In this document: positions 1 to 64,000 of the stretch, piece by piece
Position numbering within the stretch: the stretch's first letter is position 1
How the letters are laid out: every line of letters begins with the position of its first letter
NCBI GenBank assembly: GCA_022574295.1
Contig: JACZSJ010000001.1
Coordinates: forward strand, 786 to 64,785
Direction: 5' to 3'
Origin: Pseudomonadota bacterium
GTDB lineage: Bacteria; Pseudomonadota; Gammaproteobacteria; Eutrophobiales; Eutrophobiaceae
Length of the DNA: 64,000 nucleotides
Notes under the pieces: model-generated
The model's input: the letters and a program-made list of their open reading frames with translations, nothing else
What the model was told of the DNA's origin: nothing
The model's database searches: none
Program-made: the position numbers and the translations under genes

Positions 1-493
1 TACACGATACCTTCTCACAGAGGTGGCGAGCTCGGGCACAGCAAGATCTATTGCAGCAAGATTGCCCGCATTTTTGCCTTTGGCTGGTAAAACAGGAACA
101 ACGAATGATTTGAGAGACAGCTGGTTTGCTGGCTTTGGGGATGATGTTCTCGGGGTGATTTGGGTTGGACGTGATGATAATCAATCATCACGGTTGACAG
201 GTTCAAGCGGTGCTTTACAAGTCTGGATAGATATCATGCAGGATCTGAAACCACGACCATTATCATTGATAACACCTGAAGGCGTTGAATGGGCTAAAAC
301 GTTACAGGGAAAGCGTGTGCCAGATAATTGTCCGGGGGCAGTCACCTACCCATTTGTGCAGGAGTACCTACCTGAATATTCAGGAACATGTCAGAATGAT
401 CCTGTTCAAAACAATCGTATTCATGATATTAAAACAGAAAGAAAAGATGCAAAGAATGAAACTACCATACGTCGGCATTTCAATATTCATTAA
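1..493 (+). CDS. mrcB: Penicillin-binding protein 1B, C-terminal part (5' end lies outside the window)
   Basis: The translation contains the transpeptidase KTGTTND motif and resembles the PBP1B C-terminus (KTGTT..WFAG..VGRD). The reading frame is open to position 1. Confidence 0.65.
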   Translation, partial: TRYLLTEVASSGTARSIAARLPAFLPLAGKTGTTNDLRDSWFAGFGDDVLGVIWVGRDDNQSSRLTGSSGALQVWIDIMQDLKPRPLSLITPEGVEWAKTLQGKRVPDNCPGAVTYPFVQEYLPEYSGTCQNDPVQNNRIHDIKTERKDAKNETTIRRHFNIH

Positions 494-1034
494 TCTGCTT
501 TTTTCTGCGTGTACGACAACGTCTGAACAGAATTACAAAACAGTGCCTGTAGAAGATCGAACGGTTACTGAGTCAACATATCAACGGGCAACATCTGGTA
601 GCAGAGCAATCTCGAAAGCTGAAACAGCGGATGAATCTCATCTTTCAGATATTGAGCGTGAGCATGTTGATTACAGGGAATCTGTTCCTGAACAATCTAC
701 CAGCCCTGTTGCGCTGGTATTTATTAATGATGCTGACAAATACGCATCTGCTGGCGATAGTGGCCGTGCGGTTGCAAGTCTGGAAAGAGGGCTTGATATT
801 GAACCAAAGAACCCCTGGTTGTGGAACAGACTCGCAGCAGAACGTCTGAAACAAAAAATGTGGGTGAAAGCGATCACCCTGGCTAAAAAATCAAACGCAT
901 TCACTGCAGGTAACAATCAATTACTGAAAGTTAATTGGCTAATTATTGCTGAAGCTAGATTGGCATTAGGCGATGCAGCTGGTGCCATGAAAGCGCAAGA
1001 AATGGCCCGGCGTTTTAGTCGTGAGAAGACCTGA
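447..1034 (+). CDS. Putative lipoprotein with TPR-like C-terminal helices
   Basis: An internal Met (MQRMKL) is followed by a signal peptide and a lipobox-like LFSAC. The C-terminal half is helical and Ala/Leu-rich. The 5' end overlaps the mrcB stop. Confidence 0.45.
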   Translation: MQRMKLPYVGISIFINLLFSACTTTSEQNYKTVPVEDRTVTESTYQRATSGSRAISKAETADESHLSDIEREHVDYRESVPEQSTSPVALVFINDADKYASAGDSGRAVASLERGLDIEPKNPWLWNRLAAERLKQKMWVKAITLAKKSNAFTAGNNQLLKVNWLIIAEARLALGDAAGAMKAQEMARRFSREKT

Positions 1035-1123
1035 TTTCATGGCAGGGCGTATACTAAGGTGTGGGCTATTTTTTATTGTAATCTAATAGTTGTGTAACAA
1101 TTTTGTCTGGTTGACGGTTTGAT

Positions 1124-1714
1124 TCAAATTTCATTCTCGTGAATTTCAACTGCCTTGTATCGCCATGCTTCGGTCAGCTTTTCCTGCGGTGGTATCTGGG
1201 CCTTTGCTTTTAGTTGTGAAAGAAATTGTTCAGCATCAGGCAGTGAATCCCACACCGCAGGCAAAAAGGTCGCACGCCGATGACCGGATTGAATGATCAA
1301 GCCATCAATATTGGCATTTAGTTGTTGAATCAGGTCGGAGTCCGAATTGAACTGAATTGATTCTGCCGGTGTCAAAATTGAAATACTCAGTGTTATCTTC
1401 TCGAACTCATCATGGCTGAGCGGTTTAAATCTTGGATCGCGGAAGGCAGCAGCGTAAGCATGCTTGGCAACGCCTCTGACCAAAGGATGTTTGGCTTCAA
1501 GGGTGCCAATACAGCCACGTAATGACTGCGCAATTTTCAATGTGACAAAAGTCGCTCTGATATTTTGCAATTCAGAAGCATAGCTTTTCAGGTTTATTTT
1601 TATCGTCTTGCCTGATTGTAGGCCATGCTGGATACTTGAGCGCGCGGTAGAGACCAGTATCTGTTTCTGCTCTTGTGTATACATCATAGTGATATTGTGT
1701 GGTTCCTGATTCAA
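1124..1714 (-). CDS. AmmeMemoRadiSam system protein A (AMMECR1 domain)
   Basis: 196-aa AMMECR1-family protein lying directly downstream of the MEMO1-like gene and next to the matching radical SAM gene. Confidence 0.75.
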   Translation of the reverse strand: MNQEPHNITMMYTQEQKQILVSTARSSIQHGLQSGKTIKINLKSYASELQNIRATFVTLKIAQSLRGCIGTLEAKHPLVRGVAKHAYAAAFRDPRFKPLSHDEFEKITLSISILTPAESIQFNSDSDLIQQLNANIDGLIIQSGHRRATFLPAVWDSLPDAEQFLSQLKAKAQIPPQEKLTEAWRYKAVEIHENEI

Positions 1715-1774
1715 GCGACGCCAGGAAATTCGATCCTAAACAATGCAACTTTAGACAATTCAACTCTGGTCAAT

Positions 1775-2584
1775 TTAATTAATAGCGTAGGCGCCATAAC
1801 CCACAACCCTGTCTTTGGTCCCTGCAGTATCCCCTGAGTTTCTCAAGTCAAGCATTTTAACTTTCAGATGTTTATTTCTTGCAAGCTGTAATAGACCACG
1901 CATGGGCATACACCCACAAGCCTGTTGCGGTCCGATTGATTCCAGATGTAAATTTTCAATCGCTTTACTGGTAGACAAATCTAGCTGCTGTGCTGTTTCA
2001 TAATCATGGAAATGACTTAGATCAGAACTGATAACGACAAGCGTATTATCATTTCCCCATAAAATTTCCAGAACTTCTTCAACTTCTTCAGGAGAGGCTT
2101 CACCAACGACGATGGGTATTAATTTAAAACGATCAAGCACAAGCTGCAGAAAGGGTAGATGTACTTCAATACTATGTTCCTCTGCGTGTGCTGCATCAAC
2201 CACTGAAACTTGTGACAAGTTTCGTATTGAATCATATGAATCCTGATCAATTTCAATCTTGCCCAAGGGGGTTTCATAATAATCAACAGAACTTAATGCC
2301 AGTCCCTTTAAATACACTCTGTGTGCAGGACCTAACAATACGACACGATTTATTTTTTCCTTTACAGACTGCAAACTAGTGTAAGCTATTGCGGCTATCG
2401 GTCCTGAATAGATCAATCCAGCATGTGGTGCAATAATCGCCTTTGATGGTGGTGGTATTTCCTCAACGTCGTTGAGGAGAGATTCAACCATCAGTTCCAG
2501 TTCAACAGGATTAGCTGGATAGAATTGTCCCGCTACCGCAGCCGGTCTGATGGTGCTTTTTATTTTGTTTTGACTATTATTCAT
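1775..2584 (-). CDS. AmmeMemoRadiSam system protein B (MEMO1 family)
   Basis: MEMO1-type N-terminus (AGQFYPANP, PHAGLIYSG). Start taken at the internal Met (MNNSQ) of the 274-aa ORF. Confidence 0.75.
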   Translation of the reverse strand: MNNSQNKIKSTIRPAAVAGQFYPANPVELELMVESLLNDVEEIPPPSKAIIAPHAGLIYSGPIAAIAYTSLQSVKEKINRVVLLGPAHRVYLKGLALSSVDYYETPLGKIEIDQDSYDSIRNLSQVSVVDAAHAEEHSIEVHLPFLQLVLDRFKLIPIVVGEASPEEVEEVLEILWGNDNTLVVISSDLSHFHDYETAQQLDLSTSKAIENLHLESIGPQQACGCMPMRGLLQLARNKHLKVKMLDLRNSGDTAGTKDRVVGYGAYAIN

Positions 2585-2635
2585 ATATGCGGTGCACAAA
2601 CCGGTGATTAACCATTGTGATAATTATAGGGTGTT

Positions 2636-3739
2636 TTGGAACAGCTTGCAGAAATGGTGACTAAAGTAATGAACTCAGTCGTGAGCACAAAATACTGGCA
2701 TGTCCTTGAAGATGGCCGGGTGCAGTGTGATGTTTGCCCGCGGGCATGTAAATTGAAAGAAGGACAGCAGGGACTTTGTTTCGTACGCGAATGCAGGGAT
2801 CAACAAATTGTTCTGACAACCTATGGTCGCTCAAGTGGATTTTGTATCGACCCCATTGAGAAGAAACCCTTAAACCATTTTCTACCGGGTACGCCGGTGC
2901 TTTCATTTGGCACCGCTGGATGCAATTTAGCCTGTAAATTTTGCCAGAACTGGGATATTAGCAAGTCCCGTGAAATTGACACTTTGGCTGATGCTGCATC
3001 ACCGGAACAACTGGCAAATGCAGCAAGTCAATTAAACTGTCGCAGTATTGCATTTACCTACAATGACCCGGTGATTTTTCATGAATATGCCATTGATGTT
3101 GCGCAGGCCTGTCATGAAAAAAATATAAAAACGGTTGCAGTTTCTGCTGGTTACGTTTGCGAAGAACCGAGAGAAGAATTTTATCAGTATATGGATGCAG
3201 CCAACATCGATCTGAAGGCCTTTACTGAACGTTTTTATCATCGTGTAACCGGTAGTCACCTTGCTCCTGTATTGGAGACACTGTCGTACCTTAAACATGA
3301 AACCGACGTCTGGTTTGAAATAACTAATTTAGTTATTCCTGGAGAAAATGATTCGGTGAATGAATTTGAAGAAATGACACAATGGATTATGGATAATCTT
3401 GGTCCTGATGTACCCATTCACTTTACCGCCTTCCATCCGGACTGGAAAATGCTAGACAAACCCGCAACGAGACCAGAAATATTGATCAAAGCCCGTGAAA
3501 TTGCACTAAAGAATGGAATACACTATGCGTATACAGGGAATGTGCATCATGAAGCGGGAGATACCAGTTTTTGTCACCAGTGTGGTGAAAAATTAATTGT
3601 TAGAGATTGGTATGAACTGAAATATTGGAATTTATCCGCGAAAGGAGAATGTCTAGCTTGTGGTGAACCATGTGCTGGTGTCTTTGAGGAAACTCCCGGC
3701 ACCTGGGGAGCAAAAAGGCAGCCTGTTCGTCTCGCTTAG
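2636..3739 (+). CDS. AmmeMemoRadiSam system radical SAM enzyme
   Basis: Carries the radical SAM CX3CX2C motif (CNLACKFCQNW) and the N-terminal KYWH..DGRVQCDVCPRAC motif typical of this family. It is divergent from the A/B genes. The start could also be 2654 or 2669. Confidence 0.8.
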   Translation: MEQLAEMVTKVMNSVVSTKYWHVLEDGRVQCDVCPRACKLKEGQQGLCFVRECRDQQIVLTTYGRSSGFCIDPIEKKPLNHFLPGTPVLSFGTAGCNLACKFCQNWDISKSREIDTLADAASPEQLANAASQLNCRSIAFTYNDPVIFHEYAIDVAQACHEKNIKTVAVSAGYVCEEPREEFYQYMDAANIDLKAFTERFYHRVTGSHLAPVLETLSYLKHETDVWFEITNLVIPGENDSVNEFEEMTQWIMDNLGPDVPIHFTAFHPDWKMLDKPATRPEILIKAREIALKNGIHYAYTGNVHHEAGDTSFCHQCGEKLIVRDWYELKYWNLSAKGECLACGEPCAGVFEETPGTWGAKRQPVRLA

Positions 3740-3789
3740 TTCATTATCTTGATTAAGTTTAAAGGTGGCTGTAACATGCGCCCCCTTAG

Positions 3790-3866
<77 letters not shown>

Positions 3867-4088
3867 AATGAAATGAGTTAGGGAATTTGGTAATTCGCCC
3901 TGGCGCGGAGCGCATGTCGGACTCGGTTGTTTAATAACAGGCGAAGGTCGTAGGTTCAAATCCTACCCCCGCTACCAAATGAAATGAGTTAGGAAATATG
4001 GTAATTAGGCCTGGCGCGGAGCGTATATCGGGCTCGGTTATATAATAACTGGCAAAGGATACAGGTTTAAAACCTGTCTCCGTTGCCA
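3867..4088 (+). repeat. Two decayed tandem pseudo-copies (period ~111 bp) of the preceding tRNA-Met gene
   Basis: Copy 2 (about 3903-3976) keeps an intact 3' half (CGAAGGTCGTAGGTTCAAATCCTACCCCCGCTACCA) but has a degenerate D-arm and anticodon arm. Copy 3 (about 4012-4088) is further degraded (T-arm ACAGGTTTAAAACCTGT, 3' end CCGTTGCCA). All three copies share the spacer AAATGAAATGAGTTAGG.AAT.TGGTAATT. Confidence 0.7.
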
Positions 4089-4233
4089 AAGTTTCTGAAG
4101 GGCTCCATTAGGGGCCTTTTTTACAGGCTTTCCAGAATTATTTGTCGGATGGTTTAGAAACTGGTGGTTTTAAGATGAGCGGCTATACTGCGCGTAGATT
4201 ATTTTGAATTTTAGAAGTGGGCCTTGTGCCCAT

Positions 4234-4430
4234 TTTTTATGTACAGGATGTACGGTATGCCGCGGGTGCATGGATGCACAGGAGCGGCGATGTACATAGG
4301 AGAACCTCTAATTAAGTCAGAGGTTCCATAGAAGTACGGTATGCCGCGGCCGCATGAACATCTTACAGGAAGTATTATTGTCACGAGAGGACGGGAGTTC
4401 GTAGCGACTGCACATGAGTGGCGGTTTGTA
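4234..4430 (+). repeat. Intergenic repeat element, copy A (upstream of rimP)
   Basis: Shares two modules with 17894-18062: TTTTTATGTACAGGATGTACGG, and GTATGCCGCGG.TGCATG.A...CAGGAAGTATTA.TGTC.CGAGAGGAC.GGAGT.CGTAGCGACTGCA...GAG.GGCGG. It has its own internal hairpin (GAACCTCT..AGAGGTTC) and begins right after a short terminator-like hairpin (4219-4240). Confidence 0.7.
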
Positions 4431-4434
4431 ATAA

Positions 4435-4890
4435 ATGCATAGTCAAAATAGTGATCTTATTGAGTTGTTAGAACCCGTTGTGACGGCACTGGGTTACGAA
4501 ATGCTTGGTATTGAGTATTTCAAACAAAAGGATGGTTCATTACTAAGGTTGTATATAGACCATGAGTCTGGAATCACGTTGCATGACTGTACAAAGGTGA
4601 ATCATCAGGTGATTGGTGTGCTTGACGTTCACGATCCCATTAAAGAGAGGTATCACCTGGAAATTTCATCACCAGGTTTGGATAGGCCTTTGTTTACGCT
4701 AGAACAGTTCGAGCGTTATCTGGGTCAGGAAGTGAAGATGAAGTTTCGGGAGAAACTTGATGGACGTCGAAAGATTAAAGGCGTAATCAAGGCAGTAGAA
4801 GAGAAAGCAGTAGTCATCAGTGAGGATGGTGTTGATTATTTAATCCCTGCTGATGTGATTGATTTGGCACATTTGGTACCAAAAATATAA
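4435..4890 (+). CDS. rimP: Ribosome maturation factor RimP
   Basis: 151 aa with RimP-like sequence (LEISSPGLDRPL) and the conserved position upstream of nusA. Confidence 0.85.
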   Translation: MHSQNSDLIELLEPVVTALGYEMLGIEYFKQKDGSLLRLYIDHESGITLHDCTKVNHQVIGVLDVHDPIKERYHLEISSPGLDRPLFTLEQFERYLGQEVKMKFREKLDGRRKIKGVIKAVEEKAVVISEDGVDYLIPADVIDLAHLVPKI

Positions 4891-4946
4891 TGTTACGGAT
4901 AATTAATTTGTTCTGAAAGTAGTGTGTTGAGAGTAATCATAGATTT

Positions 4947-6482
4947 ATGAATAAAGAGATTTTAACGGTGGTTGATGTTGTTTCCAGTGAGAAAGGCGTC
5001 AGCAAAGATATCATCTTCGAGGCAATCGAAGCTGCATTGGCGATGGCGACCAAAAAACGTAATCGTGAGGATATTGAATCACGTGTCGCGATTGACCGTG
5101 AAACAGGCAGCTATGAAACATTTCGTTGTTGGGAAGTCATGGAGACGACAGATGAAGATCTCGAATTCCCAGGTAGACAAATAAAGCTTAAAGATGCTTT
5201 GGAAGATCACCCCGACATTGAGCCTGGTCAGTTTGTTGAAGAACCGATGGATTCCGTCGAATTTGGTCGAATTGCAGCGCAAATAGCAAAGCAGGTCATC
5301 GTACAGAAAGTACGAGAAGCTGAAAGAATTCAAGTGGTGGAGGCTTATGCAGATCGTGTAGGTGAGATGCTGAGCGGTGTTGTGAAGCGGGTTGAAAGAG
5401 GCAATGTATATCTGGATCTGGGTAGAAATGCCGAGGGTTTTATTGCGCGTGATTGTTTGATACCCAGGGAAGCAGTAAGACCAGGAGATCGTATTCGTGC
5501 CTACTTGCAGGAAGTTCGTTCCGAAACACGTGGGCCACAATTGTTTTTGAGCCGTACGGCACCTGAGTTGTTGATTGAATTATTCAAACTTGAAGTCCCT
5601 GAAGTCAATGAAGGCATGATTGAAATTATCAATGGTGCCCGGGATCCCGGCGCAAGAGCAAAGATAGCGGTCAAGGCAAATGACCCTCGGATAGATCCCA
5701 TTGGTGCTTGTGTTGGTATGCGTGGTTCCCGCGTGCAGGCAGTCTCTAACGAACTTGGCGGCGAACGTATTGACATTATACTGTGGGATGAAAACCCCGC
5801 ACAATTTGTTATTAATGCCATGGCACCAGCGGAAGTTGCTTCAATTCTGGTAGATGAAGATGCGCATAGCATGGATATCGCAGTAGAAGAAGATAATCTG
5901 TCACAGGCAATCGGCCGTGGGGGACAAAATATACGACTCGCCAGTGAGTTATCAGAGTGGGTGCTCAATGTTATGTCTGTGGAACAGGCAGAAGAGAAAG
6001 CCGAAGAGGAATCTCAGACCTTACAAAAGATGTTTATGGAACAGTTGGACATTGATGAAGAGATGGCCCTTATTCTGGTACAGGAAGGTTTTTCTAGTGT
6101 TGAAGAAATCGCCTATGTTCCAGAAGAGGAAATGCTTAATATTGAAGAATTCGATGATGACCTGGTGCAGGAACTACGTGGACGTGCGCGAGATGTCATG
6201 TTAACTCGAGCAATTGTTAGCGAGGAAAAATTAGTTGATGCACATCCAGCAGAGGATCTGTTGCAAATGGATGGTATGGAAGATGCGCTTGCTTATGAGT
6301 TGGCAGCAATAGGCGTTTCTACCATGGAAGATCTGGCGGATCTTTCAGTGGATGAATTAATGGAAATCGAGGGAATGGAAAATGAACGAGCAGGCAAATT
6401 AATTATGACCGCCAGAATTCCCTGGTTCGAATCTGAAACAGAGGCTGAAGCTGGAGTCGACGGAGGGTCAACAGATGCCTGA
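4947..6482 (+). CDS. nusA: Transcription termination/antitermination factor NusA
   Basis: 511 aa with S1/KH domains and an acidic C-terminal repeat region. rimP-nusA-infB synteny. Confidence 0.9.
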
Positions 6483-9063
6483 GGTTACGGTCAGTCAATT
6501 TGCAAGCGTTGTCGGTATTGCCGTTGAGCGTTTACAGGAACAGATAGAAGAGTCTGGGTTACCCAAAAAATCTCCGGACGAAATGATTACAGATGAAGAA
6601 AAAAATCATCTGTTGAGTTATTTGCGAGGTAAACATGGAAAGGGATCTGCTGAAACAAAAAAGATTACTTTGAGAAGAAAGACAAGTAGTGAAATTAAAG
6701 TGCCACTTAGCGTACAGGGAAGGAATAAAACAAAATCAAAAATAGTTAATGTTGAGTTTAGAAAGAAACGTACCTACGTTAGACGTAGTGCAATTGAGGA
6801 ATTTACGAAACCAGTAGATGAAGAATTGTCTGCGGAATCGACGAAGGTTGCCGAAGATATTGTTGACAGTGCACAGCTTGTTGAAGAAACAAAGTCAGTT
6901 GATTCGACAAGTACTGAAACAGCAAATGAACATCAGGCAGAGGGGACACCTGTCGATGGGTCTGGAGAGCCCGAAATTAAGTTGGCAGCAGATGGAACGG
7001 CAGTTGCAGAAATTGAAGACAACACCTCTGTCGAAGAGATTGTCAAGGAGCCAGCCGTTGTAGAAACTCCGGTTCAGGAAAAGCCTGATCAGATAACGCC
7101 TGATCAGACAGGGATTGCTCAGGAACAAACCGATAATAAATCTAGAACAGGTAAAAAAGGAAAAGATAAATCAACTCGTTACGGTCGCCAGGAATTGCAC
7201 GTCGCTTCTGAAAAATCAGGACGTCGTAAGAAAAAACCAAGACGTAGGCATAAGGTCATTCCAACGATTGAAACGCAACATGGGTTTGAAAAACCAACAG
7301 AACCCATGATCAGAGAAGTTGATATCCCTGAGAATATTTCAGTGGGCGATCTTGCTCAAAAAATGTCGGTCAAGGCAACTGAAGTCATCAAGATGATGAT
7401 GGGTCTGGGAAGTATGGTCACCATCAATCAAATGCTTGATCAAGCGACAGCTTCTCTTGTTGTGGAAGAGATGGGCCATAAAGCTAAATTACTGAGTGAA
7501 ACTGCGCTGGAAGACGAAATTGTCTATGCAGCGAAAAAGACTGGCGAGCAGGTCTTGCGCGCACCTGTCGTGACGATTATGGGTCACGTTGACCATGGTA
7601 AAACTTCACTGCTTGATTATATTCGCAAGACGAAAGTCGCCGAGAGTGAAGCAGGTGGAATTACCCAACATATCGGTGCTTATGTGGTAGAGACAGACAA
7701 AGGAAAAATAACATTTCTGGACACACCGGGACATGCTGCGTTTACGGCAATGCGCGCGCGTGGTGCCAAGGTTACAGACATCGTCATCGTCGTGGTTGCC
7801 GCTGATGATGGTGTGATGCCACAAACAGAAGAAGCCGTACAACATGCCAAGGCCGCTAATGTGCCCATTATTGTTGCTGTCAATAAAATTGATAAAGCCG
7901 AGGCAGATCCTGAGCGAGTCAAACAGGCATTATCTAAACTGGAGGTTATCCCGGAAGATTGGGGAGGTGATACCCAATTTGTGAATGTTTCTGCACAGAC
8001 TGGTGAGGGGATTAATACTTTACTTGAAAATATTTCCCTGCAGGCCGAGTTGCTTGAACTTAAAGCATCAGAAGAAGGTCCAGCCACGGGGACGGTGATT
8101 GAGGCACGTCTGGACAAAGGGCGTGGACCCGTGGCAACGATATTGGTGCAAAGTGGTGCTCTTGAGAAAGGTGATATTGTTCTGAGTGGTAGAGAATATG
8201 GCCGCGTCCGGGCAATGGTTGATAGCAATGGCGATGAAGTTACGTCATCTGTAGGGCCATCTACACCCATTGAGGTACTTGGTTTATCTGGCATACCCAA
8301 TGCCGGGGACGAAATGATCGTTGTCCCTGATGAGAAAAAGGCACGTGAGATCGCTGATCTCAGACAAACCAAGAGCCGTGAATCCAAGTTGGCAAAACAG
8401 CAAGCGGTTAAATTACAGAACGCCATGAACCGGATGAGTGAGGGTGATATCTCGACACTCAATATCATGATCAAGGCCGATGTCCAGGGATCATCTGAAG
8501 CCATCGTAGAGGCGGTCACCAAACTGTCGAACGAGGAAGTCAGGGTTGGTGTGGTTAGCAGTGGAGTTGGTGGTATTACAGAAACTGATATGAATCTGGC
8601 ACTGGCATCAAAAGCAGTCGTCATCGGTTTTAATGTTCGTGCAGATGCATCTGCACGTAAGCTTGCAGATGAAGAAGGCATTGAAATTCGTTATTACAGC
8701 ATTATTTACGATCTAATCGATGATGTGAAAGCAGCCATGAGCGGCATGCTTGCGCCTGAACTGCGTGAACAAATTGTTGGTGTTGCAGAAGTGAAAGACG
8801 TATTCCGGTCACCAAAATTTGGTGACATTGCCGGTTGTATTGTTTCCACAGGTGTTGTTAAAAGGAATAATCCGATTCGCGTCTTGCGGGATAATGTCGT
8901 TATTTACGAAGGGGAACTCGAATCACTCAGACGATTCAAGGATGATGTTAATGAAGTGAAGTCAGGCATAGAATGCGGAATTGGTGTGAAAAATTATGAC
9001 AATATCCAGCCTGGTGATCAAATTGAGGTGTTTGAGCGAATCGAAATTGCACGCACGATTTAA
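6475..9063 (+). CDS. infB: Translation initiation factor IF-2
   Basis: 862 aa with GTPase motifs ([18 protein letters not shown]). Its start overlaps the nusA stop by 8 nt. Confidence 0.95.
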
Positions 9064-9092
9064 TTTTAATAAGCTGAGCAGTTCGATCGAAA

Positions 9093-9500
9093 ATGACCAG
9101 AGAATTTAGCCGCAGTCAGCGAGTAGGTGACCAACTACAAAAGGAGTTGGCCTCAATCATACGGGCGCCTGTGCAGGATGCCGGGTTGGGGCTGGTGACA
9201 ATTTCTGCTGTCAATTTAAGTACAGATTTGGCTTATGCGAAGATTTTTGTTACATGCCTGGGGAAGGGCCATCCAGAAAGTGACCCTCTGGAAAATAACA
9301 GGGATGATGCATCGGATAGAGCAGAAGTTCTGGCCATGTTGAATGGGCATGCTGTTCAATTTCGCCATCAATTATCCAAAATATTCACCACGCGCACTGT
9401 TCCCAAACTGCAATTTATATTTGACGAAAGCCTGGAGCGTGCAAATAAACTGACCAGTTTGATAGATTCCTTGCATTCAGAAGAGATTGATAGCCACTAA
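9093..9500 (+). CDS. rbfA: Ribosome-binding factor A
   Basis: 135-aa RbfA-like protein in the conserved position after infB. Confidence 0.85.
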   Translation: MTREFSRSQRVGDQLQKELASIIRAPVQDAGLGLVTISAVNLSTDLAYAKIFVTCLGKGHPESDPLENNRDDASDRAEVLAMLNGHAVQFRHQLSKIFTTRTVPKLQFIFDESLERANKLTSLIDSLHSEEIDSH

Positions 9501-9518
9501 GCCAGTTGGACTGTTCGA

Positions 9519-10466
9519 ATGGGTCGAAGACGAAAAAGAAAGCCGCACGAGCGGGATGTTCACGGTATTCTGCTTTTAGACAAACCCGCCGGCATCACAT
9601 CGAACGATGCCTTGCAAAGAATCAAACGTAGTTACCGAGCTGCCAGGGCGGGGCACACGGGTAGCCTGGACAAACCCGCGACGGGCATACTACCAATATG
9701 TTTGGGTGAAGCGACAAAATTTTCTAGTTACCTTCTTAATGCCGATAAAACCTATGTTACAGTCGCGAAACTGGGTGTCGTCACCAATACCGCAGATGCC
9801 GAAGGTGAAATACTGGAAACACGTTCTGTGCCCGATTTCAATCAACAGAATTTAGAACAGATTTTGGCGCAATTTGTCGGAAACATAGAACAGATTCCAC
9901 CGATGTATTCCGCATTGAAGGTCGATGGGCAAAGGCTTTATAAACTCGCTTATCAGGGAGTAGAGGTTACGCGTCAACCCAGACCTGTGTCGATACATCA
10001 GATTGATTTGCTACATTTCGATCAGGATTCATTTGAAATTCGGGTGCGCTGTTCAAAAGGTACTTATATACGAACCTTAATCGAAGATATAGGTAATGTT
10101 TTAGGCTGTGGAGCCCACGTCAGTACACTTCGTCGTTTGTCGACCGGGCCATTTACCGAAGAGCAGATGGTCACCATGGAGACTGTGGAAAAACAGATGG
10201 AGCTAGATGATAATGCATTGGATGGTCTGCTCATGCCAGTCGACAGTGCTTTGGATCATTTACCTCAGACAGAGCTAAGCGAGGATGATACATATCATCT
10301 TTGTCTAGGTCAGGCAGTGTTGGTGCCCTACGCGCTAACAGAAAAACCAGGGGAAGGACTGGTTCGGATTTATGACCAAAATCATGTTTTTATCGGAATT
10401 GGCACCATCATGGATAACGGACGAATTGCACCGAAAAGATTGCTGAAAACCGGTAACACAGCATAA
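9519..10466 (+). CDS. truB: tRNA pseudouridine(55) synthase TruB
   Basis: 315 aa with the TruB motifs (LLLDKPAGITS, HTGSLD). Synteny. Confidence 0.9.
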   Translation: MGRRRKRKPHERDVHGILLLDKPAGITSNDALQRIKRSYRAARAGHTGSLDKPATGILPICLGEATKFSSYLLNADKTYVTVAKLGVVTNTADAEGEILETRSVPDFNQQNLEQILAQFVGNIEQIPPMYSALKVDGQRLYKLAYQGVEVTRQPRPVSIHQIDLLHFDQDSFEIRVRCSKGTYIRTLIEDIGNVLGCGAHVSTLRRLSTGPFTEEQMVTMETVEKQMELDDNALDGLLMPVDSALDHLPQTELSEDDTYHLCLGQAVLVPYALTEKPGEGLVRIYDQNHVFIGIGTIMDNGRIAPKRLLKTGNTA

Positions 10467-10562
10467 CTATTTGATAATTAATGATAAATAGTTGTCTTCG
10501 GATCCAGGGTGGTGGTCAGAATCAGGTCGTTCAAAATAATCATGGCATCTTGTGAATTGCGC

Positions 10563-10591
10563 TTGTTCATGCATCAGAGCGCGGTTACAAT
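10563..10591 (+). promoter_or_regulatory. Candidate sigma70 promoter for rpsO
   Basis: -35 TTGTTC (10563-10568), a 17-nt spacer, and -10 TACAAT (10586-10591), about 45 nt upstream of the rpsO ATG. Confidence 0.35.
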
Positions 10592-10636
10592 ACGCGCCTC
10601 ATTTAGACCGAGATTATTTCAGGAGCACGGTTAAGC

Positions 10637-10906
10637 ATGGCATTAAACACTCAGCATAAGGCTGACATTGTAAAAGAACATCAACGTTCGGAAAGCGATA
10701 CAGGTTCTCCGGAAGTGCAAGTTGCATTGTTAACGGCAAATATCTTAGAGCTGTCTGATCATTTCAAGACACACAAAAAAGATCACCATTCCCGCCAGGG
10801 CTTATTAAGAATGGTGAATCAGCGCCGTAAACTTTTAGACTACCTGAGAGGCAAGGATGTGAGCCGTTACCGTGATCTAATCACTAATCTTGGTTTGCGT
10901 AAATAA
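10637..10906 (+). CDS. rpsO: 30S ribosomal protein S15
   Basis: 89-aa S15 in the conserved position upstream of pnp. Confidence 0.9.
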
Positions 10907-10920
10907 GATAAATAAACGGG

Positions 10921-10947
10921 CCTGCGTAAAATTAAGTACGCAATATT
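10921..10947 (+). terminator. Hairpin after rpsO (terminator/attenuator candidate)
   Basis: CTGCGTA-aaattaag-TACGCA stem-loop followed by an A/T-rich stretch. It lies in the rpsO-pnp intergenic region, where E. coli has a partial terminator and RNase III processing hairpins. Confidence 0.35.
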
Positions 10948-11085
10948 AGAACAAGCTTTGTTTACGCCAGATCCTATTAGCAACACAACATTTCATAAAA
11001 GACAGGGTTTCTATAATCAGCCTTGAACAAGAATCCCTGCAAATCATTTCTCAAATCATTTAAAAATTATTTTTAAGGTAAAAAT

Positions 11086-13185
11086 ATGAAAGCAGTCAGG
11101 AAAGAATTCCAGTTCGGTGATCACACAGTCGTATTGGAGACGGGGAAAATAGCTCGACAGGCCAGCTCAGTCATTGTCAGCATGGGAGACACCGTTGTCA
11201 TGGTCAACTGTGTCGCAAAGAAAGAGGCTGATCAAGGGCGTGATTTTTTTCCACTGACAGTAGATTATCAGGAACGTACCTATGCTGCTGGTAAAATACC
11301 GGGTGGTTTTTTCAAAAGAGAAGGTCGTCCGAGTGAAAAAGAAACCCTGACATGTCGTTTAATTGACCGTCCACTGAGACCATTATTTCCTAAAGGTTTT
11401 AGAAATGAGGTTCAAATTGTGGCCACAGTGATGTCACTGGATCCACAAATCAATGCGGATATCCCGGCATTGATTGGTGCCTCAGCTGCCGTCGCCTTGA
11501 CAGGGGCACCATTCAATGGCCCAGTAGGCGCTGCGCGGGTGGGTTATATCGATGGTAATTATGTCCTTAATCCCTCGTCGGATCAGTTGCTGGATTCAGC
11601 ACTCAATCTGGTTGTCGCAGGAACCAGTACCTCAGTATTAATGGTTGAGTCTGAGGCCAAACAATTATCAGAAGAGGTCATGCTGGGTGCAGTGATGTTT
11701 GGGCATGAGCAGTTTAAGGTCGCGATAGAAAATATTATAGCTCTGGCAGAAGAAGTTGGTGTCGTCGCCTGGGATTGGCAGCCAGAAGTAAAAGATCAGG
11801 CATTGGCTGATGAAGTGGCCAGTCGTTCAACAGACCTGTTACGTGAAGCCTATGCCATCACAGATAAAGTTAATCGTAAGGATCGCATCAGTGAGATTCG
11901 TAATGAAGTTGTAGAAGTGATGACCGAGGGCGAAGATCCGAAATGGTCAGCATCCGAAATCAATGATGAGATCAGTAATCTTGAAAGCCACATCGTTCGT
12001 AGCAGTATTCTAGCTGGTGAGAAGCGTATTGATGGGCGTGATACAAAAACCATCAGAACTATCAGTACAGAAGTTGGTATTTTGCCAAGAGCGCACGGTT
12101 CAGCATTATTCACACGTGGGGAAACCCAGGCGATTGTTGTCGCTACCCTGGGGACTGAACGTGATTCACAAATCATCGATGCGATAGAAGGTACTTACAA
12201 GGAGCCTTTCATGTTGCACTACAATTTCCCTCCCTACTGCGTCGGTGAAACGGGTCGTGTTGGCACACCAAAACGTCGTGAAATTGGGCATGGTCGTTTA
12301 GCAAAACGTGGCATCCTGGGCGTTATGCCAGATATGGATGAATACCCTTATTCCATTCGGGTAGTTTCAGAAATTACGGAATCAAATGGTTCAAGCTCTA
12401 TGGCCAGTGTCTGTGGGACGAGTCTTGCGTTAATGGATGCAGGTGTTCCGATTGAAGCGCCAGTTGCGGGTATTGCCATGGGACTGATTAAGGAAGATGA
12501 CAAGTTTGTCGTGCTTTCAGATATTCTCGGTGATGAAGATCATCTGGGTGATATGGACTTTAAAGTCGCGGGGACTGAAAAAGGTATCACTGCTTTGCAG
12601 ATGGATATTAAAATCGACGGTATCACCAGGGAAATTATGGAAATAGCATTGGCCCAGGCGAAAGAAGGCCGTATTCATATTCTCGGAGAAATGGCCAAAA
12701 CAATTTCCAGCTCCCGTGAGGAAATGTCTGAATTTGCACCCAGAATTACCGTCATCAAAATCCATCCTGACAAGATCCGTGATGTGATTGGTAAGGGTGG
12801 CACGACCATTCGCGCCATTACGGAGGAAACAGGTGCGACGATCAATATCGATGATGATGGAACGGTAAAGATTGCCGCCGTTGACAGAGCTGCCGGTGAG
12901 GCTGCATTACTCAGAATCGAACAGATAACTGCGGATATCGAAGTCGGTAAAATCTATGAAGGCAAAGTTGCCAAGCTAATGGATTTCGGTGCCTTCGTGA
13001 ATATCCTGCCGGGCAAAGATGGTTTGGTACATATATCGCAAATATGCGAAGAGCGCGTTGAGAATGTCAGTGATAAATTAAGAGAAGGTGAATTTGTCAA
13101 AGTCAAAGTACTTGAAATCGATAGACAAGGCCGCGTCCGCTTAAGTATGAAAGCAGTCAATGAGGCGGAAATACAAGAAGTCTGA
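11086..13185 (+). CDS. pnp: Polyribonucleotide nucleotidyltransferase (PNPase)
   Basis: 699 aa with two RNase PH domains, a KH domain and a C-terminal S1 domain. Confidence 0.95.
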
Positions 13186-13207
13186 TTGTTAAATCAAGTA
13201 TCGACAA

Positions 13208-13240
13208 AAAAAGGGCTATTTGGCCCTTTTTTTGTATCTG
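13208..13240 (+). terminator. Rho-independent terminator after pnp
   Basis: AAAAAGGGC-tatttg-GCCCTTTTTTT hairpin with a T-tract. Confidence 0.7.
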
Positions 13241-13314
13241 CAAATCAGATAGTGGTTTGAATGTTAACCCGTTCTTCGCTTAATACCGTTAGTACCAGAT
13301 AGAACAGATGTTAT

Positions 13315-13389
13315 ATACCCAAACTACTTGGAAATGCTGAATGCTGAATGCTGAACTCTGAATCCTGCACCTCCAAGTAGTTTGGGTAT
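13315..13389. promoter_or_regulatory. Perfect 18-bp inverted repeat enclosing (GCTGAAT)x3, immediately 5' of the ECF sigma gene
   Basis: ATACCCAAACTACTTGGA (13315-13332) is the exact reverse complement of TCCAAGTAGTTTGGGTAT (13372-13389). The 39-nt loop contains GCTGAAT three times. Confidence 0.6.
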
Positions 13390-13402
13390 AGACTTCATTG
13401 CT

Positions 13403-13963
13403 ATGATGGGAGATGCCAGCGATGAAGAATTGATGCTTAGCTACCAGCAGGGTAACGCAACCGCATTTGAGGTTCTGTATGAACGACACAAAGGGGGCGT
13501 ATTTCGTTATTTGCTGGCTAAATGCCATCAGCAAGCGATTGCTGAAGAACTATTTCAGGATGTCTGGATGAAGCTGATTGCCGCACGTGACAGATATGAA
13601 GTACGGGCTAAATTTACCACTTACCTTTATCAACTCGCACACAATCATTTCATTGATTATTACCGAAAGACGCGCATCGATGTATTCCAACAAAAAAATC
13701 CGGAGGAGGATGTTGAGCAAATAACATCAAATGATCAGAAGCAACCAGATGAGCAACTGGAGATACAGCAGCAAATAGAAACGCTCTCGGAGTTAGTTGA
13801 CGGTTTGCCCGATGAACAGCGAGAAGCTTTTATGTTAAGGGAAGAGGCAGGGTTAACGGTGGCCGAAATTGCAGAAGTGACAGGAGTCAATGCAGAAGCG
13901 GCCAAGAGTCGATTGCGATATGCAGTGAAAAAATTACGCGCGGGTTTGAAAAAGAATGGCTAA
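13403..13963 (+). CDS. ECF-family RNA polymerase sigma factor
   Basis: Sigma-70 region 2 (FEVLYERHKGGVFRYLL..ELFQDVWMKL) and region 4 (LPDEQREAFMLREEAGLTVAEIA). Start taken at an ATG downstream of the ORF-track start. Confidence 0.8.
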   Translation: MMGDASDEELMLSYQQGNATAFEVLYERHKGGVFRYLLAKCHQQAIAEELFQDVWMKLIAARDRYEVRAKFTTYLYQLAHNHFIDYYRKTRIDVFQQKNPEEDVEQITSNDQKQPDEQLEIQQQIETLSELVDGLPDEQREAFMLREEAGLTVAEIAEVTGVNAEAAKSRLRYAVKKLRAGLKKNG

Positions 13964-15047
13964 GAAACCGGAAGACAACAAACAAGACGATCAGATATTT
14001 GAAGATTATCTACAGGGTGGTTCCTCTCTGTCCGGGGTTTATCGCGCTGAAGGAAAAGTACGACCACCAGCACATCTCGATAAAGCCATTCTCTCAGCGG
14101 CAAATGAGGCCGTCAAACCAGAACAAATCTCAAAGGTGGCATACAGTCCTTTTGCCAGGAACTGGTATGTGCCGGCATCGATGGCGGCCGTATTGATGTT
14201 ATGTGTTGGTCTGGTATTTACCATCTACAAGGACAGCGGACATATATTATTAACGCCACCGAAAAGTGAATATGATATTGATGCCCAGGTAGCACCGATG
14301 AAATTTGATGAATCAGGAGAAAAAAATAGACAAGATAAATACGTAGAAGAAATCGCTAAGGAAGCTGAAATGCCTGTGCATGTGATATCGGAAGAAAACA
14401 AACCTGCCGCTTCATCAATAGAAGCATTCGATATGGAAGAATCAGATTTTCAGCAGAGGCCTGCGAGCAGGATGCTCCTGCGAGAAAAAGTGACAGAAAT
14501 GGATGATGCCCTGCTGCCAGAAACAGTCGATGAAATGGTTCCAGGAAAAGATGTATCAGATCAGACCATGCGTGACTCCCTTTACAGCCCTGAGAGACTG
14601 GATGATTCAGGCCGCCGGGAAGCAGCGAAAACTAAGAAACAAAAACAATTGGATGTGGGCGATCTGGATAACAAATTAGGTGAAATGGAGTTGAAAACCA
14701 TTGAACAGGGGATAGGGGTAAATTCAGATCAGGAGATGCGTTACAGACAGACAATGGATGATCTGCAAAGACGAAATGAATCATTGAAAGAAGAATCATT
14801 TAAGAAAGAGATTCTTGACGATGATCAGGCCACTGCAGGATTTGCTGAGCAGGAAAAAGCGATAGGTGATGAAATGATGACACCGGAGCAATGGCTGAAA
14901 CAGATTAATAATTTATGGGTATCAGGGGAACACCAGGCCGCCGAAGAAAACCTTAAACAATTTTTTGAAGTCTATCCGGATTACTCAATTGAAAACATAA
15001 AAACCATTCTAGATCCGCAGATAGATCTGATGCAATACATAAGATAG
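13956..15047 (+). CDS. Putative membrane-anchored anti-sigma factor
   Basis: Its start overlaps the sigma gene stop by 8 nt. It has a short cytoplasmic N-terminus, one TM segment (AAVLMLCVGLVFTIY) and a long acidic extracytoplasmic region. Assigned by context only. Confidence 0.45.
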   Translation: MAKKPEDNKQDDQIFEDYLQGGSSLSGVYRAEGKVRPPAHLDKAILSAANEAVKPEQISKVAYSPFARNWYVPASMAAVLMLCVGLVFTIYKDSGHILLTPPKSEYDIDAQVAPMKFDESGEKNRQDKYVEEIAKEAEMPVHVISEENKPAASSIEAFDMEESDFQQRPASRMLLREKVTEMDDALLPETVDEMVPGKDVSDQTMRDSLYSPERLDDSGRREAAKTKKQKQLDVGDLDNKLGEMELKTIEQGIGVNSDQEMRYRQTMDDLQRRNESLKEESFKKEILDDDQATAGFAEQEKAIGDEMMTPEQWLKQINNLWVSGEHQAAEENLKQFFEVYPDYSIENIKTILDPQIDLMQYIR

Positions 15048-15092
15048 TTTCTAGCCATCGGGTATGCAAGGAGTTGATTTGAAAGCTGGCAT

Positions 15093-15668
15093 TTAGACAA
15101 CAATCACGCGTTTTTCAGTTACAATTTTATCCATCAGTACGTCATTATCTTCAACAGGTATTTCATCGACCAACTGTGCTTCAAAGGCAAGGGCAATCTT
15201 GTGCTTTACTTTGTTTTGCACAAACCATTTGTCGTAATAGCCCCGACCAAATCCCATACGGTGGCCTGTCAGGGTAAATCCAAGTCCGGGGGTGATGGAG
15301 ACATCGAAAGGCCCATCACAAGGCGTAGAATTGGCGGGGGCCAATATTCCCATTTCTCCAGGCACCAAATCTTCCCAACTCAAGAAGGTTTCTGCCTGCA
15401 TATAATTAGAATTGACTATTTTGGGTACCGCCAGGATTTTGCCGGCATCCAGTAAGGCCCTGATGAGTGCATGAGTATGGACTTCACTGACGTAGGAAAT
15501 ATAGACAAAGATTAGCCTGGCGTCCCTGATTTCATCAAGCCTAAGTACTTGTTCTGTAATAGAATTAGCATAGCCCATGCGGGTGGCTTCAGGGATGCTT
15601 GCACGTGCTGATTTGAGCATTTTTCGGGTTTCTGACTTGCGTTGACTGACTTTGCTATTTTGTTGCAT
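15093..15668 (-). CDS. 5-formyltetrahydrofolate cyclo-ligase
   Basis: 191 aa with the family's GxGxGYYD motif (GFGRGYYDKW). Confidence 0.75.
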   Translation of the reverse strand: MQQNSKVSQRKSETRKMLKSARASIPEATRMGYANSITEQVLRLDEIRDARLIFVYISYVSEVHTHALIRALLDAGKILAVPKIVNSNYMQAETFLSWEDLVPGEMGILAPANSTPCDGPFDVSITPGLGFTLTGHRMGFGRGYYDKWFVQNKVKHKIALAFEAQLVDEIPVEDNDVLMDKIVTEKRVIVV

Positions 15669-15795
15669 GAATTAGGTGTCCGTAATGCGCTGAAATACTT
15701 TATTTTTCATTAATATGCCGTACAATACCGCCTTTTTTCAGGGCAGGATTATTTTCCTGCAAGATTGTAACAGGCAACTAAAAAGAGGTTAATGA

Positions 15796-16041
15796 ATGGT
15801 TACCATTCGATTATCACGTACCGGGGCAAAGAAAAAGCCCTTCTATCATATTGTCGTCGCAGACAGTCGCAATAAACGCGATGGTCGCTATATTGAGCGT
15901 GTTGGTTTTTATAATCCTGGCGCGCAAGGTAAGGAAGAGACTTTAAGATTGGATGGTGGTCGTGTAGAACATTGGCAAAGCCTTGGTGCACAAGTATCAG
16001 ATCGTGTTGCCAAGCTGATCAAACTTAACGCGAGCGCCTGA
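15796..16041 (+). CDS. rpsP: 30S ribosomal protein S16
   Basis: 81 aa starting [21 protein letters not shown]. rpsP-rimM-trmD-rplS operon. Confidence 0.9.
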
Positions 16042-16124
16042 TTTATTCTCTGAATTATTATTAAATCCTGCGTTATATTATATTAGTATGACGGGGTTCG
16101 TAATTTTTAAGAAAGACTGCATGG

Positions 16125-16646
16125 GTGGCGAGTATGCAGGATGAACCAGGTTTCATTGTTATCGGAAAGCTTGTTGGTGTTTACGGCATTAAAGGCTGGT
16201 TCAAGATTTTGTCATTCACTCGACCAAGAGAAAATATATTTACATACAGTCCCTGGTTAATTAAACAAAACGGGGATTGGCAGGGAATGCAATTGTCGGA
16301 AGGCAAACCTCAAGGTAAGGGGTTGATTGCTTCTATAGCGGAGATTACCGACAGGGATGAGGCGATGGCTCTTGTTGGTTCAGAGATAGCGATTAATCGG
16401 GATCAGCTGGCAGAGCCCAAAGCCGGTGAGTACTACTGGCATGATCTGATTAATCTGCAAGTCATTAACGCACAGAATGAAATACTTGGTGTTGTCACGG
16501 AACTCCTCGAAACTGGTGCAAATGATGTGCTGGTTGTCAAAGCTGACAAGCAGCGGTATTTGATACCCTATGTGAAAGATGTCTATATCAAGGATGTCGA
16601 TCTTGAACAAGGTATCATGCAGGTTGATTGGCAATCTGATTATTGA
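16125..16646 (+). CDS. rimM: Ribosome maturation factor RimM
   Basis: 173 aa with the RimM fold motifs, in its operon position. Confidence 0.85.
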   Translation: MASMQDEPGFIVIGKLVGVYGIKGWFKILSFTRPRENIFTYSPWLIKQNGDWQGMQLSEGKPQGKGLIASIAEITDRDEAMALVGSEIAINRDQLAEPKAGEYYWHDLINLQVINAQNEILGVVTELLETGANDVLVVKADKQRYLIPYVKDVYIKDVDLEQGIMQVDWQSDY

Positions 16647-16698
16647 TGGTCGTTGATGATCGATGATGGGCCAGAATGATAAATCATGGGCTGCTTGA

Positions 16699-17469
16699 AT
16701 GTTACAGATTGAAGTAATCACTCTATTTCCGGAGATGGTGAATACCGTCACTGAATATGGGGTTATCAGTCGGGCAGTGGAGCGGGGTTTGCTCAGGGTG
16801 CAAACCTGGAATCCGAGGGATTATACGAATGATAATCATCGGACCGTGGATGACCGGCCCTATGGGGGTGGTCCAGGCATGGTCATGATGGCTGAGCCAT
16901 TATGTGCAGCGATTACAGATGCACGTGGTTCGGGAAGTGCCCCACACGTGATCCATCTGAGTCCGCAAGGCAGGAAACTGGATCAGAAAGGCGTGATGGA
17001 ACTGGCGCAGCGACAGCATCTGATTTTGATTGCTGGACGTTACGAAGGGATCGATGAACGTGTTATTGATAAGGAAGTTGATGAAGAATGGTCTATCGGT
17101 GACTATGTTCTGAGTGGCGGGGAACTGGCCGCGATGGTACTGATTGATGTACTGACCCGAACATTGCCGGGTGTGTTGGGTCACGAAGATTCGGCAAGTG
17201 AAGATTCATTTTTTAATGGCTTGCTTGATTATCCTCACTATACAAGGCCAGAAAAAATTGGATCAGAAAGGAGTGGCGCTGAACAAAGTGATGGGCAGCA
17301 AGTCCCGGATGTATTGCTGAGTGGAAACCATGAAGAGATCAGGCGTTGGCGTTTGCAACAGGCTCTGGGTCGTACATGGCTAAGAAGACCGGACATGTTG
17401 AACGATTTGCAGTTGGACGATGAGCAACAGGGATTGCTGGAAGAATTTAAAAAACAGAATTTGAAATAA
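16699..17469 (+). CDS. trmD: tRNA (guanine37-N1)-methyltransferase TrmD
   Basis: 256 aa with TrmD motifs ([24 protein letters not shown]). Confidence 0.9.
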
Positions 17470-17494
17470 AAGATATTTAAGTGGAGTTAGTAAA

Positions 17495-17848
17495 ATGAGC
17501 AATATTATAGAACAGCTTGAGGCAGAACAAATGACACGAGAAATACCGGATTTTGCTCCGGGTGATACGGTCATTGTTCAGGTCAAGGTGAAAGAAGGGC
17601 AGAGAGAACGTCTGCAGGCATTTGAAGGTGTTGTGATCGCGAAGAAAAATCGTGGCCTGAATTCAGCCTTTACTGTTCGTAAAATTTCTCATGGAGAAGG
17701 TGTCGAACGTGTCTTCCAGACATACAGCCATGCGATTGCAAAAATCGAAGTAAAACGTCGTGGTGCTGTTCGACGTGCCAAATTGTATTACATGCGTGAG
17801 CGCACGGGTAAGGCAGCCAGGATTAAAGAAAAAATCAAATCTAGCTAA
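17495..17848 (+). CDS. rplS: 50S ribosomal protein L19
   Basis: 117-aa L19. Confidence 0.9.
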
Positions 17849-17874
17849 GCTTTATTTGTATCGTATCTTTGGAA

Positions 17875-17901
17875 AGGCCTGCTCTGCAGGCCTTTTTTTA
17901 T
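17875..17901 (+). terminator. Rho-independent terminator after rplS
   Basis: AGGCCTGCTCTGCAGGCCT hairpin followed by TTTTTTTA. Confidence 0.75.
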
Positions 17902-18062
17902 GTACAGGATGTACGGTCGGAAAAGGCTCCTGCAATTCCGACATTTCCGCCATCCATGGCGGTCGTATGCCGCGGCTGCATGGACGACATACAGGAAGTA
18001 TTAGTGTCGCGAGAGGACAGGAGTCCGTAGCGACTGCAGAGGAGCGGCAATGTAATAGAATA
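17894..18062 (+). repeat. Intergenic repeat element, copy B (between rplS and the convergent aldo-keto reductase gene)
   Basis: Shares the same two modules as copy A. Its central module is a different perfect palindrome, CCGCCATCCATGGCGG. Confidence 0.7.
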
Positions 18063-18099
18063 AAAAAGACAATACTATCTACACGGAGTAAGGGATAGG

Positions 18100-19092
18100 T
18101 TATCTCGTACTACAGTTATGTTCCGTTACTTCTTCGTTACGATCGGTGGCTGGTGGAGGGGTAGGTGAAAGCGCTGAAATCTCTGCCCGTAGTTCTTCCG
18201 TCATGCTGATTTCTACGGATTTAAGCGAGTCTTCAAGCTGTATCAAATTACGTGCTCCGATGATGGGTGCAGTGACTGCAGGGTGGCTACTGACCCAGGC
18301 GACTGCCAGTGACGCTGCGCTGTAACCACGCTCTTTGGCAAAATCTGAAAATCTCTCCGCAACTTGAAAATCTGTTTTCGCTCCGTAGCGAACCTGGTAA
18401 GTTTTGTTCTCCATCAAACGTCCGCTTTCAGGTCGCTTATTAATACCATATTTCCCTGTAAGTAAACCGCCACCCAACGGGCTGTATGGCATAACCGCCA
18501 GACCTTCAGCAGCGGCCATGGGCAAAATTTCAACTTCTGCCTGACGCTTAACAAGATTATACATTGGCTGTATACAGCGAAATTTCGGCAAGTCATTTTT
18601 AGCAGAGATACCCAACGCCTTCATGACTTGCCATGCTGCGAAATTACTTGCGGCTGGATACCTTATTTTACCTTGTTGTACCAATGTATCGAGGGCACCG
18701 AGAGTGTCTGCCAAATCTGCGTATTCATCGAATTTATGAATATAAAATACATCAATATAGTCTGTTTTAAGACGCTTTAGACTTTCTTCGACTGCAGAAA
18801 GTACGTGTTGCCGTGTGGCCCCTCGAGCATTGATATCTTCACTCATTGGATAATAGGCTTTACTGGTAATAATAATTTCATTTCTGCATGAAGAAATCAG
18901 TTTGCCAAGTATTTCTTCAGCTTTGCCTTTCGAATAGACATTGGCGCAATCGAAGAAATTGATCCCGGCATCACGGCAGTGATTGAACATTTGTTTAGAC
19001 ATCTGCTCATCTGCGTCGCCACCAAAGGACATAGTCCCGAAGCATAATTGCGATACGCGTTCGCCTGTGTTGCCGAGTAATTTATATTCCAT
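18100..19092 (-). CDS. Aldo/keto reductase (Tas/YajO-like NADP-dependent oxidoreductase)
   Basis: N-terminal MEYKLLGNTGERVSQLCFGTM and typical AKR length. Start taken at the internal Met. Confidence 0.75.
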   Translation of the reverse strand: MEYKLLGNTGERVSQLCFGTMSFGGDADEQMSKQMFNHCRDAGINFFDCANVYSKGKAEEILGKLISSCRNEIIITSKAYYPMSEDINARGATRQHVLSAVEESLKRLKTDYIDVFYIHKFDEYADLADTLGALDTLVQQGKIRYPAASNFAAWQVMKALGISAKNDLPKFRCIQPMYNLVKRQAEVEILPMAAAEGLAVMPYSPLGGGLLTGKYGINKRPESGRLMENKTYQVRYGAKTDFQVAERFSDFAKERGYSAASLAVAWVSSHPAVTAPIIGARNLIQLEDSLKSVEISMTEELRAEISALSPTPPPATDRNEEVTEHNCSTR

Positions 19093-19421
19093 GACATAAT
19101 TCCTTATATCCACTTTGGGTCGTTTGTTGCTCCTAGTTGCATATATCTGAACGTCCGTATATGGACTCCTTCTCAACAGGGCAACGCACATTTTAATCTT
19201 ATAGCAAAAAGATGGAGTGTTGAATATGACTTACAGAACTCGAATAAAATAGTCAGCTGAACACGACTGCATGGATGCAGGACGACTTCAAGGATGGAGG
19301 AGGTAGAGAATGTCTGGAACACATTCTCGAGGCAGAACGAATCAGGAGACAGAGTCGAGAAAGATGAGATGTGGGCCAGTTATTCTTATCCCTTCAGAGG
19401 AAGAGTGCGGTATCATTGTTT

Positions 19422-19919
19422 GATATGGCGCAGTCCACAGCAAAATATAATTTTTTGTATGAATCCCCCACAGGACAATTAAGTGTGTGTATTGATGAGG
19501 GAAGCATCACCAAAATCATCTGGCTGGATCAGGCCATACTGGCAACAACAGAAACATCTCCATCAAAGTTAATTAATAAGAAGCTGAAAAGAAAGATTAT
19601 CTCGGTTTTGGATGATTACTTTGAATCAGGTTTAATCGAACCTGAAATTTCTCTGCGTCCACAGGGAACACTCTTTCAGAAAAAGGTCTGGCAAGCGCTA
19701 AAAAGAATCCCATCAGGGGCCGTTAAAACCTACGGTGATGTCGCAAAAGAATTGCACAGCAGTAGTCGTGCAGTGGGCCAGGCTTGTCGCAGGAACAACA
19801 TTCCACTTTTTATTCCTTGTCATAGGGTCGTTGCCGCAAAAGGCCTCGGTGGTTTTATGGGCGGTTACCGGCATGTAGAACGAAAACGATGGCTGTTGCA
19901 GCATGAAGGCATCCTCTGA
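19422..19919 (+). CDS. ogt: Methylated-DNA--protein-cysteine methyltransferase
   Basis: Active-site motif IPCHRVV and about 166 aa counted from the internal Met. Confidence 0.8.
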   Translation, partial: DMAQSTAKYNFLYESPTGQLSVCIDEGSITKIIWLDQAILATTETSPSKLINKKLKRKIISVLDDYFESGLIEPEISLRPQGTLFQKKVWQALKRIPSGAVKTYGDVAKELHSSSRAVGQACRRNNIPLFIPCHRVVAAKGLGGFMGGYRHVERKRWLLQHEGIL

Positions 19920-19947
19920 GTCGATCAGCCCAACTTTGACGAATTCA

Positions 19948-20823
19948 ATGGATCATATTGATCGTTTTCTAGATGTACTCTGGATGGAACGAGGTGTTAG
20001 CGATAATACCCTGATGGCCTACCGAAGTGACCTGCAAAAATATGCCCTCTGGCTGGATAAAAACGACTGCGAGATGACAGCAGCACAGGAAGGTCATGTA
20101 AGAAGCTATTTGTCTAGCATGAAAGGAAGATCGGCAAGAACGATGGCGCGGCATCTTTCAAGTCTAAGGAGTTTGTATGGTTATTTGGTGCGCGAGGGGA
20201 TAATGAAACATGACCCTGGTGCTCGGGTGGAGGCGCCAAGATTAGGCAGACAGTTACCAAAATTCCTGACAGAAGCCGAAGTAGAGGCATTGCTCAATGC
20301 GCCAGATACAGACAATTCACTTGGTTTGCGAGATAGAGCAATGTTGGAAGTTCTTTATGCAACCGGCCTGCGTGTATCAGAGTTAGTCGGACTTCAATCT
20401 GGACAAGTTAATCTACGACAGGGGGTTGTCCGTGTTTTGGGAAAAGGCAATAAGGAAAGGCTCGTGCCCCTGGGTGAAGAATCAATCGAATGGTTGACTC
20501 GTTATCAAGACAGCGCAAGGAAGGAACTGTTAGGGAAAAATATCAGCGATGCATTATTTCCAACAAGACGTGGGTCGGCCATGTCACGACAGGCATTTTG
20601 GTATTTGATCAAGCGTTATGCTGTTGTCGCAGGCATTAATAAAACGATCTCCCCACACATATTAAGGCATGCCTTTGCGACACACTTGTTAAATCATGGT
20701 GCTGATCTGAGAGTTGTGCAGATGCTTTTGGGTCATAGTGATATTTCGACCACACAGATATACACACATATTGCCCAGGAACGTCTTAAAAACCTGCATG
20801 CAGAGCACCATCCGAGAGGTTGA
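19948..20823 (+). CDS. xerD: Tyrosine recombinase XerD (chromosome dimer resolution)
   Basis: The N-terminus aligns with XerD (FLDVLWMERGVSDNTL). The catalytic region has R..HxLRHAFAT..LLGHSDISTTQIYTH. Start taken at the internal Met to match XerD length. Conserved xerD-dsbC neighbourhood. Confidence 0.85.
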   Translation: MDHIDRFLDVLWMERGVSDNTLMAYRSDLQKYALWLDKNDCEMTAAQEGHVRSYLSSMKGRSARTMARHLSSLRSLYGYLVREGIMKHDPGARVEAPRLGRQLPKFLTEAEVEALLNAPDTDNSLGLRDRAMLEVLYATGLRVSELVGLQSGQVNLRQGVVRVLGKGNKERLVPLGEESIEWLTRYQDSARKELLGKNISDALFPTRRGSAMSRQAFWYLIKRYAVVAGINKTISPHILRHAFATHLLNHGADLRVVQMLLGHSDISTTQIYTHIAQERLKNLHAEHHPRG

Positions 20824-20935
20824 TTTACGGGAACCTCTATTAATTGTCTTTATCCTGCGATTGCGGCGTTAGCTCCGTACTCACAAAAACGCCGGCCACG
20901 CAAAAATCCTAATGAATAGAAGTCCCCTTAGAAGC

Positions 20936-22726
20936 CTAAAATTTATCCAGATCGTCAGGGATGACAGAGAAGATTTCTTCAAGTGTCGTCAGGCCCTCTG
21001 CAATTTTTTCTGCCCCACTAATTCGCAAACTACGCATGCCTTGCTTCAGAGCGGTAGCTCGCAATGTAATGAGCTCCCTGTTGTCTGACACCTTTTTTTG
21101 TAGTTCTGTATTCATGGTCAATATTTCGTAGATACCGATTCGTCCAAGATAGCCCGTATGTTTACATTCATCACAACCCACAGCTTTAAAACAGCCATTT
21201 GGTACTTTCAGTTTGGAGGGTGCCGTCAGTTTGCCCCATGCAGCTTTATCCAGAGTTGTTGCTTGTTTGCAGTGTGGGCAAAGTGTGCGCACCAGACGTT
21301 GTGCAAGAATTCCCAGTAGTGATGCGTTAATCAGGAAGGGTTGAACACCAATATCTATGAGTCTTACGATAGCAGAAGGTGCGTCATTCGTGTGTAAACT
21401 GGAGAGTACCAGGTGCCCGGTCAGGGCTGCTTGGATAGCGACATCAGCTGTTTCAAAATCACGAATTTCGCCAATCATAATAATATCTGGATCCTGCCTT
21501 AATAAAGTGCGTACGCCCGTCGCAAAATCAACACCGATATTGGCTTGTACCTGCATCTGGTTTAGCTGATCATCGATCATTTCGATAGGATCTTCGATGG
21601 TACAAATGTTGTAATCTGGGCGAGCCAATTGTTTTAAAGCTGAATAAAGCGTTGTGGTTTTTCCTGAGCCGGTTGGACCTGTAACCAGAATGATGCCGTG
21701 TGGATTTTTGGCCATGCTTTTCCAGCAATTAACATCATGTTGGCTGAAGCCAAGATCCGAAAAGCTTTTGTACAACATTTCAGGATTGAAGATTCGTATC
21801 ACCAGTTTTTCCCCAAATGCTGTCGGCATTGTCGAAAGTCTCATTTCGACTTCATCCCCCGCGGGTGTTTTGGTTTTAATTCGACCATCTTGTGGACGGC
21901 GCCTGTCCGTTACATCCATACGTCCCAGAGATTTTAGTCGACTGGATATAGCGCCCATCAGGATGATTGGAAATTCGTGGACCTGATGCAACACACCATC
22001 TATACGAAAGCGGACTTTACCTTTTTCTCTGCGTGGTTCCAGATGAATATCACTTGCGCGTTGTTCAAATGCAAACTGTAATAGCCAGTCAACAATACTT
22101 ACGATGTGTTGATCATTCGCATCAGGTTCACCCATCTTGCCAATTTCAACAAGTTGCTCGAAATTTTGTAACTTTGATCTGCTTTCATCAGAGTTGATTA
22201 AGGCACCGAGTATAGAACGACTTATGCCATAAAACTCTATCAGATAGCGTTCGATATCATTCGGGTTCACTAAGACGCGTTTGATCCTGAGATTGACAAT
22301 ACGTGAGAGCTCCGACTCCCATGAATCAAAGAAAGGTTCACAGCTAGCAACAGTCAATTCCCTGCTGCTTATTTTCAGAGGCAGAATTTTCAGATTTGCA
22401 GCATAAGCCTGAGAAACAAGACTGGTTACTTTATTGACATCTATCTTCAAAGGATCAATTCGCACATAGGGCATCCTGGTTTTCTCCGCCAACCATTGAG
22501 TCAGTCTCTCAAGTGTTAGTGGATAGGATCGTTTACCAGGACTCTTCCAGCCCTCATTGGATATCGTAACAAGGGGGTGCGTTTGTTCTTTGTCATCAGG
22601 TTTATATGAACTCTCAAATTGTGAGAGTTGCTGCTCGGTAATGAGATCATCTTGCAGCAACTGTTTCAGGACATAATCCATCGTCAGTTTTTCATTTCCT
22701 GAGGATGTAATCACTTGTTGTTGCAT
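20936..22726 (-). CDS. GspE/PilB-family secretion ATPase (type II secretion / type IV pilus family)
   Basis: 596 aa with a GspE-type N-terminal domain, a Walker A box (GPTGSGKTT) and a C-terminal tetracysteine motif (CPHC..CDEC). Confidence 0.75.
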   Translation of the reverse strand: MQQQVITSSGNEKLTMDYVLKQLLQDDLITEQQLSQFESSYKPDDKEQTHPLVTISNEGWKSPGKRSYPLTLERLTQWLAEKTRMPYVRIDPLKIDVNKVTSLVSQAYAANLKILPLKISSRELTVASCEPFFDSWESELSRIVNLRIKRVLVNPNDIERYLIEFYGISRSILGALINSDESRSKLQNFEQLVEIGKMGEPDANDQHIVSIVDWLLQFAFEQRASDIHLEPRREKGKVRFRIDGVLHQVHEFPIILMGAISSRLKSLGRMDVTDRRRPQDGRIKTKTPAGDEVEMRLSTMPTAFGEKLVIRIFNPEMLYKSFSDLGFSQHDVNCWKSMAKNPHGIILVTGPTGSGKTTTLYSALKQLARPDYNICTIEDPIEMIDDQLNQMQVQANIGVDFATGVRTLLRQDPDIIMIGEIRDFETADVAIQAALTGHLVLSSLHTNDAPSAIVRLIDIGVQPFLINASLLGILAQRLVRTLCPHCKQATTLDKAAWGKLTAPSKLKVPNGCFKAVGCDECKHTGYLGRIGIYEILTMNTELQKKVSDNRELITLRATALKQGMRSLRISGAEKIAEGLTTLEEIFSVIPDDLDKF

Positions 22727-22907
22727 ATGTTTATTCCAGGCTGGGCTATTCAGACGACTTTAGCACCCATTAATGTGAATAGGGAATAAATGTGACCCAA
22801 ATGGAACAGACATGGATTTGACATGTCTGATAGCATAGCGCGTATACTCCTGCCCGGTTCTGGATGATGAATTAACTATGATTTGACAGGGCTGATTTTG
22901 CCGAATA

Positions 22908-23633
22908 ATGAGACATTTGATGAAAGTAATCACTATATTAATAAGCATGACCCTGGTACTGACCGTATTCAATATCGGGGCAGAAGAACAGGTCGCAGAG
23001 CGCCTGACAAGAACTCTGCAACAGGTATTTCCGGACATGGAGATCACCCGCGTAACTTCTACGCCGATTGAGAATATATATGAGGTGATGATAGGTACGG
23101 ACGTAATTTATATGACAGGTGATGCCCGTTTTGTCCTGAAAGGGGACTTAATCGACATGAAGGAAAGACGCAATCTTAGTGAAGATGTGCGTTCGAGATC
23201 CAGAGCCGATTCGTTAAAAAATATACCAGAAAGTGAGTATATTGAATTTGCCTCCAAGGATAGCAAAGATATCATTTATGTGTTTACAGACGTCGATTGT
23301 AGCTATTGTCGAAAGTTACACAGAGATGTGCCCGAACTTAATGATAATGCGATAACTGTCCGTTATCTGGCATACCCAAGAGCAGGCATTGGATCCTCAG
23401 TTCATAGATTAATGGAGGATGTCTGGTGTGCTGAAGATCGTCAGCAGGCATTGACGGATGCCAAGGCCGGTAGACTAGTCAAAACAAGTGAGTGTAAAAA
23501 CCCGGTAGAAAATCAGCACGCCCTGGGCAGGAAACTGGGCGTTCGAGGCACACCGGCGATATTTCTTGAGAACGGTCGCGCATTATCAGGTTATATGCCT
23601 CCGGACGAATTACTCAGAGAGATCGGTAGATAA
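22908..23633 (+). CDS. dsbC: Thiol:disulfide interchange protein DsbC/DsbG family
   Basis: Signal peptide, a dimerisation N-domain and a thioredoxin CxxC motif (DVDCSYCRKLH). Confidence 0.8.
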   Translation: MRHLMKVITILISMTLVLTVFNIGAEEQVAERLTRTLQQVFPDMEITRVTSTPIENIYEVMIGTDVIYMTGDARFVLKGDLIDMKERRNLSEDVRSRSRADSLKNIPESEYIEFASKDSKDIIYVFTDVDCSYCRKLHRDVPELNDNAITVRYLAYPRAGIGSSVHRLMEDVWCAEDRQQALTDAKAGRLVKTSECKNPVENQHALGRKLGVRGTPAIFLENGRALSGYMPPDELLREIGR

Positions 23634-24368
23634 ATGACTCTCACCTGTTCGAGTAAACCCGCTCAGTGTAGTGATCATTGCTGTTGTCATGGAACCCTCA
23701 TCATCCGTAGCTTCAACCTTGACGGGTAGAAAATGAAGTTCGCTCGCGCACCAAAGGGTCAGGTTTCCTTTCTCATCATGTTTCTGGCGGACAATTTTTA
23801 CGGTATTCAGTTTACCGATAGGAGTATCTAACAACTCTTCTCCAAGATATTCGAAATTGTAGGTTTTAATCTTTGTCCCGTCTACAACAGTATAGGAAGC
23901 TGGATGATGGCCCCTTTCAAGATTGTGCATCATATCAAGCTGGTAGAGTAGTTTATCGGTCATCTCTGGCTTTAGTTCCAGAGTTGATTTCTTTCCGTTT
24001 ACAATGGAATTTACCTGATGGTTCTCCCAGTCAAAAATCGTTTGTTTATGGCTTTTTTTCTTTTTCTTGATGCGTTGATAACTGTAGTCTAAGGGTTGTA
24101 TTTTCTGGTTTTGCAGACGCCAGTGTGATTCTTCCAGAACATGGAGTTTATAAAAAATGGATACCAGACCTGTCGAGTTTGTTTCTGATCGATAAATATA
24201 TTCGCCATTATCAAGCCGACTTAAACTACGATGCATTTTTGCCACTTCAACACCTTTCTTGAATATCGTATAAGACGCTTCAAACGGCAGTGGCAGGTTC
24301 TCTTCCGCGTGTAATTGTGAAGCACAGGCCAGTAAAATTATCAGAAATATTTGACTTGGTTTTTTCAT
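23610..24368 (-). CDS. Secreted hypothetical protein (DUF3108-like)
   Basis: Signal peptide MKKPSQIFLIILLACASQLHA. Start taken at the internal Met. No catalytic motif recognised. Confidence 0.4.
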   Translation of the reverse strand: MKKPSQIFLIILLACASQLHAEENLPLPFEASYTIFKKGVEVAKMHRSLSRLDNGEYIYRSETNSTGLVSIFYKLHVLEESHWRLQNQKIQPLDYSYQRIKKKKKSHKQTIFDWENHQVNSIVNGKKSTLELKPEMTDKLLYQLDMMHNLERGHHPASYTVVDGTKIKTYNFEYLGEELLDTPIGKLNTVKIVRQKHDEKGNLTLWCASELHFLPVKVEATDDEGSMTTAMITTLSGFTRTGESHLSTDLSE

Positions 24369-24473
24369 GGTAATCAGTTGCATTGGAGTACTAAGACAAG
24401 CATTCGATGTTAATATTCGCCCCAACTGAAAGATTAATAAGACTTTATAACGGGGAAGGGTTGTTAACAACAA

Positions 24474-25904
24474 ATGAAGCAGATATTTACACCAGATAAC
24501 AAAGCCAGGGTGCTGATTGCTGGAGATATCATTCTGGACAGGTACCTGCATGGTGATACAACACGAATATCACCAGAAGCGCCAGTGCCTGTGGTCCATG
24601 TCAAAGAAACTGAAGAGCGACCGGGTGGGGCAGGTAATGTTGCCCTGAATATTTCTAAATTGGGTGTGCAATCATGTCTGGTGGGCGTCACTGGAGATGA
24701 TGATTCAGCTGATATTCTGGAAGCCTACCTGTCTGATGTGGGTGTTGAATGTCAGTTTATTCGTCAAAGTGGTTTCCCTACAGTGACGAAATTAAGAGTG
24801 TTGAGTCAACATCAACAACTGATTCGCCTGGACTATGAATCAAATACGTCTCAAATTGATGTGGCAAAAATCAGCGAATTATTTGTTCAGCAATTAAAAG
24901 AAACAAAGGTTGTCGTCCTGTCAGATTATGCCAAAGGAAGTTTGTTGGGCATAGAAAAACTCATTCAGCATGCAAGAGATAATGGATGTACCGTCCTGGT
25001 TGATCCAAAAGGCACTGATTTTACACGGTATCGGGGAGCAACTATTTTAACCCCAAATCTTAAAGAGTTTGAAACTGTTGTTGATGGGTGTGATGGCGTT
25101 GATGAAATTGTCTCAAAGGGTAAAGCTCTATGCGAGACACTCGAACTGGAAGCATTGTTGGTCACAAGGGGCAAAGAAGGGATGTCGTTGATTCGTCCGC
25201 TCGGGTCGGTCGTCCATTTTCCCTCGCGGGCACTGGATATTTTTGACGTGACAGGCGCAGGAGATACTGTCATCGCGACATTGGCAGCTGCGATTGCATC
25301 AGGTCATGACATGGTTCATGCAACTGCTTTCGCCAATGAGGCTGCGGGTCTTGTTGTTGCAAAATTGGGGGCAGCTTACGTGACGGTTGATGAATTGAAT
25401 CATGCTGTGATGGAACATCATGTTAAAAATAAAGGCATATTGGATAATGCTCGTTTAATGGGTGTGGTCAATGAAATTAAAAAACAGGGTGAAACACTGG
25501 TGATGACGAATGGGTGTTTTGATATTCTGCATGCAGGACATGTGCAATATTTACAACAGGCAAAGCAGTTAGGGGACTATTTGCTGGTTGCAGTGAATGA
25601 TGATGCTTCGGTATCCCGGTTAAAAGGCAATGATCGCCCCATCAATAAATTAGAGGATCGCATGCTTGTACTAGATGCACTGAAGTCAGTAGATTGGGTT
25701 GTTCCTTTTACAGGTGATACCCCTGAAGATCTGATAAATAAAGTATTGCCAGATATTCTGGTGAAAGGCGGGGATTATCAGGCGCATGAAATCGCAGGGG
25801 CTGACTCAGTACTAAAAAATAAGGGTGAAGTTCGAATACTCCCATTACTTGAAGGTTGTTCGACTAGCTACATTATTGATAGTGTCAGGACTGGAGAGAA
25901 ATAA
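24474..25904 (+). CDS. hldE: Bifunctional D-beta-D-heptose 7-phosphate kinase / D-beta-D-heptose 1-phosphate adenylyltransferase
   Basis: 476 aa with an N-terminal ribokinase-like domain (GAGDT) and a C-terminal cytidylyltransferase domain ([10 protein letters not shown]). Confidence 0.9.
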
Positions 25905-25909
25905 AACCG

Positions 25910-26881
25910 ATGATTATCGTTACGGGGGGCGCAGGTTTTATAGGCAGCAATCTTGTTAAGGCTCTGAATAAGAAGGGCAAGGCAGATATATTGCTTGTGG
26001 ATGATCTGACTGATGGGGTCAAGTTTAGAAACCTGGTTGACTGTCAGGTGATGGATTATCTGGACAAAGATGATTTTCTTCAACTTGTGAAACAGGAAAA
26101 GGATCTTGGTCAGGAGATTGAAGCAGTTTTTCATCAAGGTGCTTGTTCTACGACTACCGAATGGGATGGTCGTTATATGATGGAGAATAACTATACCTAT
26201 TCAAAGGAATTGTTGCATTACTGTTTGAAACTCAGGGTTCCCTTCATTTATGCATCCAGTGCCGCGGTTTATGGGTCAGGTAAGAATTTCAAGGAAACGA
26301 AGGCAAACGAAATGCCAGTGAACGTTTATGGCTACTCAAAATATTTATTTGATGAATATGTCAGGCGAATCGCAATCAACCCCGAAAGTCAGGTGCCAGA
26401 GAGTCAGGTGCCAGAGAGTCAGGTGATTGGATTGCGTTATTTTAATGTCTATGGGCCACGAGAGCAGCACAAGGGGTCTATGGCCAGTGTTGTCTGGCAT
26501 TTAAATCAGCAGCTAAAAGCGACAGGTAAAGTCAGATTATTTGCAGGGAGCGGTGGATACGCAGAGGGTGAACAGCGCCGTGATTTTATCCATGTAGATG
26601 ATGTAGTGAATGTTAATCTATGGCTGTTGGAAAGAGGGTGTTGTGGCATTGTCAATGTTGGAACGGGTGTAAGCCGACCATTTAACGATGTGGCCAAAGC
26701 GGTTATTGCCTGGCACGACAAGGGGGAAATTGAATATATCGAGTTCCCCGAGCATCTGAAGGGTAGTTATCAAAGTTATACTCAGGCGGACTTAAATTCG
26801 TTGAGGGAAATGGGTTATAAAGATGATTTTTTATCTGTTGAAGATGGCGTAAAACAATATCTCGATATTTTAAATACATGA
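25910..26881 (+). CDS. hldD: ADP-L-glycero-D-manno-heptose 6-epimerase
   Basis: Rossmann motif GGAGFIGSN and [10 protein letters not shown]. Carries an in-frame PESQV tandem insertion. Confidence 0.9.
26381..26425 (+). repeat. In-frame 15-bp tandem repeat (CCAGAGAGTCAGGTG, about 3 copies) inside hldD
   Basis: Two perfect copies plus one degenerate copy, encoding [15 protein letters not shown]. Confidence 0.8.
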
Positions 26882-26944
26882 ATAAAACTAAATATTAGTT
26901 CAGAATTATTCTATTAGTTAAGAAATACCCAGAGACCAGACCCA

Positions 26945-28222
26945 TTGAGAATAATCTATTCTTTCATCCTCTATTTGCTTGCCCCTCTAGTCATATTCCG
27001 ATTATTCTGGCTTGGCTTCCGGAACCCTGATTACAGGAGTCGTTGGACAGAACGATTTGGCCTGCTGGACAAAACCATATCTAACGACAAGATTATCTGG
27101 TTGCATGCGGTTTCTGTCGGAGAAGTACAGGCAGCGAGGCCCCTGGTTAACGGTTTGCTGGAAGAGTATCCGGAATTCAGGATTATAATCACCACCATGA
27201 CGCCCACGGGTGCTGATACCGTCAGGCAATATTTTGCAGATACCGTTGGGCACTTTTATATTCCTTATGATTTACCGGTGTCCGTCAAACGCTTTCTCTC
27301 CATCGTTGACCCAACAATATTAATCGTTATGGAAACAGAATTGTGGCCAAATTTGTTTCATTATTGTCGAGCAAACAATGTTCCAGTTGTCGTGATCAAT
27401 GCACGCATGTCTGAAAAATCTGCTAAAGGTTACCGACGCCTGTCATCATTAACGCGGTCAACGCTTAAAAATATTTCATTAATTGTAGCTCAGGGGCAAA
27501 AGGATGCGGAAAGATTGATAGCCCTCGGTGCTGACAGAGAGAAAGTTAAAATTTCAGGGAATTTGAAGTTTGATATACATTTTCCTCACAGTGTTTCTGA
27601 ACAAGCACAAGCACTGAGAAGATATCTTTCAGTGAACAGACCCATATGGATTGCAGCCAGTACCCATGAAGGCGAAGAGAAAATAATACTGGATGCTTTT
27701 GCTAAAATTCTGGAAAAACAATCGCGGTGTTTACTTGTGATTGCGCCAAGACATCCTGAGCGCTCACCAGGTATCAGGACATTATGCAATAGACGAAATC
27801 TTAAAGTGTTGTGTAAAACCGAAAACACAGTGTGTGATGAAAGCATACAGGTTTTCATTCTTGATACGCTGGGTGAATTACCAATGTATTATGCAGCTGC
27901 TGATGTCGCGTTTGTCGGGGGTAGCCTTACGGAAAACGGTGGTCATAATATGTTAGAGCCAGCCAGCCTGGGGGTGCCAGTGATTATGGGACCATATGTT
28001 TTTAATTTTCAGGAAATCAGCCAAATATTGATAGACGAAAGGGCCGCGTGGAAAGTGTCCTGTGCAGATGAACTATCCAGTAGGGTATGTGGTCTACTGG
28101 ACGATGCGAACTTAAGGCATAGCACTGGTGAACGAGGCAGGAATATCGTTTTTAAGAACCGTGGCAACGTTGAAAATGTGATGAAATTACTGCGAGATTT
28201 TTTCCGGACTTCTGTAACTTAG
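26945..28222 (+). CDS. waaA: 3-deoxy-D-manno-octulosonic acid (Kdo) transferase
   Basis: 425 aa with the KdtA-like N-terminus (IWLHAVSVGE). Confidence 0.85.
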   Translation: MRIIYSFILYLLAPLVIFRLFWLGFRNPDYRSRWTERFGLLDKTISNDKIIWLHAVSVGEVQAARPLVNGLLEEYPEFRIIITTMTPTGADTVRQYFADTVGHFYIPYDLPVSVKRFLSIVDPTILIVMETELWPNLFHYCRANNVPVVVINARMSEKSAKGYRRLSSLTRSTLKNISLIVAQGQKDAERLIALGADREKVKISGNLKFDIHFPHSVSEQAQALRRYLSVNRPIWIAASTHEGEEKIILDAFAKILEKQSRCLLVIAPRHPERSPGIRTLCNRRNLKVLCKTENTVCDESIQVFILDTLGELPMYYAAADVAFVGGSLTENGGHNMLEPASLGVPVIMGPYVFNFQEISQILIDERAAWKVSCADELSSRVCGLLDDANLRHSTGERGRNIVFKNRGNVENVMKLLRDFFRTSVT

Positions 28223-28330
28223 GATAACATCAGGGTTTTAACTGGGTATAATGTCCGAAATTCCTTAGGTGATCAGCCTGTATAGGATAATTGTCGGATA
28301 TAAATAATGTAAAATTTGGAGATATGAGAA

Positions 28331-28738
28331 ATGCGTTTAATTAAAGTTTTTCCCTTTATACTACTGTTGGGTTTTTCATCGGTGGTTAGTGCTAATGATT
28401 TTCCGACACGTGATCGAGCTGAGTATGTGCTTAATTGCCTCCAGGAACTTGGTAGAAACTCCATGGCCGATTTACAAACATGTTCATGCCGGATCGACGC
28501 AATCGCATCACAAATACAATTTGAACAATATGGTTGGGCGGTCACCTATGAACGTAATAAAAGAATGACAGGTGAAAAGGGCGGTATCTTCAGGGATAAC
28601 GATGCAGGTAAAGCATTTGCGAAAGAACTAACAGTAGCTACGGAAATAGCTGAAAGCCAATGCAAACAGGTTGTGCAGATTGTGGCACCGACGGATCTGA
28701 CAGGGGATAAAAAATATCATGAGATAGTGGTATATTAA
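28331..28738 (+). CDS. Small secreted hypothetical protein
   Basis: Signal peptide MRLIKVFPFILLLGFSSVVSA and 4-5 Cys. No recognisable family. Confidence 0.4.
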   Translation: MRLIKVFPFILLLGFSSVVSANDFPTRDRAEYVLNCLQELGRNSMADLQTCSCRIDAIASQIQFEQYGWAVTYERNKRMTGEKGGIFRDNDAGKAFAKELTVATEIAESQCKQVVQIVAPTDLTGDKKYHEIVVY

Positions 28739-28802
28739 AATTAATAGAGGGTTCCTCAAGTCAGTTGCAGAATAGTGTAGTCAAGGCATTAGCATTAACA
28801 AT

Positions 28803-28831
28803 AAAAAAGGGTGGCAAAGCCACCCTTTTTT
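28803..28831. terminator. Bidirectional rho-independent terminator
   Basis: AAAAAGGGTGGCAAAGCCACCCTTTTTT lying between convergent genes. Confidence 0.8.
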
Positions 28832-28864
28832 GCGGGGTCCACGGTTTATGAAATTACATGGAAT

Positions 28865-29752
28865 TTATAGCGTAACTGAATGTGTTGCTTTAAATTTATT
28901 ATTCTTGGTATCAACAGCCTCAACGACTATGTCAGCTTCCTTTTCTGGTTTGAAAAAGAAACGAAAACTTGGATCCTGACTGACAGCAAACGTCAGAATT
29001 GCTTTCATTACCAGTTTGCCATCATAGCTTATCTTAAGTCCTTTAATAAAATGAGGGGGTGGTTTAACGCCGGTTCTGACGCTTGCCCCAAGACCCGTGA
29101 TATTTGGGTGACTAATTTTAAGCTGCATCAAATTAGCATCTCCTAGGGCAACATCACCAATCGTATTTATTTTCATTTTGCCCATACGCTTCAGTGATTC
29201 TTCTACACTTGCACCTAGGGGTTCAGAACAACCACCAAGCGAACGGATGAAAGATTTACTCATCAGTAAATCACCGTTGTTCATTTCAGTCACGACGCGG
29301 AAATAGGTATTATCATCAACCCTGATACGCATGGCCAAATCTGCCTTGCCACTTTCCGGGGTAAATTCAAATATACCGACCAGTGGCAGCGGATTTTTAT
29401 CCAGATATATATATAGCTTTTTAATATAGCGGTCGGCCGTTTGAGGAATCCTTGTATGTATCGAGACAGGCACGACTGAAGGATCTTCTGATCGGTATGG
29501 CGCTTTTATCTCAATAACAGCATCAGCCTGATTTTCATTAATTTTCCTGTCCTGAAATACCCCGGGACGAATGTTTTTATCCCACACAGTATCAGATTGT
29601 TTTTTAAGATCATCGGGGCTTCGGTTTCTCAGCTCGTCAACAGTTCCGGCCATTGTCGGCAAGGTGAATGCGAACAACGATATGAATAAGGTTGTTCCAA
29701 TAAAAATATTTAATGAATCTCTCATCACACTCTGCCTTCTTGCAATATCCAA
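28865..29752 (-). CDS. Quinoprotein dehydrogenase-associated SoxYZ-like carrier protein
   Basis: Signal peptide. The mid-region has a SoxY-like GGC motif (SLGGCSEP). The C-terminal region has a SoxZ-like HPxxTG motif (ISHPNITGL). Divergent from xoxF. Confidence 0.5.
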   Translation of the reverse strand: MDIARRQSVMRDSLNIFIGTTLFISLFAFTLPTMAGTVDELRNRSPDDLKKQSDTVWDKNIRPGVFQDRKINENQADAVIEIKAPYRSEDPSVVPVSIHTRIPQTADRYIKKLYIYLDKNPLPLVGIFEFTPESGKADLAMRIRVDDNTYFRVVTEMNNGDLLMSKSFIRSLGGCSEPLGASVEESLKRMGKMKINTIGDVALGDANLMQLKISHPNITGLGASVRTGVKPPPHFIKGLKISYDGKLVMKAILTFAVSQDPSFRFFFKPEKEADIVVEAVDTKNNKFKATHSVTL

Positions 29753-30571
29753 ATAGCTATGTAACTGAAATAATGATCTTTGAAGATTGTAACACTATAC
29801 GTTCACACTTTAGTTGGATGCATTATCTTAATGACAGAGACAAACAGGATTGGATAAAGTTCATGACTGCACTCAAAATCTATGTTGGTCTTGATGTATA
29901 TTTGGATTGAATCTTATTGTTTAACAAAATCAACTAACATATTAATAATCAAGGGAGTTAATGGCACTAATTTAGATTAAATTTTTAATGTTTTTAAGCA
30001 GTAAATACAATCGCCGCTATGCAAGGCTAGGTCATGCATTATCGCCTTGAGTCAGAAACTTGCGTATTGTGTGACAATTGCCTAGAATCCATACGCTTAT
30101 GTTGGATGTTTAAAGCAGATGAGGATATTGCTGCGCCGCATCATCAAAAGGGTATGCCTAGTTGGTGACGATGGCGGAAGTGGTATACAATAAGGCCTCA
30201 CTGTAGTCGGGTAAGTTGATAATCAGGGACGGACTTATTCGCATGGCGTAGTGTTTCCATCGAAGTGCAGGAACGTACTAAAGTTCAAACACGTACAATT
30301 TGGGAAATATTGTAATTTTGAAATATGAATTTTTTATAACGCGCAGCTATGAAATGCCAAATAACGAAATAAAATATGTGGCAACGACAAAATCTTATCT
30401 CAACTGTCTGCACAGTACGTGTGCCACGGCTGCCATCTCGCACGCCAACATTCATGCAAATAAACATTCTTTATTACAGTCCTTTGATGTCTTATGATCT
30501 CGAGATATCAGGGGATTTCCTATATGTACTTTGAGATCGCACATGATCAACTAATATAAGAGGAGGAGGTC

Positions 30572-32473
30572 ATGAGTAAAATATCTTTTAAATCAGTGGT
30601 AATCGCTGCGATCGCTCTGGTGGTGCCTGTAGTTGCGTCTGCGAATGATGAAGTTCGCAGCCTCATACAGAACCCTAACTATTGGGCGTTTCCTAGTGGT
30701 AACTACGACGGTCACCGATATACTGCGTTGAAGCAAATCAATAACAAGAATGTCGGTAAGTTACAAGTTGCGTGGACATTTTCTACAGGTGTTCTGCGTG
30801 GTCACGAAGGCGGTCCTCTGGTTCTGCCTGGTTCTGCAACTGGTCTGCCTGGTGATACGCTGTACATCCATGCTGCTTTCCCGAACAATACGTTTGCGAT
30901 TGATCTGGATACACTGCAAATCCTCTGGCATTTTGAACCACAGCAGGATTTCGACGTAACTGTTCCTGTGATGTGCTGTGACACGGTCAACCGTGGTCTT
31001 GGTTACTCAATGGGTCAGATTTATCTGCAGCAAGCTGACACCGTATTGGTGGCTCTAGATGCTAAAACAGGTAAAGTCAACTGGTCAGTTCAACAGGGTG
31101 GCGATATCTCGGCTGCCTTGGGTGGTCCTTACGGTCCTGAATCAGGTATGACCAATACCAACGCACCACATCCTATTAAAGACAAAGTCTTTACGGGTTG
31201 TTCTGGTGCTGAGTTTGGTGTCCGTTGCTGGATGGCCGCTTACAATGCAAAAGACGGTAGTCTGGCATGGCGTGCTTTCAGCATGGGCCCTGACGCAGAC
31301 ATGATGTTCGATGCAAACACAACCTCTCTGGGCAAGAAAGTTGGTAAGGATTCCAGCCTGAAGACCTGGAAGGGTGATCAGTGGAAGCAAGGCGGTGGTT
31401 CTGCTTGGGGTTATTGGCCTGCTGATTTCGACGAAAACCTGATGTACTACGGTACTGGTAATCCAGGGACCTGGAATCCGGTAGTTCGTCCTGGCGACAA
31501 TAAATGGTCTATGACTATGTTTGCTCGTGATATCGACACTGGTGTTGCACGTTGGGTCTATCAGATGACGCCTCATGATGAGTGGGACTATGATGGCGTT
31601 AATGAAATGATCCTGGCTGACTTCAAAGTTAAAGGCAAAATGACAAAAGCACTGGTTCATTTTGACCGTAATGGCTTTGCATATACCATGGACCGTATAA
31701 CAGGTGCTCTGTTAGTTGCTGAGAAATATGATCCAGCAGTGAACTGGGCAACAGGTATTGATATGAAAACAGGTCTGCCACAACGTGTTGCTAAATACAG
31801 TACACACGGTAACGGTGAAGACGTCGTTTCTAAAGACATCTGTCCTTCAGCTCTGGGCACCAAGGATCAACAGCCTGCTGCTTACTCACCACAGACAGGT
31901 CTTTTCTATGTACCTACCAACCACGTATGTATGACCTACGAACCAGTTAGCTATGCTGCTGGGGGTAACAAGTATGTTTCAGGTCAGGCTTTCGTGAATG
32001 CAAACTTAACCATGTATCCTGCTGGTGCTGTATGTCCGGATTGCCCGAACAACAACGCAGCAAAAGACAACATGGGTAACATGCTTGCATGGGATGCGAG
32101 CACAGGTAAGATTGTATGGAACATCGTTGAGCAGTATTCAGTTTGGTCAGGTGTACTCGCAACCGCAGGTGGCGTAGTGTTCTACGGTAACCTCGAAGGT
32201 TGGGCTAAAGCTGTCGATGCCAAGAGCGGCAAACTTCTCTGGAAGTTTAAAACTCCTTCAGGCATCATCGGTAGCTTCAATAGCTGGGCATACAAAGGCA
32301 AGCAGTATGTCGGTGTCTTATCAGGTATTGGTGGTTGGGCTGGCGCAGTTGTTGCTATCCCAGGTTTAGCCGCAGCTCCTGACACAGCAGCACTTGGTGC
32401 TGTTGGTGGTTACAGGAGTCTGTTGCAGCACTCACGTGCTGGTGGTGTTTTGATGGTGTTCGCACTGCCATAA
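30572..32473 (+). CDS. xoxF: PQQ-dependent methanol dehydrogenase, XoxF-type (lanthanide-type DYD motif)
   Basis: 633 aa with a signal peptide, the vicinal disulfide PVMCCD, and the tryptophan-docking repeats typical of the 8-bladed PQQ propeller. The motif W-D-Y-D-G (nt about 31583-31597) has Asp where MxaF-type enzymes have Ala. XoxJ-like and SoxYZ-like partners are adjacent. Confidence 0.8.
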
Positions 32474-32506
32474 GTAAGTAGCACGTAACAAACTAAGTAG
32501 TATTAA

Positions 32507-32539
32507 AGCCCTGACCTTTTATAAGGTCGGGGCTTTTTT
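32507..32539 (+). terminator. Rho-independent terminator after xoxF
   Basis: AGCCCTGACC-ttttataa-GGTCGGGGCT hairpin followed by TTTTTT. Confidence 0.75.
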
Positions 32540-32890
32540 AATCAGTATGTGGTATGTGGTCCCTCTTGCTGAGGGAGTGTGGAAATCTAATGAATCACAA
32601 AATCCTGGAAAGTTCCGTAATATGGTAAAAAACTTTGCCTTGTTCACCAGGTCATAGTGGGTGTACCCGCTAAATGATATCTTTCGCATGCATTTATTTG
32701 GACTTAAGCGCTTTGAATAGAGTTTATTAATTATATATTAGGGATTGAATTTACAGAGTAAATCCATCAATATTAAACAATGTGCCCATGCCAAATGGTC
32801 CTGTGCAGTCGACAGCTAGAAAGTCTGCATATGGCGATGGTGGTACACAATCGTTTTAAATAGTACGAAGCCTCACTGGAGAAGGTTAAG

Positions 32891-33313
32891 ATGAAAATAA
32901 TGAAAATTGCTTTAATATCTGCTGCTTTATCAGTATTACTCGTATCTTTCAACGCAGCTGCAGAAGAACATTTGGTTGTCTCTGGCGCGACCAACTTTAT
33001 TCCCATGCATCTTTTTATTAAACCTGGGGATACTGTCAAATGGACAAACATGACCATCCATAATAGTGAATCTATGGAGGGTCTGATCCCGAAAGGTGCA
33101 GAACCATGGAAATCCAACATTGGTCAGGAATTGGCCGTGACCCTGGATGTCGAAGGTGTTTATATCTATAAGTGCTTTCCTCACTTTGCTAACGGCATGG
33201 TGGCAGCCATCATTGTTGGCGAAGCAAATAATATGAATCAACTTGATAATAATGCCAAAGGCAGGGAGAAGGGCGTCATCTTTAAGCTGAAGAAGAAACT
33301 TGCAGCAAAATAA
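32891..33313 (+). CDS. Pseudoazurin-family blue copper protein (cupredoxin)
   Basis: Signal peptide. Type-1 copper ligand pattern H..C-F-P-H-x(4)-M (YKCFPHFANGMV), as in pseudoazurin. Confidence 0.7.
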   Translation: MKIMKIALISAALSVLLVSFNAAAEEHLVVSGATNFIPMHLFIKPGDTVKWTNMTIHNSESMEGLIPKGAEPWKSNIGQELAVTLDVEGVYIYKCFPHFANGMVAAIIVGEANNMNQLDNNAKGREKGVIFKLKKKLAAK

Positions 33314-33334
33314 GATCCAGTAACGGCCCATAAA

Positions 33335-34237
33335 ATGATTAACTTCAATAAAGATGCTCAACGATCAGGGCGAAAGTATTTTGTCCTGATTACAATGCTG
33401 ATCCTCGGTTTTACCAGTAACATTGCGATTGCAGAAGATTCTAAATACAAGGAACGACCTGTTCTGAAAGTGTGTGCAGATCCTCAGTTGATGCCATTTT
33501 CTAATAAAAACGAAGAAGGCCTGGAAAACAAGATTGCTGAGTTATTAGCCAAAGAACTCGGGGCCGAACTCAAATATGTATGGTTTCCACAGCGAATGGG
33601 GTTTATTCGTAATACGCTTCGTTCTGAAGAAAATGGTATTTTCAAATGTGATCTGGTTTTGAGTGTGCCGGAACACTTTGAACTGGCCGCTACAACCAAG
33701 CCATATTACGCTTCAACTTATGCATTAGTGTACGTTAAGGGAAGAGGGTTAGACAGTGTTACGGAGCCGGATATGCTTGAGACACTGAACGATGAGAGAC
33801 AAGATATTAAAATTGGTCTGTTTGATCGTGGCCCGGCGCAACTCTGGGTTTTTCAGCGTAATCTGATGGATAATATGGTCCCGTATCAATTACAGCTGGG
33901 TGATGCCAGGAAGAACCCAACTGAAATTATCTTGAGTGATCTGCTTGATGGAAAGTTCGATGCGACCATTGTTTGGGGTCCGACGGCAGCATATTTTGCC
34001 ACACAGAACAAAGATAAAGGTGAATTGGTGATACTACCGTTAAAGGATGATCTAAAATTACCGGAAATGAAATTTGTATACAATATGTCGATGGCTGTCA
34101 GGCATGCTGATAAGGAATGGAAAGAACAATTAAATGGATTGATTGATAAATATCAGGAAGATATCAATGCTATTATCAGCAGCTATGGTATCCCTATCGT
34201 TGAAGTAATACCAAAGCCAGCATTAGATGATGATTAG
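33335..34237 (+). CDS. xoxJ: Quinoprotein dehydrogenase-associated periplasmic binding protein (MxaJ/XoxJ family)
   Basis: Signal peptide followed by PVLKVCADPQLMPFSN, matching the LRVCADPxNLPFS signature of MxaJ/XoxJ. About 300 aa. Confidence 0.7.
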   Translation: MINFNKDAQRSGRKYFVLITMLILGFTSNIAIAEDSKYKERPVLKVCADPQLMPFSNKNEEGLENKIAELLAKELGAELKYVWFPQRMGFIRNTLRSEENGIFKCDLVLSVPEHFELAATTKPYYASTYALVYVKGRGLDSVTEPDMLETLNDERQDIKIGLFDRGPAQLWVFQRNLMDNMVPYQLQLGDARKNPTEIILSDLLDGKFDATIVWGPTAAYFATQNKDKGELVILPLKDDLKLPEMKFVYNMSMAVRHADKEWKEQLNGLIDKYQEDINAIISSYGIPIVEVIPKPALDDD

Positions 34238-34273
34238 TCCCCCTATTAGTTAGAAATTAAGAATTGATAAAAA

Positions 34274-35041
34274 ATGATTAGATATTTATTACTGGTGGTT
34301 TTCCTTTCAAGCTCATTATCAGCGGTCGCTGAGGAAACGGCAAAAGAAGAAATAAAGCCACAGATTGGCTCAATGGATGATTCAGGAAGGGTTGACCCGG
34401 ATGAATACGAATTTTCAAATGCCGAAAATAAATTGTGGATGGATAACCATTTACTAAATATTAAGCAGGCAGTAAGGCTACACTATGAGTTTGAGAAGAC
34501 AGGCTCTTATGAAGATGGTTTCATTGACGATGTCTATCTGGATATTGTTAAAATAAATGAAGACGGCACAAGGGATGCTGTCCTGGATTTCTTTTCAGAC
34601 GAACAAAAACAAAAGGTGTCACCGAGCAATGTGAAGAATATCACGGGTAATCCGGTGATAGGCATATATCTACAGGGCGACGTTTACGAAATGAGTCGTT
34701 TTACTGAAGGCAACTGGAAGTATTTTCATCGACAAATTAAGCTGGCGATGGCAGATAGCAATACCAGTGAGCATGTGACTGTTGAACTTGAAGGGAAGCT
34801 GTATCAGGGCGAAAAAATTGTACTGTATCCCTATGAAAATATTAAACAGAAAAGTCGCTTAAAAGAATTTTCTGATAAGCGTTATGAATTTATTCTATCG
34901 GATGAAATACCAGGAAAGTTATATCAAATAAGAACAGTAATTAACGACGCAGAAAATCCAGCTGTCCCTTTGGTGGAAGAAGTATTAACGTTAAAGAGTG
35001 TGGAGTTCGCTACTAAGGTTGTTGCCAAAAACGAAAATTAA
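34274..35041 (+). CDS. Periplasmic hypothetical protein in the xox cluster
   Basis: Signal peptide MIRYLLLVVFLSSSLSAVA. No recognisable motifs. Co-directional with and immediately after xoxJ. Confidence 0.45.
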   Translation: MIRYLLLVVFLSSSLSAVAEETAKEEIKPQIGSMDDSGRVDPDEYEFSNAENKLWMDNHLLNIKQAVRLHYEFEKTGSYEDGFIDDVYLDIVKINEDGTRDAVLDFFSDEQKQKVSPSNVKNITGNPVIGIYLQGDVYEMSRFTEGNWKYFHRQIKLAMADSNTSEHVTVELEGKLYQGEKIVLYPYENIKQKSRLKEFSDKRYEFILSDEIPGKLYQIRTVINDAENPAVPLVEEVLTLKSVEFATKVVAKNEN

Positions 35042-35080
35042 TCACTGATCAGGGACAGGTTAAATAATTTTTTGACAGAG

Positions 35081-35113
35081 AAAGGGTGGTATCTGATGAT
35101 ACCACCCTTTTTG
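35081..35113. terminator. Bidirectional rho-independent terminator
   Basis: AAAGGGTGGTATCTGATGATACCACCCTTTTTG lying between convergent genes. Confidence 0.8.
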
Positions 35114-35184
35114 TTTGGGGAGGTTTTAATTTGATGAATTAAATTTAATCCAATTAATAGTGAGTAGCGAGTTCTTAGTTAGTT

Positions 35185-37980
35185 TCAGGCTGTTTGTTTT
35201 TTGCGACTAATTGTATCTTGATCACGACCCCCCGATGTTAATTTTACAGCACAGAATTTAAACTCAGGAATTTTAGCGAAAGGATCCAATGCATCATTGG
35301 ATATTAAGTTAGCAGCAGCTTCACTGAAAGTGAAAGGCATCATGACGACGCCTTTTTGCATATGCTCATCAGCACGTGTCGTCGCTGCAATTCTTCCACG
35401 TCTTGATTCAATCACCAGAATATCACCTGTCTTCATATTAAAGTCCTTCAAATCTTCAGGATTGATCATGATGCATGGACCAGGTTCGATTGCATCCAGA
35501 ACCCGACAGTGGCGTGTCATCGTGCCAGTATGCCAGTGTTCTAATTGACGGCCTGTTGTAAAAATAAACGGGTAGTCTTTGTCGGGTAATTCGGCCGGCT
35601 CTATATGTTCAGCAGGTATAAAACGGCCTCTGCCATCGTCGGTCGGAAATATACCATCTTTAAATATCACTGGTTCACCAGCATCACCTTCATTTTCAAG
35701 CGGGTAGGTTAATGAATCTTCCTGCTCAAGTCGTTCCCACGTCATTCCCGCCATACTGGGGACTGCTTTACGAATTTCTTCAAAGACGTCTTCAGGGCCA
35801 TCATAGCTCCAGTCCAGGCCAATTCGGTTTGCTAGCTCCTGAATGATCCACAAATCCTGGCGTGCATCTCCTGGTGGATCGATTGCCTGACGTCCCATTT
35901 GTACACGCCGATCAGTATTTGTGAATGTACCGGTTTTTTCAGGGAAGGCAGAAGCTGGTAAAATCACGTCGGCGTAACTACATGTCTCAGTAAAGAAAAT
36001 ATCCTGTATAACCAGATGATCCAACTTTGATAAGGCCTCGCGGGCATGATGCAGGTTGGGATCGGACATAGCTGGATTTTCTCCCATAATATAGAGTCCA
36101 TTCAGGTCTCCACCATGAATTGCATGCATGATCTCAACAATAGTCTTGCCGATATTTGGATCGAGTTTCTTGCCCCAGAGTTTTTCAAATTTTGCCCTTA
36201 CATTCGGGTCAGTAACGGGTTGGTAATCCGGATAAACCATGGGGATTACGCCTACATCAGAGGTCCCTTGCACGTTGTTTTGTCCGCGTAGTGGATGTAA
36301 ACCGGTGCTGGGTCTGCCGATTTGACCGGTCATCAGCGCAAGTGATATCAGGCAGCGAGCATTATCAGTTCCATGTATATGTTGGGATATACCCATTCCC
36401 CAGAAAATGATAGCCGTTTTAGCTTTTGCATAAAGTCGAGCGACAGTTTTGATTGTCTCTGCAGGGATATAACAAATTGGTGCTACTTTTTCCGGGCTGT
36501 AATCTTTAATGACTTTCTTTAACGCTTCAAAACCATCGGTGTGGTCTTTTATAAATGCATCGTTTTGCAGGCCTTCTTCAATGATGGTGTGCATCATTGC
36601 ATTGAGTAATAGGACATCAGTTCCCGGTTTAAGTTGCAGCAAGTGTTCTGCATGAAGATACATCTCAGAGCCATACGGTTCGATCAGAACTAATTTACTG
36701 CCGCGATCAATGGCATTCTTCATGAAGGTCGCTGCGACCGGATGGTTATCGTTTGGTCGTGCACCGATGACAATCATGACTTCAGCGCCAACACCGTCAG
36801 CGACCTGATTCGATACGGCAGCTGAACCTATCGTTTCTAATAGCGCGACAACCGAAGAAGCATGACAAAGTCGGGTACAATGATCGACATTATTGGTACC
36901 AAAACCGGTACGTACCAGTTTTTGCACTAAATAAGCTTCCTCATTACTTCCTTTAGCACAACCAAAACCGGCAAGTGCCTGTGGACCTTTATTATCTCTA
37001 ATTTCTTTAAGACCGTGTGCAGCGAAATCAAGCGCTTCTTCCCAGCTTGTTTCCCTGAAATATTTGTGCATTTCAAGCGGGTCGATTAGATCTGGAGTTT
37101 TTATTGCATCTTCGCGACGGATAAAAGGTTTGGTTAAACGATCAATATGATGCACATAATCAAAACCGTAACGTCCCTTTACACAGAGACGACTTTTATT
37201 AGCAGGTCCATCCCGTCCATCAACAGATAGAATGTGATTATTTTTAACATTGTAGGTTAATTGACAGCCAACGCCACAATAAGGGCAGACTGACTCAACT
37301 TTTTTATCCGGTTCTATCAATCCAACATTCCTTGCTGGCATAAGCGCACCAGTCGGACAGGCTTGTACACATTCACCACACGCGACACAGGTGCTCTCTC
37401 CCATCTCTTCGTCCATATCAAATACAATTTTGGCGTGGCTGCCTCGAAACGCCATACCAATTACATCATTGACCTGTTCTTCACGACAGGCCCGAATACA
37501 GCGAGTGCATTGGATACAGGCATCCAGGTTAACGGAAATAGCCGAATGGGATAGATCGGCTTTAGGTTGTTTACGTTGATGAAAACGCGGGTCGTAAATT
37601 TCGAACTTATTGGCCCAGTAGTCAAGTTCCGAGTTTAATGTATAGGGCGATTTTCCCTGTTGAGGCATATCCGAGAGTAATAACTCCAGTACCATCTTTT
37701 GTGAATGGATAGCTCGTTCATTCTCACTGTTAACTTTCATGTCTTCAGTGGGCTGACGACAGCATGATGGTGCCAGAACTCTTTCGCCCTCAATCTCAAC
37801 CATGCATACTCGGCAATTCCCATCAGAGCGATAGCCTTCCTTGTAACAAAGATGAGGAATTTCAATATCGTTGCGTTTGGCCGCCTGAAGTATGGTTTCA
37901 TCGCCATAGGCTACGATATCCTCTCCATTCAGGTTGAAGGTGACAGCTTTTTCATTCATAACTTTTGGATTTGCAGCCAT
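35185..37980 (-). CDS. fdsA: NAD-dependent formate dehydrogenase alpha subunit (molybdopterin/tungstopterin; FdsA/Fdh1A-like)
   Basis: 931 aa. The N-terminus carries NuoG-like 2Fe-2S and 4Fe-4S cysteine clusters. The Mo-bisPGD domain has an active-site-like LCHASS motif (Cys-His). Confidence 0.85.
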   Translation of the reverse strand: MAANPKVMNEKAVTFNLNGEDIVAYGDETILQAAKRNDIEIPHLCYKEGYRSDGNCRVCMVEIEGERVLAPSCCRQPTEDMKVNSENERAIHSQKMVLELLLSDMPQQGKSPYTLNSELDYWANKFEIYDPRFHQRKQPKADLSHSAISVNLDACIQCTRCIRACREEQVNDVIGMAFRGSHAKIVFDMDEEMGESTCVACGECVQACPTGALMPARNVGLIEPDKKVESVCPYCGVGCQLTYNVKNNHILSVDGRDGPANKSRLCVKGRYGFDYVHHIDRLTKPFIRREDAIKTPDLIDPLEMHKYFRETSWEEALDFAAHGLKEIRDNKGPQALAGFGCAKGSNEEAYLVQKLVRTGFGTNNVDHCTRLCHASSVVALLETIGSAAVSNQVADGVGAEVMIVIGARPNDNHPVAATFMKNAIDRGSKLVLIEPYGSEMYLHAEHLLQLKPGTDVLLLNAMMHTIIEEGLQNDAFIKDHTDGFEALKKVIKDYSPEKVAPICYIPAETIKTVARLYAKAKTAIIFWGMGISQHIHGTDNARCLISLALMTGQIGRPSTGLHPLRGQNNVQGTSDVGVIPMVYPDYQPVTDPNVRAKFEKLWGKKLDPNIGKTIVEIMHAIHGGDLNGLYIMGENPAMSDPNLHHAREALSKLDHLVIQDIFFTETCSYADVILPASAFPEKTGTFTNTDRRVQMGRQAIDPPGDARQDLWIIQELANRIGLDWSYDGPEDVFEEIRKAVPSMAGMTWERLEQEDSLTYPLENEGDAGEPVIFKDGIFPTDDGRGRFIPAEHIEPAELPDKDYPFIFTTGRQLEHWHTGTMTRHCRVLDAIEPGPCIMINPEDLKDFNMKTGDILVIESRRGRIAATTRADEHMQKGVVMMPFTFSEAAANLISNDALDPFAKIPEFKFCAVKLTSGGRDQDTISRKKQTA

Positions 37981-39641
37981 TATTCAAATTCCTCAGGAAA
38001 ATATTTTATTGCACAACGTAATGGGTTCGGGGCTGCCTGACCCAGGCCACAAATAGAGGCATCTTCCATTGCCCGTGCCAGTTCTTCTAATAAGGACTGA
38101 TCCCAATATTTTTCTTCCATCAACTTAACTGCTTTTTCAGTTCCTACCCGACAAGGCGTGCATTGCCCACAGGACTCATCTTCGAAAAATCGCATTGCAT
38201 TTAACGCCATATTTTTAACGCTGTCTTTATCTGATAGTACGACAATCGCGGCTGAGCCAATAAAACAACCATGTTCCTGTAATGTATCAAAGTCGAGTGG
38301 AACGTCACCTAAAGAGGCAGGGAGTATCCCGCCAGATGCGCCACCAGGGAAATAGCCATAAAATTTATGACCATCCAGCATACCGTCACAGTATTCTTCA
38401 ATCAATTCACGTATTGTAATGCCTGCTGGTGCAAGATATACACCGGGTTTATTAATTCGACCACTGACAGAAAATGATCTTAATCCACTTCGTTCATGAC
38501 GGCCTTCAGATGAAAACCATTCCGGACCCTTTTCGATGATGTCCCGAACCCAATGCATTGATTCCATATTTTGTTCTAATGTCGGTCGCCCAAACAGACC
38601 GACCTGAGCAACATAAGGGGGACGTAGGCGTGGTAGCCCACGTTTGCCCTCGATGGATTCGATCATAGCGGACTCTTCGCCACATATATAAGCACCTGCA
38701 CCGCGACGCAAATGGATATTGGGTAATGGGCAGGGGGGATCTTGCTTTAATGCGGACAGTTCCTTTTCCAATGCTTTTCTGCAGCCTGCATATTCATCCC
38801 TCAAATAGATATATATATCCTCAGCTTCGATTGCCCAATGCGCTATTAATGTCCCTTCAATAAATCGATGAGGATCCCGTTCGAGGTAATATCGATCCTT
38901 GAATGTTCCCGGTTCTCCTTCATCAATGTTAATAGCAATTAGTCGAGGCTTGGATTGTTGACGTAAAATGCGCCACTTTTGCCCTGTTGGAAAGCCTGCA
39001 CCACCGAGTCCACGGAGTTTCGAATCTTCCAGTATTTTAATGATCTCTTCTCGATCGTGTTTTCCATTAACACAATCAATCAGCGTTTGATAACCACCAG
39101 ATTTTCGATAGCTGGCATAGTCAATATACTCTGGCATTGCTGCGTCAAACTCTCTCCTATTTACAGCATTGTCTATTTTCCCCTGGTTGGCATGCTCAAT
39201 TGGGTTTGTGCCAACAACGGCAACAGGGGCTGTATCACACCGACCGATACATGGCACAGCTTGAATTCTGACATCATCTTTATATTTGGCTTCTAGCTGA
39301 TTAATGAGCTCTTTAGCGCCAAACATCTCGCAAGTGAGTGATTCACATACCCGGATGGTTAGTGTTGGCGGAGGTGGCTCATTTTCGTTTAACACGTCAA
39401 AGTGATGATAAAACGTGGCCGTTTCATAGATTTCAGCCATTGGTAGGCTCATGTCTATGGCGAGTGCAAGAATATGACGATTTGAAATATGGTGATAGTG
39501 ATCCTGTATTTTATGGAGATTCTCAATCAACATATCGCGCGTGCGGGGCGCATCACCTAGAAGCTGCCGAACTTCTGCTAAAGATTTATGGGGTGTAGTA
39601 CGACCTTGAACACGACCTTTTTTCCCACGTGTACGTTTCAT
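37980..39641 (-). CDS. fdsB: NAD-dependent formate dehydrogenase beta subunit (NuoE-like plus NuoF-like fusion; FdsB/Fdh1B-like)
   Basis: 553 aa with an N-terminal thioredoxin-like 2Fe-2S domain and the NuoF flavin/NADH motifs (GLGGAGFPTGQKW, ESCGQCTPCR). Confidence 0.85.
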   Translation of the reverse strand: MKRTRGKKGRVQGRTTPHKSLAEVRQLLGDAPRTRDMLIENLHKIQDHYHHISNRHILALAIDMSLPMAEIYETATFYHHFDVLNENEPPPPTLTIRVCESLTCEMFGAKELINQLEAKYKDDVRIQAVPCIGRCDTAPVAVVGTNPIEHANQGKIDNAVNRREFDAAMPEYIDYASYRKSGGYQTLIDCVNGKHDREEIIKILEDSKLRGLGGAGFPTGQKWRILRQQSKPRLIAINIDEGEPGTFKDRYYLERDPHRFIEGTLIAHWAIEAEDIYIYLRDEYAGCRKALEKELSALKQDPPCPLPNIHLRRGAGAYICGEESAMIESIEGKRGLPRLRPPYVAQVGLFGRPTLEQNMESMHWVRDIIEKGPEWFSSEGRHERSGLRSFSVSGRINKPGVYLAPAGITIRELIEEYCDGMLDGHKFYGYFPGGASGGILPASLGDVPLDFDTLQEHGCFIGSAAIVVLSDKDSVKNMALNAMRFFEDESCGQCTPCRVGTEKAVKLMEEKYWDQSLLEELARAMEDASICGLGQAAPNPLRCAIKYFPEEFE

Positions 39642-40477
39642 GCTACTTTTTTGAGGTTGAGTGTTTGTAAGATCAGGATTTCTCCCTTTCCATTACGTGC
39701 CAAATCACCTGAAAAACGATGTGCTTCTGGTCCAAATTTATTGAAAATTGAAAATTCTTTACCCATATTCGAGAGTTGTGTAAACAGCAAGCGTAAAAAC
39801 TGTATTTTTAAATTTCCGTTGCTTTTAAATGTAGCGGTGATATGAGCGGGTTTCTTCGCCAGAATGATTGTCCCGCGTCGCATCCCAGCACCTGGGTTCT
39901 TTCCAGCTTTATCAAGGACAATAATTGTTCCTGCATGCATGCGGCTACCACAAAAATCACCTGCCTTACCATATATAATAATCATGCCGCTACGCATTCT
40001 GTCGCCGACACGATCCCCGGCAGAACCAGATATTTTGATCATGCCATCAGTCATGCCAAATGTATCACCAGGTTTGCCAGCACCGATATGATCACCAGCA
40101 TTGCCATTAATATCAATGCGACCACCAGACATATTGTTTCCGACCCATGACCCCGCGTTTCCGTTAATTGTAATAATGCCTCCTTGTAAATATGAGCCAA
40201 GAATTTTACCAACATCGCCATTCACATTGATTGATCCATAGGACATTTTTCTACCGACTGACACGAGCTTTTCACAACTACGATTGATCTGAATATTTTT
40301 AGAATCTGACCCAGTCACATTGAAGAGTGTGTCCAATACCACCTTGTTTTTACCATAAGGCAGCTTCAGGGATTTAATTTTAGTTTTGTTCAAACCAGCA
40401 AGATTATCGGGCGTTAATTGAGCAACATCCAAAGTAAACTTTGGTCGAATCTTTAATGTAAAGGTTAACGGATTCAT
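39638..40477 (-). CDS. fhcC: Formylmethanofuran dehydrogenase subunit C homolog (Fhc complex subunit C)
   Basis: Gly-rich beta-helix repeats (INGNAG..IDINGNAG), as in FwdC. 4-nt overlaps with the neighbouring genes. Confidence 0.8.
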   Translation of the reverse strand: MNPLTFTLKIRPKFTLDVAQLTPDNLAGLNKTKIKSLKLPYGKNKVVLDTLFNVTGSDSKNIQINRSCEKLVSVGRKMSYGSINVNGDVGKILGSYLQGGIITINGNAGSWVGNNMSGGRIDINGNAGDHIGAGKPGDTFGMTDGMIKISGSAGDRVGDRMRSGMIIIYGKAGDFCGSRMHAGTIIVLDKAGKNPGAGMRRGTIILAKKPAHITATFKSNGNLKIQFLRLLFTQLSNMGKEFSIFNKFGPEAHRFSGDLARNGKGEILILQTLNLKKVA

Positions 40478-41370
40478 TTCATTATCTTCCTGAGATGAAA
40501 ATGATACGGCCCCAAATCACCGCCATAATTACCAGCACTGATGCGGCATATGCCTTTTTTTGGGCCATACGAGCAGACTGCTTTAATACCAACACGCATT
40601 GCTTCGTTGATTGATTCTTCATCAAGACCATCAATAACAATTTCCAGAACAGAGCCGATCTCATCAGTCAGTTCTGAATCAACCTGTCCTTTTAATGTAG
40701 GACAATAAGCCTCATTGGTTGATGCCGGAAGAAAATCATATTTCGATCCGACTTTTGAACCTGATCCAACAATCCCCCCCGGGAAAGCAGTAATGACACC
40801 TGGAACTTTTTGAATTTCTTCAACTGCCTTTTCACAAGCCGATAAAGCATGGCGTGTGGTTTTTGCCAGCACAAGAAAGTTTCCGCCGCCTACAGCTTTG
40901 GTAGAGCCAGTAGTATCTTCACAAATGAATTCACCATGCATAACGGGGATGCGCCAAAATCTTCGGCTGTTGATTTTTTTTGATATTTGATAGCCATCAC
41001 CAAAATAACGCAGGCTTTTGCCCATGGGAATTTGATGACCATCACGAATGCCAGCGTAACAGGCTGCTGTTGCTGTAGTCATCACAGATTGGCCTACACG
41101 CATCGGGATTTGTTTTTCCAGGTCTTTCATAGACATTGCGAATATCAGTAGTGATATCCCAGGTCGACCATCAGGTGTCTCTGAAGGTGACAACTCTTTT
41201 TCAATATCTGCTTCACAACCGCAAGCGATAACCGATGAAGCAAATCCTCTGAGTGCGTTTGCTGCTCTGTATGCCCATTTTAAATTCATTGCTGTAATAA
41301 TAATGCGCGTGGCTTTCATAGGGAAAGCCTCTGCAAAAGTATCATCAATATATACGCCGTTTATTTTCAT
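40474..41370 (-). CDS. fhcD: Formylmethanofuran--tetrahydromethanopterin N-formyltransferase (Ftr; FhcD)
   Basis: 298-aa Ftr family protein (MKINGVYIDDTFAEAFPMKATRIIITA). Confidence 0.85.
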   Translation of the reverse strand: MKINGVYIDDTFAEAFPMKATRIIITAMNLKWAYRAANALRGFASSVIACGCEADIEKELSPSETPDGRPGISLLIFAMSMKDLEKQIPMRVGQSVMTTATAACYAGIRDGHQIPMGKSLRYFGDGYQISKKINSRRFWRIPVMHGEFICEDTTGSTKAVGGGNFLVLAKTTRHALSACEKAVEEIQKVPGVITAFPGGIVGSGSKVGSKYDFLPASTNEAYCPTLKGQVDSELTDEIGSVLEIVIDGLDEESINEAMRVGIKAVCSYGPKKGICRISAGNYGGDLGPYHFHLRKIMK

Positions 41371-41376
41371 TATATT

Positions 41377-43032
41377 TTATGTACAAGGTTGTACGATGAT
41401 GTTGCCATTACCATGTTCAACGATTTCATCATCATCGATCTTGAAATTACCTAGTTTAACGGTCATATAACGGTCAAAATATTTTTTTAATGATTTTTCA
41501 ATACTCTTGTCATAATCAGGTCTTAGGGTATGAGTACCACCAGTGACTACCTTGACAATTTTGCCGTTTTTGACAATTTCTTCTCCGTTCTTAAAGACAT
41601 ACAGTGGTTTTTCAAACATTTTTTCTTTATTCTTTATATTGTTATACACAGTAATATCTGCAATGGCACCACCGCCCAGGTGGCCTCTGTTTTTTAATCC
41701 TAAACTGCGAGCTGGTGCCGCACGTGTCATGGTCGCGATTTCATAAAGTGTGTATTCGCGGTCAATACTACTTAATATACTTGCAGCAGCAGCACCTTTG
41801 TTGATTGTCGCCAGCATGTCATTTCTGAAACTACGATCCATTAGCAATCGGATTAAATGGGGATAGCTTGTAAATGGTGCACCATTTGGATGATCGGTTG
41901 TCAGGAAAATTCGCCATGGGTCATTGATTAATAAAAAGAGTTCAAGGCCGATTGCCCATTGCAAGGCATTAACAAAATTCTTGTCTCGATATTTAAATGG
42001 GACAACACCACAGCCCGCATCACATTCAATATCCATGATCACCCACTTTTTCGGGTGAGCATGCCAGTGACCTGCATATTGACGCATAGTATCACCTGAT
42101 GCAGTAACGGTTTGTCCAAACAATACCTGACCTACATCGATAGAAATATTCGGATTTGAGTTTACAGCTTCAGCAATTTCCGCAGCCCCTGATGAAAACT
42201 TTCGGTCACCTTCAGTACCATAACTATGAAATTGGACATGGGTTAAATGTAATGGCATACCTTCAACTGCACGTATAGTATCTAATGTTGTGTGCATATT
42301 GCCTGGAACACCGAGATTACAACCATGTAAATGCAGAGGGTGGGGGACACCTAACTCGCGAACTGCACGTGCAAGTGATTTTATGATCTCACGAGGGGAG
42401 ACACCATAATGTTCATTCTGTTCATCCAGATCTAACTTACGTTGATTAAATTTAAAGGCATTGATGCCGCCAGGGTTTACAACTTTAATCGCTATTGCCT
42501 GTGTAGCATTGATTATCCAGCCCACGTAATCACTAATAGCTTCACGATCTTTTTTCGCAGTTAGCATACGCAGGAAAAAGTCATCACTACCCAACATGGC
42601 ATAGGCGCCTTTATCAACCATTGGTGTATCTGCCATTTCCATGTGTGCCTGACGTGCATTTGAAGGTAGCATGGCAGGTTCAAAACAGGCCGTATAACCC
42701 ATTTCCGCATATCGATATCCTGCAGTAAGTGTTGATGGTGCAGCATGGCCACACCCTGAACGTGTCAGTTTTGTTTTACTTACAAGGTCTGCCCGATGAT
42801 CTTCGGGCAACATCATACGTGCAATATTTACCTTGCCACCACCAATATGAGTGTGGATATCAATTGCACCAGCCATAATTATTTTGCCATTAAGATCATA
42901 TGTCTTATCAATCTTTATTGAAGAGGCAGGTTTTCTCGTGATGTAGCCATCCTGTAGATAAATATCTCTCTTTTCACCATTAATACCATGCACAGGATCG
43001 TAGACAGTGCCACCAGATAATTTAATTAACAT
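41377..43032 (-). CDS. fhcA: Formylmethanofuran dehydrogenase subunit A homolog (amidohydrolase; FhcA)
   Basis: 551-aa FwdA-like amidohydrolase with a metal-binding HxH motif (DIHTHIGG). Confidence 0.85.
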   Translation of the reverse strand: MLIKLSGGTVYDPVHGINGEKRDIYLQDGYITRKPASSIKIDKTYDLNGKIIMAGAIDIHTHIGGGKVNIARMMLPEDHRADLVSKTKLTRSGCGHAAPSTLTAGYRYAEMGYTACFEPAMLPSNARQAHMEMADTPMVDKGAYAMLGSDDFFLRMLTAKKDREAISDYVGWIINATQAIAIKVVNPGGINAFKFNQRKLDLDEQNEHYGVSPREIIKSLARAVRELGVPHPLHLHGCNLGVPGNMHTTLDTIRAVEGMPLHLTHVQFHSYGTEGDRKFSSGAAEIAEAVNSNPNISIDVGQVLFGQTVTASGDTMRQYAGHWHAHPKKWVIMDIECDAGCGVVPFKYRDKNFVNALQWAIGLELFLLINDPWRIFLTTDHPNGAPFTSYPHLIRLLMDRSFRNDMLATINKGAAAASILSSIDREYTLYEIATMTRAAPARSLGLKNRGHLGGGAIADITVYNNIKNKEKMFEKPLYVFKNGEEIVKNGKIVKVVTGGTHTLRPDYDKSIEKSLKKYFDRYMTVKLGNFKIDDDEIVEHGNGNIIVQPCT

Positions 43033-43046
43033 AATTCAATGATTCC

Positions 43047-44318
43047 CTAAATCAATTCAATAATGCGATTTAATATGTCGCTAACACTCATATATTTTGA
43101 ATCGCGTAATTTTTTTAGAGGGAGTGAAACAACGTTATCTGTTCGGATTAATTGGCCCGAATGATCAATGCCAGGTGTCGCAACAGGGATAAACACATCA
43201 GGTTTAAAATCCAGTTTTGCCTCAGGGGTGGCAAGTACAACGGTTGGTATCTTCGCTTTTGGCGGCCTTGTATTTGAACTAAAGCTGGAAATCCACATCA
43301 ATGCATCAACTTCTTTATTTTTCAGTAAACTTTTGGTTGAATTTCTACCGACATCGTGTCTTGGAAAACCTTTACTAAAATTTACACGTAATGGAAAGCC
43401 ACTTTGCCATGCACTTACATTATTTGCACTCATTGCTCCATCAGCACCAGCCAGGGTAAATCCGGCAAAACGCGTCGTTCTGGTCAGATATTTAACCAAT
43501 TCACAAATACTTTGAATGGTTAATTCGGCATGTGGAAAATTTAATTCGCCAGGTGCCCAGACAATAACACCGTATTTTGCTTCTTGCATTTGTTTGGCGA
43601 GTTTCAGTAATGTTGCAAGACTAATTCCTGCAATTTTTGGTGTCTGTATTATGTTGCCAGCAATGATGGCATGCAAAACCGAAATTATTTCATTGATTTC
43701 TTCCTGTTCACACTTTAATACCGTAGGTAATTTTCCTTCGGGGCTTCTTCCTGTTGAAGTTTTCAACTTATCACCTATATAAACAATCTTCCTTTTTTTT
43801 ATATTTCTGAATAATGAGTTTTTATTCCATATGACACGCTCGAAAAAGCGTGGATAATTTGATGCGTCAGTTCCCGCAAAGATAATAAAATCTGCCCGGT
43901 TTTTTATTTCTGCCATGGTCGTCATCACCCAGCCAAGGTCTTGTAATACCAGTGTGTTTCTGATCACACCATCACTATGCATATGATCGATCGTCGCACC
44001 TATATTATCGGCAAGATGCATAACAGAACGCATGCCTCCAATATCTGTGCCCAATCCAGCAATTAATGGTGCAGATGATTGTTTCAGGATTGTGGCTGCA
44101 GCCTTAATAGCCTTATCGATAGAGCAGGATTTACCTTTCAGAGCGGGGGTACTATCAGGCAGTGGTTGTGCGAAATGCGCTTTCACTTTGGCGCAGCCAT
44201 TCTCTTTCACTGTTAATTTGCTGTCCTTGTTCTGAATGACTAAATCATCACAGATAAGACTGCAAAATGGACAAGGAACTTCATTCAGCACAATTGTCTG
44301 ATGTGTTTTTGTTTTCAT
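43047..44318 (-). CDS. fhcB: Formylmethanofuran dehydrogenase subunit B homolog lacking the active-site Cys (FhcB)
   Basis: Has the N-terminal Fe-S Cys motif (CPFCSLICDD). At the position aligned to the catalytic Cys-His it has IDHMHSDG, so no Cys. This is consistent with the non-redox Fhc hydrolase complex. Confidence 0.75.
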   Translation of the reverse strand: MKTKTHQTIVLNEVPCPFCSLICDDLVIQNKDSKLTVKENGCAKVKAHFAQPLPDSTPALKGKSCSIDKAIKAAATILKQSSAPLIAGLGTDIGGMRSVMHLADNIGATIDHMHSDGVIRNTLVLQDLGWVMTTMAEIKNRADFIIFAGTDASNYPRFFERVIWNKNSLFRNIKKRKIVYIGDKLKTSTGRSPEGKLPTVLKCEQEEINEIISVLHAIIAGNIIQTPKIAGISLATLLKLAKQMQEAKYGVIVWAPGELNFPHAELTIQSICELVKYLTRTTRFAGFTLAGADGAMSANNVSAWQSGFPLRVNFSKGFPRHDVGRNSTKSLLKNKEVDALMWISSFSSNTRPPKAKIPTVVLATPEAKLDFKPDVFIPVATPGIDHSGQLIRTDNVVSLPLKKLRDSKYMSVSDILNRIIELI

Positions 44319-44330
44319 AGCGAAAGTAAT

Positions 44331-44368
44331 TACTGACTTAAAATTATTGTACTGACTTAAAATTATTA
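44331..44368. repeat. 19-bp tandem direct repeat in the fhcB leader
   Basis: TACTGACTTAAAATTATTG repeated twice, back to back, 13-51 nt upstream of the fhcB start codon. Confidence 0.7.
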
Positions 44369-44608
44369 ATGGCTAAGATACAGCCATTCCAGGTATTTTC
44401 CTGCAATCGTTCAACTAGTCTAGAAAATTAAGGTCCCGAAGGGATAGAGGTATGCGTAACTCATTGTATTTATTATGTATTTAAACAGATCTGCCACCAT
44501 CAATTTCATAGATGGCAATAATATACACTATTAGAAACAATCTGTAAGCTGGTAATTATGCCGGATATTTTTGCAATTTCTGCATTATATAAGGAATAAA
44601 TTTCTTGC

Positions 44609-46000
44609 CTAATTCAGTAGTTCCAGCATTTCTTTGACGTAGGTTATTTTTTCTCGTGGTTTACCCTTCGCTTGACCACGCTCGACTTCAGTGGCATCAA
44701 TTGATTTCCATTCCTGATAATTTATATACCTCACATTTCGTGAATCCAGTAGCGAATAAAGCGTTTCAGCCCCAGCTTTCTGGTCACCCGAATCAAGTGT
44801 ATCGAGATCGGCGAGAAGAGAATTTACCGTTGCAACACTGCAGGCACGATTTGTGCCGATGATGCCGCTGGGGCCTCGTTTGATCCAGCCGGCAGTATAG
44901 AACTGTGGCACTATTTCGTCATTCTCCGTGATGCGGCCATCGTCGTTTGGAAAAACACCCCAGCCGTCATGAAAAGGGACGCCTTGCATTGGAATACCAC
45001 GATAGCCAATGCTGCGAAACAGGATACCGGTTTCCAGTTCATAGAATTTACCTGAGCCCCGTGCAGATTGCTTAAAAGGGTCACCTGAAAGTTGATTGTG
45101 TTCGATCCTGACTCTCTCCAGTTTTGAGTCTCCTAATAATTCAACCGGACTCCTGAGAAACTGGAAATGGCATCGACGTGCCTTCCTTGATGATGCCGGG
45201 CCCGATATAGCCCGGGATGAATATTTCTGGAATAAGTCATAAATCTTTTTACTGCCGATATTCGATTTTTCTTCCAGTTCTATATGACTGGCTTTATTCA
45301 ATTCCAGTTCTGTTGAGTCAACAACCGCATCGCAATGTTCTAGTTCACCAAATTCGCGCAGTTCTTTCGGTGTAAATTTGGCTTGTGCAGGACCACGTCG
45401 GCCGATGACATAAATATCTTTAATCTTGCTTTCTGCTAGTACATCCAGCGCGTGTTCGGCGATATCGGTATGTTTCAATTCATCAACTGTCTTGGACAGG
45501 ATTCGGGCAACATCGGCGGCGACATTGCCCTGGCCGATAATCACAGCAACTTCATTGGATAAATCGAATTGTCGATCACGATAATCAGGATGACCGTTAT
45601 ACCAGGCAACAAATTCAGTTGCTGTATAACTACCAGCCAGATCTTCACCGGGGATACCCAATCTACGGTCTGATTCTGCACCACAGGTAAATATAATTGC
45701 ATGGTGGGAATCGCGCAGTTCGTCAACGCTAATGTCCTTGCCCACCGTGATATTGGCAATCAGATTAAATTCAGGTGATTGTGCTATTTTATCGTAAAGT
45801 AAGATCGCCTGTTTTAGTTTTGGATGATCAGGTGCGACGCCACTTCTCACCAGGCCATAAGGGGAAGGGAGACGTTCCAGCATATCAACCTTGATATCAA
45901 TATCAGATTTAATAAGTGCTTCTGCCGCATAAAATCCACTTGGGCCGCTGCCAACGATGGCAACACGCAAGGGATTTTGTTCACTGCCGAGTTGAGCCAT
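44609..46000 (-). CDS. fprA: FprA-type NADPH:ferredoxin (adrenodoxin-reductase-like) oxidoreductase
   Basis: 463 aa with N-terminal VAIVGSGPSGFYAA..MLERLPSPYGLVRSGVAPDHPK, matching the FprA / adrenodoxin reductase / GltD family. Confidence 0.75.
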   Translation of the reverse strand: MAQLGSEQNPLRVAIVGSGPSGFYAAEALIKSDIDIKVDMLERLPSPYGLVRSGVAPDHPKLKQAILLYDKIAQSPEFNLIANITVGKDISVDELRDSHHAIIFTCGAESDRRLGIPGEDLAGSYTATEFVAWYNGHPDYRDRQFDLSNEVAVIIGQGNVAADVARILSKTVDELKHTDIAEHALDVLAESKIKDIYVIGRRGPAQAKFTPKELREFGELEHCDAVVDSTELELNKASHIELEEKSNIGSKKIYDLFQKYSSRAISGPASSRKARRCHFQFLRSPVELLGDSKLERVRIEHNQLSGDPFKQSARGSGKFYELETGILFRSIGYRGIPMQGVPFHDGWGVFPNDDGRITENDEIVPQFYTAGWIKRGPSGIIGTNRACSVATVNSLLADLDTLDSGDQKAGAETLYSLLDSRNVRYINYQEWKSIDATEVERGQAKGKPREKITYVKEMLELLN

Positions 46001-46060
46001 TAAAAATATCTCCCACTGGGAATTATGTAATAAAATTATGCAATGATTATTAACGAATCA

Positions 46061-46369
46061 TTAGAAACCAAGTTCCGTCTTACGTTCCTCAGCGCCCGGT
46101 AATGGATCCATTTGCTCATCACAAACAGGGAGATCAGGTGCTCGTTCAGCATTAATGGCAATCCATTCTTCCTTGCCTTCAGCAACAATATCATCATCCT
46201 CAAAGATTGCTTGTACAGGGCATTCAGGGATACAGGCACTGCAATCAATGCATACATCAGGATCGATATACAACATTTCATCATCAAAATGAAAACAGGC
46301 GACAGGACAGACAGTGACACAATCTGTGAAACGACAGGATTTACAATTATCAGTTACTATAGTTGTCAT
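46061..46369 (-). CDS. fdxA: 7Fe ferredoxin ([3Fe-4S][4Fe-4S], FdxA type)
   Basis: 102 aa with CKSCRFTDCVTVCPV and CIDCSACIPECP motifs. Immediately upstream of fprA on the same strand. Confidence 0.85.
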   Translation of the reverse strand: MTTIVTDNCKSCRFTDCVTVCPVACFHFDDEMLYIDPDVCIDCSACIPECPVQAIFEDDDIVAEGKEEWIAINAERAPDLPVCDEQMDPLPGAEERKTELGF

Positions 46370-46413
46370 AATATTGACCTCCCCAAAGGTTTTAGGCCCC
46401 TTTAATAAAAGAG

Positions 46414-47226
46414 TTACTCGTTTGCGTATAAAAGAATTTCACCTTTGTTTAATTCGATGGCATCACCAATCCAGCGTTTGTAGTTGCCATTTATTTGTTC
46501 ATCAGAGACTTCCATGCCGAGTTTTCTGATATAAGATAAATACATTCGTAAGTAGGTCGGATTATAGGTACAGACATAACTAAATGTTGGAATCATTGGT
46601 GCATGATGCATTGATATTATGGTTCCTCGCTTCATGCTGGCACCATTACGGATCCCCATTTCGCCAAGTACAATAATTGTTCCGGCAAGCATATTAACAC
46701 CGGTAAAGTCACCCGTGTTTCCACCAATAGCAATCAACCCACCACGCATTGTATTGCCCGTCTCATTTTTTACGTCGCCATGAATAATTATTTCACCACC
46801 TTGCATGCCGATGGGGCTGCCTCGATAGGCGCTACCAATTAAATGTCCAGCATTACCTTTGATAGTAATCTTGCCTCCCGTCATTTCCGGGGCAACCCAG
46901 TCATGCGCATTGCCTTCAACAACGATCTCGCCACCACTCATGCAGGCGCCCAGATGTTGGCCAACATCACCTTCGATGATCATCTTGCCAATCGTCATTT
47001 CAGAACCAAGGTGTTTAACATTGGCTAAATCACCTTCGAGTTGTATTTCACCATCACATTGCCCCTTCACGGTAAAAAAATCTCCAAGTGCCGTTTGGTC
47101 ATTACCATGGAAAACAGTCAAGGCCGCGATTGCAGTTTCATTCACACCATTTAATTTATCGGGACAGATAACATCTGCCTCGAGTGGTACGTCAGGTTTT
47201 GTATGTAATGAAAGTTTTAAACTCAT
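46414..47226 (-). CDS. fwdC: Formylmethanofuran dehydrogenase subunit C (second copy)
   Basis: 270 aa with Gly-rich repeats (IVVEGNAHD..ITIKGNAG..IIIHGDV). 4-nt overlap with ftr. Confidence 0.8.
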   Translation of the reverse strand: MSLKLSLHTKPDVPLEADVICPDKLNGVNETAIAALTVFHGNDQTALGDFFTVKGQCDGEIQLEGDLANVKHLGSEMTIGKMIIEGDVGQHLGACMSGGEIVVEGNAHDWVAPEMTGGKITIKGNAGHLIGSAYRGSPIGMQGGEIIIHGDVKNETGNTMRGGLIAIGGNTGDFTGVNMLAGTIIVLGEMGIRNGASMKRGTIISMHHAPMIPTFSYVCTYNPTYLRMYLSYIRKLGMEVSDEQINGNYKRWIGDAIELNKGEILLYANE

Positions 47227-48134
47227 GACTGGTTGCTTGCTTCCCTTGCTTCCAGAATTTTATTCAAATGCAGATGGTATTGGCCTAAATTGCCCCCATA
47301 ATTACCCGCAGATAATTGCTTGATACCTGGTTTTGCAGCGGCATGTAAACCAACATGCATCGCCTCAGCAACAGCTTCTTCGCTCAAGCCATCAATCACA
47401 ATTTCCAGTACACAATTGACACCTTCTGGCACCAGTGATTCGCTGGACACGGTACGCAGAGTCGGGCAATAAGCATCATTGCTTGATGCAATGAGTGCTT
47501 TATATTTTGAACCGACCTTACTACCACTGCGTACAACGCCATTCGGGAAAGGCAGAATGACCCCGTCAATTTCTCGCATGGCTTTTGTTGCTGCCGTTGC
47601 TGCTCTCAATGTAGTTTTTTGATCTTTACCTAAAATCAGAATATTGCCACCACCGACGGCATCCTGGATACCGAAGCGTTCATCAACGACAAATTCGCCA
47701 TCCATCACCGGGATACGCCATAGCCGTTGTTTCCCCAATACCTTGCTGCTTTGATGGCCATCACCGAAGTAACGTAATTGTCCACCAACAATGGCTGTTG
47801 TGTCAGATTCAAGACCATTAAAGCAAGCCGTTGTTGGGCAGGTCATGACACATTGGCCAACACGTTCCATCAGGCGCTTTCCCAATCCATCGGCATCCAT
47901 TGCAAAAATCAGGACGCTGATGCCGGGCCTGTTATCCGGTGTCTCATCCGCTGATAATTCTTTTTCTATGCCTGCTTCGCATTTACATCCAATCACCGAG
48001 GTGGCAAAGCCAGTGATGGATTGTGCTGCTGCCATTGCCCATTGTTTTGATTCAGCCGTGATAATGATCCGACTGCCACTCATTTTGAATGCTTCAGCAA
48101 AGGTATCAACGATTTCGGTAGACTTGATTTTCAT
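47223..48134 (-). CDS. ftr: Formylmethanofuran--tetrahydromethanopterin N-formyltransferase (second copy)
   Basis: Ftr family (MKIKSTEIVDTFAEAFKMSGSRIIITA). Start trimmed to the internal Met, giving about 303 aa. Confidence 0.85.
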   Translation of the reverse strand: MKIKSTEIVDTFAEAFKMSGSRIIITAESKQWAMAAAQSITGFATSVIGCKCEAGIEKELSADETPDNRPGISVLIFAMDADGLGKRLMERVGQCVMTCPTTACFNGLESDTTAIVGGQLRYFGDGHQSSKVLGKQRLWRIPVMDGEFVVDERFGIQDAVGGGNILILGKDQKTTLRAATAATKAMREIDGVILPFPNGVVRSGSKVGSKYKALIASSNDAYCPTLRTVSSESLVPEGVNCVLEIVIDGLSEEAVAEAMHVGLHAAAKPGIKQLSAGNYGGNLGQYHLHLNKILEAREASNQS

Positions 48135-48147
48135 CAGTATTCGCCAG

Positions 48148-49788
48148 TCATCTATCATTTGCCGTTGGTACGATCTCATGATCATGTAAATAGCTATCAC
48201 TAACCGCATAGTTATCAAATTCAATGGTATAATAATTTTCGAAGAAAGGCTGAACGACTTCCTCGATCTTTTCGTCATACGCCGGTGTGATATGCAGGAT
48301 CTTTCCGTCATGGTCACCACAAAATTCATGATTAGCAATAATGGCCTTGCCAGATTTAATTACATATCGAGGGGCATTGAACATCATTTCCTTGTCATCC
48401 ATTTCATCATAGATAGTGATGTCGGCATCTGCACCTGGCCCCAGATGCCCCTTGTGCTTCAACCCTAATGCTTTGGCAGGCCCTGCGCGTGTAATGATAG
48501 TAATCTCATATAATGTGTATTCGCGATCCAGATCGTTGAGTGCTGTTTTGGCAATTGCTTTTTGATTGACGCGCGAAATTTCTTCCTGTCTAAACCCTCT
48601 GTCCATGAGCAATTTAATGAGCTTGGGATAAAGCATAAATGATCCACCATTCGGATGGTCTGTTGACAAAATGACTCGCCATGGATCTTTTGACATCAGG
48701 AACAATTCAAGCCCGATGGCCCATTGTAATGTGTGCATATAGATATGTTCCTGATAACTGAATGGAAGAATGCCGCAACCACTTTCACATTCTGTATCTA
48801 CATTTACCCATTTGCTGTTTGTTAATCCACGCAAGACATAAGCCAGTGGTGCATCCGCTGTCATAATAGTTGCCTTACCAAACATGACCTGGCCGACATC
48901 GCAGGTGATATTTGGATGTGTGTTGACATATTCAATAATTTCGGCGGCTTTTGAATCCGGATTTTTACCCAATTCTCCACCATAGCTGTGAAACTGGATG
49001 TGGGCCAGATGTGCGCGCTGATCGCCGGCAGTGCGCATGGTCTCCAATGTTGTTTTGTAGTTGCCACTGTGACCGAGATTATTACAGTGAATATGGGCCG
49101 GGTGAGGGAAGCCCATATCATTCACCGTGGTGATAAATGCTTCAATGATTTGTCTGGGTGAAAGACCGTCAAATTTCTCATCAATATTGGAGACATTTGA
49201 ATTTTTTTTGCCTTTCCAGGGTTCATCTCCGCCCGGGTTGACCAGTTTAACTGTGTAAGCCTTAGTTGAATTTACCCACCAGGCGACGGCTTGTCTGAAC
49301 TCTTCTTTTCTTCCTTCTCTTAATAAATTTTGCAGAAAAATATTATTACCAAGCAAGACGTAAAAACCTTTATCAATGATAGGAGTGTCATGAAATTCTT
49401 CAAGCGTGTGTCTTGCACCAATGGGAGTTACTGCGGCTTCCATGGCAGTGGTATAACCTAATGTCGCATAGCGATAACCGGTTGCAAATGTTGAGGGGAC
49501 AGTTCCCCCGGTGCCAGAACGAGTGAAGGGTGTGCCCGGATGGGGATCTCGACGATGATCTTCCGGTTGTAATTTACGTGCTGCGTTTACTTTAGGGCCG
49601 GCAATGTGGCAGTGGATATCGACACCACCGGGCATGACGACCATGCCCTGTGCATCGATGCGTGTTGCATCGTCGGAGACGGAATCAACAATTCGGCCAT
49701 CTTCGATACAGATGTCCTGGACTTTCCCATCAATATTGTTAATGGGATCATAAAGTTTGCCATTAACAATGCGCAGTGTTGCCGCCAT
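48148..49788 (-). CDS. fwdA: Formylmethanofuran dehydrogenase subunit A (second copy; amidohydrolase)
   Basis: 546-aa FwdA-like protein (DIHCHIAG). Confidence 0.85.
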   Translation of the reverse strand: MAATLRIVNGKLYDPINNIDGKVQDICIEDGRIVDSVSDDATRIDAQGMVVMPGGVDIHCHIAGPKVNAARKLQPEDHRRDPHPGTPFTRSGTGGTVPSTFATGYRYATLGYTTAMEAAVTPIGARHTLEEFHDTPIIDKGFYVLLGNNIFLQNLLREGRKEEFRQAVAWWVNSTKAYTVKLVNPGGDEPWKGKKNSNVSNIDEKFDGLSPRQIIEAFITTVNDMGFPHPAHIHCNNLGHSGNYKTTLETMRTAGDQRAHLAHIQFHSYGGELGKNPDSKAAEIIEYVNTHPNITCDVGQVMFGKATIMTADAPLAYVLRGLTNSKWVNVDTECESGCGILPFSYQEHIYMHTLQWAIGLELFLMSKDPWRVILSTDHPNGGSFMLYPKLIKLLMDRGFRQEEISRVNQKAIAKTALNDLDREYTLYEITIITRAGPAKALGLKHKGHLGPGADADITIYDEMDDKEMMFNAPRYVIKSGKAIIANHEFCGDHDGKILHITPAYDEKIEEVVQPFFENYYTIEFDNYAVSDSYLHDHEIVPTANDR

Positions 49789-49878
49789 TTCTCTCCCTTA
49801 TTTTATGCTTGTTCTTCTTTTATTGTTCTACAGGTTAATATTATTTTTCTTACTTTATCTTTTTCATGCAACCCTGGT

Positions 49879-51228
49879 TTATGCGACCCTGGCTTCGCCA
49901 ACGGCTATCTTGATGCCTTGTTTTGCCCAAACAAGTTCCTGAACACGTTTTTTTATTGCCGTTAAAATCTCTTCATCATCAGGATAGGGTGAGTCGAACG
50001 CTGATCGCATGGTAATGGGGACATCATCCATGCGATAAACGGTTCCACCCGTGTTAATCCCATAAGTCGATGTGGCAAAAGCAACATGAGCAAGGTTGCT
50101 AGTCTCTGTCTGTTTGGTGTCAAGCGATATTACCGGAATTTTCTTCATGTGTTCGATCGCCACTTTGGGGAAATTAGAAGCCGGGTCACTGGCAATAAAC
50201 ATGGCAGCATCGGCATCTCCTCTTGAGAGAGTGTCGACGGTGGTAAATTCGCCGGGATTGAATCTCGGATAACCCCGATTGAAATTGACCCCAAAAGGAT
50301 AACCTGTTTGCCAGGAGAGGACATTATCGGCACCAGTAACATTACCATGTCCTCTGACGGGTTTGGTGACAAAATGGGTAAATTCATTTAAATCGGTTGT
50401 CAGCGCCATTATTGCACCGGAATTAAAATGACGACCACGGGTCATGGTTAATCCCATGCCAAAAAACAGGACGCCATAACGACAATTTTTCATTTTATCG
50501 ACTAGGTCTTCCAGCGTTGCTAATGACACACCGGTCTCTTCTTCGATCGAAGGATCAATATTTTTGCCTTTCACGAGTGCACGCAAAGCCCAGAGGACTT
50601 CAAAATCTTTACCAGGCTTGACCTGAATAAATAAGTCCGCTACCGGGGCACTGGGTGTTTTTCTGATATCGACCAAGACAACGGTCCTGTCTTTGCGCCC
50701 GTTTGGTATAAACATGCCTTTCGGTGTGACTGTATAGCGTGTGAAGTGACGTGGATGGGATGCAGCGGGATTACCTCCCCAATAAATCACCAGATCGGCG
50801 CGATTTTTAACTTCACCCAATGACATGGTGCTTTCACCAACACCCTGGAATGCCAGACCGCTTGGCCCATGGCAGACTGATGTCGTTGTATCAATCGTGC
50901 CTCTGATAATATCGCTGATTGCGACAGCCTGGCGCTGGGCCTCGCAAGTAGTGTCACTCAGACCATAGATGATAGGGAATTTTGCTTTGACCAGGGTTTG
51001 TGCGGTTTCTTCAATGGCTTCCTCTTTGCTCACTTCTTTACCATCGATCATGGCAACGGGCCAATCGCCAATGGTATGTTCAGCAAACCAGGCGCGGCCT
51101 AAAACACAGGCATTTTTTGCTTTGATGATCCGTTTTTCATCCAAATCGACAGTGAGTTCCATGTCATCGCAGACACAGCCGCAAAATGTACAGGTTGCAT
51201 TTTTAACAATCTTTATATTCTCACTCAT
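49879..51228 (-). CDS. fwdB: Formylmethanofuran dehydrogenase subunit B with a conserved Cys-His active-site motif (molybdo/tungstopterin subunit)
   Basis: N-terminal Fe-S Cys cluster (CTFCGCVCDD). Contains TSVCHGPSG (Cys119-His120), which matches the V-(U/C)-H-G-P-S active-site motif of formate dehydrogenases and bona fide FwdB. Confidence 0.8.
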   Translation of the reverse strand: MSENIKIVKNATCTFCGCVCDDMELTVDLDEKRIIKAKNACVLGRAWFAEHTIGDWPVAMIDGKEVSKEEAIEETAQTLVKAKFPIIYGLSDTTCEAQRQAVAISDIIRGTIDTTTSVCHGPSGLAFQGVGESTMSLGEVKNRADLVIYWGGNPAASHPRHFTRYTVTPKGMFIPNGRKDRTVVLVDIRKTPSAPVADLFIQVKPGKDFEVLWALRALVKGKNIDPSIEEETGVSLATLEDLVDKMKNCRYGVLFFGMGLTMTRGRHFNSGAIMALTTDLNEFTHFVTKPVRGHGNVTGADNVLSWQTGYPFGVNFNRGYPRFNPGEFTTVDTLSRGDADAAMFIASDPASNFPKVAIEHMKKIPVISLDTKQTETSNLAHVAFATSTYGINTGGTVYRMDDVPITMRSAFDSPYPDDEEILTAIKKRVQELVWAKQGIKIAVGEARVA

Positions 51229-51257
51229 TACTATTCTGGCCTCATGTATCAGAATTT

Positions 51258-51614
51258 TCAGATATTTTTCACTGTTACTTTTTCTACCAGTACTTCAATA
51301 TTTTTAGATATAGGCATGCCGGTTCCAGCCGTATCACCGTCCATCAATTGAGAAGAGGGTGGCCCATATGCGATGAATAGTATGCCTGACGGCAAGTCTT
51401 CGGGTTTACGACCTTTGCAAGTAACGACCGTTTCTCCAACTTCATTGCTTAGACGAACTGAATCACCTTCCTCCAGGCCGAGACGTTGCATATCGTCACT
51501 GTTCATCTCCAGGGTACTTGTGACTAACAGGTATTCCGGCTTTAGTTTGCCCTTGTTTAGAGCCGTGCCCTGTTTACTGGAACGCCCGGGCACTAATATC
51601 ATGGTTTCCGCCAT
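51258..51614 (-). CDS. fwdD: Formylmethanofuran dehydrogenase subunit D (molybdopterin dinucleotide-binding domain)
   Basis: About 118-aa FwdD-like beta-barrel protein with GAGGA as RBS before the chosen ATG. No FwdD counterpart exists in the fhc set. Confidence 0.7.
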   Translation of the reverse strand: MAETMILVPGRSSKQGTALNKGKLKPEYLLVTSTLEMNSDDMQRLGLEEGDSVRLSNEVGETVVTCKGRKPEDLPSGILFIAYGPPSSQLMDGDTAGTGMPISKNIEVLVEKVTVKNI

Positions 51615-51888
51615 GTTGTCCTCACGCTTTAATTTTTTGGGTGTTCGACGGGTTAGCAAACCAGACTGACCTTTCAGGCATCTGAATCTGGTTTTATATA
51701 TTGTGGGTACTCAACCGTATGTTGACATTATAGTCTGGAATTTTTGTCGAGAACAGCAAAAACGCGCATCACGATTAGAATACTATGAAAAAATGTTCTC
51801 GCCAGTACCTCAAAAGTCTAACTTACAGTATGATAACAGGCCAATTTTCATAAAATAATACAAAATATTCAAACCCATTTGTAAGTCA

Positions 51889-52908
51889 ATGAAAAATCAA
51901 CAATTATCAGTAGCAGGCAATGAATCAATCAGTATCATTGCACCTGCGCGTCTGCATCTGGGATTTATGGATATGCATGGTGGTTTAGGCAGGCAGTTTG
52001 GTAGCCTGGGCTTGTCTTTATCTGACATCTTCACACATATAACAGCAAAAAAATCAGATGCTATTGTGATACATGGCCCGTCGAGTAACCGTGGTACCGA
52101 GTACGTGTCCAGAATTATCAACGCACTCAAGATCAAGGGTGGCGTGGAAATTACAATTCATGATGCGATACCTGAACATGCCGGTCTGGGCTCAGGGACG
52201 CAACTTTCGCTGGCCATTGGTATCGCTATTGCAAGACTTTACGGCTTTCAAATATCTACTAGAGAAGTAGCTATATTGATGAAGCGGGGTGCACGCTCAG
52301 GTATTGGTGTGGGCGCATTCACCATGGGTGGGTTTTTAGTCGATGGAGGTAGAGGTGAATCAACAGAGGTGCCTCCGATTGTTAGTCAATGTTATTTCCC
52401 TGAAGAATGGCGAATATTACTGGTATTCGATAAAGATGTAGAGGGAATCAACGGTAACCCTGAAAAAGAAATCTTTGAGCAATTACCTCCAATGAATGAG
52501 GATGACAGCGCACGAATCTGTAGAGTAGTGCTCATGCAACTTTTACCCGCGCTGGCAGAGAAAAATTGCGATAAGTTTGGCGCTGCGATCACCGAAATAC
52601 AAACTATGATGGGTGAACATTTCTCAGATGCACAAAATGGTCATTATAGCAGCCAGCAAGTTGCAGAAATTATGCGTTGGACGTTGTTGCACGGTGCGGC
52701 AGGCGTCGGTCAAAGTTCATGGGGCCCGACTGGTTTTGCCGTCTATGCAAATGAACTAAAGGCCTACCAAACGCTGCAATTATTGCGTAAAAATTGGCAG
52801 AATGAAAAGAATCTGGACTTTTGCCTATGTACAGCACGCAACACAAAGGCTGACATAATTATTGATGGTCAGTTGCCTCAAGACATTAATTTACAAAGTC
52901 ATCAATAA
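51889..52908 (+). CDS. mptG: Beta-ribofuranosylaminobenzene 5'-phosphate synthase (GHMP-kinase fold; H4MPT biosynthesis)
   Basis: 339-aa GHMP-kinase-like protein (IIAPARLHLGF, GLGSGTQLSLA). Context within the H4MPT gene cluster. Confidence 0.65.
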   Translation: MKNQQLSVAGNESISIIAPARLHLGFMDMHGGLGRQFGSLGLSLSDIFTHITAKKSDAIVIHGPSSNRGTEYVSRIINALKIKGGVEITIHDAIPEHAGLGSGTQLSLAIGIAIARLYGFQISTREVAILMKRGARSGIGVGAFTMGGFLVDGGRGESTEVPPIVSQCYFPEEWRILLVFDKDVEGINGNPEKEIFEQLPPMNEDDSARICRVVLMQLLPALAEKNCDKFGAAITEIQTMMGEHFSDAQNGHYSSQQVAEIMRWTLLHGAAGVGQSSWGPTGFAVYANELKAYQTLQLLRKNWQNEKNLDFCLCTARNTKADIIIDGQLPQDINLQSHQ

Positions 52909-52940
52909 AAAATTATAAACAATAAAGTAAGGAAGAATTA

Positions 52941-53846
52941 ATGAAAGATCCCTATTTGCTGCATATGTTTAACCCGACCAGGAATGTCAGTCCATTTGAT
53001 GTCAACATGGCCTATGAGGCCGAATATGATAGCGTCATCCCCTATGATGAAGTGACACTGGATGATATTCATATGCTTACTCAGGATACTATTTTTTCCA
53101 GAGGCCCTACAGGAGTAAAGAGAACCAGTATTTTTATTGGTGGACGTTCATTTGGATTGGCGATTGATATGTTGAATCGAGCCAGGGCTGCCATGGTACC
53201 ACCCTTCGAAATTTCAGTATTTGCTGACCCAAGTGGGGCGATTACTACGGCTGCTGCTATGATTGCCTGTATTGAGCTTTGGGTAAAAAACAAAACGGGA
53301 GACTCACTCGAAGGTAAAAGTGTGCATATTATTGGGGGTACAGGTCCGGTCGGTGTGTGTGCTGGAATCATAGCTGCACATTGTGGTGCAGATGTATATT
53401 TAATCAGTAGTCGGGGTTTTGATGTGGCACAGGAATTTGCTGAAGAAAATAACGGCAAATTCCATGTCAATATGAAGGGAGGAGATGGAAGCACTGAAGA
53501 ATCACTCAATAAAATGATAAAAAGTGCGGAAATTGTGATTGGTTCCGCCAAAACTGGGTTGCAGGTGTTATCACGGGCACAATTAGAAATGGCAGAAAAT
53601 CTGATTATTGCTGCAGACGCAAACGCCGTCCCTCCGTTGGGTATAGAAGGTGTCGAAGTGCATGACATGGGCAAGGAACTTGATTTCACACCGAGCAAAG
53701 CTGTGGGAATTGGTGCATTAGCAATGGGTAACGTGAAATACAAGGTGCATTACCGCATGTTTGAACTGATGAAAGAATCAGATAAGGCACTTTACCTGGA
53801 TCATGATGAAGCCTTCAAGGTTGCGCGGGAGTATGTCGCGAAATAA
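52941..53846 (+). CDS. mtdB: NAD(P)-dependent methylene-tetrahydromethanopterin dehydrogenase (MtdA/MtdB family)
   Basis: 301 aa, clearly alignable to Methylobacterium MtdA/MtdB. It has the GTGPVG Rossmann motif and a conserved N-terminal region. Confidence 0.75.
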   Translation: MKDPYLLHMFNPTRNVSPFDVNMAYEAEYDSVIPYDEVTLDDIHMLTQDTIFSRGPTGVKRTSIFIGGRSFGLAIDMLNRARAAMVPPFEISVFADPSGAITTAAAMIACIELWVKNKTGDSLEGKSVHIIGGTGPVGVCAGIIAAHCGADVYLISSRGFDVAQEFAEENNGKFHVNMKGGDGSTEESLNKMIKSAEIVIGSAKTGLQVLSRAQLEMAENLIIAADANAVPPLGIEGVEVHDMGKELDFTPSKAVGIGALAMGNVKYKVHYRMFELMKESDKALYLDHDEAFKVAREYVAK

Positions 53847-54984
53847 TCAATTTCTGATTATTTCGCAATCTGGTCGTGCCCTGGCTGTATCTGCGAAACG
53901 TGCAGGGATTGACACGCACGTGATTGATCTCTTTGTAGATGAAGATACCGTCGAAAGTACACTTTCAAACCACTCCGTCACTGGTTTCAGTGGCAGAAGT
54001 AATTCTGAAGCGTTAATCGACATTGTTACTGAATATGTGATCAACAATCCTGAACTTCGTATTGTTGTGGGTAGCGGACTTGAGGAGTGTCCGGATTTAT
54101 TGGCACAGTTAGAGCAACGATTTTCGGTGATAGGGAACCATTCCAGCGTCGTTAAACAAGTGAATGATCCCGTCGTTTTTTTTAAAAGATTGGGAGAACT
54201 CGCATTACCATATCCTGATTTTTTCACTGATAAAGATAAACCTGCAGAGTCTAAAGGAGCTTTTCTTATAAAGACGATTGGTGGGGCCGGAGGTGGACAC
54301 GTCAGACCCTATAAAAAGGGAATGAAGCTGGCATCAATTTGTTATTGCCAGGTTTTTTTGCGGGGTAAAAATTATTCAGTCACATTTCTTGCAGATGGTA
54401 ATTCATTCCGCGTACTTGGTTTTAATGAAACATGGGTCTGTGATGAATATCGTGACTTTACTTTTGCAGGGGCCGTTTCAAATGCAAACTTGCCTAATGA
54501 ATTATGTCAGCAAGTGATTGATGCAATCAGACAATTGGTACCATCATTCAATCTGAAAGGTCTATGTAGTCTGGATTTTATCGTTGAAGAGGCAGGGCAA
54601 TATTCAATTCTTGAAATTAATCCACGTCCCACAGCAACGTTTGAATTGTATGAATTCAGGGAGAGCTTATTCGTTCAACATTTGGCCGCTTTTAATGGAA
54701 AGATGCCAGGGCCTGAATCTGATCCTGGTCTTGACCCTGAATCGAGTCAAGGCCTATCGCGAGCGCTGGGGGTATTATATGCTGGGGAAAGTATTACAAT
54801 ACCGTTTCTGAAGTGGCCGGGCTGGGTCACTGATCGGCCAAAGCAGGGTAAGCCAATAGCCAAAGGTGAACCTGTTTGCACGGTACATGCCGAAGGATTT
54901 GATACCACTAGCGCCAAGGAGCAGTTGATGATGAGACTTGCCAGACAAAGGGCGTTATTAGGGCTGTCACTAAAGGCAGCATAG
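53803..54984 (+). CDS. ATP-grasp family protein of the H4MPT/methanofuran cofactor cluster
   Basis: 393 aa with an ATP-grasp C-terminal fold (LEINPRPTATFE). The start is uncertain (M at 53803 or 53833). Confidence 0.55.
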   Translation: MMKPSRLRGSMSRNNQFLIISQSGRALAVSAKRAGIDTHVIDLFVDEDTVESTLSNHSVTGFSGRSNSEALIDIVTEYVINNPELRIVVGSGLEECPDLLAQLEQRFSVIGNHSSVVKQVNDPVVFFKRLGELALPYPDFFTDKDKPAESKGAFLIKTIGGAGGGHVRPYKKGMKLASICYCQVFLRGKNYSVTFLADGNSFRVLGFNETWVCDEYRDFTFAGAVSNANLPNELCQQVIDAIRQLVPSFNLKGLCSLDFIVEEAGQYSILEINPRPTATFELYEFRESLFVQHLAAFNGKMPGPESDPGLDPESSQGLSRALGVLYAGESITIPFLKWPGWVTDRPKQGKPIAKGEPVCTVHAEGFDTTSAKEQLMMRLARQRALLGLSLKAA

Positions 54985-55110
54985 TATTTGCAGAAGCTAG
55001 TAAATATAAAAAACCAATTCTGCCAAGAGAAATTCTATAAGTAGGATTTTTGAAACATAATAATAAATGAATAATAATAACTTTTGACTAAATTAAGCAG
55101 GTAAATTTTT

Positions 55111-56103
55111 ATGTCTAAACTGGATGACAGTCATTTCCCCAGCGTCAACGCGCTGAGCGCACCAATCGTACAATCTTTGATCGATAATGCAATTGCCTTG
55201 CGTTTAGATGTTTCAACGCTGAGTAATGGAACAACGGTGATTGATGCAGGTATCAATGCCATGGGGGGGCTTGAAGCGGGTCGTCTTATCTCGGAAATCT
55301 GTTTAGGGGGGCTTGGTAAGGTTAATCTTCGCGCGACATCAAACTATGATAAATGGTCATGGAACGTCGATATTCATACATCACATCCGGTACTTTCTTG
55401 CCTGGCCAGTCAATATGCAGGCTGGAAATTGTCACATGGAAAAGGCGAGGATGCTTTTAATGCATTGGGCTCAGGGCCCGGTCGTGCATTGGGCAGCAAG
55501 GAAGAACTATTTCAGGAATTGGGCTACAAAGATAAAGCTGAATCAGCATGTCTGGTCATAGAAACTGATAGCATCCCCCCTGTAGATGTCGCCGATCATG
55601 TTGCCAAAATGTGTGGAATTTCCACAGATAAATTAACACTAATATTAACACCGACATCAAGCCTGTGCGGAAGCGTCCAGATTGTTGCCAGGGTATTGGA
55701 GACGGCATTACATAAGGCGCATACTCTGGGTTTTTGTATTGCCAAAATCGTTGACGGTGCCGGCAGTGCACTTATTTGCCCACCATCAAATCATACAATA
55801 ACTGCAATGAGTCGCACCAATGACGCTATTTTATTTAGCGGACAGGTTCATCTGTTTGTAGAGATGGATGATGATGAGGCTGCAGTGATGGCGAGTGAAT
55901 TGCCAAGTAGTACTTCACGTGATTATGGCAAGCCGTTTGGCGAAGTATTTAAAGATGTTGGTTATGATTTTTATAAGATTGATCCTATGTTATTCAGCCC
56001 AGCTAAGGTTGCCGTGACTGCACTGGAAAGTGGCAATACATTCCATGCTGGGAATTTAAACTTGGCATTACTGGATAAATCGTTTAGCAATAAATGTGGC
56101 TGA
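55111..56103 (+). CDS. mch: Methenyltetrahydromethanopterin cyclohydrolase
   Basis: 330 aa with Mch family motifs (VIDAGI, LASQYAGW). Confidence 0.8.
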   Translation: MSKLDDSHFPSVNALSAPIVQSLIDNAIALRLDVSTLSNGTTVIDAGINAMGGLEAGRLISEICLGGLGKVNLRATSNYDKWSWNVDIHTSHPVLSCLASQYAGWKLSHGKGEDAFNALGSGPGRALGSKEELFQELGYKDKAESACLVIETDSIPPVDVADHVAKMCGISTDKLTLILTPTSSLCGSVQIVARVLETALHKAHTLGFCIAKIVDGAGSALICPPSNHTITAMSRTNDAILFSGQVHLFVEMDDDEAAVMASELPSSTSRDYGKPFGEVFKDVGYDFYKIDPMLFSPAKVAVTALESGNTFHAGNLNLALLDKSFSNKCG

Positions 56104-57031
56104 CATTAAGCCAAAAATAGCAATTGTTACGGATGAACCCGGCTGGCATGGTCGCCAGCTTAAGGAAGCATTGGCCGCACATGGTTTGAGTAGTCAGTAT
56201 GTTTCTTCCATGGAATGTCTGATGAATATCACTGATTCTGGTACTCAGATCAATCTTCCTGGATTTGAAAATGACCCCTTAGCTGTTTTTGTCAGGGGTG
56301 TGCCAGGCGGCACCCTTGAGCAGGTAATATTTCGTTTGAATATATTGCATACCTTATCTGAGATGGGGATTGTTGTGTATAACAACCCTCGTGGGATTGA
56401 GCGAACAGTCGACAAGGCGATGACCAGCTTTCTCCTCAAGCAAGCGGGATTACCCACTCCAGAAACATGGGTTTGTGAATCAAATGAAAAAGCCGAATTC
56501 ATTTACCGGCAGCAGTGCGGACAGGGGGGGAAACTGGTGATTAAGCCATTATTCGGGTCACAAGGCATAGGTGTACATTTACTTGATAGCGATACCGGGC
56601 TGATTCATGATGAATATTTCGCGGGTGTTTATTATTTGCAGTCCTTTATAGACTGTGGGGACAAAGACTCATTTGATATCAGGGTCTTTGTCATTAATGG
56701 CAAGGCAATAGCTGCCATGATACGGCGTAGCACATCGTGGATCACCAATCGTGCCCAGGGTGCTCAATGTGAACCCCTGAGGTTAGATGGGGAATTATGT
56801 CAACTATCAGAGGCCGCTGTTAAAGCTGTCGGCATTGATTATGGTGGCGTTGATTTGATTCCAGATACCAATGGACGGTTGCAAGTCATTGAAGTGAATA
56901 GCATTCCCGCATGGTGGGGACTGCAAAAGGTCACAGATATCAATATCGCCTCAAGTTTAATCGACGACATGGTCAATCGACTCACTGACTGTCCTGAACT
57001 GAGCAATAGCCTGAGCAAAAATAGAACTTAA
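56096..57031 (+). CDS. RimK-like ATP-grasp ligase (candidate tetrahydromethanopterin:alpha-L-glutamate ligase, MptN-like)
   Basis: 311-aa RimK-type ATP-grasp protein. Its start overlaps the mch stop. Confidence 0.6.
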   Translation: MADIKPKIAIVTDEPGWHGRQLKEALAAHGLSSQYVSSMECLMNITDSGTQINLPGFENDPLAVFVRGVPGGTLEQVIFRLNILHTLSEMGIVVYNNPRGIERTVDKAMTSFLLKQAGLPTPETWVCESNEKAEFIYRQQCGQGGKLVIKPLFGSQGIGVHLLDSDTGLIHDEYFAGVYYLQSFIDCGDKDSFDIRVFVINGKAIAAMIRRSTSWITNRAQGAQCEPLRLDGELCQLSEAAVKAVGIDYGGVDLIPDTNGRLQVIEVNSIPAWWGLQKVTDINIASSLIDDMVNRLTDCPELSNSLSKNRT

Positions 57032-57888
57032 TGATAAACCCGTCCCAGGTGTCCGGTTTTCAGGATGCTGTTATGAGTAGTTTTATCATAGAGGTGAATT
57101 CACTAAAACCGGGAAATGTTAGTCGTTATTCTGAAGGTCACGACATGACAGTGGGCGATTTTGTTAGAAGTGCAGAAATAACCAGCCCAATACTGTGTGA
57201 TCCTGCGTTATCGGTTGGGGAACGTGTGCTTGAGAGCGTTAGAGCGACAATTTCCGGGATCGGTTGCAACACCAATCTGGGCATGTTGTTGTTATTTGCT
57301 CCTCTGCTTAGGGCAGCGGAGCTTGGAAAATCCTCGCTTCGATCAAATTTGGGCGTTGTACTAAGCGGGTTGGATGCAAACGATGCAGCCTGTGTATTTG
57401 AGGCCATTTGCCATGCCAGTCCAGGTGGGTTGGGTGAGAGCAAAAAATACGATGTAAATAAAAAATTGGAGGACGGTATTAGCCTCAACAAGGCGATGAT
57501 GGAAGCCAAAAACAGGGATTCTATTGCGAAACAATATGTTACAGATTTTATGGACATATTTTCTATGGGATATAAATGCATTGGAGATTTTGCAGTTCGA
57601 TGGAATAGTGTAGAATGGGCTGCTGTAGCCTGTTATATGGGGTTTTTGGCTGAATTTCCTGATTCACATATCAGGCGGAAATTCGGTCTGGAAGTAGCAG
57701 AGCAAATAAAAATAAATGCAGTTCCTATTGCAAAAGCGTTTCAAGAAAATGATAGTCCGGAAGATGCTATAGAAATGCTGATGAAGTTTGATGAGGAACT
57801 GAAAGAAAAGGGAGCTAATCCGGGGACCAGCGCAGATTTGACTGCAGCGAGCCTCCTAGTATTTCATCTGATGAAAGCAGAATTTTAG
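57031..57888 (+). CDS. Triphosphoribosyl-dephospho-CoA synthase (CitG)-like protein of the H4MPT/MFR cluster
   Basis: 285-aa CitG/MdcB-like protein, as found in methylotroph C1-transfer clusters. Confidence 0.55.
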   Translation: MINPSQVSGFQDAVMSSFIIEVNSLKPGNVSRYSEGHDMTVGDFVRSAEITSPILCDPALSVGERVLESVRATISGIGCNTNLGMLLLFAPLLRAAELGKSSLRSNLGVVLSGLDANDAACVFEAICHASPGGLGESKKYDVNKKLEDGISLNKAMMEAKNRDSIAKQYVTDFMDIFSMGYKCIGDFAVRWNSVEWAAVACYMGFLAEFPDSHIRRKFGLEVAEQIKINAVPIAKAFQENDSPEDAIEMLMKFDEELKEKGANPGTSADLTAASLLVFHLMKAEF

Positions 57889-58051
57889 GATTTTTAGAAT
57901 TGTTGGCGTACAGATATTATGTCTTTTTATCCGTGCGTTGGCTCATTTGGTCGGGGATGAACTCCCCATATTTTTAAACTACTAGATAGGAAAACAGACT
58001 ATGTCACTATTCGGAAAACTGTTTGGCTTTCTAGCTGGAGGAGATAATAAA

Positions 58052-58564
58052 ATGGCAGTCATTGATAAAGTTTTAATTGGTGAAGCGTTGGTTGGTGATG
58101 GCAACGAAGTTGCTCATATTGATTTGATGATGGGTCCTCGCGGAGGTGCTGCTGAAGCAGCTTTCTGTAATGCCCTGACAAACAATAAAGATGGCTTTAG
58201 TACTGTGTTGGCTCTTGTTGCTCCAAATCTGGCATGTAAACCTAATACAATTCTCTTTAACAAAGTAACCATCAAGGGTGCAAAACAGGCTGTTCAAATG
58301 TTCGGTCCTGCACAGCGTGCTGTCGCTATGGCCGTGATGGATTGTGTTGAAGATGGTACCATCCCTGCTGAAGAAGCTGATGATATCTTTATTTGTGTTG
58401 GTGTGTTCATTCACTGGGAAGCTGATGACGACACTAAAATCCAGGACTATAACTACGAGGCTACCAAGCTTTCAATTAAACGTGCGGTAACTCGTGAGCC
58501 AAAGGCTTCTGAAGTATTGAGCAAGCGTGGTTCTGCAGCTCATCCGTTCGCTGCGCATGACTAA
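58052..58564 (+). CDS. fae: Formaldehyde-activating enzyme
   Basis: 170 aa counted from the internal ATG, which is preceded by GGAGGAG. Highly Fae-like ([27 protein letters not shown]). Confidence 0.9.
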
Positions 58565-58612
58565 GATATAAAAAAATAATATTAAGCTGTTTTTCAGCAG
58601 AGCTTCATTATT

Positions 58613-58641
58613 AAATGCCCCGTTTTACGGGGCATTTTTTT
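58613..58641. terminator. Bidirectional rho-independent terminator
   Basis: AAATGCCCCGTTTTACGGGGCATTTTTTT lying between the convergent fae and HisA-like genes. Confidence 0.8.
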
Positions 58642-59329
58642 GTGTAAATTTGTTGAGTGTCTCGTTTGTTATTCGTTGTCTATGTAACGCAGTTGCGATA
58701 AGTACACCATCTACACCCATTTCATCTAATAACTCCAGGTCAGCTTCATGGCGCACACCGCCCGCGACGTATATCTTCCTGTCACCAGCCATTTTTTTCA
58801 GGTTGGAGATGAGTTTATAATCTGGTCCATTATTTGAGCCAACATGAGCAAGACTCATAATAATAATTCTATTTGGCCATAGATCATTGTTTTGTAATAA
58901 AATTTCCTGCCCCAGGAATGTATCCATCTGAAAATCCAATGACAAAATAATATCCGGTATTAATGTAATGATCTCATTCAACGTATCAGGAGAAATTTTC
59001 GTTTCACTGCCAATTACATGTTGTCCGCAACACTGGTTTTTAAGATCAGTTGGCGATGATAGACCCTGATCGACCCAGAAAGTCAGCGATTGAAATGACT
59101 CATGTAACTGTCCAATGATCTTGTTATTGTTTGTTCGCCCCTCAATGGCATCAAGATCAGCAATATAAATTGTTTTAAACGGGTAGGAGCTAATAAAGGC
59201 ATGTACAATATCTTCCGGAGAATTACTTTTACAAAGGGATGTTTGTAATGGAAGATAATTTTGGCGCTGGCCTTTGATAGCGTGGACAACCTGCCCCCGG
59301 TGTATGTCAATGACAGGAATAATTTCCAT
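58625..59329 (-). CDS. HisA/HisF-like TIM-barrel protein of the H4MPT cluster
   Basis: 234 aa with the N-terminal IIPVIDIHRGQVVHAIKG, as in ProFAR-isomerase-like proteins. Confidence 0.55.
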   Translation of the reverse strand: MEIIPVIDIHRGQVVHAIKGQRQNYLPLQTSLCKSNSPEDIVHAFISSYPFKTIYIADLDAIEGRTNNNKIIGQLHESFQSLTFWVDQGLSSPTDLKNQCCGQHVIGSETKISPDTLNEIITLIPDIILSLDFQMDTFLGQEILLQNNDLWPNRIIIMSLAHVGSNNGPDYKLISNLKKMAGDRKIYVAGGVRHEADLELLDEMGVDGVLIATALHRQRITNETLNKFTQKNAP

Positions 59330-59351
59330 GAGAGTACCGAAATATTAACTG

Positions 59352-60362
59352 ATGCGTTTATTTATTTGTGAGTTTATCACGGGTGGTGGTCTTCAAGACA
59401 ATGAGTTGCCTGATAATTTAGTCAGGGAAGGCAACATGATGCTTGAAGCACTACTGACTGATCTTCTGGATTCCGGTTTCACAGACATCATCACGACACG
59501 TGATAAACGTCTTGCCCCCGTATTGTTGCCCGTTGAATCAATCCCAATAAAAGGGGACGTCTATCGTGTCTGGCAATCTTGCATGAATGACGCGGATGCA
59601 GTCTGGATGATTGCACCTGAGAATGATGATATTTTATTTAATTTGACATTAATGGCTGAGCAAGCTGACTGTCACGTGTTGGGATGTTCATCAGAATCAG
59701 TAAAGTCTGCAAGTAGTAAATTACAGACAGCCAACTTACTGGAAAAAAATAATATTCCATGCATTGAAACTATGTTATTCAAAGATGAAACTATTCCTGA
59801 CAGTGAAAATGGCTGGGTGATTAAACCTGATGATGGTGTTGGCGCTGAAGATTGTTATTTCTGTGCTGATAGAGAAGATTTAAAACAATTAAGAAAATCA
59901 ATTGACACTGGACATTTCGTAATTCAAAAATATCAGACAGGTACTCCAGCAAGTCTTTCAATGATCTGTTATCAGGGACAAACACAATTATTAGCATGCA
60001 ATAAGCAGGAATTCTGCTTTAATAATGGGAAAGGCGAATTAACAGGACTTGTTGTTAATGGCCTGCAGGAGCAGTGGGGACAATTCGATATGATCGCACA
60101 GAAAATCGCCAAAGCTGATGAGGGTCTGAGAGGATACATCGGTGTTGATTTGATAATACCTGATAATGGGTCTGAATCTTGGCCTGTCGTTTTAGAGATA
60201 AACCCCAGATTAACGACTTCCTATGCGGGATTAAGACAATCTTTATCTTTAAATCCTGCAGAATTAATCTTATCCATCTGGCAAAATGGGGTTATTCCTG
60301 AGGTTCATAAAAAACAGTTTTTGCCTGTGAGTTTGTCGTTGGATGAAACAGATGTCGTTTAA
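59352..60362 (+). CDS. ATP-grasp domain protein (candidate methanofuran/H4MPT biosynthesis ligase)
   Basis: 336 aa with an ATP-grasp C-terminal half (VLEINPR). Confidence 0.5.
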   Translation: MRLFICEFITGGGLQDNELPDNLVREGNMMLEALLTDLLDSGFTDIITTRDKRLAPVLLPVESIPIKGDVYRVWQSCMNDADAVWMIAPENDDILFNLTLMAEQADCHVLGCSSESVKSASSKLQTANLLEKNNIPCIETMLFKDETIPDSENGWVIKPDDGVGAEDCYFCADREDLKQLRKSIDTGHFVIQKYQTGTPASLSMICYQGQTQLLACNKQEFCFNNGKGELTGLVVNGLQEQWGQFDMIAQKIAKADEGLRGYIGVDLIIPDNGSESWPVVLEINPRLTTSYAGLRQSLSLNPAELILSIWQNGVIPEVHKKQFLPVSLSLDETDVV

Positions 60363-61398
60363 TACATATATTGGCTGGGATATTGGTGGTGCGCATTTAA
60401 AAATAGCATCGATTGACCATGATGGCTGTGTGATATTTGCGGAACAACTGGCGACACCCCTATGGGAAGGTCTAGCCAGTCTGGAAAATGCAATGTCAGA
60501 GATACACAGTCAAATCACTGATGAACCAGTCACGCACACAATCACGATGACAGCAGAACTGGCTGATATTTTCAGGGACAGGCGCACGGGGGTGAAGGAA
60601 TTGGTCCGGTTTCTTTCAAATCACTTCAAAAATGAACCCTATCATTTATATGCTGGGGAAAGCGGTTTAATCAAAGCTAATCAATTAAATTCTCATATCG
60701 CTGATATTGCATCAGCAAACTGGCACGCGACAGCCAGTTTTGTCGCGCAACATTTAGATGATGCTGTATTGATTGATATTGGTAGTACGACGACAGACAT
60801 TATCCCGTTTACATCAGGGAAGTTGTTAAATTCTGGTACTACTGATTATGAAAGACTGCGAAACAATGAACTTGTATATACTGGCATTATCAGAACGCCT
60901 GTCATGGCCGTTGTGAATAAAATGTTTTTTGATGGTCAATGGCAAAATATTGCGGCTGAGAATTTTTCAACAATGGCTGATGTCTATCGCTTAACGGATG
61001 AGTTGAATGAACAAGATGATTTGCTGCCAGCAGCAGATGGGGCAGATAAAACAAAGTGTGATAGTGCGAGAAGGTTGGCAAGAATGGTCGGATTGGATAT
61101 TCAGGATGAAAATGATATCCCCCACGTTAAAGACATGGCTGAACATGTGGCAGATTCTCAACTGGAAAGAATCAATGGATCGCTTATTAAAATATTGTCA
61201 CGGCCTGATCTAAAGAAAGTAGGCTGTTTAGTTGGTGCAGGCGCAGGCCGCTTTCTGGTACGCAAGTTGGCATCAAAAAATAACTTAAGATATATCGACT
61301 TTACTAATTTTCTTACTTGTTCCAAAGAAGATGAACAAAAAGTGCTGAGTTGTGCTGCTGCGGTTTCAGTTGCACAGATTACGAGGCTTGTCAGTTGA
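60343..61398 (+). CDS. ASKHA-fold (hydantoinase/BadF-like) protein of the cofactor cluster
   Basis: 351 aa with the N-terminal GWDIGGAHLK phosphate-1 motif and DIGSTTTD. Overlaps its neighbours. Confidence 0.5.
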   Translation: MKQMSFNTYIGWDIGGAHLKIASIDHDGCVIFAEQLATPLWEGLASLENAMSEIHSQITDEPVTHTITMTAELADIFRDRRTGVKELVRFLSNHFKNEPYHLYAGESGLIKANQLNSHIADIASANWHATASFVAQHLDDAVLIDIGSTTTDIIPFTSGKLLNSGTTDYERLRNNELVYTGIIRTPVMAVVNKMFFDGQWQNIAAENFSTMADVYRLTDELNEQDDLLPAADGADKTKCDSARRLARMVGLDIQDENDIPHVKDMAEHVADSQLERINGSLIKILSRPDLKKVGCLVGAGAGRFLVRKLASKNNLRYIDFTNFLTCSKEDEQKVLSCAAAVSVAQITRLVS

Positions 61399-62783
61399 CA
61401 TTTAAATTGACAGAGTTGCCATATTGTCGCGATTCTTCGCTTCTATTTACACCTCTTGCAAAAGAACACTGGAGCATCTTTCTGGATAGCGGCTATCCGT
61501 ACATTGATCTAGGACGATACGATATTATTGCTGCGCGTCCCTACATCATGTTGAAGACCTTCGCGGATGAGACAGAAATAGTTTATGCAAATGGAAAAAA
61601 AGAGCATTCTTCAGACGATCCATTCTCACTGGTGAAGACATTGCTTGGTGAGAATCAGAACAAACTCTCAACAGTTCCTTTCGCTGGAGGTGCACTGGGT
61701 TATTTTGCCTATGATCTTGGACGCGGGATAGAAAAAATACCCGAAATTTCCGAGCATGATATTGCCATGCCTGATATGGCTATTGGTATTTATGATTGGG
61801 CAGTCGTCACAGATCATCAACAACGCAGGACGTGGCTCACAGGATACGGAAAAGACGAAAAAACATTTGATGAATGGGATGAGCTACTTGATCTGTTTCA
61901 GACAAATACAGAGTCAGGTACATCAACATCAGGTGCAGACGACTTCGAGGTGTGTTCAGGTTTACAGGTAAATATGGACAATGAATTTTATGCACGTGCA
62001 TTCAACAAAATTAAGCATTACATCAGAGAAGGGGACTGCTATCAGGTCAATCTGGCTCAACGTTTTACAGTTGATGTAACTGGCGATCCCTGGACTGCTT
62101 ATCTGAAATTACGAAGATTAAATCCTGCCCCCTATAGTAGTTTCTTTAAGATTCCTGAAGGATCAGTATTAAGTACATCACCAGAAAGGTTTTTGAAGGT
62201 TGATAATGGCCTGGTTGAAAGCAAACCAATCAAGGGCACGCGGCGGCGTTCATCTGATGTTTATGAAGACAGGGCATTAAGCGAAGATTTGTTGGAAAGT
62301 AAAAAGGATCGTGCAGAGAATCTTATGATTGTCGATCTCTTACGTAATGATATCGGGAAATCATGTCGTACTGGCAGTGTATCTGTTCCCAGACTGTTTG
62401 CTCTGGAGAGTTTTGCCAGGGTACATCATTTAGTCAGCACCATCATCGGACAACTGGCTGTAAATACTCATGCTCTGGATTTATTACGCGGTTGCTTTCC
62501 GGGAGGTTCTATTACAGGTGCCCCAAAGTTACGTGCGATGGAAATCATTGAAGAACTTGAACCTCACAGACGCAGTATCTATTGTGGTTCAATGGCGTAC
62601 ATCGGCTTTGATGGCAATATGGATAGTAATATAACAATTCGTACACTGGTGCATCACAAAGGTCGAATGTATTTCTGGGCAGGCGGGGGTATCGTCATGG
62701 ATTCACGACTGGATGCTGAGTATCAGGAATGTTTTGATAAGGCATCCGCATTGCTTGCATTATTCGAACTTGAAAAACCATAA
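61350..62783 (+). CDS. pabB: Aminodeoxychorismate synthase component I
   Basis: Chorismate-utilising enzyme motifs (SPERFL, PGGSITGAPK). The start may instead be the TTG at 61395, which overlaps the upstream stop. Confidence 0.75.
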   Translation: MCCCGFSCTDYEACQLTFKLTELPYCRDSSLLFTPLAKEHWSIFLDSGYPYIDLGRYDIIAARPYIMLKTFADETEIVYANGKKEHSSDDPFSLVKTLLGENQNKLSTVPFAGGALGYFAYDLGRGIEKIPEISEHDIAMPDMAIGIYDWAVVTDHQQRRTWLTGYGKDEKTFDEWDELLDLFQTNTESGTSTSGADDFEVCSGLQVNMDNEFYARAFNKIKHYIREGDCYQVNLAQRFTVDVTGDPWTAYLKLRRLNPAPYSSFFKIPEGSVLSTSPERFLKVDNGLVESKPIKGTRRRSSDVYEDRALSEDLLESKKDRAENLMIVDLLRNDIGKSCRTGSVSVPRLFALESFARVHHLVSTIIGQLAVNTHALDLLRGCFPGGSITGAPKLRAMEIIEELEPHRRSIYCGSMAYIGFDGNMDSNITIRTLVHHKGRMYFWAGGGIVMDSRLDAEYQECFDKASALLALFELEKP

Positions 62784-62785
62784 TC

Positions 62786-63400
62786 ATGTGGATCATTAAA
62801 CTTGGCGGTAGTTTGTTGTCGTCAGGTAGCTTGAACAAATGGTTATCAATTATTGTTGAGTTTGGTAGAGGCAAGTTGGTGATTGTTCCCGGTGGTGGAA
62901 GTTTTGCAGCTCAGGTTCGTGAAGCACAAAAAAAATGGAGATTTGATGATAAGGCAGCTCATCAAATGGCTTTGTTGGCCATGGAGCAAACTGCGCACTT
63001 GCTAAAATCTATTGAACCAGATCTTTCCCTGACAGATTCAATTAAAGATATTGAGGAGATCGTTAACCAGAACAAGGTTCCTGTTTGGTTACCATGCAAA
63101 ATAATTGATAGGTCCCAGGAACTATCCTCAAACTGGGACGTGACTTCAGATAGCCTGGCTCTGTGGCTGGCCGGAAAGCTGAAAGCTGAACACACCATGT
63201 TGGTTAAATCATTAAGTGCCAGTAATAAGAATGCAAGGCAATTATCTGATTTTGATATGGTAGATAAGGCGTTTCCGGAATTCGTAAAAAAATCTGAATC
63301 GGGATTGTGGTGGCTTGAAGAGAATGATATGGGCGTATTCAAAAAAATGCTTAAGACAAAGGCCAAACCAGAAGACTATCTCAAGTCCGTTGCTTACTAG
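62786..63400 (+). CDS. Amino-acid-kinase-fold protein (candidate MfnE-like kinase of methanofuran biosynthesis)
   Basis: 204 aa with the N-terminal IIKLGGSLL..VIVPGGG, as in the AA-kinase family. Context. Confidence 0.45.
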   Translation: MWIIKLGGSLLSSGSLNKWLSIIVEFGRGKLVIVPGGGSFAAQVREAQKKWRFDDKAAHQMALLAMEQTAHLLKSIEPDLSLTDSIKDIEEIVNQNKVPVWLPCKIIDRSQELSSNWDVTSDSLALWLAGKLKAEHTMLVKSLSASNKNARQLSDFDMVDKAFPEFVKKSESGLWWLEENDMGVFKKMLKTKAKPEDYLKSVAY

Positions 63401-63445
63401 AATAATTCAACTGAACGGTGAAGATTGTAGACCAAAGAAAAACGC

Positions 63446-63480
63446 ACCAACCTTGTTAAGGATTGGTGCGTTTAAAAGAA
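63446..63480 (+). terminator. Rho-independent terminator after the cofactor operon
   Basis: GCACCAA-ccttgttaagga-TTGGTGC hairpin followed by GTTT. Confidence 0.5.
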
Positions 63481-64000
63481 CTTCACTTTTAGGAGAAGTT
63501 CACTCTGGAATAAGAAAGCCTGGCATCCGGAAGAGGATGGAGACACCAGGCAATAGCCAAGTTCCGTCTTGGCTTCCCGCTATTAGGCGGTCACGGTAAA
63601 ATCGGTTTCGAGACGAGAGGGAAGACATCATGGGCGTTAGCCAATGACAAGATTTCATTTGCAACATGATTTTCCCCATTTACATCCCCGTATTCCACCG
63701 GCCCATATCATTGACTGGCCGATGGGTTTTCTATTGCTAGCGATGTATAGCACCACAATAGACAGTGGTCAAGTGGTAAATAAACCACAATATCATGTGG
63801 TTTAGGGTTTATTTCAGTAGAAAATCATGCGGTAAAGCCACTGCTTCTATTTAATTACACTGTAGAATTCAGAAAATAACAATAAAAACAAGTAGATATG
63901 CTTATTTGCCAGCTTAATAACTGAAAAAAATACGGTGTCATTAAAAAAGAGCGGGGGAGCAAAAAAAAGGACCCGACATATTTGCATGCCGAGTCCGCTG

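What the first reader, a model, noticed from the sequence alone, without database searches (positions are those of the whole stretch)
1124..3739. Complete AmmeMemoRadiSam three-gene system (function unknown)
An AMMECR1-domain protein, a MEMO1-family protein and a dedicated radical SAM enzyme (CNLACKFCQNW) are clustered. A+B are on the minus strand, and the radical SAM gene is divergent with only about 36-70 bp between the start codons. The biochemical function of this widespread trio is unknown. The divergent arrangement implies tightly overlapping promoters.
Basis: partly seen in the sequence, partly recalled or inferred. Interest (0 to 1): 0.5.

Follow-up and report, generated by a model that had tools for sequence, protein, structure and literature searches.

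The report
Known AmmeMemoRadiSam three-gene system, confirmed
The three clustered genes are a genuine copy of the AmmeMemoRadiSam system, which the public record of this genome already names; its biochemical role is still unknown, and this copy has nothing unusual about it.

Summary
Window 1124-3739 holds an AMMECR1 protein (A), a Memo protein (B) and a radical SAM enzyme (R).

- **Family scores.** They score 184.5, 271.6 and 652.3 bits against TIGR04335, TIGR04336 and TIGR04337. The cut-offs are 99, 26 and 220.
- **Already annotated.** Identical proteins are in NCBI as MCH8845110-12, from a Pseudomonadota MAG, and are already named "AmmeMemoRadiSam system" proteins.
- **Start codons.** With those starts, the divergent ATGs of B and R are 69 bp apart. 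With the longest ORFs they are 36 bp apart.
- **Layout.** The A<-B / ->R arrangement recurs in 42 of 80 related loci. Six more have B alone next to R.
- **Active sites.** All expected active-site residues are present.
- **New for mechanism.**
  - Family members occur as B-A, A-R and triple fusions in three different domain orders, so the three proteins very probably act as one 1:1:1 complex.
  - R is closest in fold to pyruvate formate-lyase activase, but has two extra, universally conserved four-cysteine sites.
  - R evolves much more slowly than B or A (69%, 54% and 46% median identity).
- **Literature.** Ten full-text searches found no experimental function.
- **Best guess, weakly supported.** The trio is a radical-SAM-initiated enzyme, assisted by a metal and a thiol, that modifies a conserved cellular substrate, possibly an RNA base.

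Novelty: already known. Interest is low to moderate.

The parts
1124..1687 (-). AmmeMemoRadiSam system protein A (AMMECR1 domain), 187 aa from ATG 1687. The longest ORF starts at TTG 1714 (196 aa).
   Evidence: TIGR04335 184.5 bits against cut-off 99. PF01871, E 2e-45. Exact match to NCBI MCH8845110.1. Closest solved structures are 1wsc, 1vaj and 1zq7.
1505..1522 (-). LRGCIG motif of A, the predicted catalytic cysteine (RGChG signature). The DPRF (DxRa) motif follows 23 residues later.
   Evidence: Read from the sequence. G, C, G and D, R, F are invariant in 43 A sequences from related loci. The motifs are defined in PMC2034487.
1775..2584 (-). AmmeMemoRadiSam system protein B (Memo domain), 269 aa from ATG 2584. 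The longest ORF starts at TTG 2599.
   Evidence: TIGR04336 271.6 bits against cut-off 26. PF01875, E 8e-56. Exact match to MCH8845111.1. The APHAG, GPAH, EHSxEVH, SSDLSH and ACG residues align with the corresponding motifs of human MEMO1, which I recall (not checked here) as its His/Asp/Cys metal site, and are invariant in 35 homologues. AF2 model pLDDT 92.8.
1790..1840 (-). C-terminal motif of B, NSGDTAG-x3-VVGYGA. It is specific to the radical-SAM-linked Memo proteins.
   Evidence: The VVGYGA core is invariant in the complete B sequences from related loci. It forms beta-strand 260-268 at block-mean pLDDT 84-95 in the model. Human MEMO1 has QSSQCRN...DSSVSYAA at the aligned positions.
2585..2653 (.). 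69-bp divergent intergenic region between the B and R start codons. It must hold at least part of both promoters.
   Evidence: Start codons. The -10-like hexamers are GATAAT 2619-2624 (+, preceded by TGT) and TATAAT 2628->2623 (-). The scan called no sigma-70 promoter. The sequence is not conserved, and there is no conserved FNR-type box across 49 divergent loci.
2654..3739 (+). AmmeMemoRadiSam system radical SAM enzyme (R), 361 aa from ATG 2654. The longest ORF starts at TTG 2636.
   Evidence: TIGR04337 652.3 bits against cut-off 220, covering the full profile. Exact match to MCH8845112.1. AF2 model pLDDT 81.6, pTM 0.85. The best PDB fold match is PFL activase 3c8f/3cb8, E 4e-12.
2726..2779 (+). 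N-terminal CX2CX3CX9C four-cysteine site of R (auxiliary metal or Fe-S site; its nature is inferred).
   Evidence: All four Cys are invariant in 81 close sequences and in 72 full-length family representatives down to 38% identity.
2921..2953 (+). CNLACKFCQNW: the CX3CX2C radical SAM [4Fe-4S]/SAM-binding motif.
   Evidence: Sequence. PF04055 match. Cys conserved in 70 of 72 representatives.
3572..3661 (+). C-terminal CX2C-X22-CX2C site of R (zinc-ribbon-like).
   Evidence: The four Cys are present in all 72 aligned representatives, apart from one gap at C336. Weak Pfam DZR (double zinc ribbon) hit, E 8e-4, below the gathering score. Beta-hairpins in the AF2 model.

Best explanation
**What it is (shown).** This is a complete, intact AmmeMemoRadiSam system: the operon B(Memo)-A(AMMECR1) on the minus strand and, divergently, its dedicated radical SAM enzyme R.

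**How it most likely works.**

1. The three proteins assemble into one 1:1:1 complex. This is inferred, with strong support.
2. R binds SAM on its CX3CX2C [4Fe-4S] cluster, is reduced, and cleaves SAM to a 5'-deoxyadenosyl radical that abstracts a hydrogen atom from the substrate. This follows from established radical SAM chemistry. The two extra, universally conserved four-Cys sites of R probably hold an auxiliary Fe-S cluster and a zinc ribbon, for electron relay or for docking a partner or substrate.
3. B holds the substrate or an intermediate at its intact His/His/Asp/His/Cys metal site.
4. A contributes a binding cleft with an invariant cysteine (RGCIG) that resolves or transfers the radical-derived group.

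**Substrate (inferred, weak).** It is a highly conserved cellular molecule. The best candidate is an RNA nucleobase in tRNA or rRNA. An isoprenoid or quinone lipid is the second candidate.

**Confidence by layer.**
- Identity of the system: about 0.97.
- One stoichiometric complex: about 0.8.
- RNA-base substrate: about 0.3.
For: **Identity.**
- All three proteins pass the curated cut-offs.
- The proteins are identical to NCBI entries already so named.

**Complex.**
- 27 of the 120 listed B homologues are B-A fusions, and six of the related loci encode one.
- Family representatives include R-A-x-B (P0404 and at least five more, about 1000-1150 aa), R-B-A (P0482), B-A-R (P0485) and A-R (P0427).
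- Every fused domain passes its TIGR cut-off.
- Three different domain orders imply independent fusions.
- The A<-B / ->R layout recurs in 42 of 80 loci from several phyla.

**R chemistry.**
- The nearest sequence families are glycyl-radical activases (TIGR02493, 59.5 bits).
- The nearest fold is PFL-AE.
- The CX3CX2C motif and both four-Cys sets are conserved in 72 representatives.

**B and A active sites** are intact.

**Conserved substrate.** In the same 42 loci the median pairwise identity is 69% for R, against 54% for B and 46% for A. R is 65-75% identical across Gammaproteobacteria, Gemmatimonadota, Planctomycetota, Nitrospirota and Chloroflexota.

**RNA lead.**
- The RAGNYA-fold analysis of AMMECR1 predicts RNA base modification (PMC2034487).
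- Archaeal AMMECR1 lies in a conserved neighbourhood with NFACT and a Mut7-C RNase (PMC4075521).
Against: - No experiment on any member was found, so every mechanistic step beyond SAM cleavage is inference.
- In 32 of the 80 related loci (Gemmatimonadota, Nitrospirota, Thermoanaerobaculia and others) R has no A or B gene detected nearby, within up to 6 kb where the contig allows. Clustering is therefore not universal.
- No RNA-metabolism gene is a recurrent neighbour.
- The position next to tRNA-fMet-rimP-nusA-infB is shared by only four close relatives.
- Some family members are fused to NosR-like membrane redox modules. This fits a membrane or lipid substrate at least as well as RNA.
- Eukaryotes keep A and B without R (my own knowledge, not tested here), so A and B can work without radical SAM chemistry.
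Confidence: 0.55

Rival explanations
1. **Activase model.** R is a PFL-activase-type enzyme whose substrate is its own partner. It installs a stable glycyl or thiyl radical, or another post-translational modification, on B or A. The B-A pair thereby becomes an oxygen-sensitive radical enzyme.
For: - The closest characterised relatives of R, in sequence and in fold, are glycyl-radical-enzyme activases, which act on proteins.
- AMMECR1 is the strongest anaerobe-indicator Pfam in a 2026 survey: 3.4% of aerobes against 50.7% of anaerobes (PMC13386939).
- B carries an invariant C-terminal VVGYGA that resembles the RVxGY glycyl-radical fingerprint (recalled from memory). The R-less human MEMO1 has Ser at that Gly.
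Against: - The Arg of the fingerprint is not conserved in B; it varies among R, Q, S, K and A.
- The Gly sits inside a confidently modelled core beta-strand, not in a finger loop.
- Covalent 1:1 fusions of R with A and B are not what one expects for a catalytic activase, which works sub-stoichiometrically.
- This clade lives in aerobic methylotroph and sulfur-oxidiser lineages.
- Archaeal AMMECR1 proteins were crystallised without R (1vaj, 1wsc), and eukaryotes lack R (the latter from my own knowledge).
Confidence: 0.12
2. **Lipid or quinone model.** The trio modifies an aliphatic isoprenoid or another membrane-associated small molecule rather than RNA.
For: - Burroughs et al. 2019 (J Biol Chem 294:10211; not readable here, known to me only from my memory of its abstract) link Memo contexts to isoprenoid modification as well as to nucleotide bases.
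- TIGR04337 members are fused to membrane modules DsbD_2 + FMN_bind + Fer4_5 (NosR-like), which places R at the membrane in those organisms.
Against: - No isoprenoid, quinone or lipid gene is a recurrent neighbour in the 80 loci.
- The membrane modules may simply be an electron supply for the cluster.
- The AMMECR1 fold is mainly a nucleic-acid, nucleotide or peptide binder (PMC2034487).
Confidence: 0.15
3. **Metal or redox model.** B acts as a Cu/Fe-binding redox or metal-handling protein, as reported for human MEMO1. A and R are accessory, and no substrate is covalently modified.
For: - The metal-ligand residues of MEMO1 are all conserved in B.
- MEMO1 structures with bound metal exist (7kq8, 7l5c, 7m8h).
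Against: - A dedicated radical SAM enzyme under very strong purifying selection and fused to A and B implies catalysis on a substrate.
- No metal-homeostasis genes recur nearby.
Confidence: 0.05

Closest known systems
AmmeMemoRadiSam system (NCBIfam TIGR04335 / TIGR04336 / TIGR04337)
   Same: All three proteins pass the curated cut-offs. The genes are clustered, and all signature residues are present. The source record already uses these names.
   Different: Nothing essential differs. In this copy B and A are separate genes 60-87 bp apart, whereas many relatives have abutting, overlapping or fused genes. The locus lies between mrcB plus a TPR lipoprotein gene and tRNA-fMet-rimP-nusA-infB, a position shared with only four relatives.
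Pyruvate formate-lyase activating enzyme (PflA; PDB 3c8f, 3cb8) and other glycyl-radical activases
   Same: It is the best sequence and fold relative of R, with the same partial TIM-barrel radical SAM core and CX3CX2C motif.
   Different: R scores 59.5 bits against the PflA cut-off of 231.75. It is about 120 residues longer. It has two extra, universally conserved four-Cys sites at its N- and C-termini. No glycyl radical enzyme was found next to it.
Human MEMO1 (PDB 3bcz, 7kq8)
   Same: Same fold family (E 4e-36 with a profile). The aligned HAG, GPxH, EHSxExH, SSDxxH and CG motifs, which I recall as the metal site of MEMO1, are conserved.
   Different: MEMO1 has no radical SAM partner. It also lacks the NSGDTAG...VVGYGA C-terminal motif of B, with QSSQCRN...DSSVSYAA instead.
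Archaeal AMMECR1 proteins PH0010, ST0229 and MM0484 (PDB 1vaj, 1wsc, 1zq7)
   Same: Same domain, same RGCIG and DPRF motifs.
   Different: A scores below the cut-off of the archaeal equivalog model (NF002000: 104.9 bits against 273). It belongs instead to the bacterial system-A model.
TYW1/TYW3 steps of wybutosine synthesis (analogy proposed by Balaji & Aravind 2007)
   Same: A radical SAM enzyme works together with a RAGNYA-fold enzyme that has a catalytic Cys in a C-shaped cleft (PMC2034487).
   Different: There is no homology between R and TYW1. The analogy is a prediction only.

Membership tests
AmmeMemoRadiSam system | Protein A scores above the TIGR04335 cut-off | tested here: met
   184.5 bits against 99.
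AmmeMemoRadiSam system | Protein B scores above the TIGR04336 cut-off | tested here: met
   271.6 bits against 26.
AmmeMemoRadiSam system | Radical SAM partner scores above the TIGR04337 cut-off over its full length | tested here: met
   652.3 bits against 220, profile positions 1-349 of 349.
AmmeMemoRadiSam system | The three genes occur together in one genome or locus | tested here: met
   All lie within 2.6 kb. The same layout is found in 42 of 80 related loci.
AmmeMemoRadiSam system | R has CX3CX2C plus the family's N- and C-terminal four-Cys sets | tested here: met
   C25/28/32/42, C90/94/97 and C307/310/333/336 are all present, and are conserved in 72 representatives.
AMMECR1 (PF01871) | RGChG and DxR-aromatic motifs | tested here: met
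   LRGCIG and DPRF are present and invariant in 43 sequences. The motifs are defined in PMC2034487.
Memo (PF01875) | His/His/Asp/His/Cys metal-site residues of MEMO1 (residue roles recalled from memory) | tested here: met
   They align with the corresponding motifs of MEMO1 and are invariant in 35 homologues.
Glycyl-radical-enzyme activase (PflA, TIGR02493) | Score above the family cut-off | tested here: not met
   59.5 bits against 231.75. All other activase models are also far below their cut-offs.
Glycyl-radical-enzyme activase | A cognate glycyl radical enzyme encoded nearby | tested here: not met
   None in the window flanks, and none as a recurrent neighbour in 80 loci. The rest of the genome could not be searched.
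Glycyl radical protein (B as a candidate) | RVxGY-type fingerprint on an exposed finger loop near the C-terminus | tested here: not met
   VGY is conserved, but the Arg varies among R, Q, S, K and A. The Gly lies in core beta-strand 260-268, block-mean pLDDT 84-95. The fingerprint itself is recalled from memory.
AmmeMemoRadiSam system | A biochemical activity | not testable with these tools
   No activity is defined for the family. Ten literature searches found none.

The most novel reading that the evidence does not exclude
R is a PFL-activase-like enzyme that acts on its own partners. It would create a protein-based radical or a covalent modification on the B-A module, for example at the invariant Gly-rich C-terminus of B (NSGDTAG...VVGYGA, which R-less human MEMO1 lacks) or at the RGCIG cysteine of A. 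Memo-AMMECR1 would then be a previously unrecognised class of radical enzyme. The evidence weakens this reading: the Arg is variable, the Gly lies in a core strand, and the fusions are 1:1. It does not exclude it.
Probability: 0.08. Interest if true: 0.8.

Novelty: already known. Interest (0 to 1): 0.25.

Why it matters
Memo and AMMECR1 are conserved from archaea to humans. MEMO1 is linked to cancer-cell motility and to metal/redox biology, and AMMECR1 to an X-linked developmental syndrome. Neither has a known biochemical reaction. The bacterial three-gene system is the best handle on that reaction, because its radical SAM partner constrains the chemistry.

This window adds no new kind of system. 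The comparative work here does give usable constraints:
- The three proteins are repeatedly fused in different orders, so they should be reconstituted together.
- R carries two further conserved metal sites and is unusually constrained.
- This clade occurs in cultivable aerobic methylotrophs (Methylomicrobium, Methylobacter, Methylophaga), where knock-outs are practical.

Tried and rejected
1. **Shared regulator site in the divergent spacer.** I looked for an FNR-type box (TTGAT-N4-ATCAA, up to 2 mismatches) in 49 divergent loci and found only scattered hits, none conserved. The spacers are 25-350 bp and not alignable.
2. **Sigma-70 promoter scan of 900-4500.** It found nothing in the spacer. 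Only -10-like hexamers are present.
3. **Functional link to the adjacent tRNA-fMet-rimP-nusA-infB operon.** Rejected as a general link, because only 4 of 80 loci share this synteny.
4. **A fourth conserved gene.** Clustering all ORFs of the 80 loci gave no recurrent neighbour besides A and B.
5. **B as a glycyl-radical protein.** The motif resemblance does not hold up.
6. **Rfam scan of 900-4700.** It found only the tRNA and a decayed copy, with no riboswitch or leader for the system.
7. **Pfam on the Cys-rich ends of R.** Only a sub-threshold double zinc ribbon hit at the C-terminus, and nothing for the N-terminus.
8. **Literature.** Ten searches found no experimental function. Burroughs et al. 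2019 (PMC6664185) is not in the held library.
9. **Structure coordinates.** The AF2 models could not be inspected, so the distances between the Cys sets and the SAM cluster were not measured.
Full report
**1. The observation**

The ORF list for window 1-8000 shows the three reading frames at exactly the coordinates given:
- 1124..1714 on the minus strand (196 aa);
- 1775..2599 on the minus strand (274 aa);
- 2636..3739 on the plus strand (367 aa).

The motif CNLACKFCQNW is encoded at 2921-2953.

| Protein | NCBIfam model | Bits | Cut-off | E-value |
|---|---|---|---|---|
| A | TIGR04335 | 184.5 | 99 | 1e-54 |
| B | TIGR04336 | 271.6 | 26 | 6e-81 |
| R | TIGR04337 | 652.3 | 220 | 1e-196 |

The R match covers all 349 profile positions. 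Pfam gives AMMECR1, Memo and Radical_SAM.

**2. Source and start codons**

An exact-sequence look-up shows that these proteins are already in NCBI as MCH8845110.1, MCH8845111.1 and MCH8845112.1. They come from a 65,420-bp contig of a "Pseudomonadota bacterium" MAG and are named "AmmeMemoRadiSam system protein A", "protein B" and "radical SAM enzyme".

The deposited starts are ATG 1687 (A, 187 aa), ATG 2584 (B, 269 aa) and ATG 2654 (R, 361 aa). The two divergent start codons are then 69 bp apart. With the longest ORFs the gap is 36 bp. None of the candidate starts has a convincing Shine-Dalgarno sequence, so the exact starts stay uncertain by a few codons.

**3. Surroundings**

- **Upstream of A.** The 3' end of a reading frame that I read, from its translation only, as a class A penicillin-binding protein (PBP1b-like) gene, and a gene I read as a TPR lipoprotein.
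- **Downstream of R.** tRNA-Met(CAT) at 3790-3866, then ORFs that I read from their translations as rimP, nusA and infB.
- **Synteny.** This position is shared with only four of 80 related loci (L003, L007, L044, L055). It is a lineage trait, not a functional link.
- **Rest of the window.** It encodes a PQQ methanol/ethanol-family dehydrogenase, an NAD-type formate dehydrogenase and two formylmethanofuran dehydrogenase A subunits. The host therefore looks like an aerobic methylotroph.
- **RNA elements.** Rfam finds no regulatory RNA for the system.

**4. Comparative anatomy**

A scan of one genome per species returned 80 loci whose R is 65-75% identical to the window's. They span Gammaproteobacteria, Gemmatimonadota, Nitrospirota, Planctomycetota, Acidobacteriota and Chloroflexota.

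- In 42 of the loci, mostly Gammaproteobacteria, the A<-B / ->R divergent layout is the same.
- In six more (five Planctomycetota, one Chloroflexota) only B sits beside R.
- In the remaining 32, many of them Gemmatimonadota, Nitrospirota and Thermoanaerobaculia, neither A nor B was detected. Most of these have up to 6 kb of flank; in two, part of B is visible at a contig end.

No other gene family recurs. The divergent spacers are 25-350 bp, are not alignable, and have no conserved FNR-like box.

In the window the spacer holds GATAAT (2619-2624, plus strand, preceded by TGT) overlapping TATAAT (2628->2623, minus strand). Similar TATAATTATAG-like palindromes appear in L053, L077, L003, L007 and L034. 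Neither hexamer has a usable -35, and the consensus scan calls no promoter. Overlapping divergent promoters are thus plausible but untested.

**5. Active sites**

- **A** has LRGCIG and DPRF. G, C, G and D, R, F are invariant in 43 sequences. These are the RGChG and DxRa signatures that Balaji and Aravind proposed as the AMMECR1 active site (PMC2034487).
- **B** has the APHAG, GPAH, EHSxEVH, SSDLSH and ACG residues. They align with the corresponding motifs of human MEMO1, which I recall as its His/Asp/Cys metal site, and are invariant in 35 homologues.
- **R** has the CX3CX2C triad plus two four-Cys sets. These are CX2CX3CX9C near the N-terminus and CX2C-X22-CX2C near the C-terminus. Both are invariant in 81 close sequences and in 72 full-length representatives down to 38% identity.

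The C-terminal set gives a weak double zinc ribbon hit. The AF2 model of R (pLDDT 81.6, pTM 0.85) matches PFL activase best (3c8f/3cb8, E 4e-12, target-normalised TM 0.75). Lipoyl synthase, HydE, QueE and viperin follow. No structure of the family itself is in the PDB.

**6. Evidence bearing on mechanism**

- **(a) Fusions.**
  - 27 of the 120 listed B homologues are B-A fusions, and six of the fetched loci encode such fusions.
  - An exhaustive search of 1.84 billion representatives found 8106 relatives of R at E <= 1e-3, of which 1854 are at E <= 1e-30.
  - Among the best are proteins of 900-1150 aa that are R-AMMECR1-(spacer)-Memo (for example P0404 from a Phycisphaeraceae MAG). Others are R-Memo-AMMECR1 (P0482), Memo-AMMECR1-R (P0485), AMMECR1-R (P0427) and R-AMMECR1 (P0407).
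  - In every fusion I scored against the TIGR models, each part passes its cut-off.
  - Three different orders mean repeated independent fusion. This is the classic signature of proteins that work in one complex at fixed stoichiometry.
- **(b) Rates.** In the same 42 loci the median pairwise identity is 69% for R, 54% for B and 46% for A. R is under far stronger constraint than its partners. This suits an enzyme with three metal sites, two protein partners and an invariant substrate.
- **(c) Membrane redox fusions.** Some TIGR04337 members are fused to DsbD_2, FMN_bind and Fer4_5 modules (NosR-like). These probably supply electrons.
- **(d) Ecology.** In a 2026 survey AMMECR1 is the strongest anaerobe-indicator Pfam, at 3.4% of aerobes against 50.7% of anaerobes (PMC13386939). 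The clade seen here nevertheless sits in aerobic or micro-oxic methylotrophs and sulfur oxidisers.

**7. Most likely mechanism and rivals**

I favour a stoichiometric three-component radical enzyme.

1. R makes the 5'-deoxyadenosyl radical and abstracts hydrogen from the substrate.
2. B holds the substrate or an intermediate at its metal site.
3. A provides a binding cleft and a catalytic thiol.

The substrate is unknown. RNA bases are the leading candidate, on three grounds: the nucleic-acid-binding fold of AMMECR1, the archaeal AMMECR1-NFACT-RNase neighbourhood (PMC2034487, PMC4075521) and the extreme conservation of R. I put this at only about 0.3.

**Activase rival.** Here R radicalises or modifies A or B. 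It is suggested by the kinship with PFL-AE and by an invariant VVGYGA at the C-terminus of B. Three results count against it. The fingerprint Arg is variable. The Gly lies in a confidently modelled core strand. And 1:1 fusions are odd for an activase. It is still notable that human MEMO1, which has no R partner, has DSSVSYAA and lacks the preceding NSGDTAG.

**Lipid or quinone rival.** It draws on Burroughs et al. 2019 (not readable here) and on the membrane-module fusions.

**Metal-handling rival.** A pure metal-handling role for B is unlikely, given the dedicated and highly constrained radical SAM partner.

**8. Comparison with the known, and verdict**

By every defining feature I could test, this is a member of the AmmeMemoRadiSam system, and the public record already says so. 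R works like a PFL-type activase in its core chemistry. It is not a member of any activase family: it reaches 59.5 bits against a cut-off of 231.75. Ten full-text searches found no experimental function for the system.

The finding is correct, already known, and ordinary as an instance. Its only wider interest is that the family remains a conserved unknown with human disease relatives. The fusion, conservation and host-range data gathered here sharpen how that unknown could be attacked.

Noticed in passing
window 3790-4058: tRNA-Met(CAT) at 3790-3866 is followed by a 111-bp tandem repeat (3831-3941 and 3942-4052, 91% identical, 2.1 copies). The repeat begins inside the T-arm of the tRNA. The second copy (3902-3974) scores as a sub-threshold tRNA (20.6 bits against 29). 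These look like decayed tandem copies of the initiator-type tRNA gene. The four syntenic relatives each have a single tRNA-Met at the same place.
   Followed up: partly
window 4247-4272 and 4331-4356: A 26-nt direct repeat (GATGTACGGTATGCCGCGGGTGCATG, 88% identical) lies in the long leader upstream of rimP-nusA-infB. It may be a regulatory or processing element of that operon.
   Followed up: no
window 30572-49788: A one-carbon metabolism cluster: a PQQ-dependent methanol/ethanol-family dehydrogenase (30572-32473), formate dehydrogenase alpha (35185-37980) with a NuoE/F-like subunit (37980-39641), and two formylmethanofuran dehydrogenase subunit A genes (41377-43032 and 48148-49788). The host is probably an aerobic methylotroph. 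That is an unusual lifestyle for a system whose AMMECR1 domain is otherwise a marker of anaerobes.
   Followed up: partly
proteins P0489, P0524, P0530, P0547, P0461 (representatives related to window 2654-3739): Several members or close relatives of the radical SAM family carry N-terminal membrane redox modules (DsbD_2 transmembrane domain, FMN_bind, Fer4_5; NosR-like). P0489, P0524 and P0461 were confirmed above the TIGR04337 cut-off. The modules suggest a built-in membrane electron supply for the radical SAM cluster in some lineages.
   Followed up: partly
proteins P0404, P0405, P0408, P0412, P0423: In the R-AMMECR1-x-Memo triple fusions, a segment of about 200 residues with no Pfam match lies between the AMMECR1 and Memo domains. 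Its sequence is conserved (for example RPGVPLQSTLF). It may be a degenerate second AMMECR1-like domain or a new domain.
   Followed up: no
protein P0406 (509 aa, ENA metagenome): A family member whose C-terminal extension matches part of ribosomal protein S16 (Pfam E 1.7e-6). This could be a gene-calling artefact or a real fusion.
   Followed up: no
window 1688-1774: B and A are 87 bp apart here (60 bp if A starts at TTG 1714). In most related loci the two genes abut, overlap or are fused into one reading frame (L002, L007, L033, L038, L040, L044).
   Followed up: partly

Follow-up and report, generated by a model that had tools for sequence, protein, structure and literature searches.

Bacterial genomes often contain small structured repeats of the REP, BIME or BOX kind, and few of these are understood. 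The REP/BIME elements of Enterobacteria and Pseudomonas, which are mobilised by the IS200-like HUH transposase RAYT, are short imperfect palindromes that are dispersed in extragenic DNA at the 3' ends of genes; they form mosaics in which both orientations occur, expand in tandem to an extent that varies between strains, and have no terminal inverted repeats or target duplications. In Streptococcus pneumoniae, the BOX elements (boxA-boxB(n)-boxC) are structured repeats of modular build that lie between genes and vary in how many internal modules they have. The SDRs, reportedly very small dispersed repeats of cyanobacteria, and the Rickettsia palindromic elements (RPEs) are tiny hairpins that insert without duplication, nest in one another and occur in frame in coding genes. 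Class C group II introns and IS200/IS605 insert in an orientation-specific manner 3' of a hairpin, a terminator or a short target, without target duplication and with ends that are defined by hairpins, and the sponge RNAs of the Csr/Rsm system (CsrB, CsrC, RsmX/Y/Z) consist of repeated short hairpins with (A)NGGA in their loops.

The elements described here share these likenesses. They lie in a window of 64,000 nt, the whole stretch of DNA that was analysed, whose source is the MAG of an uncultured 'Pseudomonadota bacterium' with C1 and sulfur genes. Two copies, A and B, are probably members of a large and uncatalogued family of small modular repeated DNA elements, most similar to REP/BIME, BOX and the cyanobacterial SDRs, that would spread at the DNA level. 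The basic unit, as derived from related sequences, is exactly 51 nt long (ATGTACAGGATGTACGGTATG-GCCGC-GG-GYGCA-NGGA-UGCRC-ARGA-GCGGC-G).

Each of the described systems nevertheless differs from this unit. In contrast to REP/BIME, the unit starts with ATGTAC...GTACGGTATG and not with GTAG (GT[A/G]G), which is found only inside some nested units; it contains two unlike hairpins and stands mostly in direct orientation, the regular alternation being absent; it starts strictly at the end of a terminator T-tract; and it keeps a 21-nt module in hosts that range from 36 to 65% GC, REPs being species-specific. BOX is unrelated in sequence, has Gram-positive hosts and is neither targeted to terminators nor self-nesting, and the SDRs and RPEs have other sequences and other hosts and show neither terminator targeting nor GGA loops. 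The likeness to class C group II introns and IS200/IS605 concerns the targeting logic only, the units being 51 nt long, non-coding and without intron or IS ends. The Csr/Rsm sponges are single-copy genes with GacA/UvrY-dependent promoters and terminators of their own, while the units are promoterless, dispersed and present in both orientations. The initial annotation also considered a miniature mobile element, and in the form of a classical MITE this does not hold: the ends of the unit (ATGTAC... and ...GCGGCG) are not inverted repeats of each other, and there is no target-site duplication either in the comparison of ISCR2-like genes with ISVsa3 or at the nested inserts described below. Since the defining features of REPs and MITEs are absent, we do not file the element in either family.

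The 51-nt unit and its copies in the window

The conserved 5' module AUGUACAGGAUGUACGGUAUG of the unit forms hairpin 1 (GUAC-AGGAU-GUAC), and 3' of it lies the two-tier hairpin 2, whose stems covary freely while the apical loop stays A(U/G)GGAUG. The structure statistics rest on 59 distinct units among the matches listed, picked without regard to pairing. The sequence of hairpin 1 is fixed by the search pattern, unlike that of hairpin 2, where pairing reaches 90%, compared to 14-48% with slid partners, and double-compensated cells number 118, compared to 37 in shuffles, with none of 500 shuffles equally high. Covariation across copies, a check proposed in the initial annotation, is thus strong and compensatory in hairpin 2. 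For hairpin 1, a compensated variant, GUGC/GCAC, was found in one phage copy. Being sharply defined at 51 nt and strongly covarying, the unit is approachable by experiment.

In the window, copy A lies between tRNA-Met (3790-3866) and rimP-nusA-infB, and copy B lies 3' of rplS, facing a convergent aldo-keto reductase gene, both as initially annotated (Table 1). The near-identical blocks reported to be common to these two intergenic regions were confirmed, and each element of that observation holds. The first block, TTTTTATGTACAGGATGTACGG (22 nt), has the same letters at 4234-4255 and 17895-17916, and none of 100 shuffles gave two matches. The block of about 90 nt is identical at 72 of 87 aligned positions (83%; 4339-4425 against 17965-18049) and has a 28-nt core that is present window-wide at those two places only (chance expectation, 0.00). 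The segment said to be doubled in copy A, GTACGGTATGCCGCGG, is indeed found at 4250-4265 and 4334-4349. Folding also bore out the claim that the copies start in a T-tract: each begins at the last T of an upstream hairpin and U-tract. A consensus terminator scanner missed both of these terminators, and folding was used instead.

Other parts of the initial description need to be modified. What had been called a mosaic of blocks is modular but is better put as one unit with nested copies of itself, and its size, given as about 170-190 bp, was measured to be 186 nt for copy A (4239-4424) and 150 nt for copy B (17900-18049). The two differing central palindromes are both present but are not at equivalent positions, the one in A being an insert in the hairpin-1 loop of the second unit and CCGCCATCCATGGCGG in B being part of an inverted unit. 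The GTCGC...GCGAC stem is intact in copy B but has one mismatch in copy A.

Table 1. Features of the window and composition of the arrays behind rplS
Feature	Position	Strand	Details
Intrinsic terminator, tRNA-Met/rimP spacer	4217-4238	+	Fold -8.8 kcal/mol, z = -2.6
Copy A unit 1, canonical 51-nt unit	4239-4289	+	Covariance model R1, 78.6 bits, E = 2e-18
Copy A unit 2, decayed composite with two inserts	4290-4424	+	R1 aligns 4290-4354; 37-nt insert in hairpin-1 loop
Palindrome GAACCTCT-N9-AGAGGTTC	4302-4326	+	Replaces the AGGAU loop in hairpin 1 of copy A unit 2
Intrinsic terminator of rplS	17872-17899	+	Fold -17 kcal/mol, z = -4.1
Copy B, 51-nt unit interrupted by two nested units	17900-18049	+	Unit pieces 17900-17917, 17967-17984, 18035-18049
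Inverted 49-nt unit between hairpins 1 and 2 of copy B	17918-17966	-	Contains CCGCCATCCATGGCGG and GCTCCTGCA loop
Forward 50-nt nested unit in hairpin-2 apical loop of copy B	17985-18034	+	Directly after GGA; R1 aligns 17987-18035
Locus C, related GGA-loop hairpin cluster	19264-19359	+	CGACUGCA-UGGA-UGCAG..GGUAGAG..
Array behind rplS, window and L146			Composite alone
Array behind rplS, L140			Two minimal units and composite
Array behind rplS, L141, L143 and L144			Minimal unit, different module, composite
Array behind rplS, L145			At least 4 units

In the first unit of copy A, hairpin 1 is GUAC-AGGAU-GUAC, hairpin 2 is two-tiered and has AUGGAU as its apical loop, and the minimum free energy fold of the unit (-20.3 kcal/mol) is the proposed structure. 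The second unit contains a degenerate nested unit (4359-4408) inside hairpin 2; it has 83% identity to hairpin 2 of copy B together with the unit nested there, and several of its stem pairs are broken relative to B. The fold z-score of copy A, -1.8, is unremarkable.

The 150 nt of copy B add up as 51 + 49 + 50, and the removal of both inserts leaves exactly the 51-nt unit of strains L140 and L145. The whole copy folds into modular hairpins (-58.2 kcal/mol, z = -2.8). For the inverted 49-nt unit, whose inner hairpin is matched by R1 at 17948-17961 on the minus strand, an 'empty' site is provided by the minimal units of L140, which join GTACGGT straight to ATGCCGCGG. The forward 50-nt unit (CGAC-AUAC-AGGAA-GUAU...GUCGC-GAGA-GGAC-AGGA-GUCC-GUA-GCGAC) aligns to R1 end to end as a diverged unit, and a unit in L145 in which the inverted insert is already present reads CTGCATGGA followed by TGCAG, without the forward insert. 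Relatives of 49-50 nt thus nest in either orientation in the unpaired regions of the unit, namely, the hairpin-2 loop and the linker between hairpins 1 and 2, and the variants of the rplS array supply filled and empty forms of both nested insertion sites.

Distribution and placement behind terminators

The pattern ATGTACAGGAWGTACGGTMNG matches at least 120 loci in JGI metagenomes, and among the matches listed, the host contigs of unit-bearing loci range from 36 to 65% GC. Full units were found on four IMG/VR viral contigs, and the nested-unit core, a narrow query, gave three MAG loci when searched in genome contigs, with full units in two gammaproteobacterial MAGs. Long loci hold extra sites, at an estimated density of about 1 per 40 kb among the matches listed, and the R1 search of the 64-kb window gave 2-3 sites, two of them full loci. 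A further weak match at 41379 (8.8 bits) overlaps the 3' end of a coding ORF and was rejected as chance. The presence of only two full loci in the window is what a local duplication, that is, two chance paralogous spacers in this genome only, would produce, but the at least 120 loci in unrelated metagenome contigs, viral contigs and MAGs, together with the strong covariation, refute this explanation, to which we attach practically no credence. The initial annotation named the existence of just two copies among the grounds that would refute it, which is clearly not the case, and its suggestion of a REP/ERIC-like repetitive extragenic element holds in that the element is both repetitive and modular, as seen from the metagenome loci, the tandem arrays and the gain and loss of units between strains.

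The element was also called unfamiliar, and it has no match in Rfam 15 or in the plasmid and phage collections and no exact-sequence match in the literature searched. An Rfam scan of the window at gathering thresholds found only tRNA-Met, lenient scans (E up to 10) of both regions turned up nothing but noise, with a 15-bit match to the rimP leader upstream of the element among it, and in 20 array-rich loci Rfam found only tRNAs, no family covering the arrays. Two tandem units used as a blastn query matched none of 72,556 plasmids and none of 50,697 phage records, and exact-sequence and keyword searches of the literature returned no description of the element. A paper on Alcanivorax sRNAs was considered as a possible description and set aside, as it deals with ordinary Csr-like sRNAs. 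The arrays break metagenome assemblies, as in L139 and L142, where array B is interrupted by N-gaps. Since all six frames are open in most units, these could be mis-annotated as sRNAs or small ORFs.

The placement of the arrays is narrow. Among the matches listed, TT stands directly before 108 of 126 array starts; a strict test for a hairpin plus T-run was passed at 67 of the 126, and at many more the terminator is plain by eye. Of the nearest upstream ORFs, 43 are co-oriented with the unit and 6 are not, with a median of 69 nt from the stop codon to the unit, and the downstream ORF is co-oriented in 31 and convergent in 25, again among the matches listed. From this geometry the unit is an 'after-the-terminator' element and not a 5'-UTR element. 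Landing at the end of a terminator T-tract is exact and unusual, and through it the enzyme or process responsible for the placement could be assayed directly.

The same placement bears on a small-RNA gene family, which the initial annotation had offered as one option. That A, B and C are independent paralogous sRNA genes with promoters of their own would agree with their intergenic positions, with the stable modular fold of copy B and with the hairpin 2 followed by T-runs in the L002 array, which resembles a terminator. However, the surroundings of A and B contain no promoter-like site, counts there being no higher than in shuffles, and the copies start where the upstream transcript ends. The sites occur about once per 20-40 kb, in both orientations and also inside an ORF, the number of units varies between near-identical strains, the at least 120 loci are in unrelated hosts and include in-frame insertion in an ORF, and the fold z-scores of A (-1.8) and C (-0.9) are weak. 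Independent sRNA genes are therefore very unlikely, and the option is not supported. The copy number, the precise gain and loss of unit-sized segments, the nesting in two orientations, the presence in phages and in an ORF and the decayed copies argue instead for a dispersed repeat.

The insertion in an ORF concerns about 12 loci among the matches listed, in which a unit occupies, in frame, a single site in the gene of an ISCR2-like transposase (IS91 family). The ORF of L122 continues through the unit (..EPLDF-MYRMYGMPRAQGCAGAA-IARLAALVP..), and ISVsa3, which is 65% identical over the aligned region, lacks exactly the 17 amino acids (51 nt) found in the ISCR2-like transposases. At the DNA level, the junctions are TTT-unit-ATTGC in the ISCR2-like genes and TTC-ATTGC in ISVsa3, with no duplication beyond an ambiguous AT. 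The transposases that carry the unit have diverged to about 70% identity, while the hairpin was kept via compensatory changes (GCCGC/GCGGC to GTTGC/GCGAC), which points to selection on the structure or to gene conversion. We counted this long-term maintenance of the hairpin in the ISCR2-like genes against the reading as a mobile element.

Variation of the arrays between strains

Among the matches listed, the arrays are mostly head to tail with a 51-nt period, and the number of units differs between strains that are otherwise 99% identical. Behind rplS, where RplS and the terminator are identical in all sister strains, the arrays range from 1 to at least 4 units (Table 1). At rimP, a segment of 104 nt with GAGCGGC direct repeats at its borders is missing from the sister strains L135-L137; it includes the 4217-4238 terminator and the 5' part of copy A unit 1. 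Inverted hairpin-2 modules also occur within arrays, and an inverted pair is present in L062. No fresh insertions were seen in additional contigs of the window organism (up to seven at any point, 19-64 kb). Since the arrays vary at rplS and rimP with no new units elsewhere, rearrangement inside arrays appears to be far more frequent than insertion at new sites. We infer mobility from the distribution and from the filled and empty pairs inside arrays, no new insertion having been seen, and near-identical strains supply such pairs naturally.

The landing sites are unpaired tracts in or beside a hairpin, with no target duplication at any junction examined. Two of them, the terminator T-tract and, on the opposite strand, the linker between hairpins 1 and 2, are sites 3' of a hairpin, and the third is the hairpin-2 apical loop itself. 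This suggests hairpin-guided insertion into single-stranded DNA. In such a scheme, spread at the DNA level would be guided by hairpins in single-stranded DNA and be brought about in trans by an HUH-type enzyme (IS200/IS605, RAYT or IS91-like) or another hairpin-recognising enzyme; terminators may be favoured because they offer a hairpin and an unpaired tract in a harmless place, and recombination or slippage inside arrays, and not new insertion, would account for most of the present variation. In tblastn searches with approximate sequences of IS200 TnpA and the E. coli RAYT as queries, nothing was found at E<0.8 in the window and about 0.9 Mb of loci. When 1,590 ORFs were compared all against all, the only recurrent neighbours were housekeeping families and the ISCR2-like host gene, and the ORFs bracketed by two units are ordinary genes or toxin-antitoxin pairs, no mobilising enzyme being found there. 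One locus, L107, looks like an array of cassettes in which a repeat and, after it, a unit come behind every toxin-antitoxin gene.

The precise gain and loss of units without duplication could also be expected if the units were not transposed elements but sites of site-specific recombination, either integron attC-like or the target of a tyrosine or serine recombinase. Folded hairpin sites just 3' of ORFs and the cassette-like array of L107 are consistent with this. Against it, the unit consensus lacks the attC core pair (RYYYAAC...GTTRRRY), the units follow ordinary housekeeping terminators (rplS and tRNA-Met), the 51-nt tandem arrays have no intervening genes, and no integrase recurs beside the units, and we consider recombination sites highly improbable.

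Resemblance to CsrA ligands

A dispersed, DNA-level repeat may still act through RNA. The units could be RNA modules that bind the global regulator CsrA/RsmA, with arrays on read-through or 3'-extended transcripts serving for its titration or for its recruitment to neighbouring messages, and this would be compatible with a mobile origin. Their loops match the best-known ligand of CsrA. Each unit would offer two high-affinity GGA sites in hairpin loops, 26 nt apart and enough for one CsrA dimer; the spacing is reportedly within reach of a bridging dimer. Hairpin 1, GUAC-AGGAU-GUAC, contains CAGGAUG, which is said to be the repeat of CsrB, and it differs by one missing base from RUACARGGAUGU, reportedly the CsrA consensus selected in vitro. 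The loops are constant while the stems covary, and GGA stands on the strand that is sense for the upstream gene. Over the 110 nt downstream of hairpin 1, i.e., outside the search pattern, GGA was found in 37% of the predicted apical loops among the matches listed, compared to 11% after shuffling and 3% in random genomic 110-mers, while TCC was found in 8%. The array of L002 has 20 AGGA compared to 4 TCCT, and loci A, B and C have 7 GGA per 116-190 nt, compared to about 1.7-2.7 expected from the window. Furthermore, CsrA was found by CLIP-seq to bind AUGGA in apical loops (PMC5207318), a motif that is matched by the hairpin-2 loop AUGGAUG in 29 of the 59 units; another 12 have AGGGAUG.

Several observations speak against this reading. 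The units begin exactly at the expected end of the transcript, with no promoter-like site before them, and they are much too dense for Csr/Rsm sRNAs, which typically have 1-5 genes. The inverted unit of copy B (17918-17966) shows UCC and not GGA in its same-strand loops, copy A unit 2 is decaying, and the 3' internal loop of hairpin 2 is AGGA in just 20 of the 59 units. Among the mispairs in the stems of these units, G.U (13) and A.C (10) are about equally common, so nothing in the stems points to selection on the RNA strand alone. The Csr/Rsm models of Rfam had no match, and the CsrB, CsrC and RsmX/Y/Z covariance models did not match the regions even at E up to 10. No csrA was found in the window or the loci, which carries no weight, as csrA is a single gene per genome. 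Taken together, units that act as CsrA-binding RNA modules are rather unlikely. The stronger version, in which the 51-nt unit would be a horizontally spreading, self-nesting CsrA-decoy cassette with no cargo other than two optimal CsrA-binding hairpins, is a more doubtful proposal still, and a genuine decoy function would, on the analysis made here, have a low probability in the range of these two.

On the preferred reading as a dispersed repeat, the CsrA-type GGA loops on the sense strand may have a secondary effect on read-through transcripts. The orientation bias of the apical loops (GGA, 109; TCC, 24) was, like the hairpin maintenance, counted against a mobile element. That hosts so unlike each other share the 5' module and the GGA loops fits a conserved ligand of a host factor at least as well as a transposase site, and selection on an RNA function, if true, would explain why both are kept in hosts of 36-65% GC. 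If the units do act as decoys, these would be seeded behind terminators, in phage genomes and in frame within the mRNA of an IS transposase, and their effect would be either a genome-wide link between terminator read-through and the CsrA regulon or a collective buffering of CsrA. CsrA binding would then amount to a dispersed and evolvable post-transcriptional layer in uncultured marine Gammaproteobacteria and their phages.

The initial annotation counted two copies in the window, and these are real, but it overlooked a third related locus, C, in the spacer that separates ogt from the divergently oriented aldo-keto reductase gene. Locus C is a more distant relative of A and B, without the 5' module and without an upstream terminator; it is unchanged between strains, and its fold z-score is just -0.9. 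Its sequence CGACTGCA.GGATGCAGGAGGTAGAG is common to L002, L038, L131 and L141, and CGACUGCA.GGAUGCAGGAGGUAGAG is also found in several foreign loci. Within 116 nt there, GGA occurs 7 times and TCC 0 times.

Units without stop codons and their place in transposase genes

Among the 59 distinct 51-nt units of our alignment (A3), 32 are free of stop codons in all six frames (e.g., window 4239-4289), compared with 1.7% of composition-matched shuffles, a statistic that is not independent because the units are related by descent. This openness fits the tolerated in-frame presence of the units in a transposase open reading frame. One fixed site holds a unit in a lineage of ISCR2-like (IS91-family) transposases, and the unit-carrying copies include both intact and frameshifted genes. 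In the L131 copy, the unit within the gene has gained a nested module.

Positions of the features discussed
Feature	Sequence	Position	Description
ISCR2-like transposase loci with unit	L016, L024, L043, L054, L055, L060, L068, L087, L101, L122, L131
Inverted unit pair	L062	6022-6178	136 nt apart
Region with toxin-antitoxin pairs	L107	700-4250	RelE/Phd-like and ParE/ParD-like
Simple-hairpin variant units	L020, L032, L109, L121
Terminator ahead of array A	window	4217-4238	hairpin plus T-tract
Terminator ahead of array B	window	17872-17899	hairpin plus T-tract
Aldo-keto reductase, longest ORF	window	18100-19191 (- strand)	363 aa
Locus C	window	19264-19359	third cluster of related GGA-loop hairpins; divergent spacer, aldo-keto reductase gene/ogt
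Post-xerD spacer	window	20822-20930	~109 nt
Post-xerD spacer	L148	1611-1632	22 nt

Unit variants and arrangements

In contig L062, two units in inverted orientation form a long palindrome, an arrangement that is REPIN-like. In four contigs, the unit is a variant whose hairpin 2 is plain (GCCGAUUUUGCAGGAGCAAAAUCGG), and 3' of this variant lies a separately conserved tail, GACGC.GC.ATCGCGG.AAAAGACAATTAATAGAG, just 5' of the next gene. The toxin-antitoxin region of contig L107 resembles a cassette array and may be related to chromosomal integron arrays. Behind each gene pair come a ~150-nt segment that is repeated, a small hairpin with a T-run, and then a unit.

Terminators and spacers of the window

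The terminators ahead of arrays A and B were confirmed by folding; the consensus terminator scan missed both, even though they meet its stated rules. Locus C has neither the 5' module of the units nor an upstream terminator, and it is stable across strains; arrays A and B vary. In every sister contig, the adjacent aldo-keto reductase is called as a protein of 330 aa, starting with MEYKLLG at 19092, and because the start is placed there, the spacer to ogt is 278 nt. The spacer following xerD is polymorphic between strains, being far longer in the window than in L148. The region around the xerD stop of the window folds into a hairpin (AGAGGTT..GAACCTCT) that has its stem sequence in common with the palindrome inside copy A, and a pattern search for this shared motif found 3 occurrences against 1.4 expected, which is not above chance.

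Metabolic genes of the host

Genes for SoxYZ, a PQQ-dependent dehydrogenase, and formate dehydrogenase subunits are encoded by the host (window 28-64 kb; L148 and L155-L171), as is an H4MPT-linked C1 module comprising Fae, Mch, Ftr, and formylmethanofuran-dehydrogenase-like subunits (same sequences). This gene set makes an uncultured gammaproteobacterium of the deep sea, methylotrophic or sulfur-oxidising, the probable host.

Follow-up and report, generated by a model that had tools for sequence, protein, structure and literature searches.

We assign the perfect palindrome in front of an ECF sigma factor gene, with a probability of roughly 0.88, to a non-autonomous MITE with an ERIC-type TIR that inserted at a TA of the sigma-operon leader and duplicated this TA. 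In alignments of the window (the whole 64-kb stretch of DNA analysed here) with its relatives, we observed an insertion polymorphism, TA flanks, identity of the terminal repeat with that of multi-copy elements of Gammaproteobacteria, and a polymorphism of the heptamer tract inside the palindrome. The insertion in this lineage is most likely recent and nearly neutral. The host is an uncultured marine gammaproteobacterium, and its nearest named relative is in Thiotrichaceae, with 80% PNPase identity.

The palindrome and its place in the sigma operon

The element lies in the spacer between pnp (11086–13185) and the ECF sigma gene (13403–13963). The features of the locus are as follows.

13204–13235, plus strand: terminator-like hairpin of pnp (ACAAAAAAAGGGC / GCCCTTTTTTTGT), conserved in orthologues and separate from the element
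13264–13292, plus strand: putative ECF-type promoter of the sigma operon, proposed from conservation
13314–13390, no strand: whole palindromic element with TA flanks, delimited by the empty-site comparison (217 versus 142 nt of intergenic DNA)
13314–13315, no strand: left copy of the TA target-site duplication (empty allele GATGTTA-TA-GACTTC; TA at 125 of 147 family ends)
13389–13390, no strand: right copy of the TA target-site duplication, on the same basis
13316–13340, plus strand: left TIR, with the perfect arm extending to 13332
13333–13367, no strand: heptamer tract in the loop (AATGCTG three times, AACTCTG, AATCCTG), with two or three perfect units
13364–13388, minus strand: right TIR, with the perfect arm starting at 13372
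13393–13427, plus strand: native hairpin with a 10-bp stem (CTTCATTGCT / AGCGATGAAG), beginning 2 nt past the element and also present in empty alleles
13403–13963, plus strand: ECF sigma factor gene, 186 aa, identified by NCBIfam and Pfam profiles
13956–15047, plus strand: overlapping ORF of 363 aa, which adjoins the sigma gene in all relatives

The perfect inverted repeat reported at 13315–13389 in a preliminary description is real, and its arms are 19 bp, one longer than the 18 claimed. Specifically, the left arm, TATACCCAAACTACTTGGA, occupies 13314–13332, and its exact reverse complement occupies 13372–13390, with 19 of 19 positions matching and the 18-mer included; the loop between them (13333–13371) has the 39 nt given before. 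The element measures 77 nt with its TA flanks and 73 nt without them, and adds 75 bp relative to the empty allele. It is small, as MITEs are, and has no ORF or transposase gene of its own inside. The arms are 42% G+C. The hairpin is predicted to fold at −36.4 kcal/mol as RNA (z = −7.5) and at −20.4 kcal/mol as DNA (z = −8.5). A search of 100 shuffles of the window, allowing up to three mismatches, gave no match, so the palindrome does not arise by chance, in agreement with the preliminary description; it is the sole long near-perfect inverted repeat in the 64 kb. The right arm was also correctly placed just before the sigma start, at a distance of 12 nt from the in-frame ATG at 13403 rather than the claimed 14 or so.

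Both ends of the element belong to one family. The 27-mer at 13314–13340, consisting of the left TIR and TA, has two mismatches to the family consensus TATACCCAAACTACTTGGAAATGCAGG, and the reverse complement of 13364–13390, TATACCCAAACTACTTGGAGGTGCAGG, which covers the right TIR and TA, also has two. Subterminal to the right end is GCAGGATTCAGAGTTCAGC, which marks the 'left' end of the 155–266-nt family members.

The loop contains a tandem heptamer, as described before, with a different count in the register that had been given: reading GCTGAAT yields two perfect units and GCTGAAC rather than three units, and the unit that occurs three times is AATGCTG (13333–13353). TRF reports a period of 7, 5.0 copies and 85% matches. 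On the minus strand the loop reads ...GGATTCAGAG TTCAGCA TTCAGCA TTCAGCA TTTCC..., and the tract is an expanded copy of the native TTCAGAG/TTCAGC proto-repeat of the element. A scan of JGI metagenomes for the heptamer-specific junction ACTTGGAAATGCTGAATGCTGAA returned only two unrelated chance matches, giving no sign that the 75-nt variant is multi-copy; the exact species is apparently absent from these metagenomes.

The gene downstream of the element encodes an ECF sigma factor, as had been stated (NCBIfam PRK12513, 212.6 bits versus a cut-off of 206; Pfam Sigma70_r2 and r4_2). The 363-aa ORF that follows has no family match and is presumed to be the anti-sigma partner. Upstream of the element, a −35 block, TTAACCCG (13264–13271), and a −10 block, CGTTAG (13287–13292), are invariant in nine orthologous spacers aligned without elements, and the leader that follows them is conserved; the spacer between the two blocks is constant in length and variable in sequence. 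The motif occurs once in the window. Such an arrangement is what an autoregulated ECF-type promoter would show (AAC ... CGT), and the blocks are taken as a putative promoter of this type, from which transcription would start near 13298–13300. A sigma-70 promoter scan of the pnp–sigma spacer gave no match, and a terminator scan of 13100–13500 found no terminator-like site; the stem is followed by GACUUCAUUGCU, with no U-tract. Since the putative promoter lies upstream, the element would be co-transcribed, and the leader would grow from about 30 nt in the empty allele to about 105 nt. A co-transcribed 5′-UTR hairpin is the likely consequence of the insertion. The start codons of sigma, ATGATG, lie in the loop of the native hairpin at 13393–13427, a structure with an upstream arm conserved across all orthologues; a Shine–Dalgarno sequence is not apparent at the sigma start.

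A dispersed family with ERIC-type ends

The window holds no second copy of the 19-bp arm, even at 5 mismatches of 19. By contrast with the roughly 17 loci expected by chance (own calculation), an exact-match scan of one-genome-per-species contigs (596 Gb) with the 18-mer arm found more than 117. The matches listed concentrate in Gammaproteobacteria, including Vibrio, Methylophaga and Alteromonadaceae. Several genomes carry many loci: at least 21 in the MAG nTSbin2, at least 10 in Alteromonadaceae DT_4, at least 9 in Vibrio cholerae ATCC 14035, and at least 7 each in the Vibrio MAG VLC_062 and a Methylophaga MAG. The 18-mer is also found in V. mimicus, V. metoecus, Psychromonadaceae, Thiomicrorhabdus and Motilimonas, with no match in viral contigs. 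When the window was compared by BLAST with all loci matching the pattern, the flanks had no similarity, so none of these genomes is a close relative of the source.

Among the matches listed, the 18-mer always forms the outermost part of a repeat unit and is followed by (A/G)(A/T)TGCAGG, and the terminal repeat of the family may be written TATACCCAAACTACTTGGA(A/G)(A/T)TGCAGG. Pairing of ends within loci gives size classes of 48, 56–74, 125–128, 149–150 and 263–274 nt. Of 147 family ends, 125 have TA immediately before TACCC, and the only target motif beyond TA at these ends is a weak A/T enrichment. In structure, the window element comes closest to minimal forms that consist of two terminal repeats and a short loop, among them L117 (74 nt, Methylophaga) and L096 (70 nt). 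It is a minimal derivative of this kind: its two terminal repeats of about 25 nt enclose hardly any interior, and its own 7-nt proto-repeat is slightly expanded.

An autonomous partner with matching ends was not found among terminal repeats paired within 4 kb at 117 loci, nor in plasmids and viral contigs. The only kilobase-scale TIR pair (L092, 2,034 nt, 3–4 mismatches per end) is coincidental and encloses a housekeeping-type ORF of 515 aa, which we take to be thiI. We know of no transposase for ERIC. Two further observations concern the distribution and decay of the family. First, a MAG labelled Gemmatimonadota, HYP3_RS_04_7, has the repeat at six loci (L025, L040, L068, L082, L099 and L123); one of them shares its flank with the Gammaproteobacteria MAG Langseth_MAG_00055 (L026 versus L040), which suggests mis-binning or mis-labelling rather than cross-phylum spread. 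Second, L127 has a 58-nt element (7305–7362), where L121, with shared flanks, has a single terminal repeat fused to the flank (376–400), so the family can decay to solo ends.

The 125–128-nt class, found in Vibrio and nTSbin2, aligns over its full length with the E. coli ERIC (RU-1) consensus (PMC2759123, Table 1a). In V. cholerae the 18-mer arm is the end of an ERIC element of about 127 nt; one such copy (L039 1368–1492) has matches in 5,416 of 5,426 E. coli genomes, with 72–74% identity and a median of 6 matching sites per genome. The passages of PMC10969869 that treat ERIC place this MITE in Enterobacteriaceae and Vibrionaceae, and those of PMC3184786 on ERIC-type elements give TIRs, target duplications, and TA at both termini. 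The window element has the ERIC-type terminal repeat and the TA termini: its arm matches the V. cholerae ERIC-type end at 19 of 19 positions and one end of the E. coli consensus at 16 of 19. In addition, both are intergenic, form a long RNA hairpin, and show presence/absence polymorphism. However, the alignment with ERIC is confined to the terminal 25 nt or so on each side, and the core of about 127 nt (GTGAATCCCC...GGGGTGAGCG), which includes the central part targeted by ERIC primers, is wholly missing. Furthermore, both arms of the window element are 'left-type' and pair perfectly, whereas the two ends of ERIC differ. Because it lacks the core, the element shares the terminal repeat with ERIC and is not ERIC in the strict sense.

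The same relation is seen with the Rfam model V_AS5 (RF02818, Vibrio RNA AS5). The V. cholerae ERIC-type copy scores 99.5 bits against a gathering score of 96, whereas the window element, which matches both ends of the model and has just its terminal stems, therefore reaches only 26 bits. The catalogue entry for V_AS5 classes it as an antisense RNA rather than a mobile element; given the above-threshold V. cholerae copy, the model appears to describe a MITE. Matches to mir-2012 and other Rfam microRNAs reflect generic long hairpins and are far below threshold.

Within the family, the window element is also close to a marine MITE of about 266 nt (L114:2590–2855, L033:3219–3482), whose terminal repeats and subterminal GCAGGATTCAGAGTTCAGC are identical to those of the window element and whose 155-nt derivative occupies the same TA in a related species (L129). 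The window copy differs from it in keeping only about 50 nt and adding the heptamer expansion. The 266-nt element had no match in plasmids, and no published description of it was found in the literature searched.

Two other groups of short repeats invite comparison. The Correia elements of Neisseria (CREE/nemis) are likewise small TA-duplicating MITEs, with an unrelated terminal-repeat sequence and host range, and no promoter or IHF site of the Correia kind is evident in the window element. REPs are 20–40 nt long, G+C-rich, imperfect and often clustered, and have neither TA duplications nor long terminal repeats. The window element resembles the RAYT-mobilised REP/BIME sequences in being a short extragenic palindrome of a repeated kind, and is set apart from them by A+T-rich 19-bp arms, TA flanks and a single copy.

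The window has other repeats as well. A tRNA-Met (3790–3866) overlaps a 111-nt tandem duplication (3831–3941 and 3942–4052, 91% identical; whole region 3790–4052), which begins within the 3′ half of the tRNA and places a second, partial tRNA 3′ end downstream; the arrangement resembles the att-site remnant left by an integrative element. Contigs of one species (L001–L009) differ in the spacer that separates rplS from an aldo-keto reductase gene (window 17849–18100), which measures 353 to 491 nt depending on the number of GC-rich palindromic units, TGTACAGGATGTACGGTATGCCGCGGCTGCATGGATGCAGAGGAGCGGCGATGTACA, and on a further inserted unit; several assemblies break into N runs there, and this repeat is a different, REP-like family. 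Finally, the rimM–trmD spacer (window 16647–16698) has a short tandem repeat (TRF 16643–16669), and one strain carries a 13-nt duplication, GATGATGGGCCAG, in this spacer (L008 12358–12422).

Filled and empty alleles at one TA

The pnp–sigma intergenic region is 217 or 210 nt long in the window and 15 further contigs, and 142 nt long in empty relatives, giving 16 occupied alleles versus 8 empty contigs at a flanking-gene divergence of no more than 2%. Ten metagenome contigs that hold the element encode an identical sigma protein. The empty site (L128, L134–137 and L151–153) lies in the context ...CAGATGTTATAGACTTCATTGC... and is found in very close relatives: the sigma protein of L128 is 98% identical, with 1.3% nucleotide divergence over the pnp 3′ end and sigma, and that of L134–137 is 96% identical, with about 1.9% divergence, as also in L151–153. 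Filled and empty alleles differ by exactly 75 bp, namely TACCC...GGGTA (73 nt) and one TA, which fits a TA target duplication. TA flanks TACCC...GGGTA on both sides; since TA is palindromic, sequence alone cannot separate a duplication from the outermost bases of the TIRs. One contig of the species (L147) breaks off some 20 nt before the element starts, at ...CGTTAGTA, as is typical of assemblies near a repeat or polymorphic site.

The promoter blocks and leader are conserved in filled and empty alleles alike. A neighbour-joining tree places two empty lineages nearest to the occupied one, so one recent gain is more parsimonious than two precise losses. The arms are flawless (19/19) in all 16 filled alleles, which is consistent with an insertion of recent date. 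Among near-identical strains, the two allele types alternate freely, which suggests that the effect of the element on expression is small. The preliminary description had proposed comparing orthologous sigma upstream regions; this comparison shows that the hairpin is absent from relatives with 96–98% sigma identity and the same promoter and leader, and that the repeat number varies. Its suggestion of a MITE-like insertion is borne out by the empty sites in the closest relatives and by an arm dispersed over many genomes (more than 117 loci). It had also named dispersed copies and absence from close relatives as arguments against gene-specific regulation, and both were found, the dispersed copies in other genomes.

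More distant relatives carry other family members at exactly the same leader TA, in varying sizes and both orientations:

L129–131, sigma identity 92%: element of 155 nt at the same TA
L138/139, sigma identity 87%: element of 137 nt at the same TA, left end decayed
L140, sigma identity 82%: element of 73 nt at the same TA, with a different interior
L141/142, sigma identity 81%: element of 132 nt at the same TA

This TA is empty in L132 (sigma 90%) and L133 (sigma 84%). At least 5 of about 10 sampled lineages have it filled, with filled and empty states interleaved on the tree. The elements of L129, L138 and L141 are all deletion derivatives of one element of about 266 nt. Specifically, the L129 element arose by internal deletion, and the parts it keeps are about 93% identical to a copy from an unrelated MAG. 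Compared with L129, L141 carries its interior as the reverse complement (alignment score 122 versus 34). The short interior of the window element weakly favours the L141 orientation; at its sigma-proximal end is GCAGGATTCAGAGTTCAGC, which the long elements carry subterminally on their 'left' side. In L132 the site is GATGTTAAAC (1201–1218), with one TA fewer, which brings an upstream ATG (otherwise ATG-TTA-TAG) in frame with sigma; 192-aa calls there start MLNFIAMM.

Occupied sites also leave a trace in protein databases: in at least six lineages, over-called sigma ORFs start with a translation of the terminal repeat, ...PAFPSSLGIDFIAMM..., which makes this motif a convenient marker of occupancy. 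Gene callers run the sigma ORF into or through the MITE in P0010, P0015, P0018, P0021, P0044, P0048, P0050, P0054, P0062–P0064, P0071–P0077 and P0080. In L140 (701–1354) the 73-nt element is fully in frame, with a sigma N-terminus such as MLYTQTTLKPAPVKRVLKRTFPSSLGIDFIAMM.

Four points stand against the assignment to a MITE: the single copy in 64 kb, the missing transposase partner, the lack of a further copy of the heptamer variant in JGI metagenomes, and the filling of one TA in at least five lineages. Insertion at random would seldom give the last of these, so that selection may have played a part. The differing sizes and both orientations imply that the leader TA is either an insertion hot spot, or one of few permissive sites, or the seat of an old, unstable insertion that was trimmed, flipped and excised. 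In its strictest form, the latter traces all alleles back to one ancient insertion, in the ancestor of the whole clade, that later underwent internal deletions in place, inversion between its terminal repeats and precise excisions stimulated by the hairpin, with no recent or recurrent insertion. It would account for the use of one TA in every filled lineage and for the descent of the L129, L138 and L141 elements from the same 266-nt element by deletion. In addition, the palindrome lies between TATA direct repeats, and slippage between them could remove it, with GATGTTATAGAC left behind. However, this history would require that the element was precisely and independently lost two or more times within 2% divergence (L128; the L134/L151 lineages) in place of one gain, the arms of the window element are flawless in all 16 filled contigs, and neutral DNA next to the elements has diverged much more than the elements themselves. 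We favour recurrent insertion, since the elements at the leader TA are much more alike (about 92–93% identical mutually or to copies from unrelated genomes) than the surrounding neutral spacer, which is far more diverged; a single ancient insertion we regard as unlikely.

Selection might instead have acted after insertion, with the MITE retained or repeatedly acquired at the leader because a stable 5′-UTR stem-loop tunes sigma/anti-sigma expression. The filling of the same TA by elements of differing size and orientation would fit such co-option, as would the many database sigma calls with the TIR-encoded N-terminus, the high identity of the site elements beside the diverged neutral spacer, and the lack of an extended target motif that could account for the preference. 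Against it, filled and empty alleles alternate in near-identical strains with promoter, leader and sigma protein unchanged; the retained part differs by lineage, left ends decay (L138), and only the family TIR is kept in common; and permissive TAs are few in a 142-nt spacer already taken up in part by a terminator and a promoter, a scarcity that alone could cause the recurrence. Co-option is thus improbable in our judgement. We are as doubtful of the related proposal that the leader TA is a true hot spot or selected landing site for ERIC-type MITEs, with the leader hairpin independently acquired several times for sigma/anti-sigma tuning; if it held, perfect-armed minimal copies, whose ends recur in Vibrio and enterobacterial ERIC and in the 266-nt marine element, would mark a still-active, horizontally spreading transposition system.

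Slipped-strand change of the heptamer tract had been put forward as a switch of phase or strength. The variation itself exists: 2 of the 16 occupied alleles, L005 and L149 from different samples, have two perfect units rather than three, and the other 14, the window among them, are identical. No switch is evident, however. With only two or three perfect units, the tract sits in the hairpin loop upstream of the ATG, downstream of the inferred promoter, and outside the promoter spacer and the relevant reading frame, which leaves a phase-variation switch unsupported; the predicted structure is also the same for both forms, at −47.7 versus −46.8 kcal/mol for the whole leader. Such a switch is very improbable. 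Least credible of all is a palindrome evolved as a dedicated operator, roadblock or attenuator of the sigma operon: it does sit between promoter and start codon and is very stable, but it is missing from relatives with a 96–98% identical sigma protein and an identical promoter and leader, its arm is dispersed over unrelated loci and taxa, 19-bp half-sites 39 bp apart are not operator geometry, and the want of a U-tract or terminator signature rules against the intrinsic attenuator that had been suggested.

Possible effects and significance of the insertion

With the putative ECF-type promoter upstream, the inserted MITE would be transcribed as a stem-loop of −36 kcal/mol that lies some 15 nt downstream of the mRNA 5′ end and 12 nt short of the AUG. 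A stem-loop in this position may alter mRNA processing or translation, and its perfect 19-bp duplex is a plausible RNase III substrate, as with Correia elements. According to the passages of PMC10969869 on these systems, Correia elements are often co-transcribed, RNase III cuts their TIR hairpins, and the expression of adjacent genes can change; in Yersinia, ERIC copies affect RNase E-dependent mRNA decay. The Correia elements are the best functional analogy for the leader-borne copy, and by this analogy the hairpin could change the processing or translation of the sigma mRNA. The alleles at this TA form a natural series (empty, two-unit and three-unit, together with the 132-, 137- and 155-nt elements of relatives), which could serve to measure the effects of hairpins on the leader.

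The main value of the finding is a correction: a striking perfect palindrome beside a regulator gene is an insertion of selfish DNA, not a regulatory site, and should therefore not be annotated or modelled as an operator. Element hairpins of this type also inflate ORF calls, adding a spurious TIR-encoded N-terminus to many database sigma proteins. The element is a minimal MITE of the ERIC-type family in a new host, of a kind already known, and the repeated occupation of one TA in the sigma leader is its only mildly unusual aspect. For the family, ERIC-type terminal repeats reach beyond Enterobacteriaceae and Vibrionaceae into uncultured marine Gammaproteobacteria, where they cap different interiors and shrink to hairpins of 48–77 nt.

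Follow-up and report, generated by a model that had tools for sequence, protein, structure and literature searches.

A modular intergenic array behind the rplS terminator as a probable member of a dispersed family of palindromic repeats in Gammaproteobacteria

Introduction

Between rplS and the convergent gene that follows it, the 64,000-nt stretch of gammaproteobacterial DNA analysed here (the window) contains an intergenic element, copy B, whose outer parts recur at a second locus, copy A (locus A), located upstream of rimP. A preliminary description took both for the two copies of a structured RNA, or of a protein-binding site, peculiar to this genome, in which a central stem had been exchanged in the manner of a cassette. 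The question raised by this locus is whether copy B is indeed such an element or belongs to something that extends beyond this genome and, in the latter case, which kind of element it is.

Position and bounds of copy B

As had been proposed, copy B is situated between convergent genes, namely rplS (+ strand, 17495-17848) and an aldo-keto reductase gene (- strand, stop near 18100). The statement that it is not a promoter also holds, given the presence of 0 promoter-like sites and of a terminator that it adjoins; no 3' terminator of its own was found at the end of the array. The adjoined terminator is that of rplS, which was missed by a consensus terminator scan and presents a clear fold in RNAfold (-17.9 kcal/mol), and it is the anchor against which the repeat array lies, not a part of the repeat. 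The start of the element had been placed at 17894; it actually begins at 17900, right behind the T-run of this terminator, and ends near 18058, where a degenerate half of a next hp1 marks the array's end (Table 1).

Table 1. Features of the arrays at rimP and rplS and of a further match, in window coordinates
Feature	Position	Strand	Remarks
Intrinsic terminator, locus A	4213-4238	+	RNAfold -12.0 kcal/mol, 6-T run; adjoined by the array
Canonical S unit (hp1 + hp2), locus A	4239-4290	+	CM R1 81.6 bits, E = 2.5e-16
hp1 with loop expanded by an extra hairpin	4288-4337	+	GAACCUCU...AGAGGUUC
Module X of locus A (3' module of copy A)	4338-4425	+	Ends ~10 nt before the rimP start codon (4435)
Intrinsic terminator of rplS	17871-17899	+	Stem AGGCCUGC/GCAGGCCU, loop UCU, 7-T run 17893-17899
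hp1, copy B	17900-17917	+	AUGUACAGGAUGUACGGU; stem GUAC(A)/(U)GUAC, GGA in loop; CM R1 match
CM R1 match, hp1 of copy B	17900-17931	+	24.1 bits; alignment skips most of hp2
Inverted module I, copy B	17918-17964	+	Hairpin CGGAA..UUCCG (GCUCCUGC in loop), linker ACAUUU, hairpin CCGCCA-UCCA-UGGCGG
Module X (extended hp2), copy B	17965-18052	+	Outer stem UGCCGC/GCGGCA, second stem CUGCA/UGCAG
CM R1 match, part of module X of copy B	17987-18050	+	11.9 bits (weak)
Degenerate half of next hp1	18049-18058	+	AAUGUAAUAG, compare GAUGUACAGG; unit junctions in L002, L007, L136
Solitary hp2 apex	19267-19280	+	CUGCAUGGAUGCAG; partial CM match, 10.1 bits, model positions 28-41

Modules and covariation

The basic unit of the arrays (S unit) measures about 51 nt and consists of AU right behind the T-run, a first hairpin (hp1, GUAC-AGGAU-GUAC), a linker GGUA and a second hairpin (hp2), in which an outer stem of 6 bp, the internal loop GG/AGGA and an inner stem of 4 bp lead up to the loop AUGGAU. 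Units occur singly or in tandem, and the periods of the tandem arrays are 50, 51 and 52 nt in different arrays; since these are not consistently a multiple of 3, a protein-coding repeat was rejected. The stems of hp2 were evaluated in 43 distinct units, collected by a pattern that does not require complementarity. Changes on both sides were observed in 10 of the 14 pairs and 93% of the stem cells were paired, a level as high as none of 500 shuffles gave, and slid partners paired in 15-54%. In the inner stem GC, CG and UA interchange freely, other classes of hp2 present different stems and a GCAGGAGC loop, and the variants of hp1 co-vary as well (GCAC-AGGAC-GUGC and GCCC-AUGGAU-GGGC). These comparisons show that the predicted stems are kept by compensatory change while the loops keep GGA. 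The stems contain as many G-U as A-C mismatches (6 versus 6), that is, no bias towards a strand of action.

The flanking modules are common to copies A and B, as reported (17891-17917 versus 4230-4256, 96%; 17965-18048 versus 4339-4422, 86%), and a probe made from the 3' module matched at two places only in the whole window, with 0 matches expected from shuffles. The centres had been read as single hairpins, one swapped for the other. That of copy B turned out to be a 47-nt module of two hairpins (17918-17964, module I), and that of copy A comprises 82 nt, with what remains of an S unit, the extra hairpin and a second, degenerate hp1. The palindrome CCGCCATCCATGGCGG is certainly present, at 17947-17962, with perfect 7-nt arms and a 2-nt spacer, and no second copy of it was found in the window except for a match with 2 mismatches in a coding region (14172-14187). 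It is not unrelated to the rest, as had been thought: at least 14 loci of other genomes contain it, and its stems co-vary among them. In these, module I is nested between hp1 and hp2, at times in tandem, with the consensus stem-GCUCCUGC-stem, ACUUCC/ACAUUU, CCGCCA-UCCN-UGGCGG, and its orientation relative to hp1 is the same in 24 of 25 occurrences. Double-sided changes are present in 9 of its 13 pairs and 91.8% of the cells are paired, a level attained by 0 of 500 shuffles.

Read on the other strand, module I is a hairpin with an AUGGAU loop followed by one with a GCAGGAGC loop. In copy B both loops of the minus strand thus read GGA (GCAGGAGC and AUGGAU), the second being that of the palindrome, as in other modules of the family. 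Because module I is a recurrent unit of the same family, the palindrome is a module of that family and neither a foreign cassette nor an independent binding site; when its recurrence as a free-standing binding site was checked, it was found only inside the inverted module within arrays. Module I being an inverted unit of the family, copy B is composed of hp1, an inverted unit and module X.

The hp1 of copy B folds as a hairpin. Module X is the elaborated apex of hp2, and in copy B its stems enclose, in the MFE fold, two hairpins with the loops AGGAA and AGGA, with AGAGGAGC located in the 3' internal loop. Units homologous to module X were found in two other loci (L015 and L003), and its consensus fold, from 4 sequences, presented no double-sided changes. 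Copy B folds more stably than its shuffles on both strands (z = -2.9 for the + strand and -3.7 for the - strand). What stands of the initial picture of copy B is therefore the modular structured element, whose hairpins are real as judged by the compensatory changes in the stems, and what falls is the genome-specific RNA in two copies with a stem swapped as a cassette.

Locus A and other matches in the window

The terminator stems at rplS, locus A and other loci are unrelated in sequence. The S unit of locus A, in turn, presents 88-96% identity to units in distant genomes. At this locus the expanded hp1 together with hp2 forms an 84-nt unit (a direct repeat with a spacing of 84), which is found 3-4 times in tandem in a related strain (L143). 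Where RimP is identical, strains still differ in two respects, namely the number of tandem 84-nt units (1-4) and a 124-nt segment, made up of the terminator and one unit, which is present in the window, absent from other strains and bounded by 7-nt direct repeats (GAGCGGC). The genes upstream of the two arrays of the window are those of L19 and tRNA-Met.

With CM R1, the density of the repeat in the window is 2 loci and 1 fragment in 64 kb. The latter, the solitary hp2 apex of Table 1, has a GGA-rich sequence directly 3' of it and is probably a fragment of the repeat family located in the leader of the next gene. A 22-nt remnant of the end of an IS110-family element is also present in the window (19148-19169).

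Gain and loss of units

Among contigs whose L19 is 100% identical, the interval from rplS to the reductase gene contains 1-4 different units. Some of these contigs have the arrangement of the window alone, and others present one or two extra 51-nt units ahead of it, or an additional unit of ~100 nt; the boundary between units in the rplS arrays reads ...GCGGCGAUGUACAGG|AUGUACGGU... These variants, like those of locus A, show that arrays gain and lose units between near-identical strains. In relatives with 93-95% L19 identity the array is still found at the rplS terminator, partly decayed or interrupted by an IS, and in a related species (L133/L134) the GGA motifs of the orthologous array behind rplS are decayed (CAUGAAUG and AGAAGAGC). 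An empty rplS site was not found: all close relatives carry the array, and as the spacer of L135, the nearest relative devoid of an array (90% L19 identity), is unrelated, the insertion junction at rplS is not definable. Two assemblies (L001 and L004) contain N gaps exactly at the rplS array.

Other sites hold signs of movement. In three Sedimenticola MAGs an S unit interrupts the ORF of an IS91-like transposase, and the removal of ~47 nt restores the frame; the junctions in this ORF, TT|AUGUAC... and ...GGCGAUG|nnnCAGGAUGC, resemble the T-run and hp1. An orthologous site contains hp2 in L026/L048 and lacks it in L119. Furthermore, an IS110-family element is inserted in the apex of hp2 (after CAUGGAU) in relatives. 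The junctions observed point to a possible route through recombination at short homologies, or through template switching, with use of the T-tract. No mobilising enzyme was found in 119 eight-kb flanks, and no clean empty site was recovered.

Distribution of the family

The exact 18-mer of hp1 was found in at least 119 loci of ~86 species genomes, in a scan of one genome per species, and in at least 120 contigs of JGI metagenomes; such an exact search biases the sample towards conserved hp1. The absence of further copies, along with that of transcription, had been named in the preliminary description as a ground for abandoning it, and as further copies do exist, this is not what was found. Among the matches listed, nearly all the carriers are Gammaproteobacteria, from several orders and with a patchy distribution. 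Among them are Nitrincola, Marinobacterium, Amphritea, Motiliproteus, Neptunomonas, Bermanella, Colwellia, Thalassotalea and Rheinheimera, and also Halioglobus/Haliea, Sedimenticola, Solemya symbionts, Thiolapillus, Stenotrophobium and many other Gammaproteobacteria. Repeat units from different genomes present 80-96% identity, whereas the coding DNA of those genomes aligns at ~66-70%, and the organism of the window is distant from all the carrier genomes listed (coding DNA 66-70%).

Up to 8 loci per genome with the exact 18-mer were observed among the matches listed, and about 4-5 of 100 loci have a second, separate array in the same 8 kb. This local density suggests an estimated copy number of tens per genome. 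A few of the 18-mer matches in genomes resemble chance or contamination.

The comparison by blastn with plasmid and phage collections gave no match to the repeat, and the hp1 18-mer was found in a single one of 2.9 million viral contigs; no evidence of carriage by plasmids or phages was thus found in those collections. The search of the window, copy B and 12 related loci against Rfam (gathering score and E <= 10) yielded only tRNA and noise, which excludes CsrB/Rsm, TwoAYGGAY, group II introns and ribozymes as Rfam model matches. Searching the literature by sequence strings retrieved no relevant paper, and the same occurred with keywords on terminator-associated repeats. The repeat family is widespread and apparently without an earlier description.

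Placement behind terminators

The start of the array could be evaluated, among the matches listed, in 114 genome loci and 114 metagenome contigs. A canonical terminator, defined as a hairpin followed by 4 T or more, is adjoined by 55/114 and 65/114 of the arrays, respectively, and a weaker terminator-like hairpin by 12/114 and 13/114, so that in total 67/114 genome and 78/114 metagenome arrays directly adjoin a terminator or a terminator-like hairpin with a T tail. Other repeat modules precede the array in 14/114 genome and 6/114 metagenome cases, and TT stands before the unit in 86/114 and 96/114. These counts show that the arrays start at the T-runs of terminators and are oriented with the upstream gene. 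The strand of the downstream gene, in turn, is distributed ~50:50, and two arrays located in one convergent intergenic region are oriented towards each other (L036, L091, L219).

No recurrent neighbour gene emerged from the all-against-all clustering of 1189 ORFs from the 119 eight-kb flanks. The genes located upstream include those of L20, L9, S15, GreA, a sigma factor, GlnA, IlvC, thioredoxin, bacterioferritin, GyrB and a tRNA; a linkage to tRNA was rejected, with an array just behind a tRNA in only 1 of 60 loci. No correlation was found between inverted modules and a convergent downstream gene (5 '+' versus 3 '-'). In the window and the collected loci no csrA gene is present, a result that is neutral as to CsrA.

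A repeat family probably of the REP/BIME kind

In view of these observations, we regard copy B, with moderate confidence, as one array of a dispersed, modular family of palindromic intergenic repeats that would be the counterpart of REP and BIME sequences; in this assessment the mimicry of CsrA sites, described below, counts as unexplained or incidental. The repeat DNA would be non-coding and non-autonomous, and it would spread between terminators by duplication and deletion of units plus short-homology recombination or template switching. The homology on the left-hand side would be provided by the common T-tract and that on the right-hand side by hp1-like or GAGCGGC-like sequences; a dedicated enzyme that recognises hairpins would be the alternative to this kind of spread. 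The repeat would be tolerated because it is located behind terminators, and a read-through or leader transcript would expose several GGA motifs of the CsrA/RsmA type in hairpin loops. Against this reading stands the near-invariance of the 18-mer and the loops across several orders, which is not expected of selfish DNA.

If this reading is correct, many Gammaproteobacteria carry unannotated repeats that mark intrinsic terminators with base-pair precision, and so precise a placement would imply either terminator-directed insertion or recombination, or a function tied to read-through. The loops would copy the recognition motif of CsrA across orders while the stems drift and compensate, and the arrays would bring about strain-level variation in length beside core genes (rplS, rimP-nusA-infB) and offer a landing site to IS110. 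The family would link, in a testable manner, REP-like 'junk' repeats to a global post-transcriptional regulator. In addition, the covariance model enables the annotation of array regions, at which metagenome assemblies break, as in the N gaps mentioned above.

GGA loops and CsrA

The loop of the first hairpin after hp1 contains GGA in 87/133 genome units and 73/111 metagenome units, compared with 73/665 in a shuffled control. Hairpins with a GGA loop occur in the arrays at 10.3 per kb in sense and 3.6 in antisense, over a background of ~1.5-1.9 per kb. The base ahead of GGA is variable (U, G or absent), and A and GGA are kept (loops UGGA 44, GGGA 11, AGGA 11), and all the unit classes, despite their different stems, maintain GGA in the loop. 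Furthermore, hp1 contains CAGGAUG, the repeat of CsrB, and is one base short of the CsrA SELEX consensus RUACARGGAUGU (PMC7652899), and the apex of hp2, C-AUGGAU-G, is an A-N-GGA-N hexaloop closed by C-G. The GGA motifs of hp1 and hp2 are separated by 26 nt, within the range of 10-63 nt over which a CsrA dimer bridges two sites (PMC7652899). The conservation of the loops and of hp1 across orders, with stems that drift, implies a conserved partner that reads the loops, and CsrA fits the motif. To judge from their sequence, the hairpins would be almost ideal CsrA sites if read-through transcribes the arrays, and the binding of CsrA as their function is offered as a possibility only.

These features could also be taken to mean that the arrays are functional CsrA/RsmA-binding RNA, produced by terminator read-through or as the leader of the downstream gene (rimP at locus A), in which several GGA hairpins would titrate CsrA as a distributed sponge or subject the flanking mRNA to CsrA. 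In favour of it, apart from the motif match, its spacing, the variable base beside a conserved A and GGA and the enrichment of GGA-loop hairpins in the arrays, many of the upstream genes are strongly expressed (L19, L20, L9, S15, tRNA, GreA, GlnA). There are also precedents: the sRNAs that arise in E. coli rrn operons from read-through past a first terminator bind CsrA in vitro (PMC8144298), and pairs of AYGGAY hairpins are predicted CsrA binders (PMC4333381). However, a site behind efficient-looking terminators is a poor one for an expressed sponge, the arrays have neither a promoter nor a 3' terminator of their own, and the fixed inverted units put UCC on the sense strand without tracking a convergent downstream gene. 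The decay of GGA in the orthologous rplS array of L133/L134, the lack of an excess of G-U over A-C and the patchy distribution within Gammaproteobacteria point in the same direction, and we consider this explanation possible but tentative.

A related proposal is that the arrays are mobile or self-propagating CsrA decoys, that is, terminator-anchored modules whose RNA would be proportional to the read-through of highly expressed genes. This RNA would titrate CsrA or put neighbours such as rimP-nusA-infB under Csr control, and the inverted units with UCC loops could mask the GGA loops as built-in antisense or kissing partners. We find it doubtful, though worth stating: if true, it would amount to a dispersed, evolvable Csr layer in marine and sediment Gammaproteobacteria.

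The sponges CsrB/CsrC and RsmX/RsmY/RsmZ resemble the family in their repeated GGA-loop hairpins, CAGGAUG, A-N-GGA-N hexaloop and spacing suited to the dimer, and multiple GGA motifs in hairpin loops or single-stranded regions, as expected of a Csr sponge, were indeed found. In contrast to these RNAs, the family lacks a promoter, a GacA/UvrY box and a terminator of its own, it starts at the terminator of another gene, its loci are estimated at tens per genome versus 1-5, and it includes inverted units with UCC loops; the Rfam models of the five RNAs gave no match at gathering score or E <= 10.

Comparison with REP sequences and other elements

The preferred reading, a repeat family that is a counterpart of REP and BIME, rests on a list of likenesses to REP, BIME and REPIN. 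The units are short, imperfect palindromes that contain an internal loop and have, a few bases 5' of the stem, a conserved head; they are extragenic, lie at gene 3' ends, form mosaic arrays in both orientations, differ in copy number between strains and are a target of IS110-family elements. As for membership in REP, a short imperfect extragenic palindrome repeated in the genome was found, and so was alternating orientation; however, the inverted modules are fixed in orientation and direct tandem arrays are commoner than inverted mosaics. The heads of REP are a GTAG or GTGG tetranucleotide (PMC2817692), whereas that of the family is GTAC (GTAC-GGT), and an extra small hairpin, hp1, stands before each palindrome. 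Unlike REP and BIME, moreover, the units adjoin the T-run of an intrinsic terminator in one orientation and form direct tandems with a period of 50-52 nt, their estimated number is tens and not hundreds per genome, one sequence is found across several orders, the loops contain GGA, and no RAYT was seen nearby (119 eight-kb flanks). Given its GTAC head with no RAYT nearby, and the lack of a promoter and terminator of its own and of any matching model, the family is filed under neither REP nor Csr sponges.

The same features bear on a stricter reading, a REP family in the proper sense, whose ssDNA hairpins would be copied by a cognate HUH tyrosine transposase (RAYT or IS200/IS605-type) and inserted 3' of a target rich in T. 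The units studied here are inserted 3' of T/TT in a strictly oriented manner, as is the case of IS200/IS605 elements with respect to their target. The conserved GTAC head that precedes by a few bases, on the 5' side, an imperfect palindrome containing an internal loop, the units of alternating orientation that resemble BIMEs and the targeting of the hairpin by an IS110-family IS, as IS621 and ISPpu9 do with REPs, would also be accounted for. Nevertheless, no Y1-transposase-like family recurs in the 119 eight-kb flanks, the head is not GTAG/GTGG, and direct tandem arrays with periods of 50-52 nt are atypical of REPs. Furthermore, REPs differ from species to species and diverge together with their RAYT, whereas in the present family one 18-mer spans several orders. 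This mechanism therefore appears unlikely to us.

Still less can be said for a host function at the DNA level at operon ends, for instance a place where gyrase, IHF or some other nucleoid protein binds, or a roadblock located after terminators, which we judge very improbable. The arrays are placed at gene 3' ends, often between convergent genes and with modules in both orientations, and BIMEs offer precedents (PMC2817692); but co-varying stems with conserved loops imply a single-stranded hairpin and not a duplex site, and a duplex site needs no fixed orientation to the upstream terminator. Finally, the two-copy structured RNA or protein-binding site with an exchanged central stem, suggested by two loci of the window with common outer modules and different centres and by a fold of copy B stabler than its shuffles, can hardly be upheld, since its modules are also found in ~86 other species genomes, its central part is a module that recurs in the family, strains differ by the presence of whole units, and both strands fold equally well.

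Several other elements can be compared with the repeat family. BOX of Streptococcus pneumoniae and the RIMEs of rhizobia share with it a small number of module types, variable central modules, stable structures and an intergenic location. BOX and RIMEs are unrelated to it in sequence and host range, and they are not known to have a tie to terminator T-runs or GGA loops. TwoAYGGAY (RF01731) consists of pairs of hairpins with AYGGAY loops, which variants of the family with two AUGGAU loops (L113, L017) resemble; the context of the repeat family is different, and the model gave no match at E <= 10, even on these variants. The dual-terminator sRNAs of E. coli rrn operons (rrA, rrB, rrF) also correspond to sequence just behind a first terminator (PMC8144298), but they are single conserved sRNAs that end at a second terminator, unlike the repeat family, which is modular and dispersed. 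Class C group II introns insert just 3' of intrinsic terminators and in one orientation, as the units do; they were rejected, as no intron domains, RT ORF or Rfam match were found and the unit measures 51 nt. A MITE was rejected as well, since the ends of the unit, AUGUAC... and ...GCGGCG(A), are not inverted repeats and single-unit loci present no consistent duplication. As a separate observation, modules of the family are located inside a distinct TIR-MITE in one MAG.

Insertion sequences and the hairpin repeats

In relatives, an IS110-family insertion sequence (DEDD_Tnp_IS110 and Transposase_20 domains) is inserted within the apex of hp2, the second hairpin of the repeat unit, immediately after CATGGAT. 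The window itself carries, upstream of the reductase gene, an exact 22-nt remnant of the end of this element (TGAACGTCCGTATATGGACTCC, 19148-19169). Taken together, the insertions and the remnant suggest that the loop of the repeat is the target of an IS110 element.

Family modules were also observed in association with other mobile elements. In Sedimenticola MAGs, a single S unit (hp1, the small first hairpin, plus hp2; about 51 nt) lies inside an IS91-like transposase ORF (...WVISLPKRLRY|...MQDADLAGR...), and its downstream junction, CAGGATGC, resembles hp1. In MAG CAXMRQ01, a classical TIR-MITE (GGAGTCTGTCGGACTTAGG ... CCTAAGTCCGACAGACTCC) whose interior holds hp1 and GCAAU-GCAGGA-loop modules is present at least 8 times.

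Features found at other loci
Feature	Locus and position	Remarks
IS110-family element	L128-L131, about 2240-3300	either orientation; downstream of rplS in relatives
S unit in IS91-like ORF	L023, ~3230-3281; L072, 1667-1718; L112, ~320-375	Sedimenticola MAGs
TIR-MITE copies	L016, L019, L025, L053, L056, L065, L075, L106	MAG CAXMRQ01
Head-to-head array pairs	L036, 2635-2952; L091, 3471-3880; L219, 6022-6178	

Arrangement of the arrays and neighboring repeats

Between convergent genes, arrays of the family were found as head-to-head pairs, each array being oriented with its own upstream gene. In two metagenome scaffolds (L001 and L004, about 3470-3560), runs of N fall precisely within the array downstream of rplS; short-read assemblies are broken by the repeat.

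A lone hp2 apex (CUGCAUGGAUGCAG) followed by a GGA-rich stretch (CAGGAC, AAGGAUGGAGGAGG) is present at 19267-19310, about 90 nt 5' of the gene for a 182-aa DNA_binding_1 (MGMT-like) protein. It represents a remnant of a family member or, alternatively, a leader of the type bound by the RNA-binding regulator CsrA.

Upstream of rimP, two 111-nt tandem copies and a degenerate third one occupy 3831-4090, each including the 3' end of the tRNA-Met gene (3790-3863). Among strains with identical RimP, the copy number ranges from none (L139, L144) through one (L137) to two (L142); the copies could be leftovers of integration at tRNA-Met or a tandem-repeat polymorphism. Downstream of tRNA-Met, in the region 4123-4289, about 115 nt separate the intrinsic terminators 4097-4122 and 4213-4238, and other strains lack its distal part, which comprises the second of these terminators together with a single repeat unit. 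This region could encode a small RNA or have arisen by recombination.

The inverted repeat at 13314-13390 (34-nt arms, 82% complementary, with a 9-nt spacer) is unrelated to the hairpin repeat family.
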